A DNA stretch of 64,000 bases from Squalus acanthias (taxonomy: Eukaryota). The notes below the pieces were generated by a model. It made no database searches. It had not been told where the DNA came from and saw only the letters and a list, made by a program, of their open reading frames with translations. The position numbers were made by a program, and so were the translations under genes. This document shows positions 1 through 64,000 of this stretch, piece by piece; within the stretch, counting starts at the first letter, position 1, and every line of letters begins with the position of its first letter. The stretch spans positions 372,001 to 436,000 of the forward strand of contig JASTWF010000093.1 in assembly GCA_030390025.1 (NCBI GenBank), written 5' to 3'.

Positions 1-1690
1 CCCTAGAGGAATATATGTTTGCTGAAAATTATGCATTATTTCCTTGAATGTTAGCCATTGTATGTCCACCTTCATACCTTTTAGTGTAGTCTCCCAATCT
101 ACCATGGCCAACTTGTCCCTCATACCCTTGTAGTTTCCTCTGTTTAGATTGACGACCTTAGTTTCAGATTGGACTACATCACTCTGAAAATTAATGTAAA
201 ATTCAATCATATTATGGTCACTTGTCCCTAAAGGCCCCTTTACCACAAGATTATTGATTAGCCCTTTCTCATTACACAGTACCAGATCCAGAATAGCCTG
301 TTCCCTGGTTGGTTCCTCTACATACTGATCCAGGAAACCATCTCGCATGCATTCCAAGAATTCGTCCCCCACACCATTAGTGGTAATTTGATTTGCCCAG
401 TCCATATGTAGATTAAAGTCCCCCATGATTACCGTATTGCCCTTGTTACATGCACTTCTAATTTCTGGATTGATACTGTGCCCTACATTACCATTACTGT
501 TTGGTGGCCTATACACAACTCCCACCAATGTTTTCCGCCCTTTGCTGTTTCTTAGCTCCAACCAAACTGAATCCAGTTCTACATCACGATCTGCCGAGCC
601 AAGATCTTTTATCTCTACCGTACCGATCTCATCCCTTATTAACAGCGCTACGCCACCTCCTTTTCCTTTTTGTCTGTCCTTCCTAAATGTTGAGCACCCT
701 GGAACATTCAGTTCCCAGCTTTGGTTACCCTGCAGCCATGTCTCTGTAATGGCAATGACATCATATCCATTTACTTCTATTAGTGTCATTAATTTCATCC
801 ACCTTGTTGCGAATGCTACGTGCATTTAGATAAAGTGCCTTCAACTTTGCCTGTTTAATATTTTTCTGCACTTTGACCCTCTTTGCTGTTGGCCTTTGTT
901 TCTGCTCCCTACTAGTTTTGCTGACTACTTTTCTAACTTGCACTTCCAGCTTTGTTTCTCTCCATTCTGGGCCCACACTTAGGTTCCCAGCCCCCTGACA
1001 AACTAGTTTAAATCATTCCCAACAGCACTAGCAAACCCCCCTGCGAGGATATTGGTCCCAGTTCTGCCGAGGTGTAATTCGTCCAGCTTGTACAGGTCCC
1101 GCCTTCCCCAGATTCGGTCCCAATGCCTCAGGAATTTAAATCACTCCCTCCCACACCATCTCTCCAGCCATGCATTCATCTGGTCTATTCTCCTATTTCT
1201 GCTCTCGCTAGCACGTGGCCCTGGGAGTAATCCTGAGATTACTACCTTTGAGGTCCTGCTTTTTCATTTATTTCCTAGCTCCCTATATTCTGCTTGCAGG
1301 ACCTCATCCCTCTTTCTACCTATGGCGTTGGTACCGATATGGACCACGACCTCTGGCTGTTCACCATCCCCCTTCAGAATGTCCTGCAGCCGCTCAGTGA
1401 CATCCTTGACCCTGGCACCAGGGAGGCAACATACCATCCTGGAGTCACATCTGCGGCCACAGAAACGTCTATCTGTTCCCCTTACGATAGAATCCCCTAT
1501 CACTATTGCCCTCCCACTCTTTTCCTCCCCTCCTGTGCAGCTGAGCCACTCGTAGTGCCACGGACTTGGCTCTTGCTGCATTCCCCTGAGAAACCATCTC
1601 CCCCAGCAGTATCCAAAACGGAAAATCTGTTGGAGAGGGAGATGGACCCAGGGGACTCCTGCACTACCTTCCTACTTCTTTTACTCTGAC
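1..1690 (-). mobile_element. CR1 LINE 5' portion (ORF1 SGNH esterase plus APE endonuclease), degenerate, cut by the window edge
   Basis: Minus ORFs AIVIGDSIVRG..VVVHIGTN and LKALYLNARSIRNKVDE; near-identical to 29149-30835. Confidence 0.9.
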
Positions 1691-1726
1691 TGGCAAGGAC
1701 AGCATTTATTGCCCATCCCTAACTGC

Positions 1727-2352
1727 CATCTTCAGCTGCTTCATCAATGACCTTCCCTCCAACATAAGTTCAGAAGTGGGGATGTTCGCTGATGACTGCA
1801 CAGTGTTCAGTGCCATTCACAACTCCTCAGATAATGAAGCAATCCATGCCCGCATGCAACAAGACCTGGACGACGTTTAGGCTTGGGCTGATAAGTGGCA
1901 GGTAACATTCGCGCCACAGAAGTGCCAGGCAATGACTATCTCCAAGAAGCGAGAGTCTAACCACCGCCCCTTGACATTCAATGGCATTACCATCGCCGAA
2001 TCCCCCAGCATTAACATCCTGGGGGTCACCATTGACCAGAAACTTAACTGGTCCAGCCACATAAGTACTGTGGCAACAAGAGCAGGTCAGAGGCTAGGTA
2101 TTCTGCGACGAGTGTCTCACCTCCTGACTCCTCAAAGCCTTTCTACCATCTACAAGGCACAAGTAAGGAGTGTGATGGAATGCTCTCCACTTGCCTGGAT
2201 GAGTGCAGCTCCAACAACACTCAAGAAGCTCGACACCATCCAGGACAAACAGCCCGCTTGATTGGCACCTCATCTCCCACCTTAAACAGTCACTCCCTCC
2301 ACCACTGGCGTACCGTGGCTGCAGTGTGTACCATCTACAAGATGCACTGCAA
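1727..2352 (+). mobile_element. Second LINE family (CR1/L2-group RT), C-terminal fragment
   Basis: FADDC..WADKWQVTF..ILGVTIDQKLNWSSHI..LSTIYKAQVRS. Confidence 0.85.
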
Positions 2353-3114
2353 ATACTGATTAAGAAATACCATCCTTAAATTCCTTTCAGAATAATGGAA
2401 CCACAAAGCCTCATAATGCTCTTTTAGTCTATATTTAAAATACTCTTTCAGATTTATTCTTCTACCCTTATAAAACAGAGCATTCCTTCATGGCATGATC
2501 GGGCGTTTTCAGAGTAGTAGGGTAGGCATCTGCTGATTGGCTTTCCCTTTACCTAAAGGCTTGCAGTCCTGTCGTCTAGCTTATGTTTCCTTTTATATTC
2601 CTTTCTCCCCTTCCCCACCTTGCTCTCTTGATCCTCAGGCTTCCCCACACACACAAACTACAAGCCCTACCCTTCATTGCCTTCCCCTTGCCTCAACCTT
2701 CAAAACTCCATTAGCTCCACCCTTCCTTACCTCGCTCACCCACTCACTCACTGCTGTAAAAACGCTGCTCCTTCCTGCCTCAAAATACACACAATTAGGG
2801 AGCAGCTTTTTCTCCTCTCCCAGGCCCGGCTGCTTAAAACAGGCTCAAGCCCACAACCCAATTCAAGACGCCTTTGCCCAATTCAGACCAGAACAAGATG
2901 TGGGCCTTTCTGCACATTGATAAAAGCCGCCCGCGTGGCCCCAATTTGGCCAGCAGGCCGACCCAGCAGCAGAACGTGCTACAAGGAAATGAGCCGAGGA
3001 AAGAGAGCGAGCACATGAGAGAGCGAGAGGGAAAGAGGGAGGGAGCGCGCACAAGCCATCAGCTAAAAAGGTTTCCAAATGAAGGCAGTGTCAGTGCAGC
3101 ATCAAAGCATCAGC

Positions 3115-3205
3115 CTAAGTTTTTGTGCTCAAGTCTCGAGAGGGACTTGGAACCCACAACCTTCTGACCCAGACACAAGAGTGCTACCCACTGAGCCACG
3201 GCCGA
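3115..3205 (-). mobile_element. tRNA-derived SINE head fragment
   Basis: Reverse complement has an A box (tggctcagtgg) and a B box (ggttccaagtcc) like the full SINEs in the window. Confidence 0.7.
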
Positions 3206-4230
3206 CCCTGTATGTGAGGGGCACTACAGAAATGCAGGTTGTTGTTGTCCAAGTGCCTATTCTTTTTGTGCAGCGACTGCCGGTAAACTATTCGACTGCG
3301 GGGTAAGCCCAACGCTACCCTTATCGGGCATCTGCTTCGCACTGCAGGAGGGATCAGGAATGGGAATCTCGGATGTTTCTCTTTTGCTCCGATTGCCCAG
3401 GAAGCTGAGGTCAGTTGCATCCATTCCTGTTGATTGTTTCAGCAAGAACCTCAAAACCATCAACCCTGGGGGCTTCTTTAATTTGCACAGCTCAGCGCTA
3501 CAAAAAGTGCTTGGAGACTGAGGCACTGGGGAGGTCCTGTGTCCAGCACATGTTAGGTAGTGGAGAGCTGGAAGTGGTTACATGGCAGTAAACTCATAGA
3601 GGGGTTCAGATGATGCCATAAACTCCCAGAGTGAAGCTTGAGTGGTGTATAACTCTGAGATGACATTGCAGCCTTCAAATCGTTCCTATGTACCAGTATG
3701 TTTTGTGATATTCGAACTGCAGACTTCAAGGGGGTGCTTTTATTTCTGTGAGCATCCACTTCTTTGCCAACAGATGAAAACACTGATGTACCCTCCACAC
3801 TGCATTGCTGAGAGTTTCTTCCCCGAAGGATTAACCACTGCAAGTACTGAATGAGAATCAACAATCGGTATACGTCTATATTACATTTCAAAGGCCAGTG
3901 GGTTATACAAAATCCAAGAAAACTTACAAACACCAAAGGCGGGGTTTACGATGATCGTGATACAAATGTCTTATGTTGTGCAATCTGCTGCTCCCTGGAA
4001 TGCATTCCATTTCTATCTCATGTTTCACCCCTTTCAAATAATTTTGCTTAGTTTTTTTTGCGATTCTCATACAGACTCTACTTCATCTCATTCTTAAGAA
4101 TAAAGACAGCCTCACAAGTTTCATTGGGTTTACAAGCGGTCTCACTCTTTTTGATCCTGAGCATACTAAAAGTCATGTGACATGTTTCTTGTAAATGTAA
4201 CATTGACTTCTCAGGACATTTTCCTGTCAC

Positions 4231-4548
4231 TTTCGGATGAGACGTTAAACTGAGGCCCCGTCTGCTCTCTCAGGTGGATGTAAAAGATCCCACGGCACTA
4301 TTTCGAAGAAGAGCAGGGGAGTTATCCCCGTTGTCCTGGCCAATGTTTATCCCTCAACCAACATCACGAAAACAGATTATCTGGTCATTATCACATTGCT
4401 GTTTGTGGGAGCTTGCTGTGCACCAATTGGCTGCTGTGTTTCCTACACTACAACAGTGACTACACTCCAAAAAGTACTTCATTGGCTGTAAAGTGCTTTG
4501 GGACGTCCGGTGGTCATGAATGGCGCTGTAGAAATGCAAGTCTTTCTT
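4231..4548 (+). mobile_element. 5'-truncated Deu-domain-type SINE
   Basis: ggatgagacgttaaactgaggcccc..gtaaaagatccc..ggcactattt core; tail aatgcaagtctttcttt. Confidence 0.8.
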
Positions 4549-4779
4549 TTTCTATTTTTTCCATTTCTGTCCTGTCTGTAATGATTTTCTGTCACAGTTA
4601 AACTTGCTTTTTTAAAATCATATTTTTCTCTTTCCCGCCGCAAGGCTGGTTGATTCTTCCCATGTGTCTCACTCCCAAAGTCGTCCTCTGAACTGACTCA
4701 CTCAGGTCCGTTCGGAAGTTGCTCTCTCCCTCCCAGGAAGTTGTATTTTTTAAATTGTTTTTCTGCTGCCTGACTGGCA

Positions 4780-5880
4780 CCTCCTACCACCTCTCCCCCA
4801 ACCCCAAAATCCACCTGGTCCCTAATGCTGCTTCCTGGCACCTCCTCCCAACACTAACCGTCAACTCCTCCCTCTCGCTCCGACTCCAACTGCCGTCTCG
4901 CCTGATTGCTTCGTCCTTCACATTTCTCCATCCCAAAGTGTTGCCTCTTCGCCCTCTTCCTACATCGCTGACCTACACTGGCTCCCGGTTAAGCAACGTT
5001 TCAATTTCAAAATTCTCATCCTTGTTTTCAAATTCCTCCATGGCCTCGCCCCTCCCTATCTCTGTAATCTCCTCCATTCCCACAACCCTCCCCGAGATAT
5101 CAGCGCTCCTCTAATTCTGGTCTCTTGAGCATCCCTGATTATAATCGCTCAACCATTGGTGGCCGTGCCTTCTGTTGCCTAGGTCCTAAGCTCTGGAATT
5201 CCCTCCCGAAACCTCCCTGCCTCTCTACCTCTCTTTCCTCCTTTAAGATGCTTCTTAAAGAGAGTGTCAGCTGTGGCTCAGTTGGCAGCACACTTGCCTT
5301 TGAATCAGAAGGTTGTGGATTTAAGTCCCACTCCAGGGACTTGAGCACATAAATCTAGGCTGACGTTCCAGTGCAGTGCTGAGGGAGTGCTGCACTGTTG
5401 GAGGTGCTGTCTTTTGCGTGAGACGTTAAACTGAGGTCCCGTCTGCTTTCTCCTGTGGATGTAAAAGATCCCATGGCACTATTTTGAAGAAGGTTGCGGA
5501 GTTCTCCCTGATGACCTGGGCAAATATCTATCGCTCGACCAGCATCACTTAAAAAAACCCAGATTATCTGGTCATTTTCACATTGCTGTTTGTGGGAGCT
5601 TGCTGTGCGCAAACTGGCGACCGTTTTCCCCACATTGCCACAGTGACTCCACTTCAAAAAGTACTTCATTGGCTGTAAAGTGCTTTGGGACGTCTGGTGG
5701 TTGTGAAAGGCGCTGTAGAAATGCAAGTCTTTCTTTAAAACCTACCTCTTTGATCAAGCTTTTGGTCACCTGCCCTAATTTCTCCTCATGTGGCTCCATG
5801 TCAAATTTTTTGACTCATAACGCTCCTGTGAATCGCCTTAGGACGTTTTACGACGTTTAAGGCGGTGTATAAATGCAAGT
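4780..5880 (+). mobile_element. L2-type LINE 3' end interrupted by a full tRNA/Deu SINE (about 5263-5735)
   Basis: LHWLPV..FKIL and GGRAF..GPKLWNSLP coding remnants; SINE with A/B boxes inserted at cttaaa. Confidence 0.8.
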
Positions 5881-5911
5881 TGGGAGCGTCCCAGCGTCAT
5901 CCCGACACCGA

Positions 5912-8900
5912 TTGGGGTGAATCTTTTATTCAAACCAATAATACCAATTACATAGTAAAACCATTACATTCATCCATCACAGTAAATACAGTACAAATAC
6001 CCCCAAACAATACCACACTTTTTTTTTACATTTAAAATAATACATCTCAGTTAACTCCACATAAAACAACCCATTTCAACACCACAGTGTACAAACACAT
6101 AGCACCATCACAATCCAACTAAATGCCACAGATAACATCCACTCCAATAACCCAAGAAACCTGTTCCACGCCAGTCCCACTGGCACCGCCCACCCGACCA
6201 TCCACTCAAATTGTTCGTCCGATCATTCAAGCGTTCGTCCGTTCACACCTCTGCCGACCAGCCGCCCCGCCCTGGGCCCCCCGCCTGGGGTTCTCCGTGC
6301 TGGGCCTCCCGCCCAGGCCACTTCGATTGGGGTGAATCTTTTATTCAAACCAATAATACCAATTACATAGTAAAACCATTACATTCATCCATCACAGTAA
6401 ATACAGTACAAATACCCCCAAACAATACCACACAATTTTTTTTTTTAGATTTAAAATAATACACCGATTGGGGTGAATCTTTTATTCAAACCAATAATAC
6501 CACTCATCAATTACATAGTAAATCCATTACATTCATCCATCACAGTAAAACATAAGCTTTAAAAACAGCCTTATAGTTAATATAATGCAATGATTAATCT
6601 TACAAACAATCAATAATGTTTACAGTACAAATACCCCCAAACAATACCACACAAATTTTTTTTTTTTACATTTAAAATAATACATCTCAGTTAACTCCAC
6701 ATAAAACAACCCATTTCAACACCACAGTGTACAAACACATAGCACCATCACAATCCAACTAAATGCCACAGATAACATCCACTCCAATAACCCAAGAAAC
6801 CTGTTCCACGCCAGTCTCACTGGCACCGCCCACCCAACCATCCACTCAAATTGTTCGTCCGATCATTCAAGCGTTCGTTCGTTCACACCTCTGCCGACCA
6901 GCCGCCCCGCCCTGGGCCCCCCGCCTGGGGTTCTCCGTGCTGGGCCTCTCGCCCAGGCCACTCTCCTCCGGGTCTTCCACCTTGGGCCTTCTGCACCGGA
7001 CCCTCCGCACCGGCATTCCCCGCGAGCAGCCGGGGTGAATCAGCCGCATCTCCTGACTCCACCTCTGCCGACCAGCCGCCCCGCCCTGGGCCCCCCGCCT
7101 GGGGTTCTCCGTGCTGGGCCTCCCGCCCAGGCCACTCCGATTGGGGTGAATCTTTTATTCAAACCAATAATACCAATTACATAGTAAAACCATTACATTC
7201 ATCCATCACAGTAAATACAGTACAAATACCCCCAAACAATACCACACAATTTTTTTTTTTAGATTTAAAATAATACACCGATTGGGGTGAATCTTTTTAT
7301 TCAAACCAATAATACCAATTACATAGTAAAACCATTACATTCATCCATCACAGTAAATACAGTACAAATACCCCCAAACAATACCACACTTGTTTTTTAC
7401 ATTTAAAATAATACATCTCAGTTAACTCCACATAAAACAACGCATTTCAACACCACAGTGTACAAACACATAGCACCATCACAATCCAACTAAATGCCAC
7501 AGATAACATCCACTCCAATAACCCAAGAAACCTGTTCCAGGCCAGTCCCACTGGCACCGCCCACCCAACCATCCACTCAAATTGTTCGTCCGATCATTCA
7601 AGCGTTCGTCCGTTCACACCTCTGCCAACCAGCCGCCCCGCCCTGGGCCCCCCGCCTGGGGTTCTCCGTGCTGGGCCTCCCGCCCAGGCCACTTCGATTA
7701 GGGTGAATCTTTTATTCAAACCAATAATACCAATTACATAGTAAAACCATTACATTCATCCATCACAGTAAATACAGTACAAATACCCCCAAACAATACC
7801 ACACAATTTTTTATTTTTTTTTAGATTTAAAATAATACACCGATTGGGGTGAATCTTTTATTCAAACCAATAATACCACTCATCAATTACATAGTAAATC
7901 CATTACATTCATCCATCACAGTAAAACATAAGCTTTAAAAACAGCCTTATAGTTAATATAATGCAATGATTAATCTTACAAACAATCAATAATGTTTACA
8001 GTACAAATACCCCCAAACAATACCACACAAATTTTTTTTTTTTACATTTAAAATAATACATCTCAGTTAACTCCACATAAAACAACCCATTTCAACACCA
8101 CAGTGTACAAACACATAGCACCATCACAATCCAACTAAATGCCACAGATAACATCCACTCCAATAACCCAAGAAACCTGTTCCACGCCAGTCCCACTGGC
8201 ACCGCCCACCCGACCATCCACTCAAATTGTTCGTCCGATCATTCAAGCGTTCGTCCGTTCACACCTCTGCCGACCAGCCGCCCCGCCCTGGGCCCCCCGC
8301 CTGGGGTTCTCCGTGCTGGGCCTCTCGCCCAGGCCACTCTCCTCCGGGTCTTCCACCTTGGGCCTTCTGCACCGGACCCTCCGCACCGGCATTCCCCGCG
8401 AGCAGCCGGGGTGAATCAACCGCATCCTTCGACTCCACCTCTGCCGACCAGCCGCCCCACCCTGGGCCCCCCGCCTGGGGTTCTCCGTGCTGGGCCTCCC
8501 GCCCAGGACACTCCGATTGGGGTGAATCTTTTATTCAAACCAATAATACCAATTACATAGTAAAACCATTACATTCATCCATCACAGTAAATAAAGTACA
8601 AATACCCCCAAACAATACCACACTTTTTTTTTAAGATTTAAAATAATACACCGATTGGGGTGAATCTTTTATTCAAACCAATAATACCAATTACATAGTA
8701 AAACCATTACATTCATCCATCACAGTAAATACAGTACAAATACCCCCAAACAATACCACACAATTTTTATTTTTTATTTTTTTTAGATTTAAAATAATAC
8801 ACCGATTGGGGTGAATCTTTTATTCAAACCAATAATACCAATTACATAGTAAAACCATTACATTCATCCATCACAGTAAATACAGTACAAATACCCCCAA

Positions 8901-8968
8901 ACAATACCACACAATTTTTTTAGATATAAAATAATACACCGATTGGGGTGAGTGTAGCCCTTAAAGAC
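5912..8968. repeat. Complex tandem array: about 140-bp core units plus longer units, with a 1.37-kb higher-order duplication
   Basis: ttggggtga at about 5912, 6327, 6467, 7141, 7282, 7698 (variant), 7844, 8517, 8655, 8805 and 8943; flanked by catcccgacaccga on both sides. Confidence 0.95.
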
Positions 8969-9029
8969 CCATCCCGACACCGACTGGAGTTGCAAATTGT
9001 CCGGGGCGTTCCCAGCGGTCAGCCTAATG

Positions 9030-9062
9030 ATAATGACGTAGCAGGCAGGGACTATAAAAGAG
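9030..9062 (+). promoter_or_regulatory. Putative Pol II promoter of the B7-like gene (CRE-like TGACGTA plus TATAAAAG)
   Basis: tgacgta at about 9034 and tataaaag at 9053, in CpG-rich DNA about 200 bp upstream of the signal-peptide ATG. Confidence 0.6.
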
Positions 9063-9437
9063 AGCGGGCTGCGGGCGCCGTCCCATAGAGAGAGCGGAGC
9101 TCCGAGGGTTCAGATCTCGGTCATCGAGCTCTGTCCCGGGTGCCGCCGGAACCCTCCATAAGATGCGGGTCTTTAGCAGCTGTGGAAACCGATAAAGAAA
9201 CGATTTTCACTGATCGTCGTCTTGTCTTGTCTTGTTTTGACAGCTGTCGAGGAGAGCAAATTATGGTGAGAAGTCTGCTCGCTGTTTTGGTGGCTGTTCA
9301 ATTCAGTTTGGCTCGAGGTAAGTCTTTAAATGTAACTGTTTCCTTGCACACATTAGAATGAACGATCCACACAGTTTGAGGTGGTCTTTTCACCACTGAG
9401 CAATGGCCCAAAGCAATAACAGTACTTTCACTTGTAA

Positions 9438-9560
9438 TAGCAAAATACTGCGGATGCTGCAAATCTGAAATAACAGAAAATGCTGGAAATACTCAGCAAG
9501 TCAGGCAGCATCTGTGGAGAGAAAAGCAAGAGTTAACGTTTCAGGTCTGGGACCGAAGGG
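9438..9560 (-). mobile_element. Penelope-like terminal fragment (second family)
   Basis: agcaaaatactgcggatgctg..gagttaacgtttc, same as the end of the element at 23995. Confidence 0.65.
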
Positions 9561-9669
9561 TTTCACTTGTAATGTTGGGTCAGTTTAATGGGCAAGATGG
9601 ATAATTCCCAAGTAAACATTGTTCATGGAGCTGAAAATAATATTTCAAAGAAATAGCCCCTGTCTATTT

Positions 9670-11262
9670 ACATAAGAACAGAAGAAATGGGAGCAGGAAT
9701 AGGCCACTTGGCCCCTCGAGCCTGCTCCGCCATTCAATAAGATCATGGCTGATCTTGGGCTCAAAGCCACTTCCCTGCCCGCTCCCCATATCCCTTCACT
9801 CCCTTATCTTGTAAAAATCTGTATCTCCACCTTAAATGTATTTAATGACCCAGCCTCCACGGCTCTCTGGGGCAGAGAATTCCACAGATTTACGACCCTC
9901 TGAGAAGAAATTCCTCCTCATCTCACTTCTAAAATGGTGACCATTTATTCTGAAACTATGCCCCTGAGTTCTAGATTTCCCCACGAGGGGAAACATCCTC
10001 TCTGCATCTACCCTGTCGAGCCCACTCAGTATCTTGTATGTTTCAATAAGATCACCTCTCATTCATCTAAATTCCAATGAGTATAGGCCCAACCTGCTCA
10101 ACCTTTCTTCATAAGTCAACCCCCTCATCTCTGGAATCAACTGTGTGAATCGTCTCTGAACTGCCTCCAATGCAAGTATATCCTTCCTTAAATAAGGAGA
10201 CCAAAACTGTATGCAGTACTCAAGGTGTGGTCTCACCAATACCCTGTACAGTTGTAGCAGGACTTCTCTGCTTTTATACTCCAACCCCCTTGCAATAAAG
10301 GCCAACATTCCATTTGCCTTTTTGATTACTTGCTGCACCTGCATGCTAACTTTTTGTGTTTCATGCACAAGGACCCCCAGGTCCCTCTGAACTGTAGCAT
10401 TTTGTAATCTGTCTCCATTTAAAAAATAATTTGCTTTTTTATTTTTCCTGGCAAAGTGGATAACCTTGCACTTTCCCACATTATACTCCATCTGCCAAAT
10501 GTTTGCCCACTCACTTAGCCTGTCTATATCCCTTTGCAGATTCTTTGAGTCCTCTGTACAACTTGCTTTCCCATCCTTCTTTGTATCATCCGCAAACTTA
10601 GCTACAGTACACTCGGTCCCTTCATCCAAGTCATTAATGTAGATTGTAAATAGTTGAGGCCCCAGCACTGATTCCTGTGGCACCCCACTAGTTACCGTTT
10701 GCCAACTGGAAAATGACCCATTTATCCTGACTCTCTGTTTTCTGTTAATTAACCAATTCTCTATCCATGCTAATATATTACCCCCAGCTCCGTGAGCTCT
10801 TACCTTATGCAGTAACCTTTTACGTGGCACCTTATCGAATGCCTTCAGGAAATCCAAATACACCACATCCACTGGCTCACCCTTATCCACCCTGCTCGTT
10901 ACATCCTCAAAGAACTCCAGCAAATTTGTTAAACATGATTTCCCTTTCATAAAACCATGCTGACTCTGCTTGACTGCATTGATTTTCCAAATGCCCTGCT
11001 AATGCTTCCTTCATGAAGGACTCCAGCATTTTCCCAACGACAGATGTTAGGCTAACTGGTCTATAGTTTCCTGCTTTCTGTCTCCCTCCTTTCTTGAATA
11101 GGGGTTTTACATTTGCGGTTTTCCAATCCGCTGGGACCTCTCCAGAGTCCAGGGAATTTTGGTAGATTACAACCAATGTATCCACTATCTCTGCAGCCAC
11201 TTCTTTTAAGACCCTGGGATGTAGGCCATCTGGTCCAGGGGACCTGTTGTCTTTTAGTCCCA
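9670..11262 (-). mobile_element. 5'-truncated CR1 LINE (RT plus 3' UTR) in the signal-IgV intron
   Basis: KSCLTNLLEFFE..YLDF.KAFDKV..KFADDTK..LVRPHLEYC; ttcttatg-type tail. Confidence 0.95.
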
Positions 11263-12809
11263 TTATTTTGTGGTGTTTACTGATCATGTTGCTGCAGTTA
11301 CTTTTTTTGATGTCCATTTTGTGAGGTGAGGGAACAAAACTTTTTCTATTTCAATAGATCACAGAAAATATCAACCCAGGAAATATCAACCCTTCTGGAG
11401 AAGAGAAAATACAGCTGTGGGGATAATTACTACTTAGTGCTTTCCTGTGTTCAAGATTAAATCTCGTATTAATCATCCTTTTAAAGTAAAATATTCTGAA
11501 GAGTCAAGATTAAATCTCTTGGAACAATGCTGTTACTAATCTATTTGTTTGAATTCACAGCTCAGTTTCAAGTCCACACCCCAGAAGCACCAGTGACTGC
11601 TGTCTACGGCCAGTACACGGTGCTGAGTTGCAGCTTTACAGCTCAGGGTGAATCGTCACTGTATCTGCTGTTCATCAGTTGGCACCGTGTCGAGACGGAG
11701 GAAGTTGTTTATAGTTATTATTCTGGAAAAGAGCAACTGAGTCGCCAAAGCCCTCGGTATTCGGGGAGGACAAGCTTATTCCCAGAGGAATTAAAACAAG
11801 GGAACGTTTTGGTGAAGCTGGACAGAGTGAGACCAGAGGATGCTGGACAGTACCTGTGCTTAGTCAGGAACGCAAAAGGAAATGGCCAGGGCATTGTGTC
11901 TCTAATATTTGCAGGTACATGCTTCTTTCAGTTTTCATTTTTGTTCTGTCAGTGCTGCAAATTAAAGTCATGCTTCTTGGCCTCCCCTGATGGCTCAGTG
12001 AGTCTCGCCATTGAGTGCCTGAGCCGTACAGACCATGTTTGATGTCCAGAATGTGCTGGTGTAGCTCCTCTCCGCTGGAGCAGTGCTATTGGTGCAATCG
12101 ACACACCTCGGTTAGGGTTGGCACTCCCGTTTGCTATTCAGCAAGCCCTGCCTGTGGACGGCTCTAGGATCGGGCTGAACTGTGATGGCCTCGCAGGTGA
12201 AAAGCCCACTGATATTTACCATCAAGGGTTACGTATGATTTTGGCTGAACAGCTGCCAGCAGGATATTGTGGGATTTTCACCTTCAACTTGATCACTTGG
12301 TACAATGATTTGAATATCTCCAAATTGATCACAAACAGCAATATCTACTATTCTGTTTGTACTTTGATTTGTTGTTTTTGAGCATTTAAAGCTTTTATTG
12401 CATTATTCAATTAGTTATTAACTGGAACAAAATTCCTAGTTGGCATTATTTTTATCAAGTTTATTTCTTGTTTCTAATGACCCTTTTTTTAATCTACAGC
12501 ATACTACAAGGAACCTGACTTTTTTATCCAATTAACACCTTCCTGGACAGTGTTCAGATTCGAGTCCCAAGGTTAACCTGAGGCTACTGTTTCCTGGTAC
12601 AATGAAGAAAATGAGGATATTTCCACACTGTCTGAGACTTCGTACCAACAAAGTGGAGATGGTCTATACTCCCTGCAGAGTATTCTGCAAATCAATGACA
12701 CCAATAGGAGTTCGAACTACACATTCAGATTAAGAAATGATGTTCTACACCAATCAGTTTCTCGAACATTTGGTCTTTCTGTAGGTAAGTTGTGTCCTAC
12801 ACTCAGTAC

Positions 12810-13640
12810 TCATAACCTCCAGTTGTCTTGCGATACAATGCTGAATCACGACATCTTGATCTCCATGCCATTTGAAGTAAAGGAAATCTTCTTTCAGTTC
12901 TTCAGAAACTTCTGTTCCAGTCTCTGGTTCCACAAGTATAAACCGCTGCACCTTTTTAACTTTCATGGGCCTACACTTCTTGACTTATCAATGTTCTTGG
13001 CCTCACTATCTCCCAAGACCACAAATGGAGCTGCTGCATTGCTCGGCTGCTCAAAAGCTGTTTCCTCGTTTGTGCCAAACACTTCTCACCAAATACCTTT
13101 AACTCTCTATAGCTCGAGTCCTTTTGTGACTTGGATTCTGCTCCCATATTTGGGAAGACTCTCCTTAATGTCTCCCTCGCTCCTTGGAGAGGATATAAGA
13201 AGTTCTCTCTATGCTGTATTGTACCCTCCACGCTATGTAAACTTCAGCTCATCCAAATCTCTGCTGCCCTTCTCCTATCCTGCACTACAATCTGCTAACC
13301 CTCCCCCTGTGCTCGCTGGCCTACATTAGCACCTGGTTACCAACACCTCAAATTTAAAATTCTTATCCTTGTGGTTAAGTCCCTTCATGGCCTCGTCCCT
13401 CCTAATCTCTCTGTACCCTTCTCTAGCCCTACAACCCTCTGAGACCTCTGCATTGCTTCAACTCTGGCATCTTGTGAATTCCCTACTGCCATCGCCCTGC
13501 CACTGGCAGCCATCTATAGTTTGCGCTCCAGAATTCCCTCCCTAAACCTCTCTCTCTCTTCCCTCCTCCCTTTTTTAAAACCTTCCTTAAAATCAACCTC
13601 TTTGACCAAGCTTTTAGTCACCCCTTCTAATATCTCTCTT
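12810..13640 (+). mobile_element. Degenerate L2-type LINE 3' fragment
   Basis: Similar to 4970-5260 and 5735-5790 (tttaaaattcttatccttg..catggcctcg..ctctttgaccaagctttt). Confidence 0.65.
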
Positions 13641-13641
13641 T

Positions 13642-14240
13642 AGGTGTCAGCCTTGCATCAGGTGGGAGAAGGTTGTGGGTTCAAGCCCAACGCCAGAGAC
13701 TTGAGCACAAAAATCTAGGCTGACACTCCAGCACCGTACTGAGGGAGTGCTGCACTGTCGGAGGTGCCGCCTTTCAAATGAGACGTTAAACCGAGGCACC
13801 GTCTGCTCTCTCAGGTGGACATAAAAGATCCCATGGCACTATTAGTTGTCTGCAATTGTAAGGTACACATGCATTGTTCTCTATCTATATATGCTTTGTT
13901 GAGTCTGTATTTCTTTACTACTTCACCTGAGGAAGGGGCGATCGATAGCTCCGAAAGCTTGTGATTTCAAATAAAACTGTTGAACTATAACCTGGTGTTG
14001 TGCGACCTCTCAACTATTATGAAGAGCAGGGGAGTTCTCCCCGGTGTCCTGACTATTATTATCCTTCAACCAACATCACTTTAAAATAAACACATTATCT
14101 GGTCATTATCTAATTACTGTTTGTGGGAGCTTGCTGTGCACAAATTGGCTGCTGCATTTCCTGCATGACCAAAGTGATCACTTAAAGTACTTCATTGGCT
14201 GTAAAGCGCTTTGGGGTTGTGAAAGGCGCTGTATAAATAC
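13642..14240 (+). mobile_element. tRNA/Deu SINE interrupted by a Penelope 3' end (about 13845-14010)
   Basis: SINE core split at ggcactatta; actatta duplicated around an insert containing ctgaggaaggggc..gctccgaaagc. Confidence 0.8.
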
Positions 14241-14396
14241 GTGTTTTTTTGGGCAGATTACGCTACTGTGAAGCACCTTGGGATGTTTTTCTACATTAAA
14301 TGCGCTGTATCAATGCACTTTGTTTCTGGTTTAGGCTACTACTGTGTTATCCAACGTTTAAAAATACTTTCACCATACAATTACATTCTTAAATGC

Positions 14397-14792
14397 AAAG
14401 TCGCACAACACCAGGTTATAGTCCAACAGTTTTATTTAAAATTACGAGCTTTCGGAGCTCCGCTCCTTCTTCAGGTAAAGGTACAGTGAGGGAATGGATT
14501 ACACAGTATATATAGACAGAGAACAATGTGTCTGCAGAGATACAATCTGTTAGGGAGGCATTACATCAAAGACACAGCAGAGTACAGCTAAGACAATGAG
14601 GTGGGTCACAGGGGGTCCAACGTGTCAAATGCTGCCGTCTGCAGTTAAGCTTTTAACTTTTTTTTGTGTTTTTTTTTAAAAACGGGAAGACAGACAACGA
14701 TGTCGAGTCACGTTCTGTAGCGTGACATGAACCCGAGATCCCTATTGAGGCCGTCCTCATGGGTGCGGAACTTGGCTATCAGTTTCTTTAAG
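14397..14792 (-). mobile_element. Truncated Penelope-like insertion with a 13-bp TSD
   Basis: cattcttaaatgc at 14384 and 14793; hammerhead-like ctgaagaaggagcggagctccgaaagc on the minus strand. Confidence 0.8.
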
Positions 14793-15819
14793 CATTCTTA
14801 AATGCGGTCGTGCTTTTATGGTGGTTATATTTTAAACTATTAGCATAGAAGACCAAACCAGCACTGAAACCACTGCCGTAATGATCAATAGTTTTCTTTC
14901 TTTTTTTCACCAGAAATGTAAACTGATCACATTCTCACAAGAAATCTCTGGATGCTTGCAGTCACTGTCCTTGCTATTGAATTTATAATTTTAATTCTAG
15001 TCATAGCCGTGTGCAAGAAACGTGTTTCACTGGCAAATGGAGAGAAACAAAATGAACACGGCATTACGTGATGGATCATTCAAGAAAATACATGTGATTG
15101 GACGCTGCCCCTTCAGCCATGAAAACCGATATTTATTGCCGCAACATCGTGGGTTACTGCTTATGGCAGCCTTGAGCCAATGTGGACACGTCTTCTTAAC
15201 CCTCACTACTAAATATCAACACTCAGAATAACAAGTGCCATCTGAATGGTCCCTTTTCACATTTGTAACTTCCAAACTCTCTCTATTTAATACAATCGTG
15301 TTTTTTGTTTATCTTCTGGACCAGGAGTGGTCATCTTCTGCTGGATCAGGACAGCTTAATGCAATAAAGCTTTGTATTTAATTCTATTTTCTTCTTTTGT
15401 CATTGTCTCCAAGAATTGCTTTAGTTATTTTAGCACCCTGTCCTCCTTTAGTTTAACACTTGCGCGGTGAATTTCTTCGGGCCTTCTCCCGCTCCACCGC
15501 CATCACTTTGGAAACCCTGTTTTCCTACGTAAACTGACTGCTGCTGAAGTTAAGGCGGCACTGTGTGTGGGGGGCTGAAAAACCCCAAAGAATTTCCTGG
15601 CAGTTCTGTGAGCTGAGACACTGACTGAGGGTGTTTTGAGGATCAGTGTTCCACACACAGTAAACACTGGGAGCCAGAAACCGCATCCGAGGCTGATTCT
15701 TCCCCGTCAGTCTGGGGCACTAAGGGAATTGTAGCACGTTACTCCAATTAGGAATTAAACCTGGGGCCTTCTTAGTATGGCTGTTATATACTGGTTATGT
15801 CAGCTGTACCATCAGATGA

Positions 15820-18335
15820 CATAGAAACATAGATAGGAGCAGGAGTAGGCCATTCGGCCACTCGAGCCTGTTCCGCCATTTAATGAGATCATGGCTGATC
15901 ATCCAAATTCAGTACCCTGTCCCTGCTTTCTCCCCATATCCCTTGATCCCTTTAGCCTTAAGAAATATATCTAACTCCTTCTTGAATATATTTAATGAAT
16001 TGGCCTCAACTGCCTTGTGTGGTAGAGAATTCCACAGGTTCACCACTCTCTGGGTGAAGAAATTCCTCCTCATCTCAGTCCTAAATGGCTTACCCCTTAT
16101 CTTTAGACAGTGACCCCTGGTTCTGGACTCCCCCGCCATCGGGAACATCCTCCCTGTCTCTAGTCTGTATAGTCCTGTTAGAATTTTATAAGTTTCAATG
16201 AGATCCCCTCTCATTCTTCTAAACTCCAGCGAATATAAGCCTAATCGACCCAATCTCTCCTCATACCTCATTCCTGCCATCCCAGGTATCAGCCTAGTGA
16301 ATCTTTGCTGCACTCTCTCCATGGCAAGAACATCCTTCCTCAGATAAGGTGACCAAAACTGCACACAATACTCAAGGTGTGGTCTCACCAAGGCCCTGTA
16401 CAACTGCAGCAAGACATCCTTGCTCCTGTACTCGAATCCTCTCGCTATGAAGGCCAACATACCATTTGCCTTCTTAACCTCCTGCTGCACCTGCATGCTT
16501 ACCTTCAGCGACTGGTGCACAAGGACACCCAGGTCTCGTTGCACTTCCCCTTTTCCCAATTTATTGCCGTTCAGATGATAATCTGTCTTCCTGTATTTTG
16601 CCACCGAAGTGGTTAACCTCGCATTTATCCACATTATACTGCATTTGCCAAGCATCTGCCCAATCACCCAACCTGTCCAAACCTCACAGCACACACACCC
16701 ACCCAGCTTTGTGTCGTCTGCAAACTTGGAGATATTAAATCTAGTTCCCTCGTCTAGATCATTTATATATATATTGTGAATAGCTGGGGTCCTAGCACCG
16801 ATCCCTGCGGTACCCCACTAGTCACTGCCTGCCACTCGGAAAAAGACCCGTTTATTCCAACTCTTTGCTTCCTGTCTGCCAACCAGTCCTCTATCCAAGA
16901 CAGTACCTTACCCTCAATCCCGTGTGCTTTAACTTTGCACGCTAATCTCTTATGCGGGACCTTATCGAAAGCCTTCTGAAAGTCCAAATACACCACATCC
17001 ACTGGTTCTCCCTTATCTATTCTACCAGTTACATCCTCAAAAAATTCCAGTAGATTAGTCAAGCATGATTTACCTTTTGTAAATCCATGTTGACTTTGTC
17101 CGATCCTGTCACTGTTTTCCAAGTGCTCTGCTATTACATCTTTTATAATGGACTCTAGCATTTTCCCCACTACCAATGTCAGACTTACCTGTGTATAATT
17201 CCCCGTTTTCTCTCTACCACCTTTTTTAAATAGTGGGGTTACATTAGCTATCCTCCAATCCATTGGAACTGTTCCAGAGTCTATCGAATTTTAGAAGATG
17301 ACCAGCAATGCATCTACTATTTCTAGGGCCACTTCCTTACGTACCCTAGGATGTAGATTATCAGGCCATGGGGATTTATCGGCCTTCAATCCCATTAATT
17401 TCCCTAACACCATTTCCCTACAAATACTGATTTCATTCAGTTCCTCCCTTTCATTAGACCCTATGTTCCCCGACATCTCTGGGAGGTTATTTGTGTCCTC
17501 CTTTGTGAAGACAGAACCAAAGTATGTATTTAATTGGTCTGCTATTTCTTTGTTCCCCATTATAAATTCCCCTGATTCTGACTGCAAGGGACATACACTT
17601 GACTTCACCAATCTTTTTCTCTTCACATATCTATAGAAGCTTTTACAGTCAGTTTTTATGTTCCCTGCAAGCTTACTCTCATAATCTATTTTCCTCCTCT
17701 TAATTAATCCCTTTGTCCTCCTTTGCTGAATCCTAAACTGCTCCCAATCCTCAGGTTTGCTGCTTTTTCTGGCCAATTTATATGTCCTCTCCTTGGATCT
17801 TATGCTATCCCTAATTTTCCTTGTTAGCCACGGTTGAGTCACCTTTTTTGTTTTATTTTTATGCCAAACAGGGATGAACAAATTCTGTAGCTCATCCATG
17901 CGATCTTTAAATGTTTGCCATTGCCTATCCACCGTCAACCCTTTAAGTAACGTTCCCCAATCCATCCTAGCCAACTTGTGCCTCATACCATCGTAGTTTC
18001 CTTTATTTAAATTCAGGACCCTAGTCTCTGAGTCAACTACTTCACTCTCTATCTTAATGAAGAATTCTATCATATTATGATCGCTCCTCCCCAAGGGGCC
18101 TCGCACAACAAGATTGCTAATTAATCCTTTCTCATTACATAATACCCAGTCTAAGATGGCCTGATCTCTAGTTGGTTCCTCGACATATTGGTCCAGGAAA
18201 CCATCCCGTATACACTCTAGGAATTCCTCCTCCACAGTATTGTTACTAATTTGGTTAGCCCAATCTATATGTAGATTAAAGTCACCCATGATAACTGCTG
18301 TGCCCTTATTGCACGCGTCTCCAATTTTCCGTTTG
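15820..18335 (-). mobile_element. CR1 LINE ORF2 (endonuclease C-half plus RT) and 3' UTR, disrupted
   Basis: MGDFN..LDWVL..SDHNMIEF; SGVPQGSVLGPQLF; LVRPHLEYCVQFWSP. Confidence 0.95.
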
Positions 18336-18635
18336 TAAAAGTGGGTGTGCTAGGAATGGCACTAGTGCAGAGTACGGTTTTAAAAAGATTGCATTGTAAC
18401 ACTACACAGAACTGACTTTAAGTTAAGAACCTTATAAGTTTAAGGGTGAAATGGCACTCTGATGCACCTATAAGATGCAAACCTGCCAGCACTACTTACC
18501 CTACCCAGACTAAAGTGGTTACTTCATACCGGTTCCCCAGAACCACTACTGGAACCAACAAAAAGTTCAACCTAAAGTCAAGCTTGTCTCATCCTCTTCA
18601 ATACAAGCCACACAAAGGGTGCACTTATTTGGAAA

Positions 18636-18832
18636 TTTGTGAATCTTTGGAATTCTCTACCCCAGAGGGCTGTGGATGCTCAGTCGTTGAGTATAGATTT
18701 CTGGACACTAAAGGAACCAAGGGATATGGGGATCGGGCGGGAATGTGGAGTTGATGTAGAAGATCGGCCGTGATATTGAATGGCTCGAAGGGCCGTGTGG
18801 CCGACTCCTGCTCCTATTTCTTATGTTCTTAA
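18636..18832 (+). mobile_element. CR1 3' tail
   Basis: tggaattctctaccccagaggg..ctcctgctcctatttcttatgttctta. Confidence 0.75.
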
Positions 18833-19814
18833 GCTGACAACTTGGGAGGAGACACGAGAACAATGTGGGTCAAAATAAATCACGAGACGAGCGCCTAATC
18901 TCACAAAAAGGATCCTCAGCAACTGAAGTTACAAACCAGGGAGAGCCGATGGGAGAAGTTTATGAAAGAACGGAAGGAGAGAAAAAACCATGTGATGGGA
19001 GCAAGGGGGGGACTGGTCATGGCGTGAAAGAAACCAATGCCCTGCACTGCCCACTCTACTACTTTCCTGTCATGGTTCCACTTTCTTGTGTGTTGTGGTT
19101 GAATATTCACATTTTTTTTTAAACTCTAGCTTTTCCCTCTGTTTTTGGCACTGTCCACTCCAAGCTTTGGTTCATGGAATTTCAACCTTGAAACTGAATA
19201 CATTTTGCAGTTAAATCTGTCTCCTGAAGCAGCACAGACTGAGGCCAACATACAATCATATCCTCACGCAGCGATGAATATAATTCTTCAAATCCTCTCG
19301 GTGGGAGGAGGCTCGCATGGAGCATAAAAGCCGGCATAGACCAGTTGGGCCGAATGGCCTGTTTCTGTGCTGTAGACTCGATGTAACTCGATGAATCCCA
19401 ATTTCTAACAATACATGGTGTAGAACTCACAGCAGCTAATCATGGAAAAGAAAAACACTGGGATCCCCACTGCCAACATTTTCGGTCACAGATCAGCCAT
19501 GATCTCATTGAATGGCGGAACAGGCTCGAGGGGCTGAATGGCCTCCTCCTGTTCCTATGTTCCAGACAGTAAAGAGGCAATCTGCTCACGGGTCCTGTCA
19601 GTGCTGTTTTGTAAATGACCAGCAGGTGGCGGTTGAGACCAGTCCAGGGTGACTTGCTCTCTTGCTTTCCATCTGTGCCTGGGGAGCTGTTAACTGTTCG
19701 TTCATGGCTTAAAAATTCTTCATGAAACAAAAACAGAAAAAAAGCAGGACTTACTCAGCAGGTCAGGCAACATCTGTGGAGAAACAGAAGTCAGTCAGTC
19801 GCAAATTTAAATTT

Positions 19815-21112
19815 GATACCAGAAATGCGAGGTTATACCTATCAGGAAAGGATGAACAGGCTGGGTCTCTTTTGAAAAGAGAAGGCTGAGAGGTGACCTA
19901 ATAGAGGTCTTTAAAATTATGAAAGGTTTTGATAGAATGGACACAGAGAGAGTGGGCTGGATTTTCAATGACCCGTGGAGTCGGGTTTGGAGGCGGGGGG
20001 CGGGGGGGGTGGTGGGGGGCGGTTAAAGTTGCAGATTCGGGGGTCCCGACCCCATCCCGACTCCAACCCGCCTCCATGCCAGTTTCTCTGGAGGCGGGTA
20101 CCCGACCTGTTCTGAGACCCGACTCCCCGAGGCGGGAAGGGATTAGTGACAATTAACTGCCTGTTAACAGGTAGTTAACAGGCAGTTTTTTGCCTAATCC
20201 CTATTTTAAAAAGAAAAGTGTGGGCTTCCCGACAGGTGGCAACCACTCCAAGTTATCGGGGCGGGCCGTGGGTCTGCAGGGGTTGGAGGGGTCGATATGT
20301 CCGGTGGGCAGGTGAGTGATGGGTGCATGTGTGCAGAGGTAAGTGTGTAAGGTAAGTGCTAAGTGTTGGAAAAAGTTTTACTTACCTTAACTTCCTCCTG
20401 CAGGTGTCAGCCCTTCAGTTCTCGGGAGTTAGAAATCTCACTGGCACAGAAAGCAGGAAAGCCGTGGTTCTGTCAAAACCTGCAGCCTTCTGTTTCCTGT
20501 GCTGGAATGATTTCTAACTCAGCCTGAAAGGAAGGACTGAAGTTAGAAATCACAGAGCTGTCAAACGCTGATATTTCATCTGTCAGAAGCTCTTGACAGA
20601 TGAAATGTCAGTCTGTGACGTCACCTGTTGCCGGGTGGCCCTTAATTGGCCTGCTGAGCCCACTGGGCGGACTCAACAAGGTCAATCAAGGGAAAATACA
20701 GTGGGTTGGCCACATCTCGATGGAGGCGGATTCACAAGCCAGAATGTGTGATTCCCGACCCCAACCCGACTCCAACTTCAAAATCCAGCCCAGTGTTTCC
20801 ACTTGTGGGGAAGAGCAAAGCTCAGGGCCATCAATATAAGATAGTCACCAAGCAATCCAATGGGGAATTCAGAAGAAACTTCTTTACCCAGAGAGTGGTG
20901 AGAATGTGGAACTTGCCACCACAAGGAGTGGTTGAAGCAAATAGTATAGATGCATTTAAGGGGAGGCTGGATAAGCATGAGGGAGAAGGGAATAGAGGGT
21001 TATGCTGATAGAGTTAGATGAGGAAAGACAGGAGGAGGCTCTAGTGGAGCATAAACGCCGGCAATGACTGGTTGGGCCGAATGGCCTGTTCCGTGCTGTA
21101 TATCCTATGTAA
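19815..21112 (+). mobile_element. CR1 3' fragment split by a MITE
   Basis: ..RLRGDLIEVFKIMKGFDR before the MITE and FPLVGKS..RRNFFTQRVVRMWN after it. Confidence 0.8.
19954..20791. mobile_element. Non-autonomous DNA transposon (MITE, PIF/Harbinger-like)
   Basis: TIR gggctggatttt / aaaatccagccc, subterminal ggagtcgggtt / aacccgactcc, 3-bp TSD AGT. Confidence 0.85.
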
Positions 21113-21223
21113 TCCAAATTTCCATCCTCCTTTACATTATTAGTGGTGCTGGATCTTCACACTCGCCATCCAGAGCTGCTTAAAACATTAGGAGGAATCA
21201 TCATTGTACTCCAATAAAAATAT

Positions 21224-21324
21224 TCTCTCACAGTAACTCTACCTGAAGAAGGGGCAGGATAGCTCCGAAAGCTTGTAATTTTAAATAAATCTGTTGGACT
21301 ATAACCTGGTGTTGTGCGACTTCT
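21224..21324 (+). mobile_element. 101-bp Penelope 3'-end insertion (hammerhead-like motif plus tail) with a 12-bp TSD
   Basis: caataaaaatat at 21212 and 21325; ctgaagaaggggc..gctccgaaagc..ggactataacctggtgttgtgcgacttct. Confidence 0.8.
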
Positions 21325-22969
21325 CAATAAAAATATCACAGTGTTAGAGCAAGGTTCAGTTTAAATATTCAAACAGGCCCCTCGAGCCTGTTCCGCCATT
21401 CAATGAGATCATGGCTGATTTGTGACCTAACTCCATATACCCGCCTTTGCCCCACATCCCTTAACACCCCTGGTTAACAGAAATCTATCAATCTCGGATT
21501 TAAAATGAACAATTTAGTACTGACTAGGATGATGCCAGGTCTATGCTGAGTTAGCTGATCTGAGCAAGGCCAATAGTGGGGCTCTACATTTGGCTCTGGC
21601 TGCAAGACGTCAGTCAGGTTTCCCATTCCTGATCACTGCCCGTCACCCGTGCTGGAAAGAGTGTGTGTGTGTGGATGTTAAATGAGGATCGTGATCCAGG
21701 TCAGGTGGATACCCTCAATGTCCAAACATCTCGCTGTCTAGGCTTAGACATGAAGAAAGGGTAAAAAGAGAAAGAGCTGCAAATGCTGGAAATCTGAAAC
21801 AAATTCACAAAAACACATGGCAGGTCCATCAACATCTGTAAAGGGTTTACACTCTGCCTCAGAACTGAAGATTGGACTCTGAGTGATGAACTAGACAGCT
21901 GTTGGCACCTGTGCACCATACAACACTTGAGTTACCACCTTCAGGAGAGGAGAAAATTGGAGGTAAAATACCAATAAAAGTGTCCCTTTTAGATTGTGGG
22001 CAGAAGAGAAGGCTGAAGTTCGTGAGGAGTTCGACAGGTTTGAGGCCTGGGGAAAGAATTAGTGTCGGAAAATAGTGAAACCAATCTTGATTTCAACACA
22101 ATGGAGATGCCGGGAGGAGGAAGAGTTTGCACGACAGTGAATTTGCAGTTAATAAGGAACAAGAGAGGTAAATTCGGGGAAGTACTGACCATAGCAGTAT
22201 TGATAAAATAGAAGCAAGAAAGACTACAGTAGAAAGAGAAGTTTGAAGCTATAGGTACGAGGGATTACCTATTAGACAACAAGCTTTTAACTTTTTCCTG
22301 TCTAGAACGTGAGGAGGGTGTCAGAAGGGAATGCGATTACAATTTTCTTCCATACAGCTTGGTTTTTGGTCTTAAATTCCTTATGTTAGGCCCAAATGCA
22401 ATTTTATCACTCTGAGGTAGTTCCAAAGTCCTTTTTCCTTAGGTTTTGGGGATCTGCAAATTTTGGAAACCTTACAGTTAGGATACCTCGACATGAGGAG
22501 AAAGCATTGAGTGAATGCCTTCAGAATTTCTAGGGTTACTGTGGGTCAACCTAGTTTAGGGAAAATGGAAAAGTACAACAATGAGCTCATGACGGCCATG
22601 TAAGAAAACAAGCAAAAGACGCCTCGGGATCAGTGAACTGGGACCGTCTGCTACAGATAAGGTTAGAACAAGGGAGGAAAAGACAGCAGTTGAAAGGGAA
22701 ATACAAAGATGGAACTAACAGAACTCAGTTCAGCTATCCTTGTTTGCTAATCTGTACAAATGTGTGATTTGTAACACAAGTTGATTCCCAGCGCTGCAAA
22801 CTACATGAGGGGTATCGTTTATATGTCCTCAATGGGCCACCTACTTGCGAGCATATAGACATATATCGCTTACTTGTAGTCTCAGTGCCCGGCAAATATC
22901 AATAAACATCTGTCATTGTGTCACTGACTCATGGGTCCTTGAATCTGTTAAATACGGTTCATACAACAC

Positions 22970-23965
22970 TCCCATTGTAACATCCAATTGTTTAAGCGAT
23001 TCTAGGATTTTTGCCTCCACTTAGTCTGGAAGTTTATTCCACATGTTGATCACTGTGTGAAGATGAGTTTCCTGATACCTGTCCTAAAACTACCTTTTAC
23101 TAGCCTGAACCTGTGTCCTCTAGATCTACTTCGGCAACTTAATTTAAAGTCACATTCTGGGTTAACTTTTTCTATACCCGTAGCAATCTCTATATGCCTC
23201 TGAGATCATCTTTCAGCTGCCTCTTTCTAGGTGGGAAAAAAACCCAGTCTTTCCCCTCAATTCAGAGCCCTGACACCTGAGAATCAGTCTTGTGGCTCTT
23301 CTCTGCACCGCCTTCAGCATTTGGCTGTCTCTTGCTTCTGGGTGACCAGAATGGGATGTAGTATTCAAGGTTTGGGTGAACAAAGACACTATAAATTTTG
23401 ATCGCTCATTCCTCTTCATTATATTCTACCATTTTTGGGCTGTATAATTCAACATTGGGTCAGCTTTGCTGCTAACCGCTCTGCCTTGGTTGGCCATATT
23501 TATCGTAGAGTCTAGCAAGACTCCATGTTCTCTTTCAGTTTCATTCTTAGCAATTTCAACACCATTCATGCAGTATACATGTTGTCTATTTTTCCTTCCT
23601 GTGTGTAGCATTTGTCTGCATTATATTTCATCTGCCATTGTTCTGCCCACTTGCATATGTTGTCCATCTCACCCTGTAATTTCTAAGCTGCCTCTTCCAA
23701 ATCCACTGCTTCTCCTAGTTTGGTATCACACATAAATCTGACCACTTTGCATCGAGTTTCTGAATCCAGGTCATTTATGTAAATTGGAAATAATAGTGCT
23801 CCCAGCACCAACCCTGAGGCACCTGACACAGTACTTCCCTCCAATCTGACCCAGCTCCTCTGATGAACACTTACTGTTTCCTATCCTTCAGCCAGTTACT
23901 TCTCCATTCCCAAAGTTTACCCTGAACCCCCTCAGCCTTGAGTTTAATGATCAAAAGCCTTTTGA
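22970..23965 (-). mobile_element. Old degenerate CR1 RT fragment
   Basis: LKAVQRRATRLI and GVLLDSTINM remnants. Confidence 0.65.
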
Positions 23966-23994
23966 GGTGTCGGCAGGGGTTAACACAGTTCAAT

Positions 23995-25110
23995 AGCAAA
24001 ATACTGTGGATGCTGGAAATCTGAAATAACAACAGAAAATGCTGGAAACACTCAGCAGGTCAGGCAGCATCGAGGAGAGAGAAACGGAGTTAACGTTTCG
24101 GGTCGAGGACCCTTCGTCAGAACTGGAAAAGGTTACAGACGTAACAGATTTTTAAGCAGGGGCAGGGAAAGGGAGGAGGGGAGGAAAGAACAAAGGGAGG
24201 GACTGTGATAGGCTGGAAGGCAGGAGAGATTAAATGACAAAAGGGATGATGGTGCAAGGCAAAAGGAGAAGGTAATGGGACAAGTTAAGGAACATAAGAT
24301 GACTCTAGATGGGGTGTAAATGGCAATGGTAGAATCATCAACAGCTACCATGTGAGAAAAATTGGAAAAAAATATATAGGGGCCGAGGTTATAGTCTGAA
24401 ATTGTTGAACTCGATATTAAATCCAGAAGGCTGTAAAGTGCTTAATCGAAAGATAAGGTGCTGTTCCTCGAGCTTACATTGAGCGAAGGGGAAGGGGTGT
24501 TGGGGGTGATAGAGGAGTGGACCAGGGTGTCGCGGAGGGAGCGGTCCCTTCAGAATGCTGAAAGCGGGGGGGAGGGGAAGATGTGTTTGGTGGTGGGATC
24601 ACGCTGGAGGTGGCGGAAATGACGTAGGATGATCCGTTGAATGTGGAGGCTGGTGGGGTGAAAGGTGAGGACAAGGGGAACCCTATCGTGGTTCTGGGAG
24701 GGAGGGGAAGGGGTGAGAGCAGAAGTGCGGGAAATGGAACTTACAAGGTCAAGGGCCATGTCAACCACGGTAGAGGTGAATCCTCGGTTGAGGAAAAAGG
24801 AAGACATATCGGAAGCACTAGTATGGAAGGTGGCATCGTCAGAACGATGACTGTATTGGTGCCGTTTCCTGCTCTCGCCCTGAACTGGAAAATTTCATTC
24901 ACTTGGCTTCCAATTTCCACCCTTCCCTCACCTTCACATGGTCCATCTACGGCTCTTCCCTTCCCTTCCTCAACTTCTCTGTCTCCGTTTCTGGGGATAG
25001 GCTATTGACCAAAATCCACTACAAACCCACTGAGTCTTCCCGCTTCCTGCAAGGATTCTATTCCATTCTCCCAGTTTCTCCATCTCCGCCGCATCTATTC
25101 TGACAATGCC
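23995..25110 (-). mobile_element. Penelope-like element (second family) with 5' inversion
   Basis: Minus: FLNRGF..RVPLVLTFHP..IFPSPPLSAF and hammerhead core ctgacgaagggtcctcgacccgaaac; plus 24850-25105: NFHPSLTFTW..LPFL..TKIHYKPT. Confidence 0.85.
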
Positions 25111-25277
25111 ACTCTATCTCAGCCCCCTTCCCTATGTCTGCCAGCAAGAGAATGTGCAGCAAAGGAAAGAGAAAGAGAGCGAGAAAGAGAGAGTGAGTGC
25201 AGGAGCGAGCAGCAAAAAGGCTGGTGATTGAAGGCAGTGTGAATGTGCAGAGCTGAGAGCAGCCTCTGCTGGCAAGA

Positions 25278-25362
25278 AAAGCCTACTGCACCTGGTATTC
25301 CCAGGCGGTCTCCCAAGTAGGTACTAACCCAGGCCCGCCTCTGCCTAGCATCTGAGATCGGG
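25278..25362 (-). pseudogene. 5S rRNA pseudogene fragment (3' two-thirds)
   Basis: aaagcctactgcacctggtattcccaggcggtctccca..gtactaacccaggccc..gagatc is the reverse complement of the vertebrate 5S 3' part with its T-run terminator. Confidence 0.85.
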
Positions 25363-26149
25363 TGTTGTTTTAAAAAAAAATGTATTTATTAAATTAATCC
25401 AACATTAAACACACTGGCGTGGAATTTGCTCTCAGCGGCGCTCGCCGTTCATTACACTTGCAGCTGCCCACAGACTTTTCGTGGGCTTTTGAGTGGCAAC
25501 TTACGGTCATCGGGTGTCTGAAACAGCACGGCACCCTCTACAGGAGATGTGGGGCGTGTGCGAACAGGGAAAGCAACAACGTGTCTCCTCAACCAATCTT
25601 ATTGAAGAATCCTCACTGAGACACGCAGTCTAAACCAGGAAGTGTAAGTTAGAATATTTAATTCAATGTAAAATTATGCACAGCAAGCAAAATAAAGAGA
25701 GGGAAAAAGGATGGGATTAAGAGAGAGATAAAAGAGACAGAAAGAAAAAGTTTTTAAAAATTTAATTTTTAATTTTTTTAAATCTCCAACAATAATTAAA
25801 ATCTGAAGGAATGAGACCCCACACTTGTAAACATAAATTTTCAGGTGCAGAGTGTTTGTTTGGCAGTAATTAAGACATATTACGCTGTTAAAAATTCACT
25901 TACACCTGAATGCATCAGCCCTAACACTTTCTGGTGTATTTAGTGGGTTAGTATTGCAACTTCACGCCATTCATTGTTTGAATGCCGAATCTCTCAGCGA
26001 GGTACCAGTGTAGCGAAGCTTGTGGAGGAGCAGGGCAAATCAGACAGCAACTTCAGGATTTCTGTGTTTAATTGCACATGTGCGGAGGCTGGAAGTTGCT
26101 GTCCAATTTACTCTACAACGGTGAGCGCTAATAGCCTCACCTTTATTCT

Positions 26150-29100
26150 TACCACAACGGAAGCAGCATGCTATAGACAGGGCTAAGCAATCCCACAATC
26201 AATGGATCAGATCAAAGCTCTACGGTCCTGCCACATCTAGTTGTGAATGGTGGTAGACCCTTAAACAACTAACGGGTGGAGGAGGCTCCATGAATATCCC
26301 CATCCTCAATGATGGTGGAGCCCAGCACGTGAGTGCAAAAGACAAGGCTGAAGCGTTTGCAACCATCTTCAGCCAGAAGTGCCGAGTGGATGATCCATAT
26401 CGGCCTCCTCCTGAGGTCCCCACCATCACAGAAGCCAGTCTTCAGCCAATTCGATTCACTCCACGTGATATCAAGGAACGGCTCAGCGCACTGGATACAG
26501 CAAAGGCTATGGGCCCTGACAACATCCCGGCTATCGTGCTGAAGACTTGTGCTCCAGAACTAGCTGTGCCTCTAGCCAAGCTGTTCCAGTACAGCTACAA
26601 CACTGGCATCTATTCGACAATGTGGAAAACTGCCCAGGTATGTCCTGTTCACAAAAAGCAGGACAAATCCAATCCAGCCAATTACCGCCCCATCAGTCTA
26701 CTCTCAATCATCAGCAAAGTGATGGAAGGTGTCATCGACATTGCTATCAAGCGGCACTTATTCACCAATAACCTGCTCACTGATGCCCAGTTTGGATTCC
26801 GCCAAGACCACTCAGCTCCCGACCTCATTACAGCCTTGGTCCAAACATGGACAAAGGAGCTGAATTCCAGAGGTGAGGTGAGAGTGACTGCCCTTGACAT
26901 CAAGGCAGCATTTGACCGAGTGTGGCATGAAGGAGCCCAAGTAAAATTGAAGTAAATGGGAATCGGGGGGGAAAACTCTCCACTGGCTGGAGTCATACCT
27001 AGCACAAAGGAAGATGGTGGTGGTGGTTGAAGGTCAATCATCACAGCCCCAGGACATCACTGCAGGAGGTCCTCAGGGCAGTGTCCTAGGCCCAACCATA
27101 AGAACATAAGAAATAGGAGCAGGAGTAGGCCATTTGGCCCTTCGAGCCTGCTCCGCCATTCAATGAGATCATGGCTGATCTTCTGCCTCAACTCCATTCA
27201 CCGGCCCTATCGCCATATCCCTTAATGCCCTTACTAGTCAGAAATCTATCGACTTCTGTTTTGAATATACCCAATGACTGAGCCTCCACAGCCCTCTGGG
27301 GTAGAGAATTCCAAAGATTCACCACCCTCTGTGTGAAGACATTTCTTCTCATTTCAGTCCTGAATGGCCTACCCTTTATCCTGAGGCTGTGGCCCCTGGT
27401 TCTAGACTCCCCAGCCAAGGGAAACATTCTGCCAGCATCCACCCTATCAAGCCCTGTAATAATTTTGTGTGCGTCAATGAGATCCCCTCTCATTCTTCTG
27501 AATTCAAGAGAATACAGGCCTAGTTTACTCAATCTTTTCTCATACAACAGTCCCGCCATCCCAGGAATCAATCTCGTGAACCTTTGTTGCACTCTCTCTA
27601 TGGCAAGTATATCCTTTCTTAGGTAAGGAGACCAAAATTGTACACAGTACTCCAGGTGTGGTCTCAGCAAGGCCCTATATAATTGGAGTAAGACTTCTTT
27701 ACTCCTGTACTCAAATCCACTTGTAATGAAGGCCAGCATACCATTTGTCTTCCTAATGGCTTGCTGCACCTGTACATTCACTTTCAGTGACTCATGTACA
27801 AGGACACACAGGTCCCTTTTGAGCATCTGCATTCCCCAATCTTTCACCATTTAGGAAATACTCTGCCTTTCTGTTTTTTTTACCAAAGTGGATAACTTCA
27901 CATTTATCCACATTATATTCCATCTGCCATGTTCTCGCCCACTCACTGAGCCTGTCGAGATCCCCTTGAAACCTCTTCACATCCTCTTCACAACTGACAC
28001 TGCCACCTAGCTTTGTATCATCAGCAAATTTGGAAATGTGACATTTAGTCCCCTCATCCAAATCATTGATATAGATTGTGAATAGCTGGGGCCCAAGCAC
28101 CGATCCTTGCGGTACCCCACTAGTCACTGCCTGCCATCCCGAAAAAGACTCGGTTATCCCTACTCTTTGTTTTCTGTCTGTTAACCAATTCTCAATCCAT
28201 GCTAGTATATTACCCCCAATTCCATGTGCCCTAATTTTGTTCACCAACCCCTTGTGTGGGACTTTATCGAAGGCCTTCTGAAAATCCAGATACACCACAT
28301 CTACCGGTTCCCCTTTGTCTACTCCACCAGTTACATCCTCAAAGAACTCCAATAGGTTTGTTAAACAGGATTTCCCTTTCACAAAACCATGTTGACTCTG
28401 CCTAATTAGTTTCTAAGTGCCCAGTTATTGCATCCTTTATAATAGATTCCAGCATTTTCCCACCTACTGATGTGAGGCTAACAGGTCTGTAGTTCCCCGT
28501 TTTCTCTCTCTCTCCTTTCTTAAATGGCGGGGTTACATTTGCTATCTACCAATCTGCAGGAACCATTCCAGAATCTATAGAATTTTGGAAGATGACAACC
28601 AATGCGTCCACTATCCCGATGGCCACCTCTTTCAAAACCCTAGGATGTAGGTCATCCGGTCCTTGGGATTTATTGACTTTTAGTCCCATTAATTTTGCTA
28701 GTACTGTTTTTTTACTAATAATAATTTCTTTAAGTTCCTCATTCTTGCCACACCCTTGGTTTTCTCGTATCTGGGAGGTTTTTTGTGTCTTCCTCCATGA
28801 AGACAGAAACAAAGTATTTATTTAATTTCTCAGCCTTTTCCTCATTCCCCATTATAAATTCTCCCGTCTCTGACTGTAAAGGACCTACATTTACCTTCGC
28901 CAGTCTTTTCCTTTTCACAAACCTATAGAAGCTTTTACAATCCATTTTTTCGCTAGTTTGAGCTCATAATCCATTTTCCCTTTCTTTATCAATTTCTTGG
29001 TCCCCCTTTGCTGATTTCTAAAAAGATCCCAATCCTCAGGCTGACTGCTTTTTCTGGCAACTTTATAAGCTTCCTCCTTTGACTTAATACTAGCTTTAAT

Positions 29101-31500
29101 TTCTTTTGTTAGCCATGGTTGGATCACTTTTCCTTTTGGGTTTTTATGCCTGAGAGGAATATATGTTTGTTGCAAATTATGCATTATTTCCTTGAATGAT
29201 AGCCATTATATTTCCACCTTCATACCTTTTAGTGTAGTCTCCCAATCTACCATGGCCAACTTGTCCCTCATACCCTTGTAGTTTCCTCTGTTTAGATTGA
29301 CGACCTTAGTTTCAGATTAGACTACATCACTCTCAAAATTAATGTAAAATTCAATCATATTATGGTCACTTGTCCCTAAAGGCCCCTTTACCACAAGATT
29401 ATTGATTAGCCCTTTCTCATTACACAGTACCAGATCCAGAATAGCCTGTTCCCTGGTTGGTTCCTGTACATACTGATCCAGGAAACCATCTCGCATGCAT
29501 TCCAAGAATTCGTCCCCCACACCATTAGTGGTAATTTGATTTGCCCAGTCCATATGTAGATTAAAGTCCCCCATGATTACCGTATTGCCCTTGTTACATG
29601 CACTTCTAATTTCTTGATTGATACTGTGCCCTACATTACCACTACTGTTTGGTGGCCTATACACAACTCCCAACAATGTTTTCCGCCCTTTGCTGTTTCT
29701 TAGCTCCACCCAAACTGATTTCAGTTCTACATCATGATCTGCCGAGCCAAGATCTTTTATCTCTACCATACCGATCTCATCCCTTATTAACAGCGCTACG
29801 CCACCTCCTTTTCCTTTTTATCTGTCCTTCCTAAATGTTGAGTACCCTGGAACATTCAGTTCCCAGCTTTGGTTACCCTGCAGCCATGTCTCTGTAATGG
29901 CAATTACAACATATCCATTTACTTCTATTAGTGCCATTAATTCATCCACCTTGTTGCGAATGCTACGTGCATTTAGATAAAGTGCCTTCAACTTTGCCTG
30001 TTTAATATTTTTCTGCACTTTGACCCTCTTTACTGTTGGCCTTTGTTTCTGCTCCCTACTAGTTTTGCTGACTACTTTTCTAACTTGCACTTCCAGCTTT
30101 GTTTCTCTCCATTCTGGGCCCACACTGAGGTTCCCAGCCCCCTGACAAACTAGTTTAAATCATTCCCAACAGCACTAGCAAACCCTCCTGCGAGGATATT
30201 GGTCCCGGTTCTGCCGAGGTGTAACCCGTCCAGCTTGTACAGGTCCCGCCTTCCCCAGAATCGGTCCCAATGCCTCAGGAATTTAAATCCCTCCCTCCTA
30301 CCCCATCTCTGCAGCCACGCATTCATCTGGTCTATTCTCCTATTTCTGCTCTCGCTAGCACGTGGCACTGGGAGTATTCCTGAAATTACTACCTTTGAGG
30401 TCCTGCTTTTTAATTTATTTCCTAGCTCCCTATATTCTGCTTGCAGGACCTCGTCCCTCTTTCTACCTATGTCGTTGGTAACGATATGGACCACGACCTC
30501 TAGCTGTTCACCCTCCTCCTTCAGAATGTCCTGCAGCCGCTCAGTGACATCCTTGACCCTAGCACCAGGGAGGCAACATACCATCCTGGAGTCACATCTG
30601 CGGCCACAGAAACATCTATCTGTTCCCCTTACTATAGAATGCCCTATCACTATTGCTCTCCCACTCTTTTTCCTCCCCTCCTGTGCAGCTAAGCCACTCG
30701 TAGTGCCACGGACTTGGCTCTTGCTGCATTTCCCTGAGAAACCATCTCCCCCAGCAGTATCCAAAACGGAAAATATGTTGGAGAGGGAGATGGACCCAGG
30801 GGACTCCTGCACTACCTTCCTACTTCTTTTACTCTGTCTGGCAAGGCCAGCATTTATTGCCCGTCCCTAACTGCCATCTTCAGCTGCTTCATCAATGACC
30901 TTCCCTCCAACATAAGGTCAGAAGTGGGGATGTTCGCTGATGACTGCACAGTGTTCAGTGCCATTCACAACTCCTCAGATAATGAAGCAATCCATGCCCG
31001 CATGCAACAAGACCTTGACGATGTTCAGGCTTGGGCTGATAAGTGGCAGGTAACATTCGCGCCACAGAAGTGCCAGGCAATGACTATCTCCAACAAGCGA
31101 GAGTCTAACCACCGCCCCTTGACATTCAATGGCATTACCATCGCCGAATCCCCCACCATCAACATCCTGGGGGTCACCATTGACCAGAAACTTATCTGGT
31201 CCAGCCACATAAATACTGTGGCAACAAGAGCAGGTCAGAGGCTAGGTATTCTGCAGCGAGTGTCTCACCTCCTGACTCCCCAAAGCCTTTCTACCATCTA
31301 CAAGGCACAAGTAAGGATTGTGATGGAATACTCTCCACTTGCCTGGATGAGTGCAGCTCCAACAACACTCAAGAAGCTCGACATCATCCAGGACAAACAG
31401 CCCGCTTGATTGGCACCCCATCTACCACCTTAAACATTCACTCCCTCCACCACCGGCGTACCGTGGCTGCAGTGTGTACCAGCTACAAGATGCACTGCAA
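26150..31500 (+). mobile_element. Plus-strand LINE RT split by a nested CR1 (halves 26150-27099 and about 30878-31500)
   Basis: KAMGPDNIP..NYRPISLLS..ALDIKAAFDRVWH..PQGSVLGPT resumes as IFSCFINDLP..MFADDC after the insert. Confidence 0.9.
27098..30835 (-). mobile_element. Near full-length CR1 LINE (ORF1 esterase, ORF2 APE-RT), frameshifted
   Basis: ORF 30150-30812 with DGLHL; ITETWL..VYRPP..GDFN..SDH; FADD RT; ttcttatg tail. Confidence 0.95.
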
Positions 31501-33840
31501 ATACTGATTAAAAAATACCATCCTTAAATTCCTTTCAGAATAATGGACCCACAAAGCCTCATAATGCTCTTTTAGTCTATAATTAAAATACTCTTTCAGA
31601 TTTATTCTTCTACCCTTATAAAACAGAGCATTCCTTCATGGCACGATCGGGTGTTTTCAGAGTAGTAGGGTAGGCATCTGCTGATTGGCTTTCCCTTTAC
31701 CCAAAGGCTTGCAGTCCTGTTGTCTAGTTTATGTTTCCTTTTATATTTCTTTCCCCCCTTCCCCACCTTGCTCTCTTGATCCTCAGGCTTCCCCACACAC
31801 ACAAACTACAAGCCCTACCCTTCATTGCCTTCCCCTTGCCTCAACCTTCAAAACTCCATCAGCTCCACCCTTCCTTACCTCGCTCACCCACTCACTCACT
31901 GCTGTAAAAACGCTGCTCCTTCCTGCCTCAAAATACACACAATTAGGGAGCAGCTTTTTCTCCTCTCCCAGGCCCGGCTGCTTAAAACAGGCTCAAGCCC
32001 ACAACCCAATTCAAGCCGCCTTTGCCCAATTCAGACCAGAACAAGATGTGGGCCTTTCTGCACATTGATAAAAGCCGCCCGCGTGGCCCCAATTTGGCCA
32101 GCAGGCCGACCCAGCAGCAGAACGTGCTACAAGGAAATGAGCCGAGGAAAGAGAGCGAGCTCATGAGAGAGTGAGAGGGAAAGAGGGAGGGAGCGCGTAC
32201 AAGCAATCAACTAAAAAGGTTTCCAAATGAAGGCAGTGTCAGTGCAGCATCAAAGCATCAGCCTAAGTTTTTGTGCTCAAGTCTCTGGAGAGGGACTTGG
32301 AACCCACAACCTTCTGACCCAGACACAAGAGTGCTACCCACTGAGCCACGGCCGACCCTGTATGTGAGGGGCACTACAGAAATGCAGGTTGTTGTTGTCC
32401 AAGTGCCTATTCTTTTTGTGCAGCAAGTGTCGGTAAACTATTCGACTGCGGGGTAAGCCCAACGCTACCCTTATCGGGCATCTGCACTGCAGGAGGGATC
32501 AGGAATGGGAATCTCGGATGTTTCTCTTTTGCTCCGATTGCCCAGGAAGCTGAGGTCAGTTGCATCCATTCCTGTTGACTGTTTCAGCAAGGACCTCAAA
32601 ACCATCAACCCTGGGGGCTTCTTTAATTTGCACAGCTCAGCGCTACAAAAAGTGCTTGGAGACTGAGGCACTGGGGAGGTCCTGTGTCCAGCACATGTTA
32701 GGTAGTGGAGAGCTGGAAGTAATTACATGGCAGTAAACTCATAGAGGGGTTCAGATGATGCCATAAACTCCCAGAATGAAGCTTGAGTGGTGTATAACTC
32801 TGAGATGACATTGCAGCCTTCAAATCGTTTTGATGTACCAGTATGTTTTGTGATATTCGAACTGCAGACTTCAAGGGGGTGCTTTTATTTCTTTGAGCGT
32901 CCACTTCTTTGCTAACAGATGAAAACACTGATGTACCCTCCACGCTGCATTGCTGAGAGTTTCTTCCCTGAAGAATTAACCACTGCAAGTACTGAATGAG
33001 AATCAACAATCGGTATACGTCTATATTACATTTCAAAGGCCAGTGGGTTATACAAAATCCAAGAAAACCAACAAACGCCAAAGGCACGGTTTACGATGAT
33101 CGTGATACAAATGTCCTATGTTGTGCAATCTGCTGCTCCCTGGAATGCATTCCATTTCTATCTCATGTTTCACCCCTTTCAAATAATTTTGCTTAGTTTT
33201 TTTGCGATTCTCATACAGACTCTACTTCATCTCATTCTTAAGAATAAAGACAGCCTCACAAGTTTAATTGGGCTTACAAGTGGTCTCACTCTTTTTGATC
33301 CTGAGCATACTAAAAGTCATGTGACATGTTTCTTGTAACTGTAACACTTACTTCTCAGGACATTTTCCTGTCACTTTCGGATGAGATGTTAAACCGAGGC
33401 CCCGTCTGCTCTCTCAGGTGGACGTAAAAGATCCCATGGCACTATTTTGAAGAGTAAGGGAGTTCTCCCCGGTGTCCTGGCCAATATTTATCCCTCAACC
33501 ACCATAACAAAAACAGATTATCTGTTCATTTTCACATTGCTGTTTGTGGGAGCTTGCTGTGCACAAATTGGCTGCCGCATTTCCTACATTACAACAGTGA
33601 CTCCACTTCAAAAAGTACTTCATTGGCGGCAAAGTGCTTTGGGACGTCTGGTGGTTGTGAAAGGCGCTATAGAAATGCAAGTCTTTCTTTCTTTAAAACC
33701 TACCTCTTTGACCAAGCTTTTGGTCACCTGCCCTAATTTCTCCTCATGTGGCTCGGAGTCAAATTTTTTGTCTCATAACGCTCCTGTGAATCGCCTTGGG
33801 ACGTTTTACGACATTAAAGGCGCTGTATAAATACAAGTTG
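29149..33840 (+). repeat. Segmental duplication copy 2 (lacks about 1.18 kb between two SINEs)
   Basis: Colinear with 1-5881. Confidence 0.95.
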
Positions 33841-33869
33841 TTTTTTATTGGTTAGCGCTTTCAGTGAAC

Positions 33870-36164
33870 TCTTTTTGGTTCGGGTGCTAAAACAAATGAT
33901 CTGTAACTAATAAAACTTTACAAATTAAATTAAAATTTTGTTGGCCGGGGTGATGATGCACTCCAGTCCCCGCGGCGCCCACCGGTCGCGGAATGCCTCG
34001 AGCGTGCCGGTGGACACCGCGTGCTCCATCTCCAGGGCCACCCGGGCGTGAACATAGCCACGGAAGAGAGGCAGGCAATCGGGCCGAACGACCCCCTCGA
34101 CCACCCACTGCCTGGAACCGTTAATGGCTACTTTGGCCAGGCCCAGGAACAGTCCCACGAGGAGGTCCTCCGACCTGCCCGCTCCCCTCCGCACCGGGTG
34201 ACCAAAGATCAGGAGCGTGGGACTGAAGTGCGGCCAAAAATCGAGGATCAGCCCCTACAAATACTGGAAGAGGGGCTGCAATCTCGCACATTCCATGTAA
34301 ATATGGAAGACGGACTCCTCTAGGCCGCAGAAAAGGCAGGTGGCCTGGGAGTCCATGAACTTGTTTAAAATCTTATTGCACGGGACTGCTCGGTGCAACA
34401 CCCTCCAGGCCAAGTCCCCAATAGATAAAGGGAGGACTCCCGCATAGAGAGCCCTCCATTGGGGACCTTCGCCTCCGCCGGACGGCAAGATGGCACGTCA
34501 AGGCATGTCCGGACGGCAGGCGAAGATGACAAAGTGGAGAGGGTGCAGGAGCAGCGCGTACAAGAAACCCCTCCGCGCAGAACTAAAAGGCACGGAGGGC
34601 ATTTCCCCGAGACGGCTCAAGTTGTGAGGTGCCGGTTCCCGAGAGGGGTTTCGGGGCCGCGCGCCGATGAGGAATTACGTCCCAGTTCGGATGGGATCAC
34701 CCCACGTGCTTGAGCCTCCTCGATACACCTAGTGCAATGAGGGCCTAGTGCCACTTTCAGCGACTCGATGACTTTGGCCGCGAGCCAGACGTCGGCCCAG
34801 GAGAGGCGCCGCGCCAACTCCTCCGGCGCCATCCAGCCCGCTCCTCCGCCATCGAGCAGGTCCCTGATTCTAGTCACCTTGCCAGGCACAGCCCTACCCT
34901 CCCGCCAGCCGCCCGAACCAGCGGTCGTGGAGGTGCGGATTCCTGAACAGCGGCTCCCGAAGGACGGCCACCATTCCTGACGGGGGAGAACGCCGCCTGG
35001 AGGCGACGCTGTTCCAGACCCATAGCAGTTCCTGGTAGAAGACAGGCAGCTCCCACAGGTAGGCACGTGTACGGCCCAATTCCACAAACAGGAGCTGCGT
35101 GTCGTAGTTGAGGCCGTGCAGCTGGCAGAAGAAATATGTCGCCAGCGCACGCCATCTGGGAGGATTCTCAATGTACAGGTATCTCTGCAGCGTCCGAAGA
35201 TGGAAAGTCGCCGCCTGGGTGCGAAGGCACACCAGCGCCTGACCGCCCTCCCTAAGCGGGAGACTCAGAACTGCGGCAGAGACCCAGTGCTTCCTTTTGT
35301 CCCAGAAGAAGTCGATGAGCTTCTTCTGCATCTTGGCGACAAACGCAGGGGGAGGGATCAAAGTGATCAACCGGTACCACAGCATGGCGGCCACCAGCTG
35401 GTTTATGACCAGCGCTCGACCCCTGTAGGACAACACTCGGAGCAGTCCTGTCCAGCGTCCTAGGCGAGCGGTGACTTTGGCCTCCAGCTCATGCCAGTTC
35501 GCCGGCCAGGCGTCTTCGGCGGGGCAGAGGTAGACTCCCAAGTAGAGGAGGTGCATGGTGCTCCAGGCGAAGGGCCTGAACTCCTCCGGCAGGGAATCCA
35601 CCTGCCATGGGCCCACCAGGAGTCCAGAACATTTTTCCCAGTTGATCTTGGCGGAGGATGCGTCCGAGTAAATCTGCTGGCATTCTCGCATCCTCCGCAA
35701 GTCGACGGGATCCGTGAACATGAGGAGCACGTCATCGGCGTAAGCCGAGAGGACGACCTCCACGCCCGGCCCTTGCAGAGACAGTCCCATCAACCTGTTC
35801 CGCAAGAGGCGCAGGAAAGGCTCCACGCAGACGGCGTATAACTGACCGGACATGGGGCATCCCTGACGTACCCCCCTCCCGAAGCGAAGGGGCGCCGTCA
35901 AAGACCCGTTGACTTTTATCAGTCACTCCGCGGCGGCGTACAGAAGTCGGATCCGGGCGACGAAATGCTTCGGCAAGTCCTCCCACAAAACTCTGCGCGC
36001 ATCCTCGCTGGACGGATCCAGCGAGAACAGAGCCCCGTAATAGGCCCGGGCCTCCGCGCTGATTCCCTCCGGATCCGAGACCAGAGATCCGTCGTCGGCC
36101 AGCAGCCCCAAGAGCTGCTTACGGACCCCCCGTCTTTTTTCCAGCGAGTAGAAGAAGGGGGAGC
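33870..36164 (-). mobile_element. 5'-truncated, internally deleted Tx1 retrotransposon (related subfamily)
   Basis: RGVRQGCPMSG..SAYADD..CLFCGLEESVFHIYMEC; junction LWEDLPK|HFVARI; 3' end ccaaaaagag. Confidence 0.92.
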
Positions 36165-36879
36165 ACTCTGAAATCAGGTGTAAGTTAAGAGTCAACCACA
36201 TTACTGTGTGTCTGGAGTCACATATAGGCCAGACCGGGTAAGGTCGGCAGATTTCCTTTCCTAAAGGACATTAGTGAACCAGATGGGTTTTTATGACAAT
36301 CCGACAGTTTCTTGGTTACCATTATTGATACTAGCTTTTTTACTCCAGATGTATTTAATTAACTGGAGCTCAATTTACCAGAGAAGGTGAAGAGTATATC
36401 AGAGGTCCTTACCACTTTGGGATTTCTACCCTTTACAAACCAATACAGTATATGGGATGAGGCATGATAATTTGCCTCTTTCCCCCAGTCTATCCCGCCG
36501 GGACACAGTGATTTTCTCCCTTAACCGAGCAACAGAACACGCGACAGTAATGGCAAATTACTACAGGAGAAGGAGTGACCATGCATGCCCTATGCACATT
36601 AGTAACTGCATTTCAAGGGATCAAGGGATATGGGGAGAAAGCAGGGACAGGGTACTGAATTTGGATGATCAGCCATGATCTCATTAAATGGCGGAGCAGG
36701 CTCGAGGGGCCGAATGGCCTACTCCTGCTCCTATCTTCTATGCTTATATGTTTCTATTTGGCTGCTCAGTGCTTCCTTGGTTTCTTATGGTCCTTACTGT
36801 CGTGGTTACTGGTATTTGTCACTGAACTTTTTTTTTAAAAAGGCCACTGACCAAGTGATATTTCATCAATGATTTAGTT

Positions 36880-37294
36880 AAAAGAAAGACTTGCATTTAT
36901 ATAGCGCCTTTCACGACCACCAGACATCTCAAAGCACTTTACAGTCAATGAAGTACTTTTGAAGTGGAGTTGCTGTTGTAATGTGAGAAAGTTAGTGACA
37001 GAGATAAAGACACAGCAGCCAAATTTGCACACAAGCCCCCACAAACAGCAATGTGATAATGACCAGATAATTCCCCTGCTCTTCTTCGAAATAGTGCCAC
37101 GGGATCTTTTACATCCACTTGAGAGAGCAGACGAGGCCTCGGTTTAACGTCTGATCCGAAAGACAGCACCTCCAACAGTGCAGCACTCCCCTGGGAGTGT
37201 CAGTCTAGATTTTTGCGCCCAAGTCTCTGGAGTGGGATTGAACCCACAACCTTCTGACGCAGAGGCGAGGGTGCTACATACTGAGCCACAGCTG
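36880..37294 (-). mobile_element. tRNA/Deu SINE
   Basis: Reverse complement of the SINE consensus seen at 5263 and 37623. Confidence 0.85.
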
Positions 37295-37622
37295 AGGTAT
37301 ACTTCTCCTATCGGACTGTGTACAATATCAAAGGACAAGTCCAAAATGACGACAATAGCAACTGGTGTATTACTCAGCACATTGATTAAATCTCACATGC
37401 AATAGGCCCCCAGCAATGTCATCCTCTCTCCAAAGCTTGACCTGCAGGCCAGCTATCTTTTTCCCCTCCAAAAAACAGAGGGAGCAAGGTGAACAGCTTT
37501 ATTTCATAATTCTGTATATTATAGGCTACAACAAGTAAACGATTAACCACCCCAGGACACAGCTCAACTGGGGATGCCAATTCTGATTTGAAGTATTCCT
37601 GGAGATTTGATCACGTGACACA

Positions 37623-38060
37623 CGTGTGGCTCAGTTGGTAGCACCCGCGTCAGAAGGTTGTGGGTTCAAGTCCCACTCCAGAGACTTGAGCGCAAGAATC
37701 TAGGCTGACACTCCAGTGCAGTGCTGAGGGAGTGCCGCACTGTCGGAGGTGCCGTCTTTCAGATGAGACTTTAAACTGAGGCCCCCTCTGCGCTCTCAGC
37801 TGGATGTAAAAGATCCCGTGGCACTATTTCGAAGAAGAGCAGGGGAGTTATCCCCGGTGTCTTGGGGCCAATATTTACCCCTCAATCAACATAACTAAAA
37901 CAGATTATCTGGTATTATCACATTGCTGTTTGTGGGAGCTTGCTGTGCACAAATTGGCTGCCACATTCCAACAGTGACTACACTTCAAAAAGTGCTTCAT
38001 TGGCTGTAAAGCACTCTGGGATGTCCCGAAAGGCGCTATATAAATGAAAGTCTTTCTTTT
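37623..38060 (+). mobile_element. tRNA/Deu SINE
   Basis: tggctcagttgg A box, ggttcaagtcc B box, Deu core, tctttcttt tail. Confidence 0.85.
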
Positions 38061-38459
38061 CTCTCGTGATGCTTAACCACATGGCATTTGCCCACTATTT
38101 ACAAATGTTACTGCATTTCCCTCAGAATCACCAACACCACCCCCCTCCAATCCCCATCCATCCTCCATAAAATACTTGCAATCCCGGCTCCCAGTGGGGA
38201 TTTGTGCCTCGCAGGGAGTGAGGGTCAGAGGATTGGGGCTACAGTGCAACAGCTCAAATCCCCAACCTCTGCTCCCTTCCAGCGTGGCGTTCCTCCAGGA
38301 GCACAGAATCTGCTATTTACACAAGGCAAAGGACATTCTGCATGTTTATGCCGATGCCACCTTAACAAATGTGATTACATTCAGGAAGCTTTTTAATGCT
38401 CTTTCTTTCACTTCTAATAATTCACTCACAATAAAGACATTTTTCAAGGCATTCACCCA

Positions 38460-39578
38460 GCCGCTGGTGGGTGGGGAATTTCAGAAATCCCCACCGAACA
38501 AAGCAGAGGAGGTATTTGCCACTGTGCCCTCCGCGCCACCCAGCTATTCGGCAACCTGGGTAAGGAAGGAAGTGGTAGAAGTAGAGGAAGAGCCCCCTGA
38601 GGTAGAAGTGAAGCCGGGACCGTTGTGTCCGGTCACGGGTATCAAGAGGGGCCCGAACGGAGCAGGTGGGGCAGAGGGGGATCTCCTCAACCAGCTCGTG
38701 TTGCCTCACAGCTCACACCAGCTGAGGGCTATGATCAGTCACGTACGGAAGCTGGCCGAGTCAGACGACCCTTCCGTACATTTCAGGGAGGTAGAGCAAA
38801 CCGCAGCCATTAACGGCTGCGACGATGGGGAAAAAGCAAAAATGCTGTTGTTCTCATTAGACAGCTCGATCCTTCAGTGTCTCTCAGACGAGAGCAAGAG
38901 GGGAAATAATACCTATGGGGAATTGAGGGACGAGGTCCTGGAAGTGTTGGGAGCGGACGATGAAGGTCCGTTCGTTAGATTGGGACAAACAGTGCAGATG
39001 GAGGGAGAACCCCCGAAGGTTTTCGCCGACAGGCTGTGGCCAGTATATCAACGTAGCTGCCCAGGCGCGCCAGCGCGTCACCGCATAGACGGTGTCGGTT
39101 TAACTCATTGGCTCAGGTGTGTAGTAACCAACAGTTTGCCAGCCGTCAGGGAGCAGGCCAAAGCGTGGTTTGATCCCACTAACCCCGCCACAACAGAGGA
39201 GTCGGTCCTAAATCGACTCACGGTAGGGTACCGTAATACCAGGAGTGCGGGAGCACGTCCCCTTAAGGGAAAGGTGCATGAGGCGCGGCCCACAGCCCCG
39301 GCTCAAAAGGAGTGGCATCAGGAGGGAAATCGCGTCCCACAGGCCAGTAATGCTTGTTTCGGATGCGGAAAGACAGGGCACTGGCGCAAGACTGCAGGAA
39401 TCCTTGGAAGGAGTCCAGGGATAAAAATCCCGCAGTCCGAGCCCAGGCGCCTGTCTCTGATAGGGGAGCTGGTGCACCTATCCATCCCGATGCGATAGAA
39501 TCAATGTTGGGAGCCATGCGGTCTCTTATGATTTCGCACGGAAAGGTAGCAACAGCCCCGTCCGCCGGTACCCAATGA
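38460..39578 (+). CDS. gag: Retroviral/LTR gag, 5'-truncated, with a 1-nt frameshift in the zinc knuckle
   Basis: PSAPPSY late domains; capsid MHR-like QMEGEPPKVFADRL; CFGCGKTGHWR/DC knuckle split across frames at about 39389. Confidence 0.85.
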
Positions 39579-41219
39579 CTGGAACCGGTGCAGCCTGCCT
39601 ACCTGTGTCCTTTTAAAAGACACGCACAGGAGGGGGTCTCCTGTAAGGAGGCCAGGTTAAAAGAGCAGGCCTTGCGGGAGGAGAACGCCCGTTTAATGGG
39701 AAAAATAGACGTGCTAGAAGGGCAGCTTAGAGAGATAAAAGCAGCCTACAGGGTAGCCAGAAGCAGGGAGAATGAGGATTTAAATCAGTGCAAACTGTAT
39801 AAGCCGGGTGCACAAGGGCCAACCACAGGGGCCAAACCTGCGAGTGGGGACTCGCAGCCCCAGGTAGGGCCTCAGGGCACACAGGCAGGCAAAGCAGCTT
39901 GCATCAGGGGAGAGGACATCCTAGCAAAATGTAGGATCCTTTATTTGGGTTGGGAGTCAGATGAGGAAGAGTTCGAGGAGCTCAACGAAGATAGTGACAC
40001 AAGCGAAGAGGAGCTGGAATCGGAGGACGAAAGGGTCGCCCCCGATTCAGGTATAGGGGAGACAGGGGCTGCAGATAGAGATCCACACAGGGTGGAGGCC
40101 GAAGCTGCATGTCCCGAACGCAGGGGGGCGGAGCTAGGGGAGGCGGAGCCAGCCGCTGTGGTGGGACCACAGGGCGTGGCGATGGAAGCCTCAGAGCCCG
40201 AGCCACCCGCCTTGAACGTCTTGCCCTCGAGGGAGGTAGGGACTGCGAGCAAAGGGCCGCCTACTGGGCCAAGTAGGGCGGTGCCACAAGCTGCAGATCC
40301 CGAGTTCAGGGAGGCGGAGTCAGGGGAGGCGGAGCCAGCGACTGTGGTGGGACCACAGGTCGCCACGGTGGAAGTCTCGGAACCCGGTCCGTCAGTCCTG
40401 GAGTTCCTGCCCCCGGTAGTTCCCCGTAGGTCAGGTCGGACACCCCAGCCCAGGAAGGCGTGGTCAAGTCCCCCGTACGCCCCCAGGCGTAAGTTCAAGG
40501 TCAAGGCAGCCCAGGGAGAGCCCAGTCACAGCGCAGCAGCAACAGGCTGTGGCAGATCAAAGGGAGGGGTCAATGCCCTCCCACCGTTGGGAGAAGCCTG
40601 CGGCAGCAACCGCAGAATTTGGGTGGAGAAGGATCGGGGAGGAGCATCGTGTGGGGTGTGGGGAAGGATCGGGGAGGAGCATCGTGTGGGGTGTGGGGAA
40701 GGATCGGGGAGGAGCATCATGTGGGGTGGGGGGAAGGATCGGGGAGGAGCATCGTGTGGGGTGGGGAAGGATCGGGGAGGAGCATCATGTGGGGTGGGGA
40801 AGGATCGGGGAGGAGCATCGTGTGGGGTGGGGAAGGATCGGGGAGGAGCATCGTGTGGGGTGTGGGGAAGGATCGGTGCGGAGCATCGTGTGGGGTGGGG
40901 GGATGGATCGGGGCTGGAGCGTCGTGTTGGGTGGGGGGAAGGATCGGGGAGGAGCATCGTGTGGGGTGGGCGGTGGGGCACTGGAAGGATTGGAGTACAC
41001 GTGCACCAATTGGAGTCATCGGGGGTGTGGATTGGGTGTGTGGGTTGGAGGCCATGTGGGGGGGACTTGAAGGTCTCCGGGTTTGCTCGGGGGTGGAATT
41101 GGGGATCTCAGGGTGTGTTTGGAGGTCTCGGGATGGGATTGGATTCACTCAATTCATTCACCTGGGAACGGGCGGCACTGTACAGTTATAAGATAAGTGA
41201 TGAGTTTATAAGTTTATAA
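39579..41219 (+). CDS. ORF-X in the pol position: coiled coil, acidic tract, low-complexity repeats; no PR/RT/RH/IN core
   Basis: In frame with the gag TGA; no D(T/S)G protease, YxDD or DDE integrase core recognisable; NQCKLY and PRRSGR..P..Y resemble integrase tails. Confidence 0.5.
   Translation: MEPVQPAYLCPFKRHAQEGVSCKEARLKEQALREENARLMGKIDVLEGQLREIKAAYRVARSRENEDLNQCKLYKPGAQGPTTGAKPASGDSQPQVGPQGTQAGKAACIRGEDILAKCRILYLGWESDEEEFEELNEDSDTSEEELESEDERVAPDSGIGETGAADRDPHRVEAEAACPERRGAELGEAEPAAVVGPQGVAMEASEPEPPALNVLPSREVGTASKGPPTGPSRAVPQAADPEFREAESGEAEPATVVGPQVATVEVSEPGPSVLEFLPPVVPRRSGRTPQPRKAWSSPPYAPRRKFKVKAAQGEPSHSAAATGCGRSKGGVNALPPLGEACGSNRRIWVEKDRGGASCGVWGRIGEEHRVGCGEGSGRSIMWGGGKDRGGASCGVGKDRGGASCGVGKDRGGASCGVGKDRGGASCGVWGRIGAEHRVGWGDGSGLERRVGWGEGSGRSIVWGGRWGTGRIGVHVHQLESSGVWIGCVGWRPCGGDLKVSGFARGWNWGSQGVFGGLGMGLDSLNSFTWERAALYSYKISDEFISL
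40620..40975 (+). repeat. G-rich minisatellite (33-36 bp unit ggggaaggatcggggaggagcatcgtgtggggt, about 10 copies)
   Basis: Directly visible tandem units. Confidence 0.95.
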
Positions 41220-41442
41220 GTTTAAGTTTATAGTTTTAAATCAGGTTAAGTTTGTAGTTTAATTTTTTTAACAGAAAATGGTAAAATGATGGGAGTTAGA
41301 AATAGGAATAGTTAAAGTCTATCCAGTGCACATGTCTTCTTACGTGAGGCGAGGTCAGGGGACCCGCTCACCCTTCACAAAAGCCAGAGACTCTTGGGAG
41401 GCTGGCTACCTCATTCTATCTGATCACAGGAACCAAGGAAGG

Positions 41443-43794
41443 ATGGAACGAATTCTAGTATTGCTCGTGGCAATCGGATGTGGATTGGCCTATCAAGGCC
41501 GCACCAAGGATGTCGTGGTGTTTGGATGCTCCGGGGACACGGCCCCCATCGCGGTGGATGGGACCGGAAGGCGAGAGGCTGAGGAGACCACCACCTATTT
41601 CCACAAGGGAAGGTGGCCAGGATGGCTGGGAACGAATTCCACTGAGTATTCCAGTACATCGGGTTTTGCCTACAAAGAGACTTCTTTAATGTGCCCCAAA
41701 GTGAGGATCATCGCACCCAGAGTCAGCGTCACCGTCGGCAAACGGATTTGTTTGACTTGTAATGGGAATGTCCCATTGAGCCGATGGTGGTGGCTGCGAA
41801 AGCTGAGCAAAAACATGAGGAACTCTTCGGTCGAGTGGGAGCGACTGGGTAATAACACCCATCGGACAATTACGGGGACAAACGGACAAGTGAGAGTCTG
41901 TTGGGACAAATGGTGGGAACCGGATGAGGGAATTTATGTATGTATGTGGGGGTCAAAGCACGTTTGCCCCAAAGGCATCTCCATATTTTTCATCAATCAG
42001 TGGCAGGATAACGGGCAGGGGATGAGGTGGGATGCGAGCACCAGGGGGTGCGGAGCTCCATACTCTTCGATCCCGGTAAATGCCACTGAACTCATTACGC
42101 GCCCACACAAGGCCCCGCCCACAATTCCGGTGGTTCTAGCTAAGGAAGAAGGGTGCCCAAAAACCAGTAAGGGACCCGGGAATGGTTTGGTATTGGTCCC
42201 TACAGACCAGATACTATTTCAGGGGGTACATTACGCGGTGGCCTCGGTGATTTTAAACCTCACCGAGGTGCGGTTGCCGGAGTGGTGCCCCAAAGAGACG
42301 GAACAGTTATATCAGGTCCTGTTGACCAAGATGTTTAGGCAATTTTATGAGTTCGATTTCGCGGAAATTGATAAAACAACTTTGTACACCGCACCACATG
42401 AAGTTTTGGGTCAGGTAGGGAGGCAAAGAAGGGGTGTTGTGAACGACATGTTCACTGCTTTCAATACAGGTACATCTGTGGTCAACGCTCTAGACAGCGT
42501 GGAGCTGCAGACCCAGATTAATGGCTTAAAAACACAATTAGAGAATATTCTCACAGATGAAAATAAGGTGTTTGGGTCTGGGTTACACGAGGACCAGGCC
42601 ATGACTCTCCATTTAAAAGAAATAATAGCTGAACTAGAGAAACATGCGCGTACGGTAAATGCCCTGATTAGGGAAGATCGGAATGCGTCCGATCGGGCTG
42701 CGCAGAACGAGGTGTGCGTGCTTTACGGGGCGTGGTTACTGGGCGAGGGCCGCAGTAATTTGGAGGATTTAAAACAAGGTTTGGTCCCGTCCTGGATAAG
42801 TAACAAACACCTGCAGGCGCTCCACCCTTTTCAGAACGCATTAAGTCCGTGCCAGCTCAGGCTAGCTTCAGAAGCATACCCAGTCCCTGTGGACTGCGGA
42901 CGATCAAACCACACCATTATGGGTGTAGTTTTACGTATGCCAGTTTTGGGCGACACAGCAAAGCCCGCCCCGGTGTATCGGGTAGAGAACATTGGTGTCA
43001 TTCAGGGGGGTGCCCACATTCGCTATGCAGCGGTTCCACCTTACGTCATCCGCTGGGAGCAAACGATGACAGGTACAGATCTCTCTGGTTGTCGTGGCAG
43101 GGGAGCACACATAATCCTGTGTCCCCAGCACTTGAATGCCTTTTTAACACCACAGTGCGGGTTCAGGACGGCTGGCGCCAAGCCCATGAATTGCACCATG
43201 GAGGCAATGGCACAAGATCATGTGCCTCCGCAGGTAGCATACATCGGGGGTGGAACATATTGTGTTACCACTGCAGCGCAACACTACCAACATGGAAACT
43301 GTAGCCGGTGTCCGGTGAGTGACAGCAGTTTCTGTTTTAAACCCAGGGCGGAAGCTCAAGTAGCACAACAGCGAATTGTCCCGATCCCTGAACCATCCAC
43401 TGTTCATCTTACAGTAAAAGAGAACTTCACCGACCTGCAGCGATTCGTCGCGCATTTTGGATACCTCATTCCCCCTCTCCCTGAACACCTCACCAAGCTT
43501 TTGAAAGCCGTCGCGGTATCGCAAAAACATTTTTACACCCTAGAACAAAAGACTGTCGAGATAGGGACAGAAATTCTGGACATAGTAATTCCACCGTGGT
43601 GGGATCTGTTCACCAACATTGAAGTGCCTTCCTGGATTAGAATAGCCTCCCACATTTTAGTTGTATGGCAAGTGTTTATTGTAATATACTTATTGGTCGT
43701 ACACTGTAAGAGAGGCAAACGCCTCACCAAGAACGAAAACACGGGAGAGTGGCGAGAACGTTACGTGCGCGTGCACGATGAAAGCACCGCGTAA
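41443..43794 (+). CDS. env: Intact envelope glycoprotein, 783 aa (signal, Ig-like domain, furin site, fusion peptide, heptad repeat, Cys-rich region, TM, tail)
   Basis: MERILVLLVAIGCGLA; RQRR|GVVNDMF at 42421; TM ILVVWQVFIVIYLLVV; YVRV tail motif; candidate splice acceptor tctgatcacag at 41429. Confidence 0.9.
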   Translation: MERILVLLVAIGCGLAYQGRTKDVVVFGCSGDTAPIAVDGTGRREAEETTTYFHKGRWPGWLGTNSTEYSSTSGFAYKETSLMCPKVRIIAPRVSVTVGKRICLTCNGNVPLSRWWWLRKLSKNMRNSSVEWERLGNNTHRTITGTNGQVRVCWDKWWEPDEGIYVCMWGSKHVCPKGISIFFINQWQDNGQGMRWDASTRGCGAPYSSIPVNATELITRPHKAPPTIPVVLAKEEGCPKTSKGPGNGLVLVPTDQILFQGVHYAVASVILNLTEVRLPEWCPKETEQLYQVLLTKMFRQFYEFDFAEIDKTTLYTAPHEVLGQVGRQRRGVVNDMFTAFNTGTSVVNALDSVELQTQINGLKTQLENILTDENKVFGSGLHEDQAMTLHLKEIIAELEKHARTVNALIREDRNASDRAAQNEVCVLYGAWLLGEGRSNLEDLKQGLVPSWISNKHLQALHPFQNALSPCQLRLASEAYPVPVDCGRSNHTIMGVVLRMPVLGDTAKPAPVYRVENIGVIQGGAHIRYAAVPPYVIRWEQTMTGTDLSGCRGRGAHIILCPQHLNAFLTPQCGFRTAGAKPMNCTMEAMAQDHVPPQVAYIGGGTYCVTTAAQHYQHGNCSRCPVSDSSFCFKPRAEAQVAQQRIVPIPEPSTVHLTVKENFTDLQRFVAHFGYLIPPLPEHLTKLLKAVAVSQKHFYTLEQKTVEIGTEILDIVIPPWWDLFTNIEVPSWIRIASHILVVWQVFIVIYLLVVHCKRGKRLTKNENTGEWRERYVRVHDESTA

Positions 43795-44231
43795 ACAGAC
43801 AAAATAGCGTCACTCCAGTTTTCCACGTGCGCCTCGGAATTGTTGAAATCGATCGTGATTTTCTCAGAAACTGTAATTAAGTTTGGAACTCTACATGTTT
43901 AAGAGTTGGTTTTTGATTATTTTGATTTGGTGTTGTTGAATATGATTGTTTGGTTGTTGTTGTTTTCTTTTTCCTTGAATAAAAAAATATATGCATATGC
44001 AGGTGATGCGAGAGGCATCGGCCTGGTTACACCTGGAAGGAAATGCACGCGGTGTAAGTTAAAGGCAAATGCTGCCTACGGTGTTATAAGAAAGTAATTT
44101 TCCTGGGAAATAAGGACGACACGGAGACCCTAGATAGTTTTAAGTTATGGGAATTTTTGGATATGGAGAATCGAGATAATATTGCTCACCACAATGTTTT
44201 TGATACGATAAGCGGAGTTATTCGCATCAAC

Positions 44232-44240
44232 AGGAGGGAC
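44232..44240 (+). promoter_or_regulatory. Polypurine tract
   Basis: aggagggac directly precedes TGTAG. Confidence 0.7.
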
Positions 44241-45874
44241 TGTAGAATTCGCAAAATTATCGCGATTTTATAAAATAAGAAGGAGACATAAAGTTTCGTA
44301 TGAACAGCTTTATTTCAGCAGAATGCTGTCAGGTTTCAAAACGGGCACAAACAGCCTGTAAAATGGCCGCCACGCCTCGTGGCAGAAAGTCCTAGGCTTT
44401 CAGTGGGCAGACAAGATGGCGTTCCAATAAACATATGTGCAAGATCGAACAGGACTCAGCACATTTGAGATCATTGACAATACATGATGGGTTTGCATTT
44501 TAAACATAAATACTGGAATCGGTCTCCCAGGTGCAAACAAGGGCTATTGTACTGAGCGATCAAGGACCCATCCAAAGACATTAATATGCAAAATCCCCAC
44601 GGCTCTACGATGAGAGAGCCATTTGCGGGTACTTACAGCAAGCATTTGGAAGCCCCAAAACCCCTCCAGGGAGACTACTAGCCGGTTCCACGATGGGAGA
44701 AATATTAACGGGTACTCAGACAGTTACAAGTGTCACCGAAACCCATTAAAGACTGAGATCACCCCATTCAAGAAGTTTGAGCGCCAAAACCCTGACAAAG
44801 ATAGATATTAAGATTGGGCGGGAAAAGAGGAATTACAGCACTATAACTGTAAGGTACAACTGTCCATCTTTCTCTTGCTGCTTTGACTCCGTGGAAGGCT
44901 GCTGAACTTTTATTCTCTTGCCTGACGGCTCTGGACTCTGATCCGCTAGGATCAACCTCGTGGCTTGCCGCGAAGATCTGTGGAGAACTGGGCTGTGAGG
45001 CCTGGAAGTGGGCGCACCATCCCGAGAAGTCGGTAAACGGTGTTGGAACCGAAGGCCCGAGATGAGATGAGATGAGATGAGATGAGAAGAGAAGAAGACG
45101 ACAATACGTATCGCCACGGTCAGTAAGCCCCGACCGCGCCTGTAAGTCGAATAAACACTTCTTCGAATTTTATCGGCTACTCCACAACTGGCCTAGGAAG
45201 ACCCTTCTTCGAGTTTTACAGACAACCGGTGTGAGGGCACAGGAAGACTCTTTTTTGAGTAGTATCAGAACTCCGAGGGCAACACAGATCTTCATGACAG
45301 CAGACGGTCCAGCCTGCTAGCCGGAGCAGAAGCGAGCAAACAAGTGGGGTACAGAGACCCCTGATCAACACGTGGATAGTCAGGTGCTGCGGTAAAAACA
45401 TCCGAGCAGAGTTTCGGAATTCTCCGAGTTATCACGAGTGGTGAGCATGAGTCTCGATCCTACAAATCTAGGTTAGGACAGGTATTGATAGGGGAGGGTT
45501 TAAGTTTTAAGGATAATTATAATGTGTGTCCCCTTTTTCGATGTGTCGTGTGCTCCTCGTTTCCCTAAAATTAGTTTCATAACTGTGTGTAAGATTGTAC
45601 TGTCATTAATCTGTGCTTATGACATGTATCTCGTAATCTTGAATAATATGCAATAAAGATTTTCCATTTTGCACTATTCAACCGGGTCTACCTGAGTTTT
45701 CTCTGCATTATTGCTCTCGCACCTAAGTCCAGTGTCAGAACCGTAAGGGCGAGTGGGTCGAACCACTCACAGGTGTCTAGTGTTATCAGGCTGGCTGGAG
45801 ACCAGAACAGGCAACAAGGCCTAACCCCGCACTAGCACCCAGGCTAAGCACAGAGCCACAGGTCACCCCTTACA
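44241..45874 (+). mobile_element. 3' LTR (1634 bp)
   Basis: TGTA...TACA termini; follows the PPT; AATAAA at 45151 and 45652; MROH homology starts at its right end. Confidence 0.75.
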
Positions 45875-48240
45875 CTGGAGATGTTGCTTAAATAGTCCTC
45901 ATAATCCAGGGTGGTCTCCTTCAAGGAAAGCTCTTGAAACATCTTGCAAATGTTTTCTGACTCCATTACTGGACCATACGAATTCAGCATGGATTTGCAG
46001 ACTTTGATGACTTCATTGCTCTCCTCGTTGAGATGCAGCAGCAATCTGATCAAGGTGTAGCTGGTGTGCTCCTTTATTGGAGGGTAAACATCCACAGTCC
46101 CAAATCTGATCAGCTTCCCAAGAACGTTAAACGCCGCAGCTCTCACTTTGTCATGTTGATGTTCAAAGTAAGGCTGAACTGCCAGTGCTACATCGCCAAG
46201 AATGGGATTTGTGTGATCCTCCTGGAGCTGATCTAGAACTTTGAACATGCTTGACATTGCCTCAACAGCAATGAGATTCTTGGGTTTGGAATTCTCGTCA
46301 ATCACAGATCTCATTGTGGACAACAGTTTGACGCAGTGTTTGTCTATCTGTTGAGAAGCTCCGATTGCAGCGTTTCCCAAACCTTGTAGAGCGAGCCATT
46401 GGACAATAAGGGCCTCATCACTCAAGCATCCAAACAAACTCTCCAGAAGGGTATCCGTCAGCAACAAGTCCGATACCACTGAATGAGTTAAAAGCTCCCC
46501 AAAAAATGCAGCTATTGTGATTGTCTAACTCTCTCCTATGTTGACAAGGAAAGGAGTGAGTTGCTGCACAATGCTGATCAGATGAGGGGCAGCACACACA
46601 GTCAATGTGCTTGCCAGCAGTGTAACCCCCTCATGGTGCTTTCTTGGACTCACGATGAGGTCCCAACCTCCCATTTCTCTCATGATGGAATCATCTCTCT
46701 TTCCCTGTGTCAGGACAGCTCGAAGTATCTCAGCTGAGTAATGGCAAGCGTCAGCGTCATTCAGTTTTAGAGTCGTCGCAAGGTGTTCCCACCCTTTGGA
46801 ATTCTCAGAAAGTTGGGAGGAAACCGAGCCCAGACACTGAAGCTGAGATGAATCAGAAGGGTGCTGACTAACTGGGGGTATAGAATGTTTATCACGTACC
46901 CTGATTCAGGCTTTCGTACCACTTCACGAAGAGCACAGAGCACGGCTAAAGGCTGCTGAGTTGCTGAATCTTTTGTATCTCTGACATGGGAATCTCTGCC
47001 GCCGTCATACAATGACTTTAAGTTGCCCAGCAGGTAGTTGGTTGCGGCTGTGGCTAGTGCTTTATCTGACAGTAGTGATCTCCATATGTCACTAATGTAC
47101 CTGTCAGGTGGACTAGGGTAAGTGAGGAGAGTGGACAAAACTGCTGGCATATGGTGTGACGCCAGAATGGAGATAGAATGCGTCACTGCATCTGTCACCC
47201 GTGGCTCAGTAATTGAGCGCAAGTGACTGCACAATACTTGGATTGTTCCCCGAATGTCTGCAAGGGCGGCTCCACGTTTGGCAATGAGGACATTTGTGAT
47301 AATAGAAGCTGTGCAGGAAATGTTCCGCTGCTTGTCTGTTAGCCCTTTAAAGATGGTGAAGAGTAGAGTGTTCAGCTGATCATGGGTTACGCACTTAGAT
47401 AGAACTTTACCAACATCAGTGCATGTTTGAAAGAGGGCCTGACTGGTAAGTTTGTTTAACCCGCCTTTGTTGGCTTTCAGATGCTCCAATTCCTTATCTT
47501 GATGACCCACAGGAAACCCTTCGAGGTGCAACTGGATATAAAGCAATCCATACAAGCTTTCAATGGCCGCCTCCCTTACAACTTGCGATGGATCTGCACA
47601 TTGAAGCCCCACACATCCAATAATAGTCACCAAGTTATGGGCCGGCACCTTATTGCTAACATCCAGTTTCTCCAAGTAAAACGTCACCAGCTGTAAAGTG
47701 GTCTCCATTGCCTTTTCTCATTCCTGGTCTTTTATGGATTGGATCCCAGTCTCCATGTTCTTGAATACAGAATGAAGCCCATCAGGAGACAGATCCAAAA
47801 GTAAACATTCCTCCAGAAGATTCTGCAGAGAGGCCATTGTCTCGGTGTAAAGCTTCTGTCTCTCTGCCATGTCCATGTTGGTACTTTCATTGGCACTGCT
47901 GGACTCCAAATCTGGCAAGCTGAAGACACTATTCCAACAGATGCTAATTAGTTCACTGTTGGTGTTCATTGAAGGCTCCAGTTTTATGAGGGATGCACAG
48001 GCATCCATGGCAGACTTTCAAAGGGAAGTGGTCATTGTCTCTGCTGGCTCAGCCACGATCAGCTCCTGCATGCAGCTCAGCAATTCTGCCTTTCTGGTCA
48101 AAGTGTAGGGGGCGTGTTCTTCACCGGGTTCAATAGGTTTGGCCAACAGTGTCACTGTCTTGATCAAACTTAACTTCAGTGTTAAGTCCTTCACCTTAGA
48201 TTTCAGTCCAAAAGTACGATTCAGTAAGCGGGCGTGTAAC
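45875..48240 (-). pseudogene. MROH1: Intronless MROH1 (HEATR7A)-like pseudogene fragment
   Basis: KVKDLTLKLSLIKTV..TRKAELL..AEP; HNLVTIIG..CAD..YIQLHLEGF; LYPQL; LLLHLNE; colinear with MROH1 as I recall it, with no introns, several stops and a frameshift. Confidence 0.85.
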
Positions 48241-48421
48241 GGATCTCCGCCCACTTTTCCGATCGGGCCGGCTCAATTTCCAGCTGTAAATTGGGAAAAC
48301 CAAATAAAGTGTGAAAAATTAAACATTGATGTGGGGCGTCGCCAGAGTTCGCCTTATAAAAATGAGTAATGTACATCACCTACACACCCACCCCTGGAAT
48401 TGCTCCTACCCTGCTGCTACT

Positions 48422-48589
48422 GTCATAGAATCAGAGAAATTTACAGCACAGAAGGAGGCCATTCGGCCCATCTTGTCCGTGCTGGCCGACAAACAGCTAT
48501 CCACCCTAATCCCACTTTCCAGCACTTGGTCCGTAGCCTTGTAGGTTATGGCACTTCAAGTGCATATCCAAGTACTTTTTAAATGTGAT
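48422..48589 (-). mobile_element. CR1 3' tail, left half; continues at 63867-64000
   Basis: ..aagtactttttaaatgtgat joins aagggtctctgcctctaccaccctttcaggcagtgagttccag (reverse complement of LWNSLP-coding CR1 sequence). Confidence 0.8.
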
Positions 48590-49653
48590 GTGGAGATGCC
48601 GGTGTTGGACTGGGGTGGACAAATGTCAGAAGTCGCACAACACCAGGTTATAGTCCAACAGCTTTATTTGAAATCACAAGCTTTCGGAGCTGCTGACGAA
48701 GGAGCAGCAGCAGCAGAGTGGTGGTCTCTGTGACCAGGAAGAGGAGAAGGAGAAGGAGACCAGACAGCAGACCACCACCAACAACCAACAACCACTACTG
48801 AGGTGCCTGGAGAGAGAGGACAGGACAGGAGAGGAGAGGAGAAAGAAAGGAAGGCCAAGGCCATCAACAACAGAGGAGAGGCCTTTCCACACTGCCTCCT
48901 CAATTGGCCTCCATTTTAGGAGAGGGAGAGAGGGGAGAAAACATCCCAACAACCATCAACTGTTTGGAAGGAGGGAGGAAGGAAAGAACAGCTACAGGTG
49001 GGTGTGATTCTGGTGCACTCTCCCAGAGACTTTGTTTTGTAGGTGGGGGGAGGAAAGAAGAAAAGAAGAGGGCCGGAACATCCAAGGGGTGTGTGTGTGT
49101 GGCTTCTGTAAAAGCTAGGCCGCACACACCATATTAAACACCCCTTTCCCATTGCCTGACCTGGGACAGCTGGAGCTGCCTAGGTGAAGTCCCCAATTAA
49201 TTTAATCTTATTGGGCATCGTTAAGACCTGGTGCAGGACTGAGCCTGGGCATCTCCAGCTATCCCAGGTGAAGACATCTTCTCCCCCCACCAGAAGACCA
49301 CCACCAAAGACTTTTATTACATCGGAGAGTGCACCCCCCCTGCCAACACCCACCCACTAACCATCCTGAGTGGCGACCCTGCCCTTGCGGCTTCCCTCCT
49401 TCCCACCCCCTCTCTCTCTCTCTCTTGTCTCTCTCTGCTTCTCTCTCTAAAAGGCACCTCAATCTATTTTAATTAAGTACCTATTGAGCAGAGGGGAGAA
49501 GGCCCCTCTCCCAATTAATTCATATAAAGGGAGAGGTGTGCCTTCAATTTAAGAGCTCCCTCTGCTCAGGGGAAAACAAACAAAAAACCGAGGCCATTAA
49601 CACCTTCAGGCCTGTGACTTGGGGTGAGTGTAGCCCTTAAAGATCAACCCATC

Positions 49654-51812
49654 ATGGCGAGTACATCTTCGTCGGTGGCGGGGGCAGCGAGGACCTATGC
49701 GAGCGTGGCAGCCGCGGCCACGGCCGCAGCCACGAGTCCTCCTGTTACCCCGTCACCTTTTACCCTCCTTACGAGGAAGAATGGGGTCAAGAGCTACACT
49801 CACCCCAACATGACAATAGAGGCGTGCGTAAAAGCCATGGCTGGGGTTGTCGGCCCTTCAGCCATCGTCGCCGCCTCTAAAATGTACGGCAAGGCTGTGT
49901 TCTTCCTGGGGTCGGAGCGGGCGGTGTCCCTGGCCATCGAGAAGGGGCTCACCGTGGGCGGGACCTTCCTGCCGGTGGACCCCCTTGAGGCCACCGCGCA
50001 AAGGATTGTGGTTTCCAACGTCCCGCCCTTTGTTCCGGGTGAGCTCCTCCTCCCCCACCTACGTCAACTGGGGGAGGTGAGGTCGGGGATCACACCCATC
50101 CCGCTCGGCTTCCGGGAAGCCAGCCTTCGGCACGTCTTCTCCTTCCGGCGCCAGCTTTTCGTCCGGCTGGCGCGGGAGGAGGACGCGGATGGCGCGTTCA
50201 CGGTGCTCCACGGGGGGACCGCCCACCGCGTCTTCTGGACCTCGGACGGCGTGCGGTGCTACGCCTGTAAGGAGGTGGGGCACGTCCGCAAAAACTGCCC
50301 CGCCTCCAAGGCCGCCACGACACCTGGCGCGGCCAGGGTTGGCGCCGCCGCCCCCCCTCCCCCTGATACTGTCCGCGCGTCGACGGCGACGGATGCGCGG
50401 TCGAAATCGGAGGCCAACACCACCACGGCCTCCGGCGGGGAGGAGGGAGAGCGTCCGGGGGGAAGGAAGGCGCGTAGGAAAAATAAACACCTAAGGGCGG
50501 ATCCCCTCGCGGAGGAAACATCAGAGTTGACCGAACTCACGCCCGAGTACATCGCGGAGTTGGTCGGGACGCATGAGACTGGGGGGGTCCTCGTGCCCGG
50601 GCCCGTGACCGTGACCGCAACTGCTGAGGCAGCTAAATCAAGACCTGCGGCCGGGCTCGGGCCCGAGGGGCCCAAGAAACCCAGTCGTCGGAAGGGGGCA
50701 GAGAGGGAGGCCCCAGCAGACATGGAGGCCTCCCCCTCTCCGGGCCCCAACTTGTTAAAAAGAAAGCTCCGCCCCCAGCAGGAGGACTGCGAGGAGGAAG
50801 GTCCCTCCGCAAAAGGGGGGCAGTCGCCCGCCGCGGGTGCTGCGCCCCACCCCACCACCGTCATCGTCGCGCGCGATCGGCAGGGGTCGTCTGTCCCTCG
50901 GGAGGGTGAGACAGCCGAGTCTGTCCGACCTGTGCCTCCCGGGGATGGGGAAGAGACCCTGCCCGTGGGGGGGGGCGCGGAACAACCCGCGGAGGGAAAT
51001 GTAGTTCCGGAACCGTTGCTCCTCGCCGGGTCGGGCGTCCTGGGGACTGGGGCGGGCGAGGCCAAAGAGGCTGAAGCCGAGCCCGCCTTTTATAACCCAG
51101 ACATCTCCCAGGGACTGCTCGACCTGGTGGAGGAGTGTAGCAGTCCCCGGCCCGCTGGGTCGGAGGTTGGTGGCGGGGAGACGGAAAGCCCCCTGACTCC
51201 GTCTCTGTTGTTGGCGCCGGACGTGCTGGAGGAATTTGGGATTATTTTCTCCCCGGTTTCTCCGGTCGCCCCGGCGCCTGAGGCGGGGGGGGGGGCCCCG
51301 AACCGCCGCCGCCGCCTCCCGGCCCGGCGCCCCTGAAGGAGCCCAGGGTGGACTCCTCTGCCACCGATCCTGGGGGTGGGATCGTGACGGAGGCGGGGCC
51401 GGCCGGTGCGGCCGAGCCGTTCGCTGCACCCTGTGCGACGGACGGGTCGGCCGCCGGTGACGACCTCCCGGAGGAGGACGGGGACTCGGTGGTGGGCATC
51501 GAGGACGATTTGGAGTCCATCGGCAGCGAGGTGATGGACGCCCTCGTGCCCTTCACCGACTCTCCCCTCATCCCCGTAGGGGAACTCCGGGATTTTATGG
51601 CCATGAGCCAGGGTCGTCACAAGAAGATCCGGCTGGCCCTCGACAAGTGGTCGGAGCTGGCGCTGCTCGTCGTGTCCGTCCGCGCCGCCGTTAAAATCAT
51701 GGGCGCGGACAAGGACGTTGGCCGGCTCGAGCTGCGTCGGCTCAAGAGTTTCCACACTGGGCTGCTGAGGGAGTGGCGGTCGTCAGTGACCGCGCTCCCT
51801 CCCCTCCGTTAG
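49654..51812 (+). CDS. Tx1 ORF1 (RRM-like plus CCHC), frameshift in a G run at about 51290
   Basis: SAIVAASKMYGKAVFFL..SNVPPF..CYACKEVGHVRKNC; matches intact copy R. Confidence 0.9.
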
Positions 51813-51837
51813 GTAGAGGTTGCACTATGCTTCTGAG

Positions 51838-54800
51838 ATGAAGATAACCATAGCCAGCCTCAACATCAACGGCAGCAGGGAGGCGCGCCGTAGATTCAAT
51901 AACTTCTCGGTCCTTCGGGACGGGAAATATGCGGTGTGCTTCCTGCAAGAAACCCACACCGTTCCGGGAGACGAGGCCACGTGGCTCCTGGAGTGGCAAG
52001 GAGGGGTCAGCATGAGTCACCTCTCCAACAATTCCTGCGGGGTGGCTGTCTTGCTGGCCCCGCATTTTCAGCCGGAGATCTTGAGGGTCAAGGAGCACGT
52101 GCCGGGCCGCTTGCTCCAGGTCACTGTTCGCCTGGGAGGCGTGCCGCTCCATTTAGTGAACGTGTACGCCCCCCGGACCGGTGCGCAGCAAGTGCGCTTC
52201 TTCGGAGAAGTGTCCGCTCTTCTGGGCTCCATCGACGTGGGCGAGTGCGTCATCCTCGGGGGGGATTTCAATTGTACCCTCGAGGCGCGGGACCGGTCGG
52301 GTCCCCCGCGAAGCCCGGCGGCGATGGAGAAGTTGCGGGACCTGGTCGGGTCCTTCGACTTGGTGGACGTCTGGCGAAATCTCCATCCCGACTCCAGCGC
52401 CTTCACGAGCGTGAGGTCTGGAGGAGGAAGGTCCAGAATCGACCGCCTTTACATTTCCCGGGCGTACGTCTCCTGCGTTCCGGCGGCTTCCATGCGGCCG
52501 GTGCCGTGCACGGACCACCACCTGGTGTGGGCGGAGCTCGCTCCGCTGCGCGCGCGGGGGGGGTCCGCGTACTGGCATTTTAACAACCTGCTGCTGGAGG
52601 ACGCGCGGTTCCGGGATTCGTTTCGCCGGTTCTGGGCCGACTGGAGAAGGAAGCGGGGAGGCTTCCCCTCCTTGAGGCTATGGTGGGACGTGGGCAAGGC
52701 TCACGTCCGCGTCTTCTGTCAGGAGTACGCGAAGGGGTCGACCAAGAGGCGGGAGGCCCGGGTCGGGCGATTGGAGAAAGAAGTGCTCGACCTGGAGTCC
52801 CGTCTCGGTCAGGTCGTCGAGGACCCGGCCCTGCGGAAGGTGTACGAAGAGAAGAAGGGCGCGCTGAAGGACCTGCAGCTGGTCGGGTCCCGAGGCGCGT
52901 ACGTGAGGTCGCGGATCCAGTTCCTGCGGGACCTGGACCGCGGCTCCCCCTTCTTCTACTCGCTGGAAAAAAGACGGGGGGGTCCGTAAGCAGCTCTTGG
53001 GGCTGCTGGCCGACGACGGATCTCTGGTCTCGGATCCGGAGGGCATCAGCGCGGAGGCCCGGGCCTATTACGGGGCTCTGTTCTCTTCGGATCCGTCCAG
53101 CGAGGATGCGCGCAGAGTTTTGTGGGAGGACCTGCCGAAGGTCGGCCCGGAGGGCGCCGAGAATTTAGAAGCTCCGCTAAGCCTGGCGGAGCTGACCGGC
53201 GCCCTGCGCCAGCTCTCGAGGGGCAAGTCCCCGGGGCTGGACGGGCTGACCGTGGAGTTCCACAGGGCGTTCTGGGACGTCTTGGGGGACGACTACGCGC
53301 GGGTCCTGGGGGAAAGTCTGGCGACCGGGGAGATGCCCCTCTCTTGGCGCAGGGCGGTCATCGTCCTGCTGCCCAAGAAGGGCGATCTCCGCCTACTTAA
53401 GAACTGGCGCCCGGTCTCCCTCCTCAGCACGGACTACAAAATTTTCGCCAGGGCTATGTCTGCTCGCCTTGGCACCGTGCTGGCCCGCATGATCCACCCC
53501 GACCAGTCCTACACGGTCCCGGGCCGGAGCATCCACGATAACATCCATCTGGTCCGGGACCTGGTCCACCATTCCCAGAGGGCTGGTCTGTCGGTCGCCT
53601 TCCTTTCCCTGGATCAGGAGAAGGCGTTCGACAGGGTGGATCACGAGTATCTTTTCGGGACTCTGCGCGCATTCGGGTTCGGGACGCATTTCGTCGCCCG
53701 GATCCGACTTCTGTACGCCGCCGCGGAGTGTCTCATTAAAGTTAACGGGTCTTTGACGGCGCCCCTTCGCTTCGGGAGGGGGGTGCGTCAGGGATGCCCC
53801 ATGTCCGGTCAGTTATACGCCGTTTGCGTGGAGCCTTTCCTGCGCCTCTTGCGGAAGAGGTTGACGGGACTGGCTCTGCAAGGGCCGGGCGTGGAGGTGG
53901 TCCTCTCGGCTTACGCCGATGACGTGCTCCTCGCGGTCACGGATCCCGTCGACTTGCGGAGGATGCGAGAATGCCAGCAGATTTACTCGGACGCATCCTC
54001 CGCCAAGATCAACTGGGAGAAATGTTCTGGACTCCTGGTGGGCCCATGGCGGGTGGACTCCCTGCCGGAGGAGTTCGGGCCTTTCGCCTGGAGCACCACG
54101 CACCTCCTCTACCTGGGAGTCTACCTCAGCCCGGCCGAGGACGCCTGGCCGGCGAACTGGCAAGAGCTGGAGGCCAAAGTCACCGCTCGCCTAGGGCGCT
54201 GGACAGGACTGCTCCGAGTGTTGTCCTACAGGGGTCGAGCGCTGGTCATAAACCAGCTGGTGGCCGCCATGTTGTGGTACCGGTTGGTCACTTTGATCCC
54301 TCCCCCTGCGTTTGTCGCCAAGATGCAGAAGAAGCTCGTCGACTTCTTCTGGGACAAAAGGAAGCACTGGGTCTCTGCCGCGGTTTTGAGTCTCCCGCTT
54401 AGGGAGGGCGGTCAGGCGCTGGTGTGCCTTCGCACCCAGGCGGCGACTTTCCGTCTTCAGACGCTGCAGAGATACCTGTACGTGGAGAATCCTCCTAGGT
54501 GGCGTGCGCTGGCGACGTATTTCTTCCGCCAGCTGCACGGCCTCAATTACGACACGCAGCTCCTGTTTGTGAGAGTGGGTGGCACGCGTGCCAGCCTGCG
54601 GGAGCTGCCTGTCTTCTACCAGGAACTGCTATGGGTTTGGAACAGCGTCGCCTCCGAGCGCAGTTCTCCCCCGTCAGGAGCGGCGGCCGTCCTTCGGGAG
54701 CCGCTGTTCAGGAATCCGCACCTCCACGACCGCGGGTTCGGCTGGCTGGCGGAGGGCAGGGCTGTGCCCGGTAAGGTGACCAGAGTCGGGGACCTGCTCG

Positions 54801-55738
54801 ATGGCGGAGGAGCGGGCTGGATGGCGCCGGAGGAGTTGGCGAGGCGCATGTCCTGGGTCAACGTCCGGCTCGCGGTCAAAGCCATCGAGTCGCTAAAAGT
54901 GGCACTGGGCCCCGTCTCCACTAGGTGTGTCGAGGAGGCTCAGGCACGTGGGGCGATCCCGTCCGAACTGACCCCCGTTCGGACGGAATTCCTTATCGGC
55001 GCCCGGCCCCGAATCCTCCCTCGGGAGCCGCCGCCTCACCACTTGAGCCTTCTCGGAGAAATGCCCTCCGTGCCCTTTCAATCCGCACGGAGGCGTTTCC
55101 TGTACGGGCTGCTCCTGCACACTCTCCACTTTGCCATCTTCGTCTGCCGTCCGGACACGCCTTGGCGTACCATCCTGCCGTCCGGCGGAGGCGAAGGTCC
55201 CCATTGGAAGGCTCTCTACGCGGGAGTCTTCCCTTGTTCTATTGGGGACTTGGCCTGGAGGGTGTTGCACGGAGCAGTCCCGTGCAATAGGATTTTAAGT
55301 AGGTTTACGGACTCCCAGGCTGCTTGCCATTTCTGCGGCCTGGAGGAGTCCGTCTATCACATTTATGTTGAATGTGAGAGGTTGCAGCCCCTCTTTCATT
55401 ATTTGAAGGGGCTGCTCCTCAATTTCTGGTTGCACTTCAGCCCCACGCTCCTGATCTACGGTCACCCGGTGCGGAGGGGAGCGGGTAGGTCGGAGGACCT
55501 CCTCGTAGGACTGCTCCTGGGCCTGGCCAAGAAAGCCATTAATTGGTCCAGGCAGCGGGCGGTCGAGGGGGTCGTTCGGCCCGATTGCCTGCCTCTCTTC
55601 CGCGGCCATGTTCGCGCCCGGGTGGCCCTGGAGATGGAGCACGCGGTGTCCGCCGGCACGCTTGAGTTTTTCCGCGACCGGTGGGCGCCGCGGGGGCTGG
55701 AGTGCATCGTCACCCCGGACTTCCAAATTTTGATTTGA
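51838..55738 (+). CDS. Tx1 ORF2 (APE-RT-zinc finger), frameshift in a G run at about 52980
   Basis: SLNING..FLQETH..GGDFN..TDH; QGCPMSG; YADD; CHFC..HIYVEC. Confidence 0.93.
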
Positions 55739-56077
55739 TTTATTAAGTTTCATTTAAAGTTTTAATTGATTTACAGTAAATTTGGGTTCTGTTCAACCAA
55801 AAAGAGGAACACCAGGTTATAGTCCAACAGCTTTATTTGAAATCACAAGCTTTCGGAGCAATGCTCCTTGGTCAGGTGAAGTGAAGAGATGCATATAGGC
55901 ACAGCATATATAGTCAGAGAACACTGCCAGATGATTACAGTTAATCTTTCTAACTGCCCTTTATCACACCTCAGCAGAGAGATAATCCCGGCAATCAAAG
56001 GTGTGGATGGTGTCCAAACAGGTCAGTCAGGAAAACATTACATCAAAGACAATGAGGTGGGGTCACAAGGGGTCAAA

Positions 56078-56480
56078 TGTGGCAGATGCAGGAGGAACGC
56101 GATGGACACCTACAGACGCTGAAAGACGCCCTCGTAAGAACGGGATATGACGCTCGACTCGTCGATCCACAGTTCCGACGGGCCACAGCGAAAAATCGCA
56201 TAGACCTCCTCAGAAGACAAACACGGGACACAACCAACAGAGTACCCTACGTCGTCCAGTACTTCCCCGGAGCGGAGAAACTACGCCATGTTCTTCGCAG
56301 CCTTCAACATGTCATCGATGACGACGAACACCTCGCTAAGGCCATCCCCACACCTCCACTTCTCGCCTTCAAACAGCCGCCTAACCTCAAACAGACCATC
56401 GTTCGCAGCAAATGACCCAGCTTTCAGGAGAACAGCGACCACGACACCACACAACCCTGCCACGGCAACCTCTGCAAGAC
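56078..56480 (+). pseudogene. Penelope RT C-terminal/linker remnant; GIY-YIG region deleted
   Basis: RDGHLQTLKDALVRTGY..RVPYVVQYFPG..PLLAFKQPPNLKQTIVRSK*..PCHGNLCKT. Confidence 0.85.
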
Positions 56481-56603
56481 ACCTTTGATTGCTGGGATTA
56501 TCTCTCTGCCGAGGTGTGATAAAGGGCAGTTAGAAAGATTAACTGTAATCATCTGGCAGTGTTCTCTGACTATATATGCTGTGCCTATATGCATCTCTTC
56601 ACT

Positions 56604-56640
56604 TCACCTGATGAAGGAGCAGCGCTCCGAAAGCTTGTGA
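56604..56640 (+). ncRNA. Minimal type I hammerhead ribozyme motif in the Penelope terminal repeat
   Basis: UCAC-CUGAUGA-A-GGAGC(AGC)GCUCC-GAAA-GCUU-GUGA: both core boxes, stem II, palindromic mini stem III, stem I UCAC/GUGA. Confidence 0.8.
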
Positions 56641-56743
56641 TTTCAAATAAAGCTGTTGGACTATAACCTGGTGTTGATCTTTTTGGTTGGACAAACACAA
56701 ATTTACTGTAAATCAATTAAAACTTTAAATGAAACTTAACAAA

Positions 56744-59700
56744 TCAAATCAAAATTTGGAAGTCCGGGGTGACGATGCACTCCAGTCCCCGCGGCGCCCA
56801 CCGGTCGCGGAAAAACTCAAGCGTGCCGGCGGACAACGCGTGCTCCATCTCCAGGGCCACCCGGGCGCGAACATGGCCGCGGAAGAGAGGCAGGCAATCG
56901 GGCCGAACGACCCCCTCAACCGCCCGCTGCCTGGACCAATTAATGGCTTTCTTGGCCAGGCCCAGGAGCAGTCCTACGAGGAGGTCCTCCGACCTACCCG
57001 CTCCCCTCCGCACCGGGTGACCGTAGATCAGGAGCGTGGGGCTGAAGTGCAACCAGAAATTGAGGAGCAGCCCCTTCAAATAATGAAAGAGGGGCTGCAA
57101 ACTCTCACACTCAATATAAATGTGATAGACGGACTCCTCCAGGCCACAGAAATGACAAGCAGCCTGGGAGTCCGTAAACCTACTTAAAATCCTATTGCAC
57201 GGGACTGCTCCGTGCAACACCCTCCAGGCCAAGTCCCCAATAGAACAAGGGAAGACTCCCGCGTAGAGAGCCTTCCAATGGGGACCTTCGCCTCCGCCGG
57301 ACGGCAGGATGGTACGCCAAGGCGTGTCCGGACGGCAGACGAAGATGGCAAAGTGGAGAGTGTGCAGGAGCAGCCCGTACAGGAAACGCCTCCGTGCGGA
57401 TTGAAAGGGCACGGAGGGCATTTCTCCGAGAAGGCTCAAGTGGTGAGGCGGCGGCTCCCGTGGGAGGATTCGGGGCCGGGCGCCGATAAGGAATTCCGTC
57501 CGAACGGGGGTCAGTTCGGACGGGATCGCCCCACGTGCTTGAGCCTCCTCGACACACCTAGTGGAGACGGGGCCCAGTGCCACTTTTAGCGACTCGATGG
57601 CTTTGACCGCGAGCCGGACGTTGACCCAGGACATGCGCCTCGCCAACTCCTCCGGCGCCATCCAGCCCGCTCCTCCGCCATCGAGCAGGTCCCCGACTCT
57701 GGTCACCTTACCGGGCACAGCCCTGCCCTCCGCCAGCCAGCCGAACCCGCGGTCGTGGAGGTGCGGATTCCTGAACAGCGGCTCCCGAAGGACGGCCGCC
57801 GCTCCTGACGGGGGAGAACTGCGCTCGGAGGCGACGCTGTTCCAAACCCATAGCAGTTCCTGGTAGAAGACAGGCAGCTCCCGCAGGCTGGCACGCGTGC
57901 CACCCACTCTCACAAACAGGAGCTGCGTGTCGTAATTGAGGCCGTGCAGCTGGCGGAAGAAATACGTCGCCAGCGCACGCCACCTAGGAGGATTCTCCAC
58001 GTACAGGTATCTCTGCAGCGTCTGAAGACGGAAAGTCGCCGCCTGGGTGCGAAGGCACACCAGCGCCTGACCGCCCTCCCTAAGCGGGAGACTCAAAACC
58101 GCGGCAGAGACCCAGTGCTTCCTTTTGTCCCAGAAGAAGTCGACGAGCTTCTTCTGCATCTTGGCGACAAACGCAGGGGGAGGGATCAAAGTGATCAACC
58201 GGTACCACAACATGGCGGCCACCAGCTGGTTTATGATCAGCGCTCGACCCCTGTAGGACAACACTCGGAGCAGTCCTGTCCAGCGCCCTAGGCGAGCGGT
58301 GACTTTGGCCTCCAGCTCTTGCCAGTTCGCCGGCCAGGCGTCCTCGGCCGGGCTGAGGTAGACTCCCAGGTAGAGGAGGTGCGTGGTGCTCCAGGCGAAA
58401 GGCCCGAACTCCTCCGGCAGGGAGTCCACCTGCCATGGGCCCACCAGGAGTCCAGAACATTTCTCCCAGTTGATCTTGGCGGAGGATGCGTCCGAGTAAA
58501 TCTGCTGGCATTCTCGCATCCTCCGCAAGTCGACGGGATCCGTGACCGCGAGGAGCACGTCATCGGCGTAAGCCGAGAGGACCACCTCCACGCCCGGCCC
58601 TTGCAGAGCCAGTCCCGTCAACCTCTTCCGCAAGAGGCGCAGGAAAGGCTCCACGCAAACGGCGTATAACTGACCGGACATGGGGCATCCCTGACGCACC
58701 CCCCTCCCGAAGCGAAGGGGCGCCGTCAAAGACCCGTTAACTTTAATGAGACACTCCGCGGCGGCGTACAGAAGTCGGATCCGGGCGACGAAATGCGTCC
58801 CGAACCCGAATGCGCGCAGAGTCCCGAAAAGATACTCGTGATCCACCCTGTCGAACGCCTTCTCCTGATCCAGGGAAAGGAAGGCGACCGACAGACCAGC
58901 CCTCTGGGAATGGTGGACCAGGTCCCGGACCAGATGGATGTTATCGTGGATACTCCGGCCCGGGACCGTGTAGGACTGGTCGGGGTGGATCATGCGGGCC
59001 AGCACGGTGCCAAGGCGAGCAGACATAGCCCTGGCGAAAATTTTGTAGTCCGTGCTGAGGAGGGAGACCGGGCGCCAGTTCTTAAGTAGGCGGAGATCGC
59101 CCTTCTTGGGCAGCAGGACGATGACCGCCCTGCGCCAAGAGAGGGGCATCTCCCCGGTCGCCAGACTTTCCCCCAGGACCCGCGCGTAGTCGTCCCCCAA
59201 GACGTCCCAGAACGCCCTGTGGAACTCCACGGTCAGCCCGTCCAGCCCCGGGGACTTGCCCCTCGAGAGCTGGCGCAGGGCGCCGGTCAGCTCCGCCAGG
59301 CTTAGCGGAGCTTCTAAATTCTCGGCGCCCTCCGGGCCGACCTTCGGCAGGTCCTCCCACAAAACTCTGCGCGCATCCTCGCTGGACGGATCCGAAGAGA
59401 ACAGAGCCCCGTAATAGGCCCGGGCCTCCGCGCTGATGCCCTCCGGATCCGAGACCAGAGATCCGTCGTCGGCCAGCAGCCCCAAGAGCTGCTTACGGAC
59501 CCCCCGTCTTTTTTCCAGCGAGTAGAAGAAGGGGGAGCCGCGGTCCAGGTCCCGCAGGAACTGGATCCGCGACCTCACGTACGCGCCTCGGGACCCGACC
59601 AGCTGCAGGTCCTTCAGCGCGCCCTTCTTCTCTTCGTACACCTTCCGCAGGGCCGGGTCCTCGACGACTTGACCGAGACGGGACTCCAGGTCGAGCACTT

Positions 59701-60643
59701 CTTTCTCCAATCGCCCGACCCGGGCCTCCCGCCTCTTGGTCGACCCCTTCGCGTACTCCTGACAGAAGACGCGGACGTGAGCCTTGCCCACGTCCCACCA
59801 TAGCCTCAAGGAGGGGAAGCCTCCCCGCTTCCTTCTCCAGTCGGCCCAGAACCGGCGAAACGAATCCCGGAACCGCGCGTCCTCCAGCAGCAGGTTGTTA
59901 AAATGCCAGTACGCGGACCCCCCCCGCGCGCGCAGCGGAGCGAGCTCCGCCCACACCAGGTGGTGGTCCGTGCACGGCACCGGCCGCATGGAAGCCGCCG
60001 GAACGCAGGAGACGTACGCCCGGGAAATGTAAAGGCGGTCGATTCTGGACCTTCCTCCTCCAGACCTCACGCTCGTGAAGGCGCTGGAGTCGGGATGGAG
60101 ATTTCGCCAGACGTCCACCAAGTCGAAGGACCCGACCAGGTCCCGCAACTTCTCCATCGCCGCCGGGCTTCGCGGGGGACCCGACCGGTCCCGCGCCTCG
60201 AGGGTACAATTGAAATCCCCCCCGAGGATGACGCACTCGCCCACGTCGATGGAGCCCAGAAGAGCGGACACTTCTCCGAAGAAGCGCACTTGCTGCGCAC
60301 CGGTCCGGGGGGCGTACACGTTCACTAAATGGAGCGGCACGCCTCCCAGGCGAACAGTGACCTGGAGCAAGCGGCCCGGCACGTGCTCCTTGACCCTCAA
60401 GATCTCCGGCTGAAAATGCGGGGCCAGCAAGACAGCCACCCCGCAGGAATTGTTGGAGAGGTGACTCATGCTGACCCCTCCTTGCCACTCCAGGAGCCAC
60501 GTGGCCTCGTCTCCCGGAACGGTGTGGGTTTCTTGCAGGAAGCACACCGCATATTTCCCGTCCCGAAGGACCGAGAAGTTATTGAATCTACGGCGCGCCT
60601 CCCTGCTGCCGTTGATGTTGAGGCTGGCTATGGTTATCTTCAT
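56744..60643 (-). CDS. Tx1 ORF2, 1299 aa from MKITIASLN
   Basis: Uninterrupted APE, RT (YADD) and CCHC finger. Confidence 0.96.
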   Translation of the reverse strand: MKITIASLNINGSREARRRFNNFSVLRDGKYAVCFLQETHTVPGDEATWLLEWQGGVSMSHLSNNSCGVAVLLAPHFQPEILRVKEHVPGRLLQVTVRLGGVPLHLVNVYAPRTGAQQVRFFGEVSALLGSIDVGECVILGGDFNCTLEARDRSGPPRSPAAMEKLRDLVGSFDLVDVWRNLHPDSSAFTSVRSGGGRSRIDRLYISRAYVSCVPAASMRPVPCTDHHLVWAELAPLRARGGSAYWHFNNLLLEDARFRDSFRRFWADWRRKRGGFPSLRLWWDVGKAHVRVFCQEYAKGSTKRREARVGRLEKEVLDLESRLGQVVEDPALRKVYEEKKGALKDLQLVGSRGAYVRSRIQFLRDLDRGSPFFYSLEKRRGVRKQLLGLLADDGSLVSDPEGISAEARAYYGALFSSDPSSEDARRVLWEDLPKVGPEGAENLEAPLSLAELTGALRQLSRGKSPGLDGLTVEFHRAFWDVLGDDYARVLGESLATGEMPLSWRRAVIVLLPKKGDLRLLKNWRPVSLLSTDYKIFARAMSARLGTVLARMIHPDQSYTVPGRSIHDNIHLVRDLVHHSQRAGLSVAFLSLDQEKAFDRVDHEYLFGTLRAFGFGTHFVARIRLLYAAAECLIKVNGSLTAPLRFGRGVRQGCPMSGQLYAVCVEPFLRLLRKRLTGLALQGPGVEVVLSAYADDVLLAVTDPVDLRRMRECQQIYSDASSAKINWEKCSGLLVGPWQVDSLPEEFGPFAWSTTHLLYLGVYLSPAEDAWPANWQELEAKVTARLGRWTGLLRVLSYRGRALIINQLVAAMLWYRLITLIPPPAFVAKMQKKLVDFFWDKRKHWVSAAVLSLPLREGGQALVCLRTQAATFRLQTLQRYLYVENPPRWRALATYFFRQLHGLNYDTQLLFVRVGGTRASLRELPVFYQELLWVWNSVASERSSPPSGAAAVLREPLFRNPHLHDRGFGWLAEGRAVPGKVTRVGDLLDGGGAGWMAPEELARRMSWVNVRLAVKAIESLKVALGPVSTRCVEEAQARGAIPSELTPVRTEFLIGARPRILPREPPPHHLSLLGEMPSVPFQSARRRFLYGLLLHTLHFAIFVCRPDTPWRTILPSGGGEGPHWKALYAGVFPCSIGDLAWRVLHGAVPCNRILSRFTDSQAACHFCGLEESVYHIYIECESLQPLFHYLKGLLLNFWLHFSPTLLIYGHPVRRGAGRSEDLLVGLLLGLAKKAINWSRQRAVEGVVRPDCLPLFRGHVRARVALEMEHALSAGTLEFFRDRWAPRGLECIVTPDFQILI

Positions 60644-60668
60644 CTCAGAAGCATAGTGCAACCTCTAC

Positions 60669-62822
60669 CTAACGGAGGGGAGGGAGCGCGGTCACTGACG
60701 ACCGCCACTCCCTCAGCAGCCCAGTGTGGAAACTCTTGAGCCGACGCAGCTCGAGCCGGCCAACGTCCTTGTCCGCGCCCATGATTTTAACGGCGGCGCG
60801 GACGGACACGACGAGCAGCGCCAGCTCCGACCACTTGTCGAGGGCCAGCCGGATCTTCTTGTGACGACCCTGGCTCACGGCCATAAAATCCCGGAGTTCC
60901 CCTACGGGGATGAGGGGAGAGTCGGTGAAGGGCACGAGGGCGTCCATCACCTCGCTGCCGATGGACTCCAAATCGTCCTCGATGCCCACCACCGAGTCCC
61001 CGTCCTCCTCCGGGAGTTCGTCACCGGCGGCCAACCCGTCCGTCACACAGGGTGCAGCGAACGGCTCGGCCGCACCGGCCGGCCCCGCCTCCGTCACGAT
61101 CCCACCCCCAGGATCGGTGGCAGAGGAGTCCACCCTGGGCTCTTTCAGGGGCGCCGGGCCGGGAGGCGGCGGCGGTTCGGGGCCCCCCCCCGCCTCAGGC
61201 GCCGGAGCGACCGGAGAAACCAGGGAGAAAATAATCTCAAATTCCTCCAGTACGTCCGGCGCCAACATCAGAGACGGAGTCAGGGGGCTTTCTGTCTCCC
61301 CGCCACCAACCTCCGACCCAGCGGGCTGGGGATTGCTACACTCCTCCACCAGGTCGAGCAGTCCCTGGGAGATGTCTGGGTTATAAAAGGCGGGCTCGGC
61401 TTCAGCCTCTTTGGCCTCGCCCGCCCCAGTCCCCAGGACGCCCGACCCGGCGAGGAGCAACGGTTCAGGTTCTACATTTCCCTCCGCGGGTTGTTCCGCG
61501 CCCCCCCCCACGGGCAGGGTCTCTTCCCCATCCCCGGGAGGCACAGGTCGGACAGACTCGGCTGTCTCACCCTCCCGAGGGACAGACGACCCCTGCCGAT
61601 CGCGCGCGACGATGACGGTGGTGGGGTGGGGCGCAGCACCCGCGGCGGGCGACTGCCCCCCTTTTGCGGAGGGACCTTCCTCCTCGCAGTCCTCCTGCTG
61701 GGGGCGGAGCTTTCTTTTTAACAAGTTGGGGCCCGGAGAGGGGGAGGCCTCCATGTCTGCTGGGGCCTCCCTCTCTGCCCCCTTCCGACGACTGGGTTTC
61801 TTGGGCCCCTCGGGCCCGAGCCCGGCCGCAGGTCTTGATTCAGCTGCCTCAGCAGTTGCGGTCACGGTCACGGGCCCGGGCACGAGGACCCCCCCAGTCT
61901 CATGCGTCCCGACCAACTCCGCGATGTACTCGGGCGTGAGTTCGGTCAACTCTGATGTTTCCTCCGCGAGGGGATCCGCCCTTAGGTGTTTATTTTTCCT
62001 ACGCGCCTTCCTTCCCCCCGGACGCTCTCCCTCCTCCCCGCCGGAGGCCGTGGTGGTGTTGGCCTCCGATTTCGACCGCGCATCCGTCGCCGTCGACGCG
62101 CGGACAGTATCAGGGGGAGGGGGGGCGGCGGCGCCAACCCTGGCCGCGCCAGGTGTCGTGGCGGCCTTGGAGGCGGGGCAGTTTTTGCGGACGTGCCCCA
62201 CCTCCTTACAGGCGTAGCACCGCACGCCGTCCGAGGTCCAGAAGACGCGGTGGGCGGTCCCCCCGTGGAGCACCGTGAACGCGCCATCCGCGTCCTCCTC
62301 CCGCGCCAGCCGGACGAAAAGCTGGCGCCGGAAGGAGAAGACGTGCCGAAGGCTGGCTTCCCGGAAGCCGAGCGGGATGGGTGTGATCCCCGACCTCACC
62401 TCCCCCAGTTGACGTAGGTGGGGGAGGAGGAGCTCACCCGGAACAAAGGGCGGGACGTTGGAAACCACAATCCTTTGCGCGGTGGCCTCAAGGGGGTCCA
62501 CCGGCAGGAAGGTCCCGCCCACGGTGAGCCCCTTCTCGATGGCCAGGGACACCGCCCGCTCCGACCCCAGGAAGAACACAGCCTTGCCGTACATTTTAGA
62601 GGCGGCGACGATGGCTGAAGGGCCGACAACCCCAGCCATGGCTTTAACGCACGCCTCTATTGTCATGTTGGGGTGAGTGTAGCTCTTGACCCCATTCTTC
62701 CTCGTAAGGAGGGTAAAAGGTGACGGGGTAACAGGAGGACTCGTGGCTGCGGCCGTGGCCGCGGCTGCCACGCTCGCATACGTCCTCGCTGCCCCCGCCA
62801 CCGACGAAGATGTACTCGCCAT
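60669..62822 (-). CDS. Tx1 ORF1, 717 aa from MASTSS
   Basis: Uninterrupted; CCHC knuckle; long acidic disordered C-half. Confidence 0.93.
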   Translation of the reverse strand: MASTSSSVAGAARTYASVAAAATAAATSPPVTPSPFTLLTRKNGVKSYTHPNMTIEACVKAMAGVVGPSAIVAASKMYGKAVFFLGSERAVSLAIEKGLTVGGTFLPVDPLEATAQRIVVSNVPPFVPGELLLPHLRQLGEVRSGITPIPLGFREASLRHVFSFRRQLFVRLAREEDADGAFTVLHGGTAHRVFWTSDGVRCYACKEVGHVRKNCPASKAATTPGAARVGAAAPPPPDTVRASTATDARSKSEANTTTASGGEEGERPGGRKARRKNKHLRADPLAEETSELTELTPEYIAELVGTHETGGVLVPGPVTVTATAEAAESRPAAGLGPEGPKKPSRRKGAEREAPADMEASPSPGPNLLKRKLRPQQEDCEEEGPSAKGGQSPAAGAAPHPTTVIVARDRQGSSVPREGETAESVRPVPPGDGEETLPVGGGAEQPAEGNVEPEPLLLAGSGVLGTGAGEAKEAEAEPAFYNPDISQGLLDLVEECSNPQPAGSEVGGGETESPLTPSLMLAPDVLEEFEIIFSLVSPVAPAPEAGGGPEPPPPPGPAPLKEPRVDSSATDPGGGIVTEAGPAGAAEPFAAPCVTDGLAAGDELPEEDGDSVVGIEDDLESIGSEVMDALVPFTDSPLIPVGELRDFMAVSQGRHKKIRLALDKWSELALLVVSVRAAVKIMGADKDVGRLELRRLKSFHTGLLREWRSSVTALPPLR

Positions 62823-64000
62823 AATGGAGGGTTCTTTAAGGGCTACACTCACCCCAAGTCACAGGCCTGAAGGTGTTAATGGCCTCGGTTTTTTTTTTCT
62901 GTTTTCCCCTGAGCAGAGGGAGCTCTTAAATTGAAGGCACACCTCTCCCTTTATATGAATTAATTGGGAGAGGGGCCTTCTCCCCTCTGCTCAATGGGTA
63001 CTTAAAAATAGATTGAGGTGCCTCTTAGAGAGAGAGGCAGAGAGAGACAAGAGACAAAGAGAGAGAGAGAGAGGGGGGGTGGGAAGGAGGGAAGCCGCAA
63101 GGGCAGGGTCGCCACTCAGGATGGTGGGTGGGTGGGTGTTGGCAGGGGGGTGCACTCTCCGATGTAATAAAAGTCTTTGGTGGTGGTCTTCTGGTGGGGG
63201 GAGAAGATGTCTTCACCTGGGATAGCTGGAGATGCCCAGGCTCAGTCCTGCACCAGGTCTTAACGATGCCCAATAAGATTAAATTAATTGGGGACTTCAC
63301 CTAGGCAGCTCCAGCTGTCCCAGGTCAGGCAATGGGAAAGGGGTGTTTAATATGGTGTGTGCGGCCTAGCTTTTACAGAAGCCACACACACACACCCCCC
63401 CTTAGATGTTCCGGCCCTCTTCTTTTCTTCTTTCCTCCCCCCACCTACAAAACAAAGTCTCTGGGAGAGTGCACCAGAATCACACCCACCTGTAGCTGTT
63501 GTTCTTTCCTTCCTTCCTCCTTCCAAACAGATGATGTTTGTTGTTGGTGTTTTCTCCCCTCTCTCCCTCTCCTAAAATGGAGGCCAATTGAGGAGGCAGT
63601 GTGGAAAGGCCTCTCCTCTGTTGTTAATGGCCTTGGCCTTCCTTTCTTATCTTTCTCCTCTCCTGTCCTCTCTCTCCAGGCACCTCAGTTGTGGTTGTGG
63701 ATGTGTTGGTGGTGGTCTGCTGTCTGGTCTCCTTCTCCTTCTCCTCTTCCTGCTCACAGAGACCACCACTCTGCTGCTGCTGCTGCTCCTCAGTCAGCAG
63801 CTCCGAAAGCTTGTGATTTCAAATAAAGCTGTTGGACTATCACCTGGTGTTGTGCGACTTCTCAGATTTTTAAATGTGATAAGGGTCTCTGCCTCTACCA
63901 CCCTTTCAGGCAGTGAGTTCCAGACCCCCACCACCCTCTGGCTGAAATGATTTCTCCTCAAATCCCCTCTAAATGTCTGACCAAATACTTTAAATCTATG

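Follow-up and report, generated by a model that had tools for sequence, protein, structure and literature searches.

How a repeat array of about 3 kb, made of ten head-to-tail units on the minus strand with one common 3' junction, came to lie upstream of an immune-regulator gene is the question raised by this locus of Squalus acanthias, which we analysed within a 64,000-nt stretch of contig JASTWF010000093.1 (the window). A preliminary description had proposed that a second retroelement, nicking at a motif from the 5' end of a Tx1 LINE, inserted serially and regenerated its target each time at the right edge. Our comparisons support parts of this proposal and modify others. With considerable reserve, we hold it probable that a stray piece of Tx1 was hit at least twice at one nick by the inserted sequence, here called X, and that the array then grew by DNA duplication.

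Layout of the array

The array is enclosed by an exact 14-bp direct repeat, CATCCCGACACCGA, of which the window contains no third exact copy; the repeat had been seen before, and its right copy ends at 8983, one base beyond the 8982 first given (Table 1). Including their separators, the units come in three sizes, short (S, 137–151 nt), medium (M, 415–416 nt) and long (L, 673 nt), in the order M S L S M S L S S S. On the minus strand they end in AATAAAAGAT, followed by TCACCCCAATCG, exactly in nine of the ten units and with one extra A in U5, and the common 3' end described earlier is thereby borne out. There are eleven separators, ten of which read exactly TTGGGGTGA and one, at 7698, TTAGGGTGA. 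Each of the ten that follow a unit holds CGA plus the 9-nt motif (in one case with a substitution), and the bases before the separator go with the type of unit: ACACCGA after six of six short units, CCGA after two of two long units and TCGA after two of two medium units. The presence of outer-repeat bases in the separators marks them as copies of this locus, and the earlier observation of local flank bases in them extends to all ten that follow a unit. Two look-alikes, CCGGGGTGA at 7030 and 8406, lack the flank bases and are located inside the long unit, which therefore spans 6477–7137 and not 6467–7030 as had been proposed.

Table 1. Positions of the array, the neighbouring gene and the Tx1 copies in the window.
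Feature	Position	Strand	Remark
Outer direct repeat, left copy	5898–5911	+	putative target-site duplication of the 27-nt piece
Left 9 nt of Tx1-derived motif	5912–5920	+	followed by the nick used by all units
U1, medium unit with separator	5921–6335	-	short-type 3' part, long-type 5' junction, one internal repeat
U2, short unit with separator	6336–6476	-	
U3, long unit with separator	6477–7149	-	two 75-nt internal repeats 174 nt apart
Open frame of U3, 84 codons	within 6477–7149	-	stop at 6883–6885
U4, short unit with separator	7150–7290	-	
U5, medium unit with separator	7291–7706	-	
U6, short unit with separator	7707–7852	-	
U7, long unit with separator	7853–8525	-	
U8, U9 and U10, three short units with separators	8526–8951	-	U10 abuts the intact motif
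Intact 27-nt piece (orphan)	8943–8969	+	nt 1–25 as in both full-length Tx1 copies
Outer direct repeat, right copy	8970–8983	+	
CpG-rich promoter	8984–9319	+	CpG observed/expected 1.02; TATAAA at 9053
First coding exon of CD276/B7-like gene	9263–9319	+	signal-peptide-like
IgV and IgC exons of CD276/B7-like gene	11562–12785	+	best solved-structure match CD276 (E 3e-36)
Tx1 copy 3, 5'-truncated	33869–36164	-	about 91% identical, not in Penelope; terminus AAAAAGA
Penelope-like block	48576–63880	.	inverted terminal repeats holding both full-length Tx1 copies; 14-bp duplication flanks
Duplication segments of about 52 nt	48639–48690, 55808–55859, 56620–56676, 63800–63851		
Tx1 copy 1	48691–55807	+	ORF1 with zinc knuckle; endonuclease and RT in two overlapping frames
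Motif in Tx1 copy 1	49619–49643	+	12 nt before ORF1 start codon; 5' arm of inverted repeat
Inverted 16-nt copy in ORF1	49793–49808	-	codes SYTHP; 3' arm
Tx1 copy 2	56677–63799	-	open 1306-codon ORF2; motif (25 nt, exact) 62833–62857; ORF1 arm 62668–62683

The insertion point in a Tx1-derived motif

When the units are taken out of the array, a 27-nt piece remains between the outer repeats. Its first 25 nt recur, identical at 25 of 25 positions, in both full-length Tx1 copies, where they stand 12 nt ahead of the start codon of ORF1; the match in copy 1 had been reported, and the second exact copy and the inverted 16-nt copies are added here. The match continues over the insertion point, with 9 nt on one side and 16 nt on the other. 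It is the longest exact match between the array and the rest of the window, for which 60 of 60 shuffles (made with an approximate shuffler) gave 13–18 nt, and the 16-mer of the motif has five matches, a number that none of 100 shuffles reached. Since the 25-nt match spans the insertion point and exceeds the shuffles, the array is, judged by its sequence, an insertion into a Tx1-derived motif. It is very improbable that we are dealing with an ordinary minisatellite or an assembly expansion that matches Tx1 by chance. Most of the copy number does go back to DNA-level duplication, and the assembled unit count could be inflated, but the match lies far above the shuffles, and nested duplications of 14 bp and 12–16 bp together with private variants in most units are not what assembly error alone would produce. 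An ordinary minisatellite would contain neither nested duplications nor foreign flank bases, and the array contains both.

Number and order of the insertions

Only two 5' junction types occur among the ten units, one in all six short units and the other in the two long and two medium units, the medium junction being of the long type apart from one substitution. To call the units variably 5'-truncated is thus right as regards their three lengths and too strong as regards their junctions. Short and long units are distinguished by fixed indels of 7 and 71 nt and by two substitutions in 114 positions; four of the six short units are identical and the remaining two have one private change each, and the long units differ from one another at 10 of 658 sites, a rate similar to that between short and long. 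The medium units are best read as recombinants, because they mix a short-type 3' part with a long-type remainder; they lack the 174 nt between the two 75-nt internal repeats and retain the outer repeat's variant. On a larger scale, the block 5912–7281 aligns to 7282–8654 with 1351 matches, 14 mismatches and 13 gap columns (1365 aligned bases).

As the units show two distinct 5' junctions only, about two insertions at one nick can be assumed, and the sequence comparison favours two source variants that inserted there separately, with duplications of 13–16 bp (short type) and 12–13 bp (long type). The remaining copy number is, by the same comparison, due to duplication, deletion and recombination at the DNA level. 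Two elements of the preliminary description are supported by these data, namely insertion with duplication at one nick in the Tx1-derived motif (duplications of 12–16 bp, at least two events) and later amplification by duplication, for which the 1.37-kb block copy and the shared variants speak.

A single insertion is an unlikely alternative, in which X entered the orphan once and the short unit arose as an ACA–ACA tandem duplication, lost 7 and 71 nt, and spread by unequal exchange. The short junction is indeed also the exact product expected from tandem duplication at an ACA microhomology, with flank-ACA joined to unit-ACA, the substitution distance between short and long units is similar to that between the long units, and the medium units prove that deletion and recombination took place within the array; repeated targeting would be unnecessary. 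However, two large deletions within about 200 bp would be required before amplification, as well as an exchange within only 13 bp of homology that brought a short unit up to the intact right-edge motif, and the landing of X in a 27-nt piece stays unexplained.

Returning to two insertions, their order can be approached from the short unit's 5' junction, which has a 3-nt microhomology (TGT) with the original flank and not with the neighbouring unit. Such a junction match is found by chance at 25 of 657 break points in the long unit, or at 78 of 654 when duplication lengths of 11–15 are allowed. This microhomology provides moderate evidence and suggests that the short unit came first and that the long unit was inserted later at the unit/target junction, or that a 13-bp exchange reordered them. 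The intact motif is kept at the right edge only, and the unit beside it is a short one. An intact target at one edge is required by any insertion with duplication.

These observations also bear on the strict serial version, according to which an autonomous, site-specific element of Tx1 5' UTRs made every insertion at the regenerated right-edge target. The survival of the intact target at that edge only would agree with it. In R1 arrays, growth comes from new copies that enter the duplication at the 5' end of those already present (PMC2718515), and the endonuclease of Tx1L retains a weaker nicking activity if other bases are put in place of those 5' of the nick (PMC1950540), a tolerance that fits recognition of the side surviving at the right edge. 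Nevertheless, we regard this version as quite improbable: the ten units have two junction types only, U9 is like U6 and not like its neighbours in an A-interrupted T tract, the original-flank microhomology of the short junction (25/657) suggests that it formed first although it now stands at the 'youngest' edge, no coding capacity was found in X, and none of four Tx1 sites is occupied. The case for serial polarised growth as first proposed is weakened, since the ten units come down to two junction types and the short-junction microhomology is mildly against it; polarised growth as such is possible.

Origin of the 27-nt orphan

The orphan ends in AAAGACC, is flanked by the 14-bp duplication and has no tail, as is seen in tailless retrocopies. 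Its start coincides exactly with the base of a predicted helix around the Tx1 start codon, and its end falls inside the helix arm. When compared from one base before the duplication onwards, the outer site agrees with the target of X in 7 of 9 positions (background 197 of 121,810). Two origins may be considered from these features: either Tx1 sense RNA was primed internally and copied without a tail, or the orphan represents upstream and downstream target sequence (18 + 9 nt) carried on the RNA of X. As regards the former, there are 5 differences between Tx1 copies 1 and 2 in the 10 nt that follow AAAGA and precede the start codon, and a source variant that would give CATC(C) homology at the orphan priming site is plausible; none was seen in these two copies. 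A retro-copied piRNA (27 nt, first base T) was considered as well.

Two further ideas were rejected. In-place self-copying from a divergent promoter transcript predicts that U10 is closest to U9, with which the T-tract variants disagree, and an apparent empty paralogous site at 33840 shares its flank as part of a dispersed LINE and SINE tail. Neither the motif nor the 3' end of X had an exact match at any locus in the bacterial and archaeal genomes scanned, as expected for vertebrate DNA.

The resident Tx1 copies and their predicted start-codon hairpin

The resident LINE has the features of the Tx1 clade, with a zinc knuckle in ORF1 and endonuclease, RT and zf-RVT in ORF2, and Tx1 is closest to it by similarity (not by a tree). 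ORF2 of copy 2 is 50% identical over 99% to the Xenopus Tx1 ORF2 (UniRef name YTX2_X...), and the named matches of highest identity are from the cartilaginous fishes Heterodontus (75% over 26% of the query) and Hemitrygon (69% over 33%). Xenopus Tx1L likewise has endonuclease, RT and zf-RVT and is inserted in another transposon; in contrast to it, two of three copies of the resident LINE are found in a Penelope-like repeat, where a 52-nt duplication accompanies them, and the start codon lies within an inverted repeat. Compared with the full copies, the third one shows an internal gap of 530 nt, and no duplication was detected around it.

The motif forms one arm of a perfect 16-bp inverted repeat around the ORF1 start codon, and this is the longest inverted repeat in the Tx1 element, reached by 1 of 200 shuffles when non-overlapping arms are required. 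Per Tx1 there are two copies of the arm, one on either strand. In the two full-length elements, which are not independent, the 231 nt surrounding the start codon fold at z −6.5 and −6.8, in a stretch that was chosen post hoc. The predicted hairpin (49619–49808 and 62668–62857) could serve ORF1 translation control or be a small-RNA source. Covariation in the lower stem was rejected as weak, since the variable 10 nt pair no better than random; of 3000 random 10-mers, 600 paired as well for copy 1, 737 for copy 2 and 208 for the orphan. SYTHP is not conserved in five ORF1 homologs from sturgeon and turtle, and the motif is thus family-specific.

Both full-length copies sit at the same place in the inverted Penelope-like repeats, with a duplication of about 52 nt, which is long for a LINE. 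They are 98.4% identical overall, yet different at both termini, and these termini together with the 5 differences in 10 nt suggest separate insertions or conversion. The repeats themselves are enclosed by a 14-bp duplication (48576–48589 and 63867–63880, around 48590–63866) within a CR1-like 3' end whose reading frame continues over it. We take the fragments to belong to the CR1 and Penelope families; Pfam and Rfam assigned no name to them. This arrangement suggests a Tx1 family with a preference for Penelope repeats. Of the cascade first proposed, the nesting of Tx1 in Penelope and of Penelope in CR1 is thus seen, whereas its fourth tier is derived from one ectopic site. Beside the Tx1 insertion points, the Penelope-like repeats contain a CTGATGA...GAAA core, presumably a minimal hammerhead, which has no Rfam match.

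Identity of the inserted unit

Up to 661 nt of X are present in the array, comprising an open 84-codon low-complexity frame and a TG-rich 3' region without a tail. We found no family match in Pfam with five frames. One minus-strand frame matched no protein at E ≤ 1 among 507 candidates and nothing in the Atlas, and had no similarity to Tx1 ORF1; a second frame had no match in 1.84 billion representatives, and a comparison of X with 50 proteins gave none either. Over the whole window, Rfam had no match at gathering score, and the region 6300–7300 yielded four weak unrelated matches and no ribozyme. A SINE-type head (tRNA, 5S, 7SL or snRNA) was not found by Rfam in X, whose true 5' end may be absent. 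Folding of the 5' region of X (z +1.6) and of the short unit (z +1.5) is poorer than in shuffled sequences. Because the defining features that were looked for did not appear, among them the APE endonuclease with RT near the 3' end that marks a Tx1-clade ORF2, X is not filed as Tx1, R1 or SINE, and as no RT, endonuclease or homolog was found in it, only its junctions lead us to call it a retroposon. The second autonomous retroelement of the preliminary description has thus not come to light.

Elsewhere in the window X does not occur: its 3' 25-mer, with up to four mismatches allowed, has ten occurrences, all in the array. The 9-nt target has four copies outside the array, all in Tx1 (two in the UTR, two in ORF1), and none of the four carries a unit, a small sample as these sites come from two closely related Tx1 copies. 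The view of Tx1 as host is weakened by this; the motif is Tx1-derived, but the site that was used is a 27-nt piece outside Tx1.

The ends of the elements may point to a connection with Tx1 of another kind. By blastn with word size 7, X has no similarity to Tx1 beyond its terminus AAAAGA(T), and X and all three Tx1 copies end in AAAAGA plus one or two variable bases. Because X ends like the resident Tx1, a Tx1-type enzyme may move it. AAAAGA occurs at 0.06% of positions, and its sharing is less surprising than this raw frequency implies, since it overlaps the poly(A) signal. The sequences after three independent termini resemble the target of X, with a p of about 0.001 for the summed score, a statistic chosen post hoc, and single post-nick matches reach 5–6 of 9 (background 14% and 3%). 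Such indications agree better with a single machinery of Tx1 type that handles Tx1, the orphan and X alike than with a distinct autonomous element that hunts Tx1.

An additional observation concerns the long unit, in which 10 nt of the unit's own end/target junction recur as GATTCACCCC within a small hairpin (7030–7066 and 8406–8442). Such a copy was obtained in 7 of 3000 shuffles. Five of the ten differences between the long units fall within 12 nt at this hairpin (9 of 200,000 simulations), and pairing is largely kept.

Proposed course of events

The reading that we prefer would proceed in three steps. First, target-primed reverse transcription would most likely have placed a 27-nt copy of the Tx1 start-codon motif in the promoter, with duplication of 14 bp, the template being an internally primed Tx1 RNA fragment or target sequence on the RNA of the second element. 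Second, X, probably a non-autonomous retroposon, would have inserted at least twice at one nick, TTGGGGTGA^GTGTAGC, as its junctions indicate, with two source variants giving two events and the duplications of the short and long type. The enzyme would presumably be a Tx1-type endonuclease/RT that prefers this sequence; random landing in a 27-nt piece, and twice at one base, appears unlikely. The AATAAA of X is located 4 nt from its end, so that transcripts would read into the target and could pair with the nicked strand, and for an X that prefers this site, 3' flanks would begin TCACCCCAA. Third, as the shared variants show, unequal exchange, slippage and deletion between the internal repeats of X would have turned a short/long pair into M-S-L-S, and this block was then doubled and short units were added.

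Comparison with known systems

The process is known in kind, and it is the landing site that is unusual. Stacking at a duplicated target, even at an ectopic mini-target, has already been described for R1 and SINEU, on whose papers, in their accessible parts, the following comparison draws. In D. ananassae, a 22-bp copy of the 28S target outside the 28S gene attracted R1 insertions, and some R1 copies take target sequence along to new sites, 7–28 nt from upstream and up to 14 nt from downstream, with which the 18 + 9 nt of the orphan may be compared (PMC2718515). Tandem R1 arrays also share with our array the duplication on the 14-bp scale between units, the fixed 3' junction and variable 5' junctions with microhomology (PMC2718515). 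However, R1 is autonomous and targets rDNA, whereas here the target is a motif of another LINE in the promoter of a single gene, and X has no RT. The crocodilian SINEU-3/Tx1-Mar elements are non-autonomous passengers of Tx1-clade machinery with a preferred site in another transposon, and SINEU-3 tandem copies sandwich the duplication, which was ascribed to sequential insertion (PMC4494074); unlike them, X has neither an snRNA head nor a poly(A) tail. Other Tx1 families prefer piggyBac-, Mariner-, Harbinger- or LTR-type hosts, target preference being defined there as more than 20% of flanks, and the main text, in the part available, names no Tx1 or Penelope host (PMC4494074).

A double insertion that became a satellite has been reported with a dimer, a duplication at the junction, two distinct 5' truncations and a later array, as we see here; it differs in that known autonomous Drosophila elements were involved and that there was no nested mini-target, according to the accessible part (10.1101/158386). 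The orphan resembles tailless retropseudogenes, which are tail-free internal RNA fragments with flanking duplications; their priming relies on 2–18 nt of complementarity, and 5'- and 3'-truncated L1 fragments are common among them, but they are described, in the portion available, for therian L1 (PMC5322556). The Xenopus Tx1 endonuclease is given as sequence-specific in the accessible part of PMC1950540. In the literature that we covered, no case of LINE-on-LINE targeting of a start-codon hairpin was found, which is weak evidence of novelty, as most subscription journals and Repbase are outside this coverage.

The neighbouring gene and other features of the window

The array ends 70 bp before the TATA box of the CD276/B7-like gene. 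Similar GC-rich motifs at 5881–5897 and 9003–9013 flank the array, which puts 3 kb between them, and we take the latter motif to resemble an NF-kB site.

Remnants of LINEs and SINEs abound in the window. One LINE, whose ORF1 contains a GDSL-esterase domain, is present in two 96%-identical copies (5–4549 and 29153–33690). An LTR element at 38077–45220 has a gag-like ORF, a low-complexity accessory ORF with a 35-bp minisatellite (40628–40970), an open 834-codon env-like ORF and an apparent 3' LTR (44241–45220), the labels gag, env and LTR being inferred from the layout; no RT was found in its ORFs, and the Atlas gave one unnamed chordate cluster at 0.84, as a lead only. Maestro/MROH HEAT-repeat sequence on the minus strand (45844–47717, to about 48200) is intron-less with several broken frames and probably a retrocopy.

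Implications

At this one locus we have a clean record of how an array of kilobase size could result from two insertions, as we read them, at a single nick. Array copy-number change beside a B7-family promoter could, judging from position alone, affect expression. If X targets the Tx1 start-codon hairpin, a LINE-on-LINE target would be added to the known Tx1-clade targets, a retroelement would be seen seeding portable target sites, and a short defined site for a vertebrate sequence-specific endonuclease would be at hand. A further, doubtful possibility is that X is a hyperparasitic retroposon, the home of which is the Tx1 start-codon hairpin arm, and that its RNA, with target sequence at both ends, seeds 27-nt landing pads through off-target insertions, in this case in the promoter of an immune gene, where further copies would gather and arrays would form. 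Were this true, CR1, Penelope, Tx1 and X would form a four-tier nest, in which X would disable the translation start of its carrier and spread its own target.

What the first reader, a model, noticed from the sequence alone, without database searches (positions are those of the whole stretch)
48639..63852. Tx1 retrotransposon apparently targeting the hammerhead-bearing terminus of a Penelope element
Seen: two full-length Tx1 copies sit at the same position in the two inverted Penelope ends, both antisense to the ribozyme. Each has a very long duplication (52 and 53 bp) that ends at the stem II loop of the hammerhead. The copies differ by UTR indels and 3' terminal bases, which favours independent insertions. 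Established: Tx1-clade elements are often sequence-specific, including for other transposons. I know of no Penelope or hammerhead target, so this may be a new retroelement-on-retroelement parasitism.
Basis: partly seen in the sequence, partly recalled or inferred. Interest (0 to 1): 0.85.

Follow-up and report, generated by a model that had tools for sequence, protein, structure and literature searches.

The report
Tx1 retrotransposon aimed at Penelope element ends
Two copies of a Tx1-type jumping gene sit at exactly the same base in the two inverted ends of an older Penelope-type jumping gene, most likely as two separate hits, which points to a Tx1 family that aims at Penelope ends, a target not reported so far.

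Summary
One old Penelope-like insertion of about 0.9 kb (48590-63866) has inverted 3' arms and is bounded by a 14-bp host duplication. Each arm carries a 7.1-kb Tx1-clade LINE at the same nucleotide, antisense to a minimal hammerhead motif. Each LINE is flanked by a 52/53-bp duplication that ends at the hammerhead's loop II.

ORF2 is 50% identical over 1299 aa to Xenopus Tx1. The spacer's ORF fragment matches proteins with RT plus GIY-YIG domains, which is the Penelope architecture.

Independent insertion is favoured over one inverted duplication, at about 0.8:
- Divergence between the arms is very uneven (0.4% in ORF2; 3-8% in the UTRs and the Penelope flank).
- The junction bases differ.
- Four sites where the copies differ are polymorphic across many other copies in public runs.

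Support from elsewhere is thin. One contig from another organism runs from the Tx1 3' end 30 letters into the target. Eight unchecked first-reader notes report the same thing on other pieces of this genome, so the scan found it before on other DNA. A 91%-related partial copy in the window lies at an unrelated site.

Tx1 families aimed at other transposons are already known, so this is a new target, not a new principle. A role for the ribozyme itself is not shown.

The parts
48576..48589 (.). Left copy of the 14-bp host target duplication that bounds the whole composite
   Evidence: The exact 14-mer occurs only twice in the window, here and at 63867-63880, against 0.00 expected. The host repeat is continuous across this point in another copy at 21140-20840.
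48590..48638 (-). Outer tail of the inverted (left) Penelope 3' arm
   Evidence: It runs in register into the duplicated segment, as in the uninterrupted termini at 14398-14459 and 21261-21324.
48639..48690 (.). Outer 52-bp copy of the duplicated Penelope segment, next to the 5' end of the left Tx1
   Evidence: D2, 100% identical to 55808-55859.
48691..55807 (+). Left Tx1 copy, 7117 bp and full length. Both ORFs are broken by frame-shifting indels relative to the right copy.
   Evidence: ORF list. tblastn shows ORF1 and ORF2 each split in two pieces. Indels near 51285 and 52976.
55808..55859 (.). Inner 52-bp copy of the duplicated segment, next to the 3' end of the left Tx1
55860..56089 (-). 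Rest of the inverted Penelope arm. Its hammerhead core is degenerate (CUGACCA).
   Evidence: Sequence. Similarity to the uninterrupted copy at 14407-14632. Contigs of all four runs diverge at 56089|56090 (table 7). Three substitutions private to this arm lie at 55860, 55861 and 55870.
56090..56623 (+). 5'-truncated sense Penelope body: an ORF fragment (56092-56412), the 3' UTR and the 5' part of the hammerhead motif
   Evidence: Translation. phmmer gave 562 hits at E<=0.001. Of the 6 hits I scanned, 2 (P0218, P0197) have RVT_1 followed by GIY-YIG with the fragment matching between them, 1 (P0253) has GIY-YIG only, 2 (P0127, P0118) have RVT_1 only, and 1 has no family.
56604..56640 (+). Minimal hammerhead-like motif of the right arm: helix I 5' strand, CUGAUGA, unpaired A, helix II with loop AGC, GAAA, palindromic AGCU, U, helix I 3' strand
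   Evidence: Read by eye. In 5 window copies aligned, 97.8% of cells pair against at most 50% when partners are slid. There is one compensatory pair and loop II varies in length. The architecture fits the published PLE min-HHR (PMC4209133). No Rfam match.
56624..56676 (.). Inner 53-bp copy of the duplicated segment, next to the 3' end of the right Tx1
   Evidence: D1.
56677..63799 (-). Right Tx1 copy, 7123 bp. ORF1 (62852-60669; first ATG at 62822) and ORF2 (60661-56744; first ATG at 60643) are uninterrupted.
63800..63852 (.). Outer 53-bp copy of the duplicated segment, next to the 5' end of the right Tx1, with one mismatch
   Evidence: 98%; the mismatch is at 63841.
63853..63866 (+). Outer tail of the sense (right) Penelope arm
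63867..63880 (.). Right copy of the 14-bp host target duplication
33878..36164 (-). Third, 5'-truncated and internally deleted copy of a related Tx1 subfamily. It is not in a Penelope terminus.
   Evidence: blastn 90.7% over 2073 and 97% over 198. tblastn 79% aa identity. The flanks on both sides are unrelated to the target.
13947..14010 (+). Uninterrupted (empty) Penelope terminus; others lie at 14398-14459 (-) and 21261-21324 (+)

Best explanation
Order of events. A 5'-truncated Penelope-like element of about 0.9 kb first inserted into a host repeat and made a 14-bp duplication. It had the head-to-head inverted 3' arms that are common for such elements. Later, and separately, two members of one Tx1-clade LINE family inserted into the two arms. 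Both went in at the same nucleotide, about 10-14 bp from the Penelope 3' end, and both lie antisense to the Penelope hammerhead motif.

Inferred mechanism. It follows target-primed reverse transcription as established for APE-type LINEs and for Tx1L.
1. The element's endonuclease nicks the Penelope-sense strand at a specific sequence (...GGTGTT|GTGCGAC).
2. The freed 3' end primes cDNA synthesis on the Tx1 RNA.
3. The other strand is opened 52-53 nt away, in the part that encodes loop II of the hammerhead.
4. Filling in duplicates the 52-53-nt segment.

A sub-variant is equally possible. The upstream copy of the segment may be carried in by a read-through Tx1 transcript and joined by homology. 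The duplication would then not be a pure staggered-cut product.

Shown: the anatomy, the family identities, the order of events and the non-identity of the two copies. Inferred: the endonuclease specificity, the nick positions, and specificity across the whole genome.
For: Anatomy:
- The 52/53-bp duplications and the inverted arms.
- The 14-bp host duplication, whose 14-mer occurs only twice in the window.
- Three empty termini in the window that hold the segment once.

Identity:
- ORF2 has APE, RT and zf-RVT domains and is 50% identical to Xenopus Tx1 over 1299 aa.
- The target's ORF fragment has homologues with RT plus GIY-YIG.
- The min-HHR architecture fits published Penelope-like elements.
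- Dual hammerheads on opposite strands 100-700 bp apart are described for truncated Penelope-like elements (PMC4209133).

Separate insertions:
- Substitutions between the copies run at 0.38% in ORF2, 0.88% in ORF1, 3.1% plus 9 indels in the 5' UTR, 7.6% in the 3' UTR and 4.1% in the 145-bp Penelope flank. The heterogeneity chi-square is 99, p = 8e-20.
- The last two Tx1 bases and the duplication length differ (GG with 52 nt; TC with 53 nt).
- The left arm has 3 private substitutions within 11 nt of the duplication boundary. The right arm lacks them.
- Of the 14 sites that differ between the copies in 55300-55807, four carry the right copy's letter in many other contigs of run X1: 55367 (43% of depth, 29 contigs), 55372 (40%, 28 contigs), 55696 (96%, 57 contigs) and 55793 (93%, 17 contigs). 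None of the four is a CpG site.
- A contig of organism E carries the right-copy letters at 6 of these sites. Contigs of organisms B and C carry the left-copy letters at 55367 and 55372.

Recurrence:
- In run X10 (organism E), a 1147-nt contig of depth 15.5 runs from the Tx1 3' part through the junction and ends 30 letters into the segment (table 8, record 9).
- None of the listed loose ends of X6, X8 or X10 lies at the junction (table 7; 333 further loose ends were not shown).

Precedent: the Tx1L endonuclease is a sequence-specific nickase (PMC1950540), and Tx1 families prefer particular transposons (PMC4494074).
Against: - No genome-wide table of flanks could be made.
- The bridging contig has 30 letters on the far side, one short of the tool's own 31-letter rule. 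In a low-coverage assembly it shows only that the junction recurs, not that it is the majority.
- The one further related copy in the window (33878-36164, 91%) ends in unrelated sequence.
- The patchy divergence (long tracts at 0.2%, patches at 2-5%) is also what arm-to-arm gene conversion in an old palindrome would give.
- With the third copy as outgroup, derived changes are about even between the copies. One search reported 13 against 10; four of the 13 and one of the 10 are alignment-edge columns, which leaves about 9 against 9. There is therefore no age difference.
- About 9 of the 15 ORF2 differences change the protein, so there is no sign of purifying selection between two source lineages.
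- At 8 of the 14 differing sites in 55300-55807 the right copy's letter was not seen in other contigs at 5% or more.
- The target DNA shows no special fold (z-scores +0.73, -0.68, +0.01).
- First-reader notes on other windows are unchecked.
Confidence: 0.75

Rival explanations
1. There was one Tx1 insertion only. It entered a Penelope 3' end before that Penelope copy retrotransposed or was inverted-duplicated, so both arms inherited it. The arms then diverged by 3-4%, and arm-to-arm gene conversion homogenised the middle of the Tx1.
For: - A single 14-bp host duplication bounds the whole 15.3-kb palindrome.
- Divergence is lowest in the middle of each arm and highest at both arm edges, as expected for conversion in a palindrome.
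- Derived changes are evenly split between the arms.
- The copies share minority letters of the family, for example 55732.
- A first-reader note reports another Tx1 dimer inside a Penelope-type inverted repeat elsewhere (s1-888295; unchecked).
Against: - Four non-CpG sites where the arms differ carry both letters in 17-57 other contigs each. Whole haplotypes recur in other organisms' contigs. Private post-duplication mutations would not do that.
- The two terminal Tx1 bases, the duplication length and a 3-substitution cluster beside the left boundary differ between the arms.
- Both arms would have had to be copied right through 7.1 kb of antisense Tx1 and then stop within 230 and 534 nt beyond it. 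Without the Tx1s the structure is an ordinary short truncated Penelope-like element (PMC4209133).
Confidence: 0.15
2. The Tx1 with its two flanking segments spread into these arms by homology-driven transfer (ectopic gene conversion) from another Tx1-bearing Penelope terminus. No endonuclease-guided retrotransposition was involved.
For: The flanks are highly repeated. The segment's depth is about 50 times that of the Tx1 in runs X6, X8 and X10 (table 2). The junctions are in perfect register on both sides.
Against: - Moving a 7.1-kb insert across roughly 50-250 bp of homology is not a known common route in vertebrates (general knowledge).
- The 3' terminal bases vary between the copies and in the organism E contig, as expected for separate reverse-transcription starts.
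- The element encodes an apparently complete endonuclease and RT.
Confidence: 0.05
3. The palindrome is an assembly artefact: a fold-back chimeric long read.
For: The locus is a near-perfect inverted repeat 15 kb long.
Against: - A 474-bp asymmetric spacer holds a one-way ORF fragment.
- The alignment has 343 differing columns, most of them in the non-homologous spacer and outer flanks. Within the arms, 78 substitutions and 40 gap columns separate the two copies.
- The host flanks are clean and carry a 14-bp duplication.
- Contigs of four runs break at 56089|56090 exactly where the two Penelope arms meet.
Confidence: 0.02

Closest known systems
Tx1L of Xenopus laevis, which inserts into the piggyBac-type transposon Tx1D
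   Same: The ORF2 layout is the same and 50% identical over 1299 aa. It inserts at one defined site inside another transposon by a sequence-specific APE-type nickase (PMC1950540; PMC4494074).
   Different: The target here is a retroelement (Penelope-like) rather than a DNA transposon. The duplication is 52-53 bp. The endonuclease hairpin loop implicated in DNA recognition is 3 residues shorter and unlike the RDGH loop of Tx1L (alignment; loop role from PMC1950540).
Crocodilian Tx1 families with transposon targets: Tx1-Mar (Mariner-N4_AMi), Tx1-9_AMi (Harbinger), Tx1-8_Crp and Tx1-4_AMi (LTR retrotransposons)
   Same: They are Tx1-clade families that prefer a particular site in another mobile element, retroelements included (PMC4494074, section read).
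   Different: No Penelope-like target is named in that paper's main text (0 occurrences of 'Penelope'). Relatedness of those families to this one was not tested.
Keno, Kibi, Koshi and other Tx1-clade families aimed at U2 snRNA genes or microsatellites
   Same: The same clade, with the same strategy of landing in multicopy sequence (PMC4494074; PMC4640811).
   Different: Their targets are host genes or simple repeats, not a mobile element.
Minimal hammerhead ribozymes in the terminal repeats of Penelope-like elements (Cervera and De la Pena 2014)
   Same: The target motif has the published traits. These are the conserved core, an unpaired base at the 5' end of helix II, a short 4-bp helix I, almost no helix III apart from a palindromic stretch, and frequent pairs on opposite strands 100-700 bp apart (PMC4209133).
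   Different: Helix II is 5 bp here, against 6-8 bp in the examples described. No Rfam model matched. Cleavage is untested. Cartilaginous fishes are not mentioned in that paper (0 occurrences of 'shark' or 'Callorhinchus').

Membership tests
Tx1 clade of non-LTR retrotransposons | ORF2 with an N-terminal APE-type endonuclease followed by a reverse transcriptase | tested here: met
   Exo_endo_phos at residues 12-233 (E = 1.7e-11), RVT_1 at 518-767 (E = 8.4e-38) and zf-RVT at 1127-1187 (below Pfam's cut-off).
Tx1 clade of non-LTR retrotransposons | Closest named relatives are Tx1 elements, collinear over the whole ORF2 | tested here: met
   50% identity, 1% gaps and 99% coverage against UniRef 'Transposon TX1 uncharacterized 149 kDa protein' of Xenopus laevis. 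Another hit is named TX1 in Betta splendens.
Tx1 clade of non-LTR retrotransposons | Placement inside the Tx1 clade in an RT phylogeny that includes L1 and other clades | not tested
   No tree was built. Membership rests on best hits.
Tx1 clade of non-LTR retrotransposons | ORF1 with a CCHC zinc knuckle (feature recalled, not taken from a call) | tested here: met
   zf-CCHC at residues 211-226, E = 2.3e-4, 21.5 bits against a cut-off of 20.8. Homology to Tx1 ORF1 itself was not tested.
Target-specific Tx1 family | Most copies sit at one defined site of one target sequence | tested here: inconclusive
   Both copies of this subfamily in the window (2 of 2) are at the same site. One contig of another organism bridges the junction by 30 letters. 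One 91%-related copy lies elsewhere.
Penelope-like element (the target) | ORF with a reverse transcriptase followed by a GIY-YIG endonuclease | tested here: met
   Only a 107-aa fragment is present here. Of the 6 phmmer hits I scanned, 2 (P0218, P0197) have RVT_1 then GIY-YIG with the fragment aligned between the two domains, 1 (P0253) has GIY-YIG only, 2 (P0127, P0118) have RVT_1 only, and 1 (P0231) has no family. Pfam and the protein atlas gave nothing for the fragment itself.
Penelope-like element (the target) | Terminal repeats in direct or inverted order that carry a hammerhead motif | tested here: met
   Inverted arms with the motif in each. The left arm's core is mutated.
Hammerhead ribozyme, minimal type I | Conserved core CUGANGA ... 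GAAA with helices I and II | tested here: met
   The core is intact in 4 of 5 window copies; the left arm has CUGACCA. 97.8% of 45 cells pair, against at most 50% when partners are slid. One pair changes on both sides and one on one side. The shuffle control is weak (51 of 500 shuffles reach the observed value), and the structure was drawn from these same sequences.
Hammerhead ribozyme, minimal type I | Match to a curated covariance model | tested here: not met
   No Rfam hammerhead family matched at gathering score or at E<=10. Cervera and De la Pena describe these minimal forms as lacking helix III. That this is why the models miss them is my inference.
Hammerhead ribozyme, minimal type I | Self-cleavage | not testable with these tools
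   This needs an in-vitro transcription and cleavage assay, probably on dimeric constructs (PMC4209133).

The most novel reading that the evidence does not exclude
The Tx1 family has co-evolved with the ribozyme-bearing Penelope end and does not merely recognise a sequence there.
- The second-strand break is set by the palindromic helix II/loop II DNA. That fixes the unusually long stagger of 52-53 nt and leaves a whole hammerhead on one side.
- The element's own 5' end carries the other half of the hammerhead in flipped orientation. That half is 16 of 16 identical to the Penelope family's majority form in the left copy. It does not match either local flank, so the element brings it in.
- Together with the duplicated segment, this rebuilds a usable target at every insertion. 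Arrays and repeated hits such as this double hit would then arise by themselves.
Probability: 0.2. Interest if true: 0.75.

Novelty: new variant of a known kind. Interest (0 to 1): 0.55.

Why it matters
Target-specific LINEs are natural examples of programmable, RNA-templated insertion at one DNA address. Each new address comes with the endonuclease that finds it, so each is a data point on how APE-type nucleases read sequence. A Tx1 family aimed at Penelope-like elements would extend the list of Tx1 targets to the third great class of retroelements. It would also give a clean case of one retroelement living on another in a vertebrate genome. The fixed 52-53-nt duplication and the flipped half-ribozyme at the element's 5' end are concrete handles on second-strand cleavage and 5' joining, the least understood steps of LINE integration. 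If only the sequence address is new, the finding is a useful but modest addition to transposon catalogues.

Tried and rejected
- Rfam at gathering score over the window and at E<=10 over 55700-56800: no hammerhead family. The three weak matches (GRIK4 3' UTR, TCL6, sR30) are chance.
The planned table of flanks in other assemblies was dropped.
- Two metagenome scans, one with a 23-letter piece of the Tx1 3' UTR and one with the first 23 letters of the duplicated segment: 0 hits each.
- The search of earlier findings by sequence with the 3' junction: blank, which by the operators' note means nothing.
- The protein atlas and Pfam on the 107-aa Penelope fragment: nothing usable. The representative search plus Pfam on long hits answered the question.
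- DNA folding of an empty target, the 5' junction and the right-arm target: z-scores +0.73, -0.68 and +0.01. I therefore dropped the idea that a stable DNA hairpin marks the site. It survives only as part of the low-probability novel case.
- Relative-rate test with the third copy as outgroup: derived changes are even between the copies, so it does not separate the hypotheses.
- A look for purifying selection between the copies: about 9 of 15 ORF2 differences are amino-acid changes. There is no signal, so I do not use 'selection in two source lineages' as an argument.
- The idea that the insertion disables the ribozyme was rejected. The inner copy of the duplicated segment keeps the motif contiguous at 56604-56640.
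- The array at 5898-8982, noted by another reader as Tx1-related, shares only a 25-nt identical stretch with this Tx1. I left it aside.
- Papers: Christensen et al. 2000 (PMC85248) and Kojima and Fujiwara 2004 are not held, so I could not check typical duplication lengths of Tx1-clade elements. Figures S3-S5 of PMC4494074 may list further targets.

What I saw of each paper:
- PMC4494074: passages and section 15.
- PMC6155905, PMC4209133, PMC1950540, PMC8869645 and PMC4640811: passages found by term.
- All other titles: search listings only.

Full report
WHAT IS THERE. The stretch 48576-63880 is one composite insertion. An exact 14-mer occurs only twice in the window, at 48576-48589 and 63867-63880, against 0.00 expected by chance. 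The sequences outside it are the two halves of a host repeat. That repeat is continuous across the same point in another copy at 21140-20840. An earlier first-reader note on this same stretch (s1-890921) had proposed this 14-bp duplication, and I confirm it.

Inside lie two inverted arms of about 7.4 kb, 98.4% identical over 7407 aligned columns. A 474-bp asymmetric spacer separates them.

THE TWO ELEMENTS. The arms hold two elements, at 48691-55807 (+, 7117 bp) and 56677-63799 (-, 7123 bp).
- The right copy has uninterrupted ORFs of 727 and 1305 codons.
- ORF1 has a CCHC knuckle. ORF2 has an APE-type endonuclease, a reverse transcriptase and a C-terminal zf-RVT.
- ORF2 aligns end to end with the Xenopus laevis Tx1 149-kDa protein: 649 of 1299 residues identical, 1% gaps. 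Membership of the Tx1 clade is therefore well supported by best hits. I built no tree.
- The closest partial hits with names are from cartilaginous fishes (Heterodontus 75%, Hemitrygon 69%).
- The left copy is broken in both ORFs by frame-shifting indels relative to the right copy.

THE TARGET. Each element is flanked by a direct repeat: 52 nt at 100% identity for the left copy, and 53 nt with one mismatch for the right copy.
- Three uninterrupted copies of the same sequence lie elsewhere in the window (13947-14010, 14398-14459, 21261-21324). Each holds the segment once, so the repeat is a duplication tied to the insertion.
- The spacer encodes a 107-aa ORF fragment. Pfam and the protein atlas gave nothing for it. 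A phmmer search of 1.84 billion representatives gave 562 hits at E<=0.001.
- I scanned 6 of those hits. Two (P0218, P0197) have RVT_1 followed by GIY-YIG, with the fragment aligned between the two domains. One has GIY-YIG only, two have RVT_1 only, and one has no family. RT plus GIY-YIG is the Penelope-like architecture.
- Contigs of all four runs laid diverge at 56089|56090 (table 7). This marks the point where an inverted 3' arm (55860-56089 plus the segment and tail) meets a 5'-truncated sense copy (from 56090).
- Without the two Tx1s the insertion is about 0.9 kb.

THE HAMMERHEAD. On the strand opposite to each Tx1, the right arm reads as follows at 56604-56640: helix I 5' strand, CUGAUGA, one unpaired A, helix II GGAGC/GCUCC with loop AGC, GAAA, a palindromic AGCU, U, and helix I 3' strand. 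The core numbering and the cleavage position after that U are recalled and inferred, not measured.
- I aligned five window copies. The core is intact in 4 of 5.
- Loop II varies from 3 to 8 nt.
- 97.8% of 45 cells pair, against at most 50% when partners are slid.
- One helix I pair changes on both sides (C-G to U-A).
- The shuffle control is weak (51 of 500 shuffles reach the observed value), and I drew the structure from these same sequences.
- No Rfam family matched.
- Passages of Cervera and De la Pena 2014 (PMC4209133) describe just this architecture for Penelope-like elements: an unpaired base at the 5' end of helix II, a helix I of 4-5 bp, no real helix III, and frequent pairs on opposite strands 100-700 bp apart.

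The inner copy of the segment keeps the motif contiguous, so the insertion does not break the ribozyme motif.

ONE INSERTION OR TWO? This is the crux.

Evidence for two insertions:
- Uneven divergence. Substitutions between the copies run at 0.38% in ORF2 (15 of 3929), 0.88% in ORF1 (19 of 2159; 16 of them within 51005-51464), 3.1% in the 5' UTR (30 of 963, plus 9 indels), 7.6% in the 3' UTR (5 of 66), 1 of 104 in the duplicated segments, and 4.1% in the 145-bp Penelope flank. The heterogeneity chi-square is 99, p = 8e-20. Uniform decay after one duplication is excluded.
- Junction differences. The last two Tx1 bases and the duplication length differ (52 and 53 nt). The left arm has three substitutions within 11 nt of the boundary (55860, 55861, 55870) that are private against the family majority in the runs.
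- Family polymorphism. Fourteen sites differ between the copies in 55300-55807. At four of them the right copy's letter is carried by many other contigs of run X1: 55367 (43% of depth, 29 contigs), 55372 (40%, 28 contigs), 55696 (96%, 57 contigs) and 55793 (93%, 17 contigs). None of the four is a CpG site (contexts).
- Haplotypes in other organisms. The organism E contig has the right-copy letters at 55367, 55372, 55696, 55785, 55789 and 55793. The organism B and C contigs have the left-copy letters at 55367 and 55372. These differences therefore pre-exist in the family and were inherited from different source copies.

Evidence against two insertions:
- Patches of 2-5% divergence between long tracts of 0.2% also fit arm-to-arm gene conversion.
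- Derived changes are evenly split against the third copy as outgroup.
- About 9 of the 15 ORF2 differences change the protein.
- At 8 of the 14 differing sites the right copy's letter is rare or private.

I put two separate insertions at about 0.8.

IS THE FAMILY SITE-SPECIFIC? If the two hits are separate, chance is negligible. There are five candidate sites in 64 kb, and both hits have the same base and the same orientation.

From outside the window I have only the following:
-. Eighteen runs from 11 studies, labelled as organisms A-F, hold at least half of the words of 54800-56250.
-. I laid four of those runs on 55300-56250. All four are Logan contigs. In run X10 (organism E) a 1147-nt contig of depth 15.5 covers 55300-55837 and ends there, 30 letters into the segment. 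That is one short of the tool's bridging rule. It is also the furthest a 31-letter-word graph could carry a contig before meeting words shared with thousands of Penelope ends. The assembly word length is recalled, not from a call. At that run's size, unique flanks would not assemble. The contig therefore shows a recurrent junction, not a majority.
-, loose ends. The listed loose ends of X6, X8 and X10 include none at the junction. 333 further loose ends, and 9091 contig pieces, were not shown.
-. Two metagenome scans found nothing.
-. Of 21 notes of this scan that mention Tx1, eight mention Tx1 together with Penelope on other pieces of the same genome. They include 50-53-bp duplications, arrays, another inverted dimer, and a copy in a 26-bp 'micro-island' of Penelope sequence. 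They are unchecked AI notes and I use them as leads only.
-. Against specificity, a third copy at 33878-36164 is 5'-truncated and internally deleted. It is 91-97% identical in DNA and 79% in protein, and it ends in unrelated sequence. It may belong to an older subfamily with another habit or none.

HOW IT MOST LIKELY WORKS. This follows established target-primed reverse transcription and is inferred here.
1. The endonuclease nicks the Penelope-sense strand about 10-14 nt from the Penelope 3' end.
2. cDNA synthesis starts there.
3. The Tx1-sense strand is opened 52-53 nt away, at the loop II position.

The Tx1L endonuclease is a proven sequence-specific nickase (PMC1950540). In the alignment, the hairpin loop that paper ties to DNA recognition is three residues shorter here and unlike Tx1L's. 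That fits a different address.

Two points remain open. First, the upstream copy of the segment may be donor-derived: a read-through transcript joined by homology. Nothing in this window decides it, because all four copies are identical but for one base. Second, each Tx1 begins with 16 nt that are the reverse complement of the hammerhead's 5' half up to loop II. In the left copy these 16 nt equal the Penelope family's majority form (for the majority letters). In both copies they differ at three positions from the local flank (read by eye). So they come in with the element and are not copied from the local target. I cannot explain their origin. Note s1-890172 saw the same thing elsewhere.

COMPARISON WITH WHAT IS KNOWN. 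Kojima 2015 (PMC4494074; passages and section 15 read) lists these Tx1 targets: Tx1D (piggyBac), Mariner-N4_AMi, Harbinger families, particular LTR retrotransposons, microsatellites, satellites, and U2, U5 and 5S genes. 'Penelope' does not occur in its main text.

Four full-text searches found no report of a Penelope or hammerhead target:
- Tx1 + Penelope + hammerhead: 1 paper, a pipeline.
- Penelope-like + hammerhead + shark: 1 review.
- Tx1 + Penelope + shark: 2 genome papers.
- Tx1 + Penelope + target-specific: 2 papers, with no such target in the passages of both that I read.

Repbase entries and subscription journals were not searchable.

VERDICT. The novelty is a new target class and an unusually long duplication within a known behaviour of the Tx1 clade. 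A role for the ribozyme itself is not shown.

Noticed in passing
window 48691-48708 and 63782-63799: Each Tx1 starts with about 16 nt that are the reverse complement of the Penelope hammerhead's 5' half, broken at the same loop II position as the duplication boundary. These 16 nt match the Penelope family majority form (left copy 16 of 16) but not the local flank. They therefore travel with the Tx1. Their origin is unexplained.
   Followed up: partly
window 33878-36164 (-): A third, 5'-truncated Tx1-like copy is about 91% identical and lacks the part matching 53141-53682. It ends with a similar A-rich 3' tail and then runs straight into a different host repeat, not into a Penelope terminus.
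   Followed up: partly
window 5898-8982 and 8943-8967: A long array of AT-rich units, each opening with the same short GC-rich motif, is interleaved with GC-rich blocks. Right after it, 25 nt are identical to the Tx1 stretch just upstream of ORF1 (49619-49643). Another reader noted it as s1-890743.
   Followed up: no
window 55808-55846 (run X1, tables 5 and 5c): A contig of run X1 joins position 55846 back to 55808 with 6 other letters between. That is a head-to-tail repeat of the Penelope terminal segment somewhere in that genome.
   Followed up: no
window 11000-11257, 16766-17638, 26263-26967: There are weak RT-like matches (24-34% aa identity) to the Tx1 ORF2. They are probably fragments of other LINE families.
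   Followed up: no
window 54800-56250: Five runs guessed to be RNA (X11, X13, X14, X15, X18) hold 57-62% of the sampled words of this stretch. This hints at transcripts of the Tx1 3' part or of the Penelope arms, or at DNA carry-over.
   Followed up: no
window 56413-56478: The Penelope ORF fragment ends in a stop. It then jumps to the 3' UTR, skipping the GIY-YIG domain and about 85 nt of UTR that the inverted arm still has (56005-56089). The sense copy is therefore an internally deleted derivative.
   Followed up: partly
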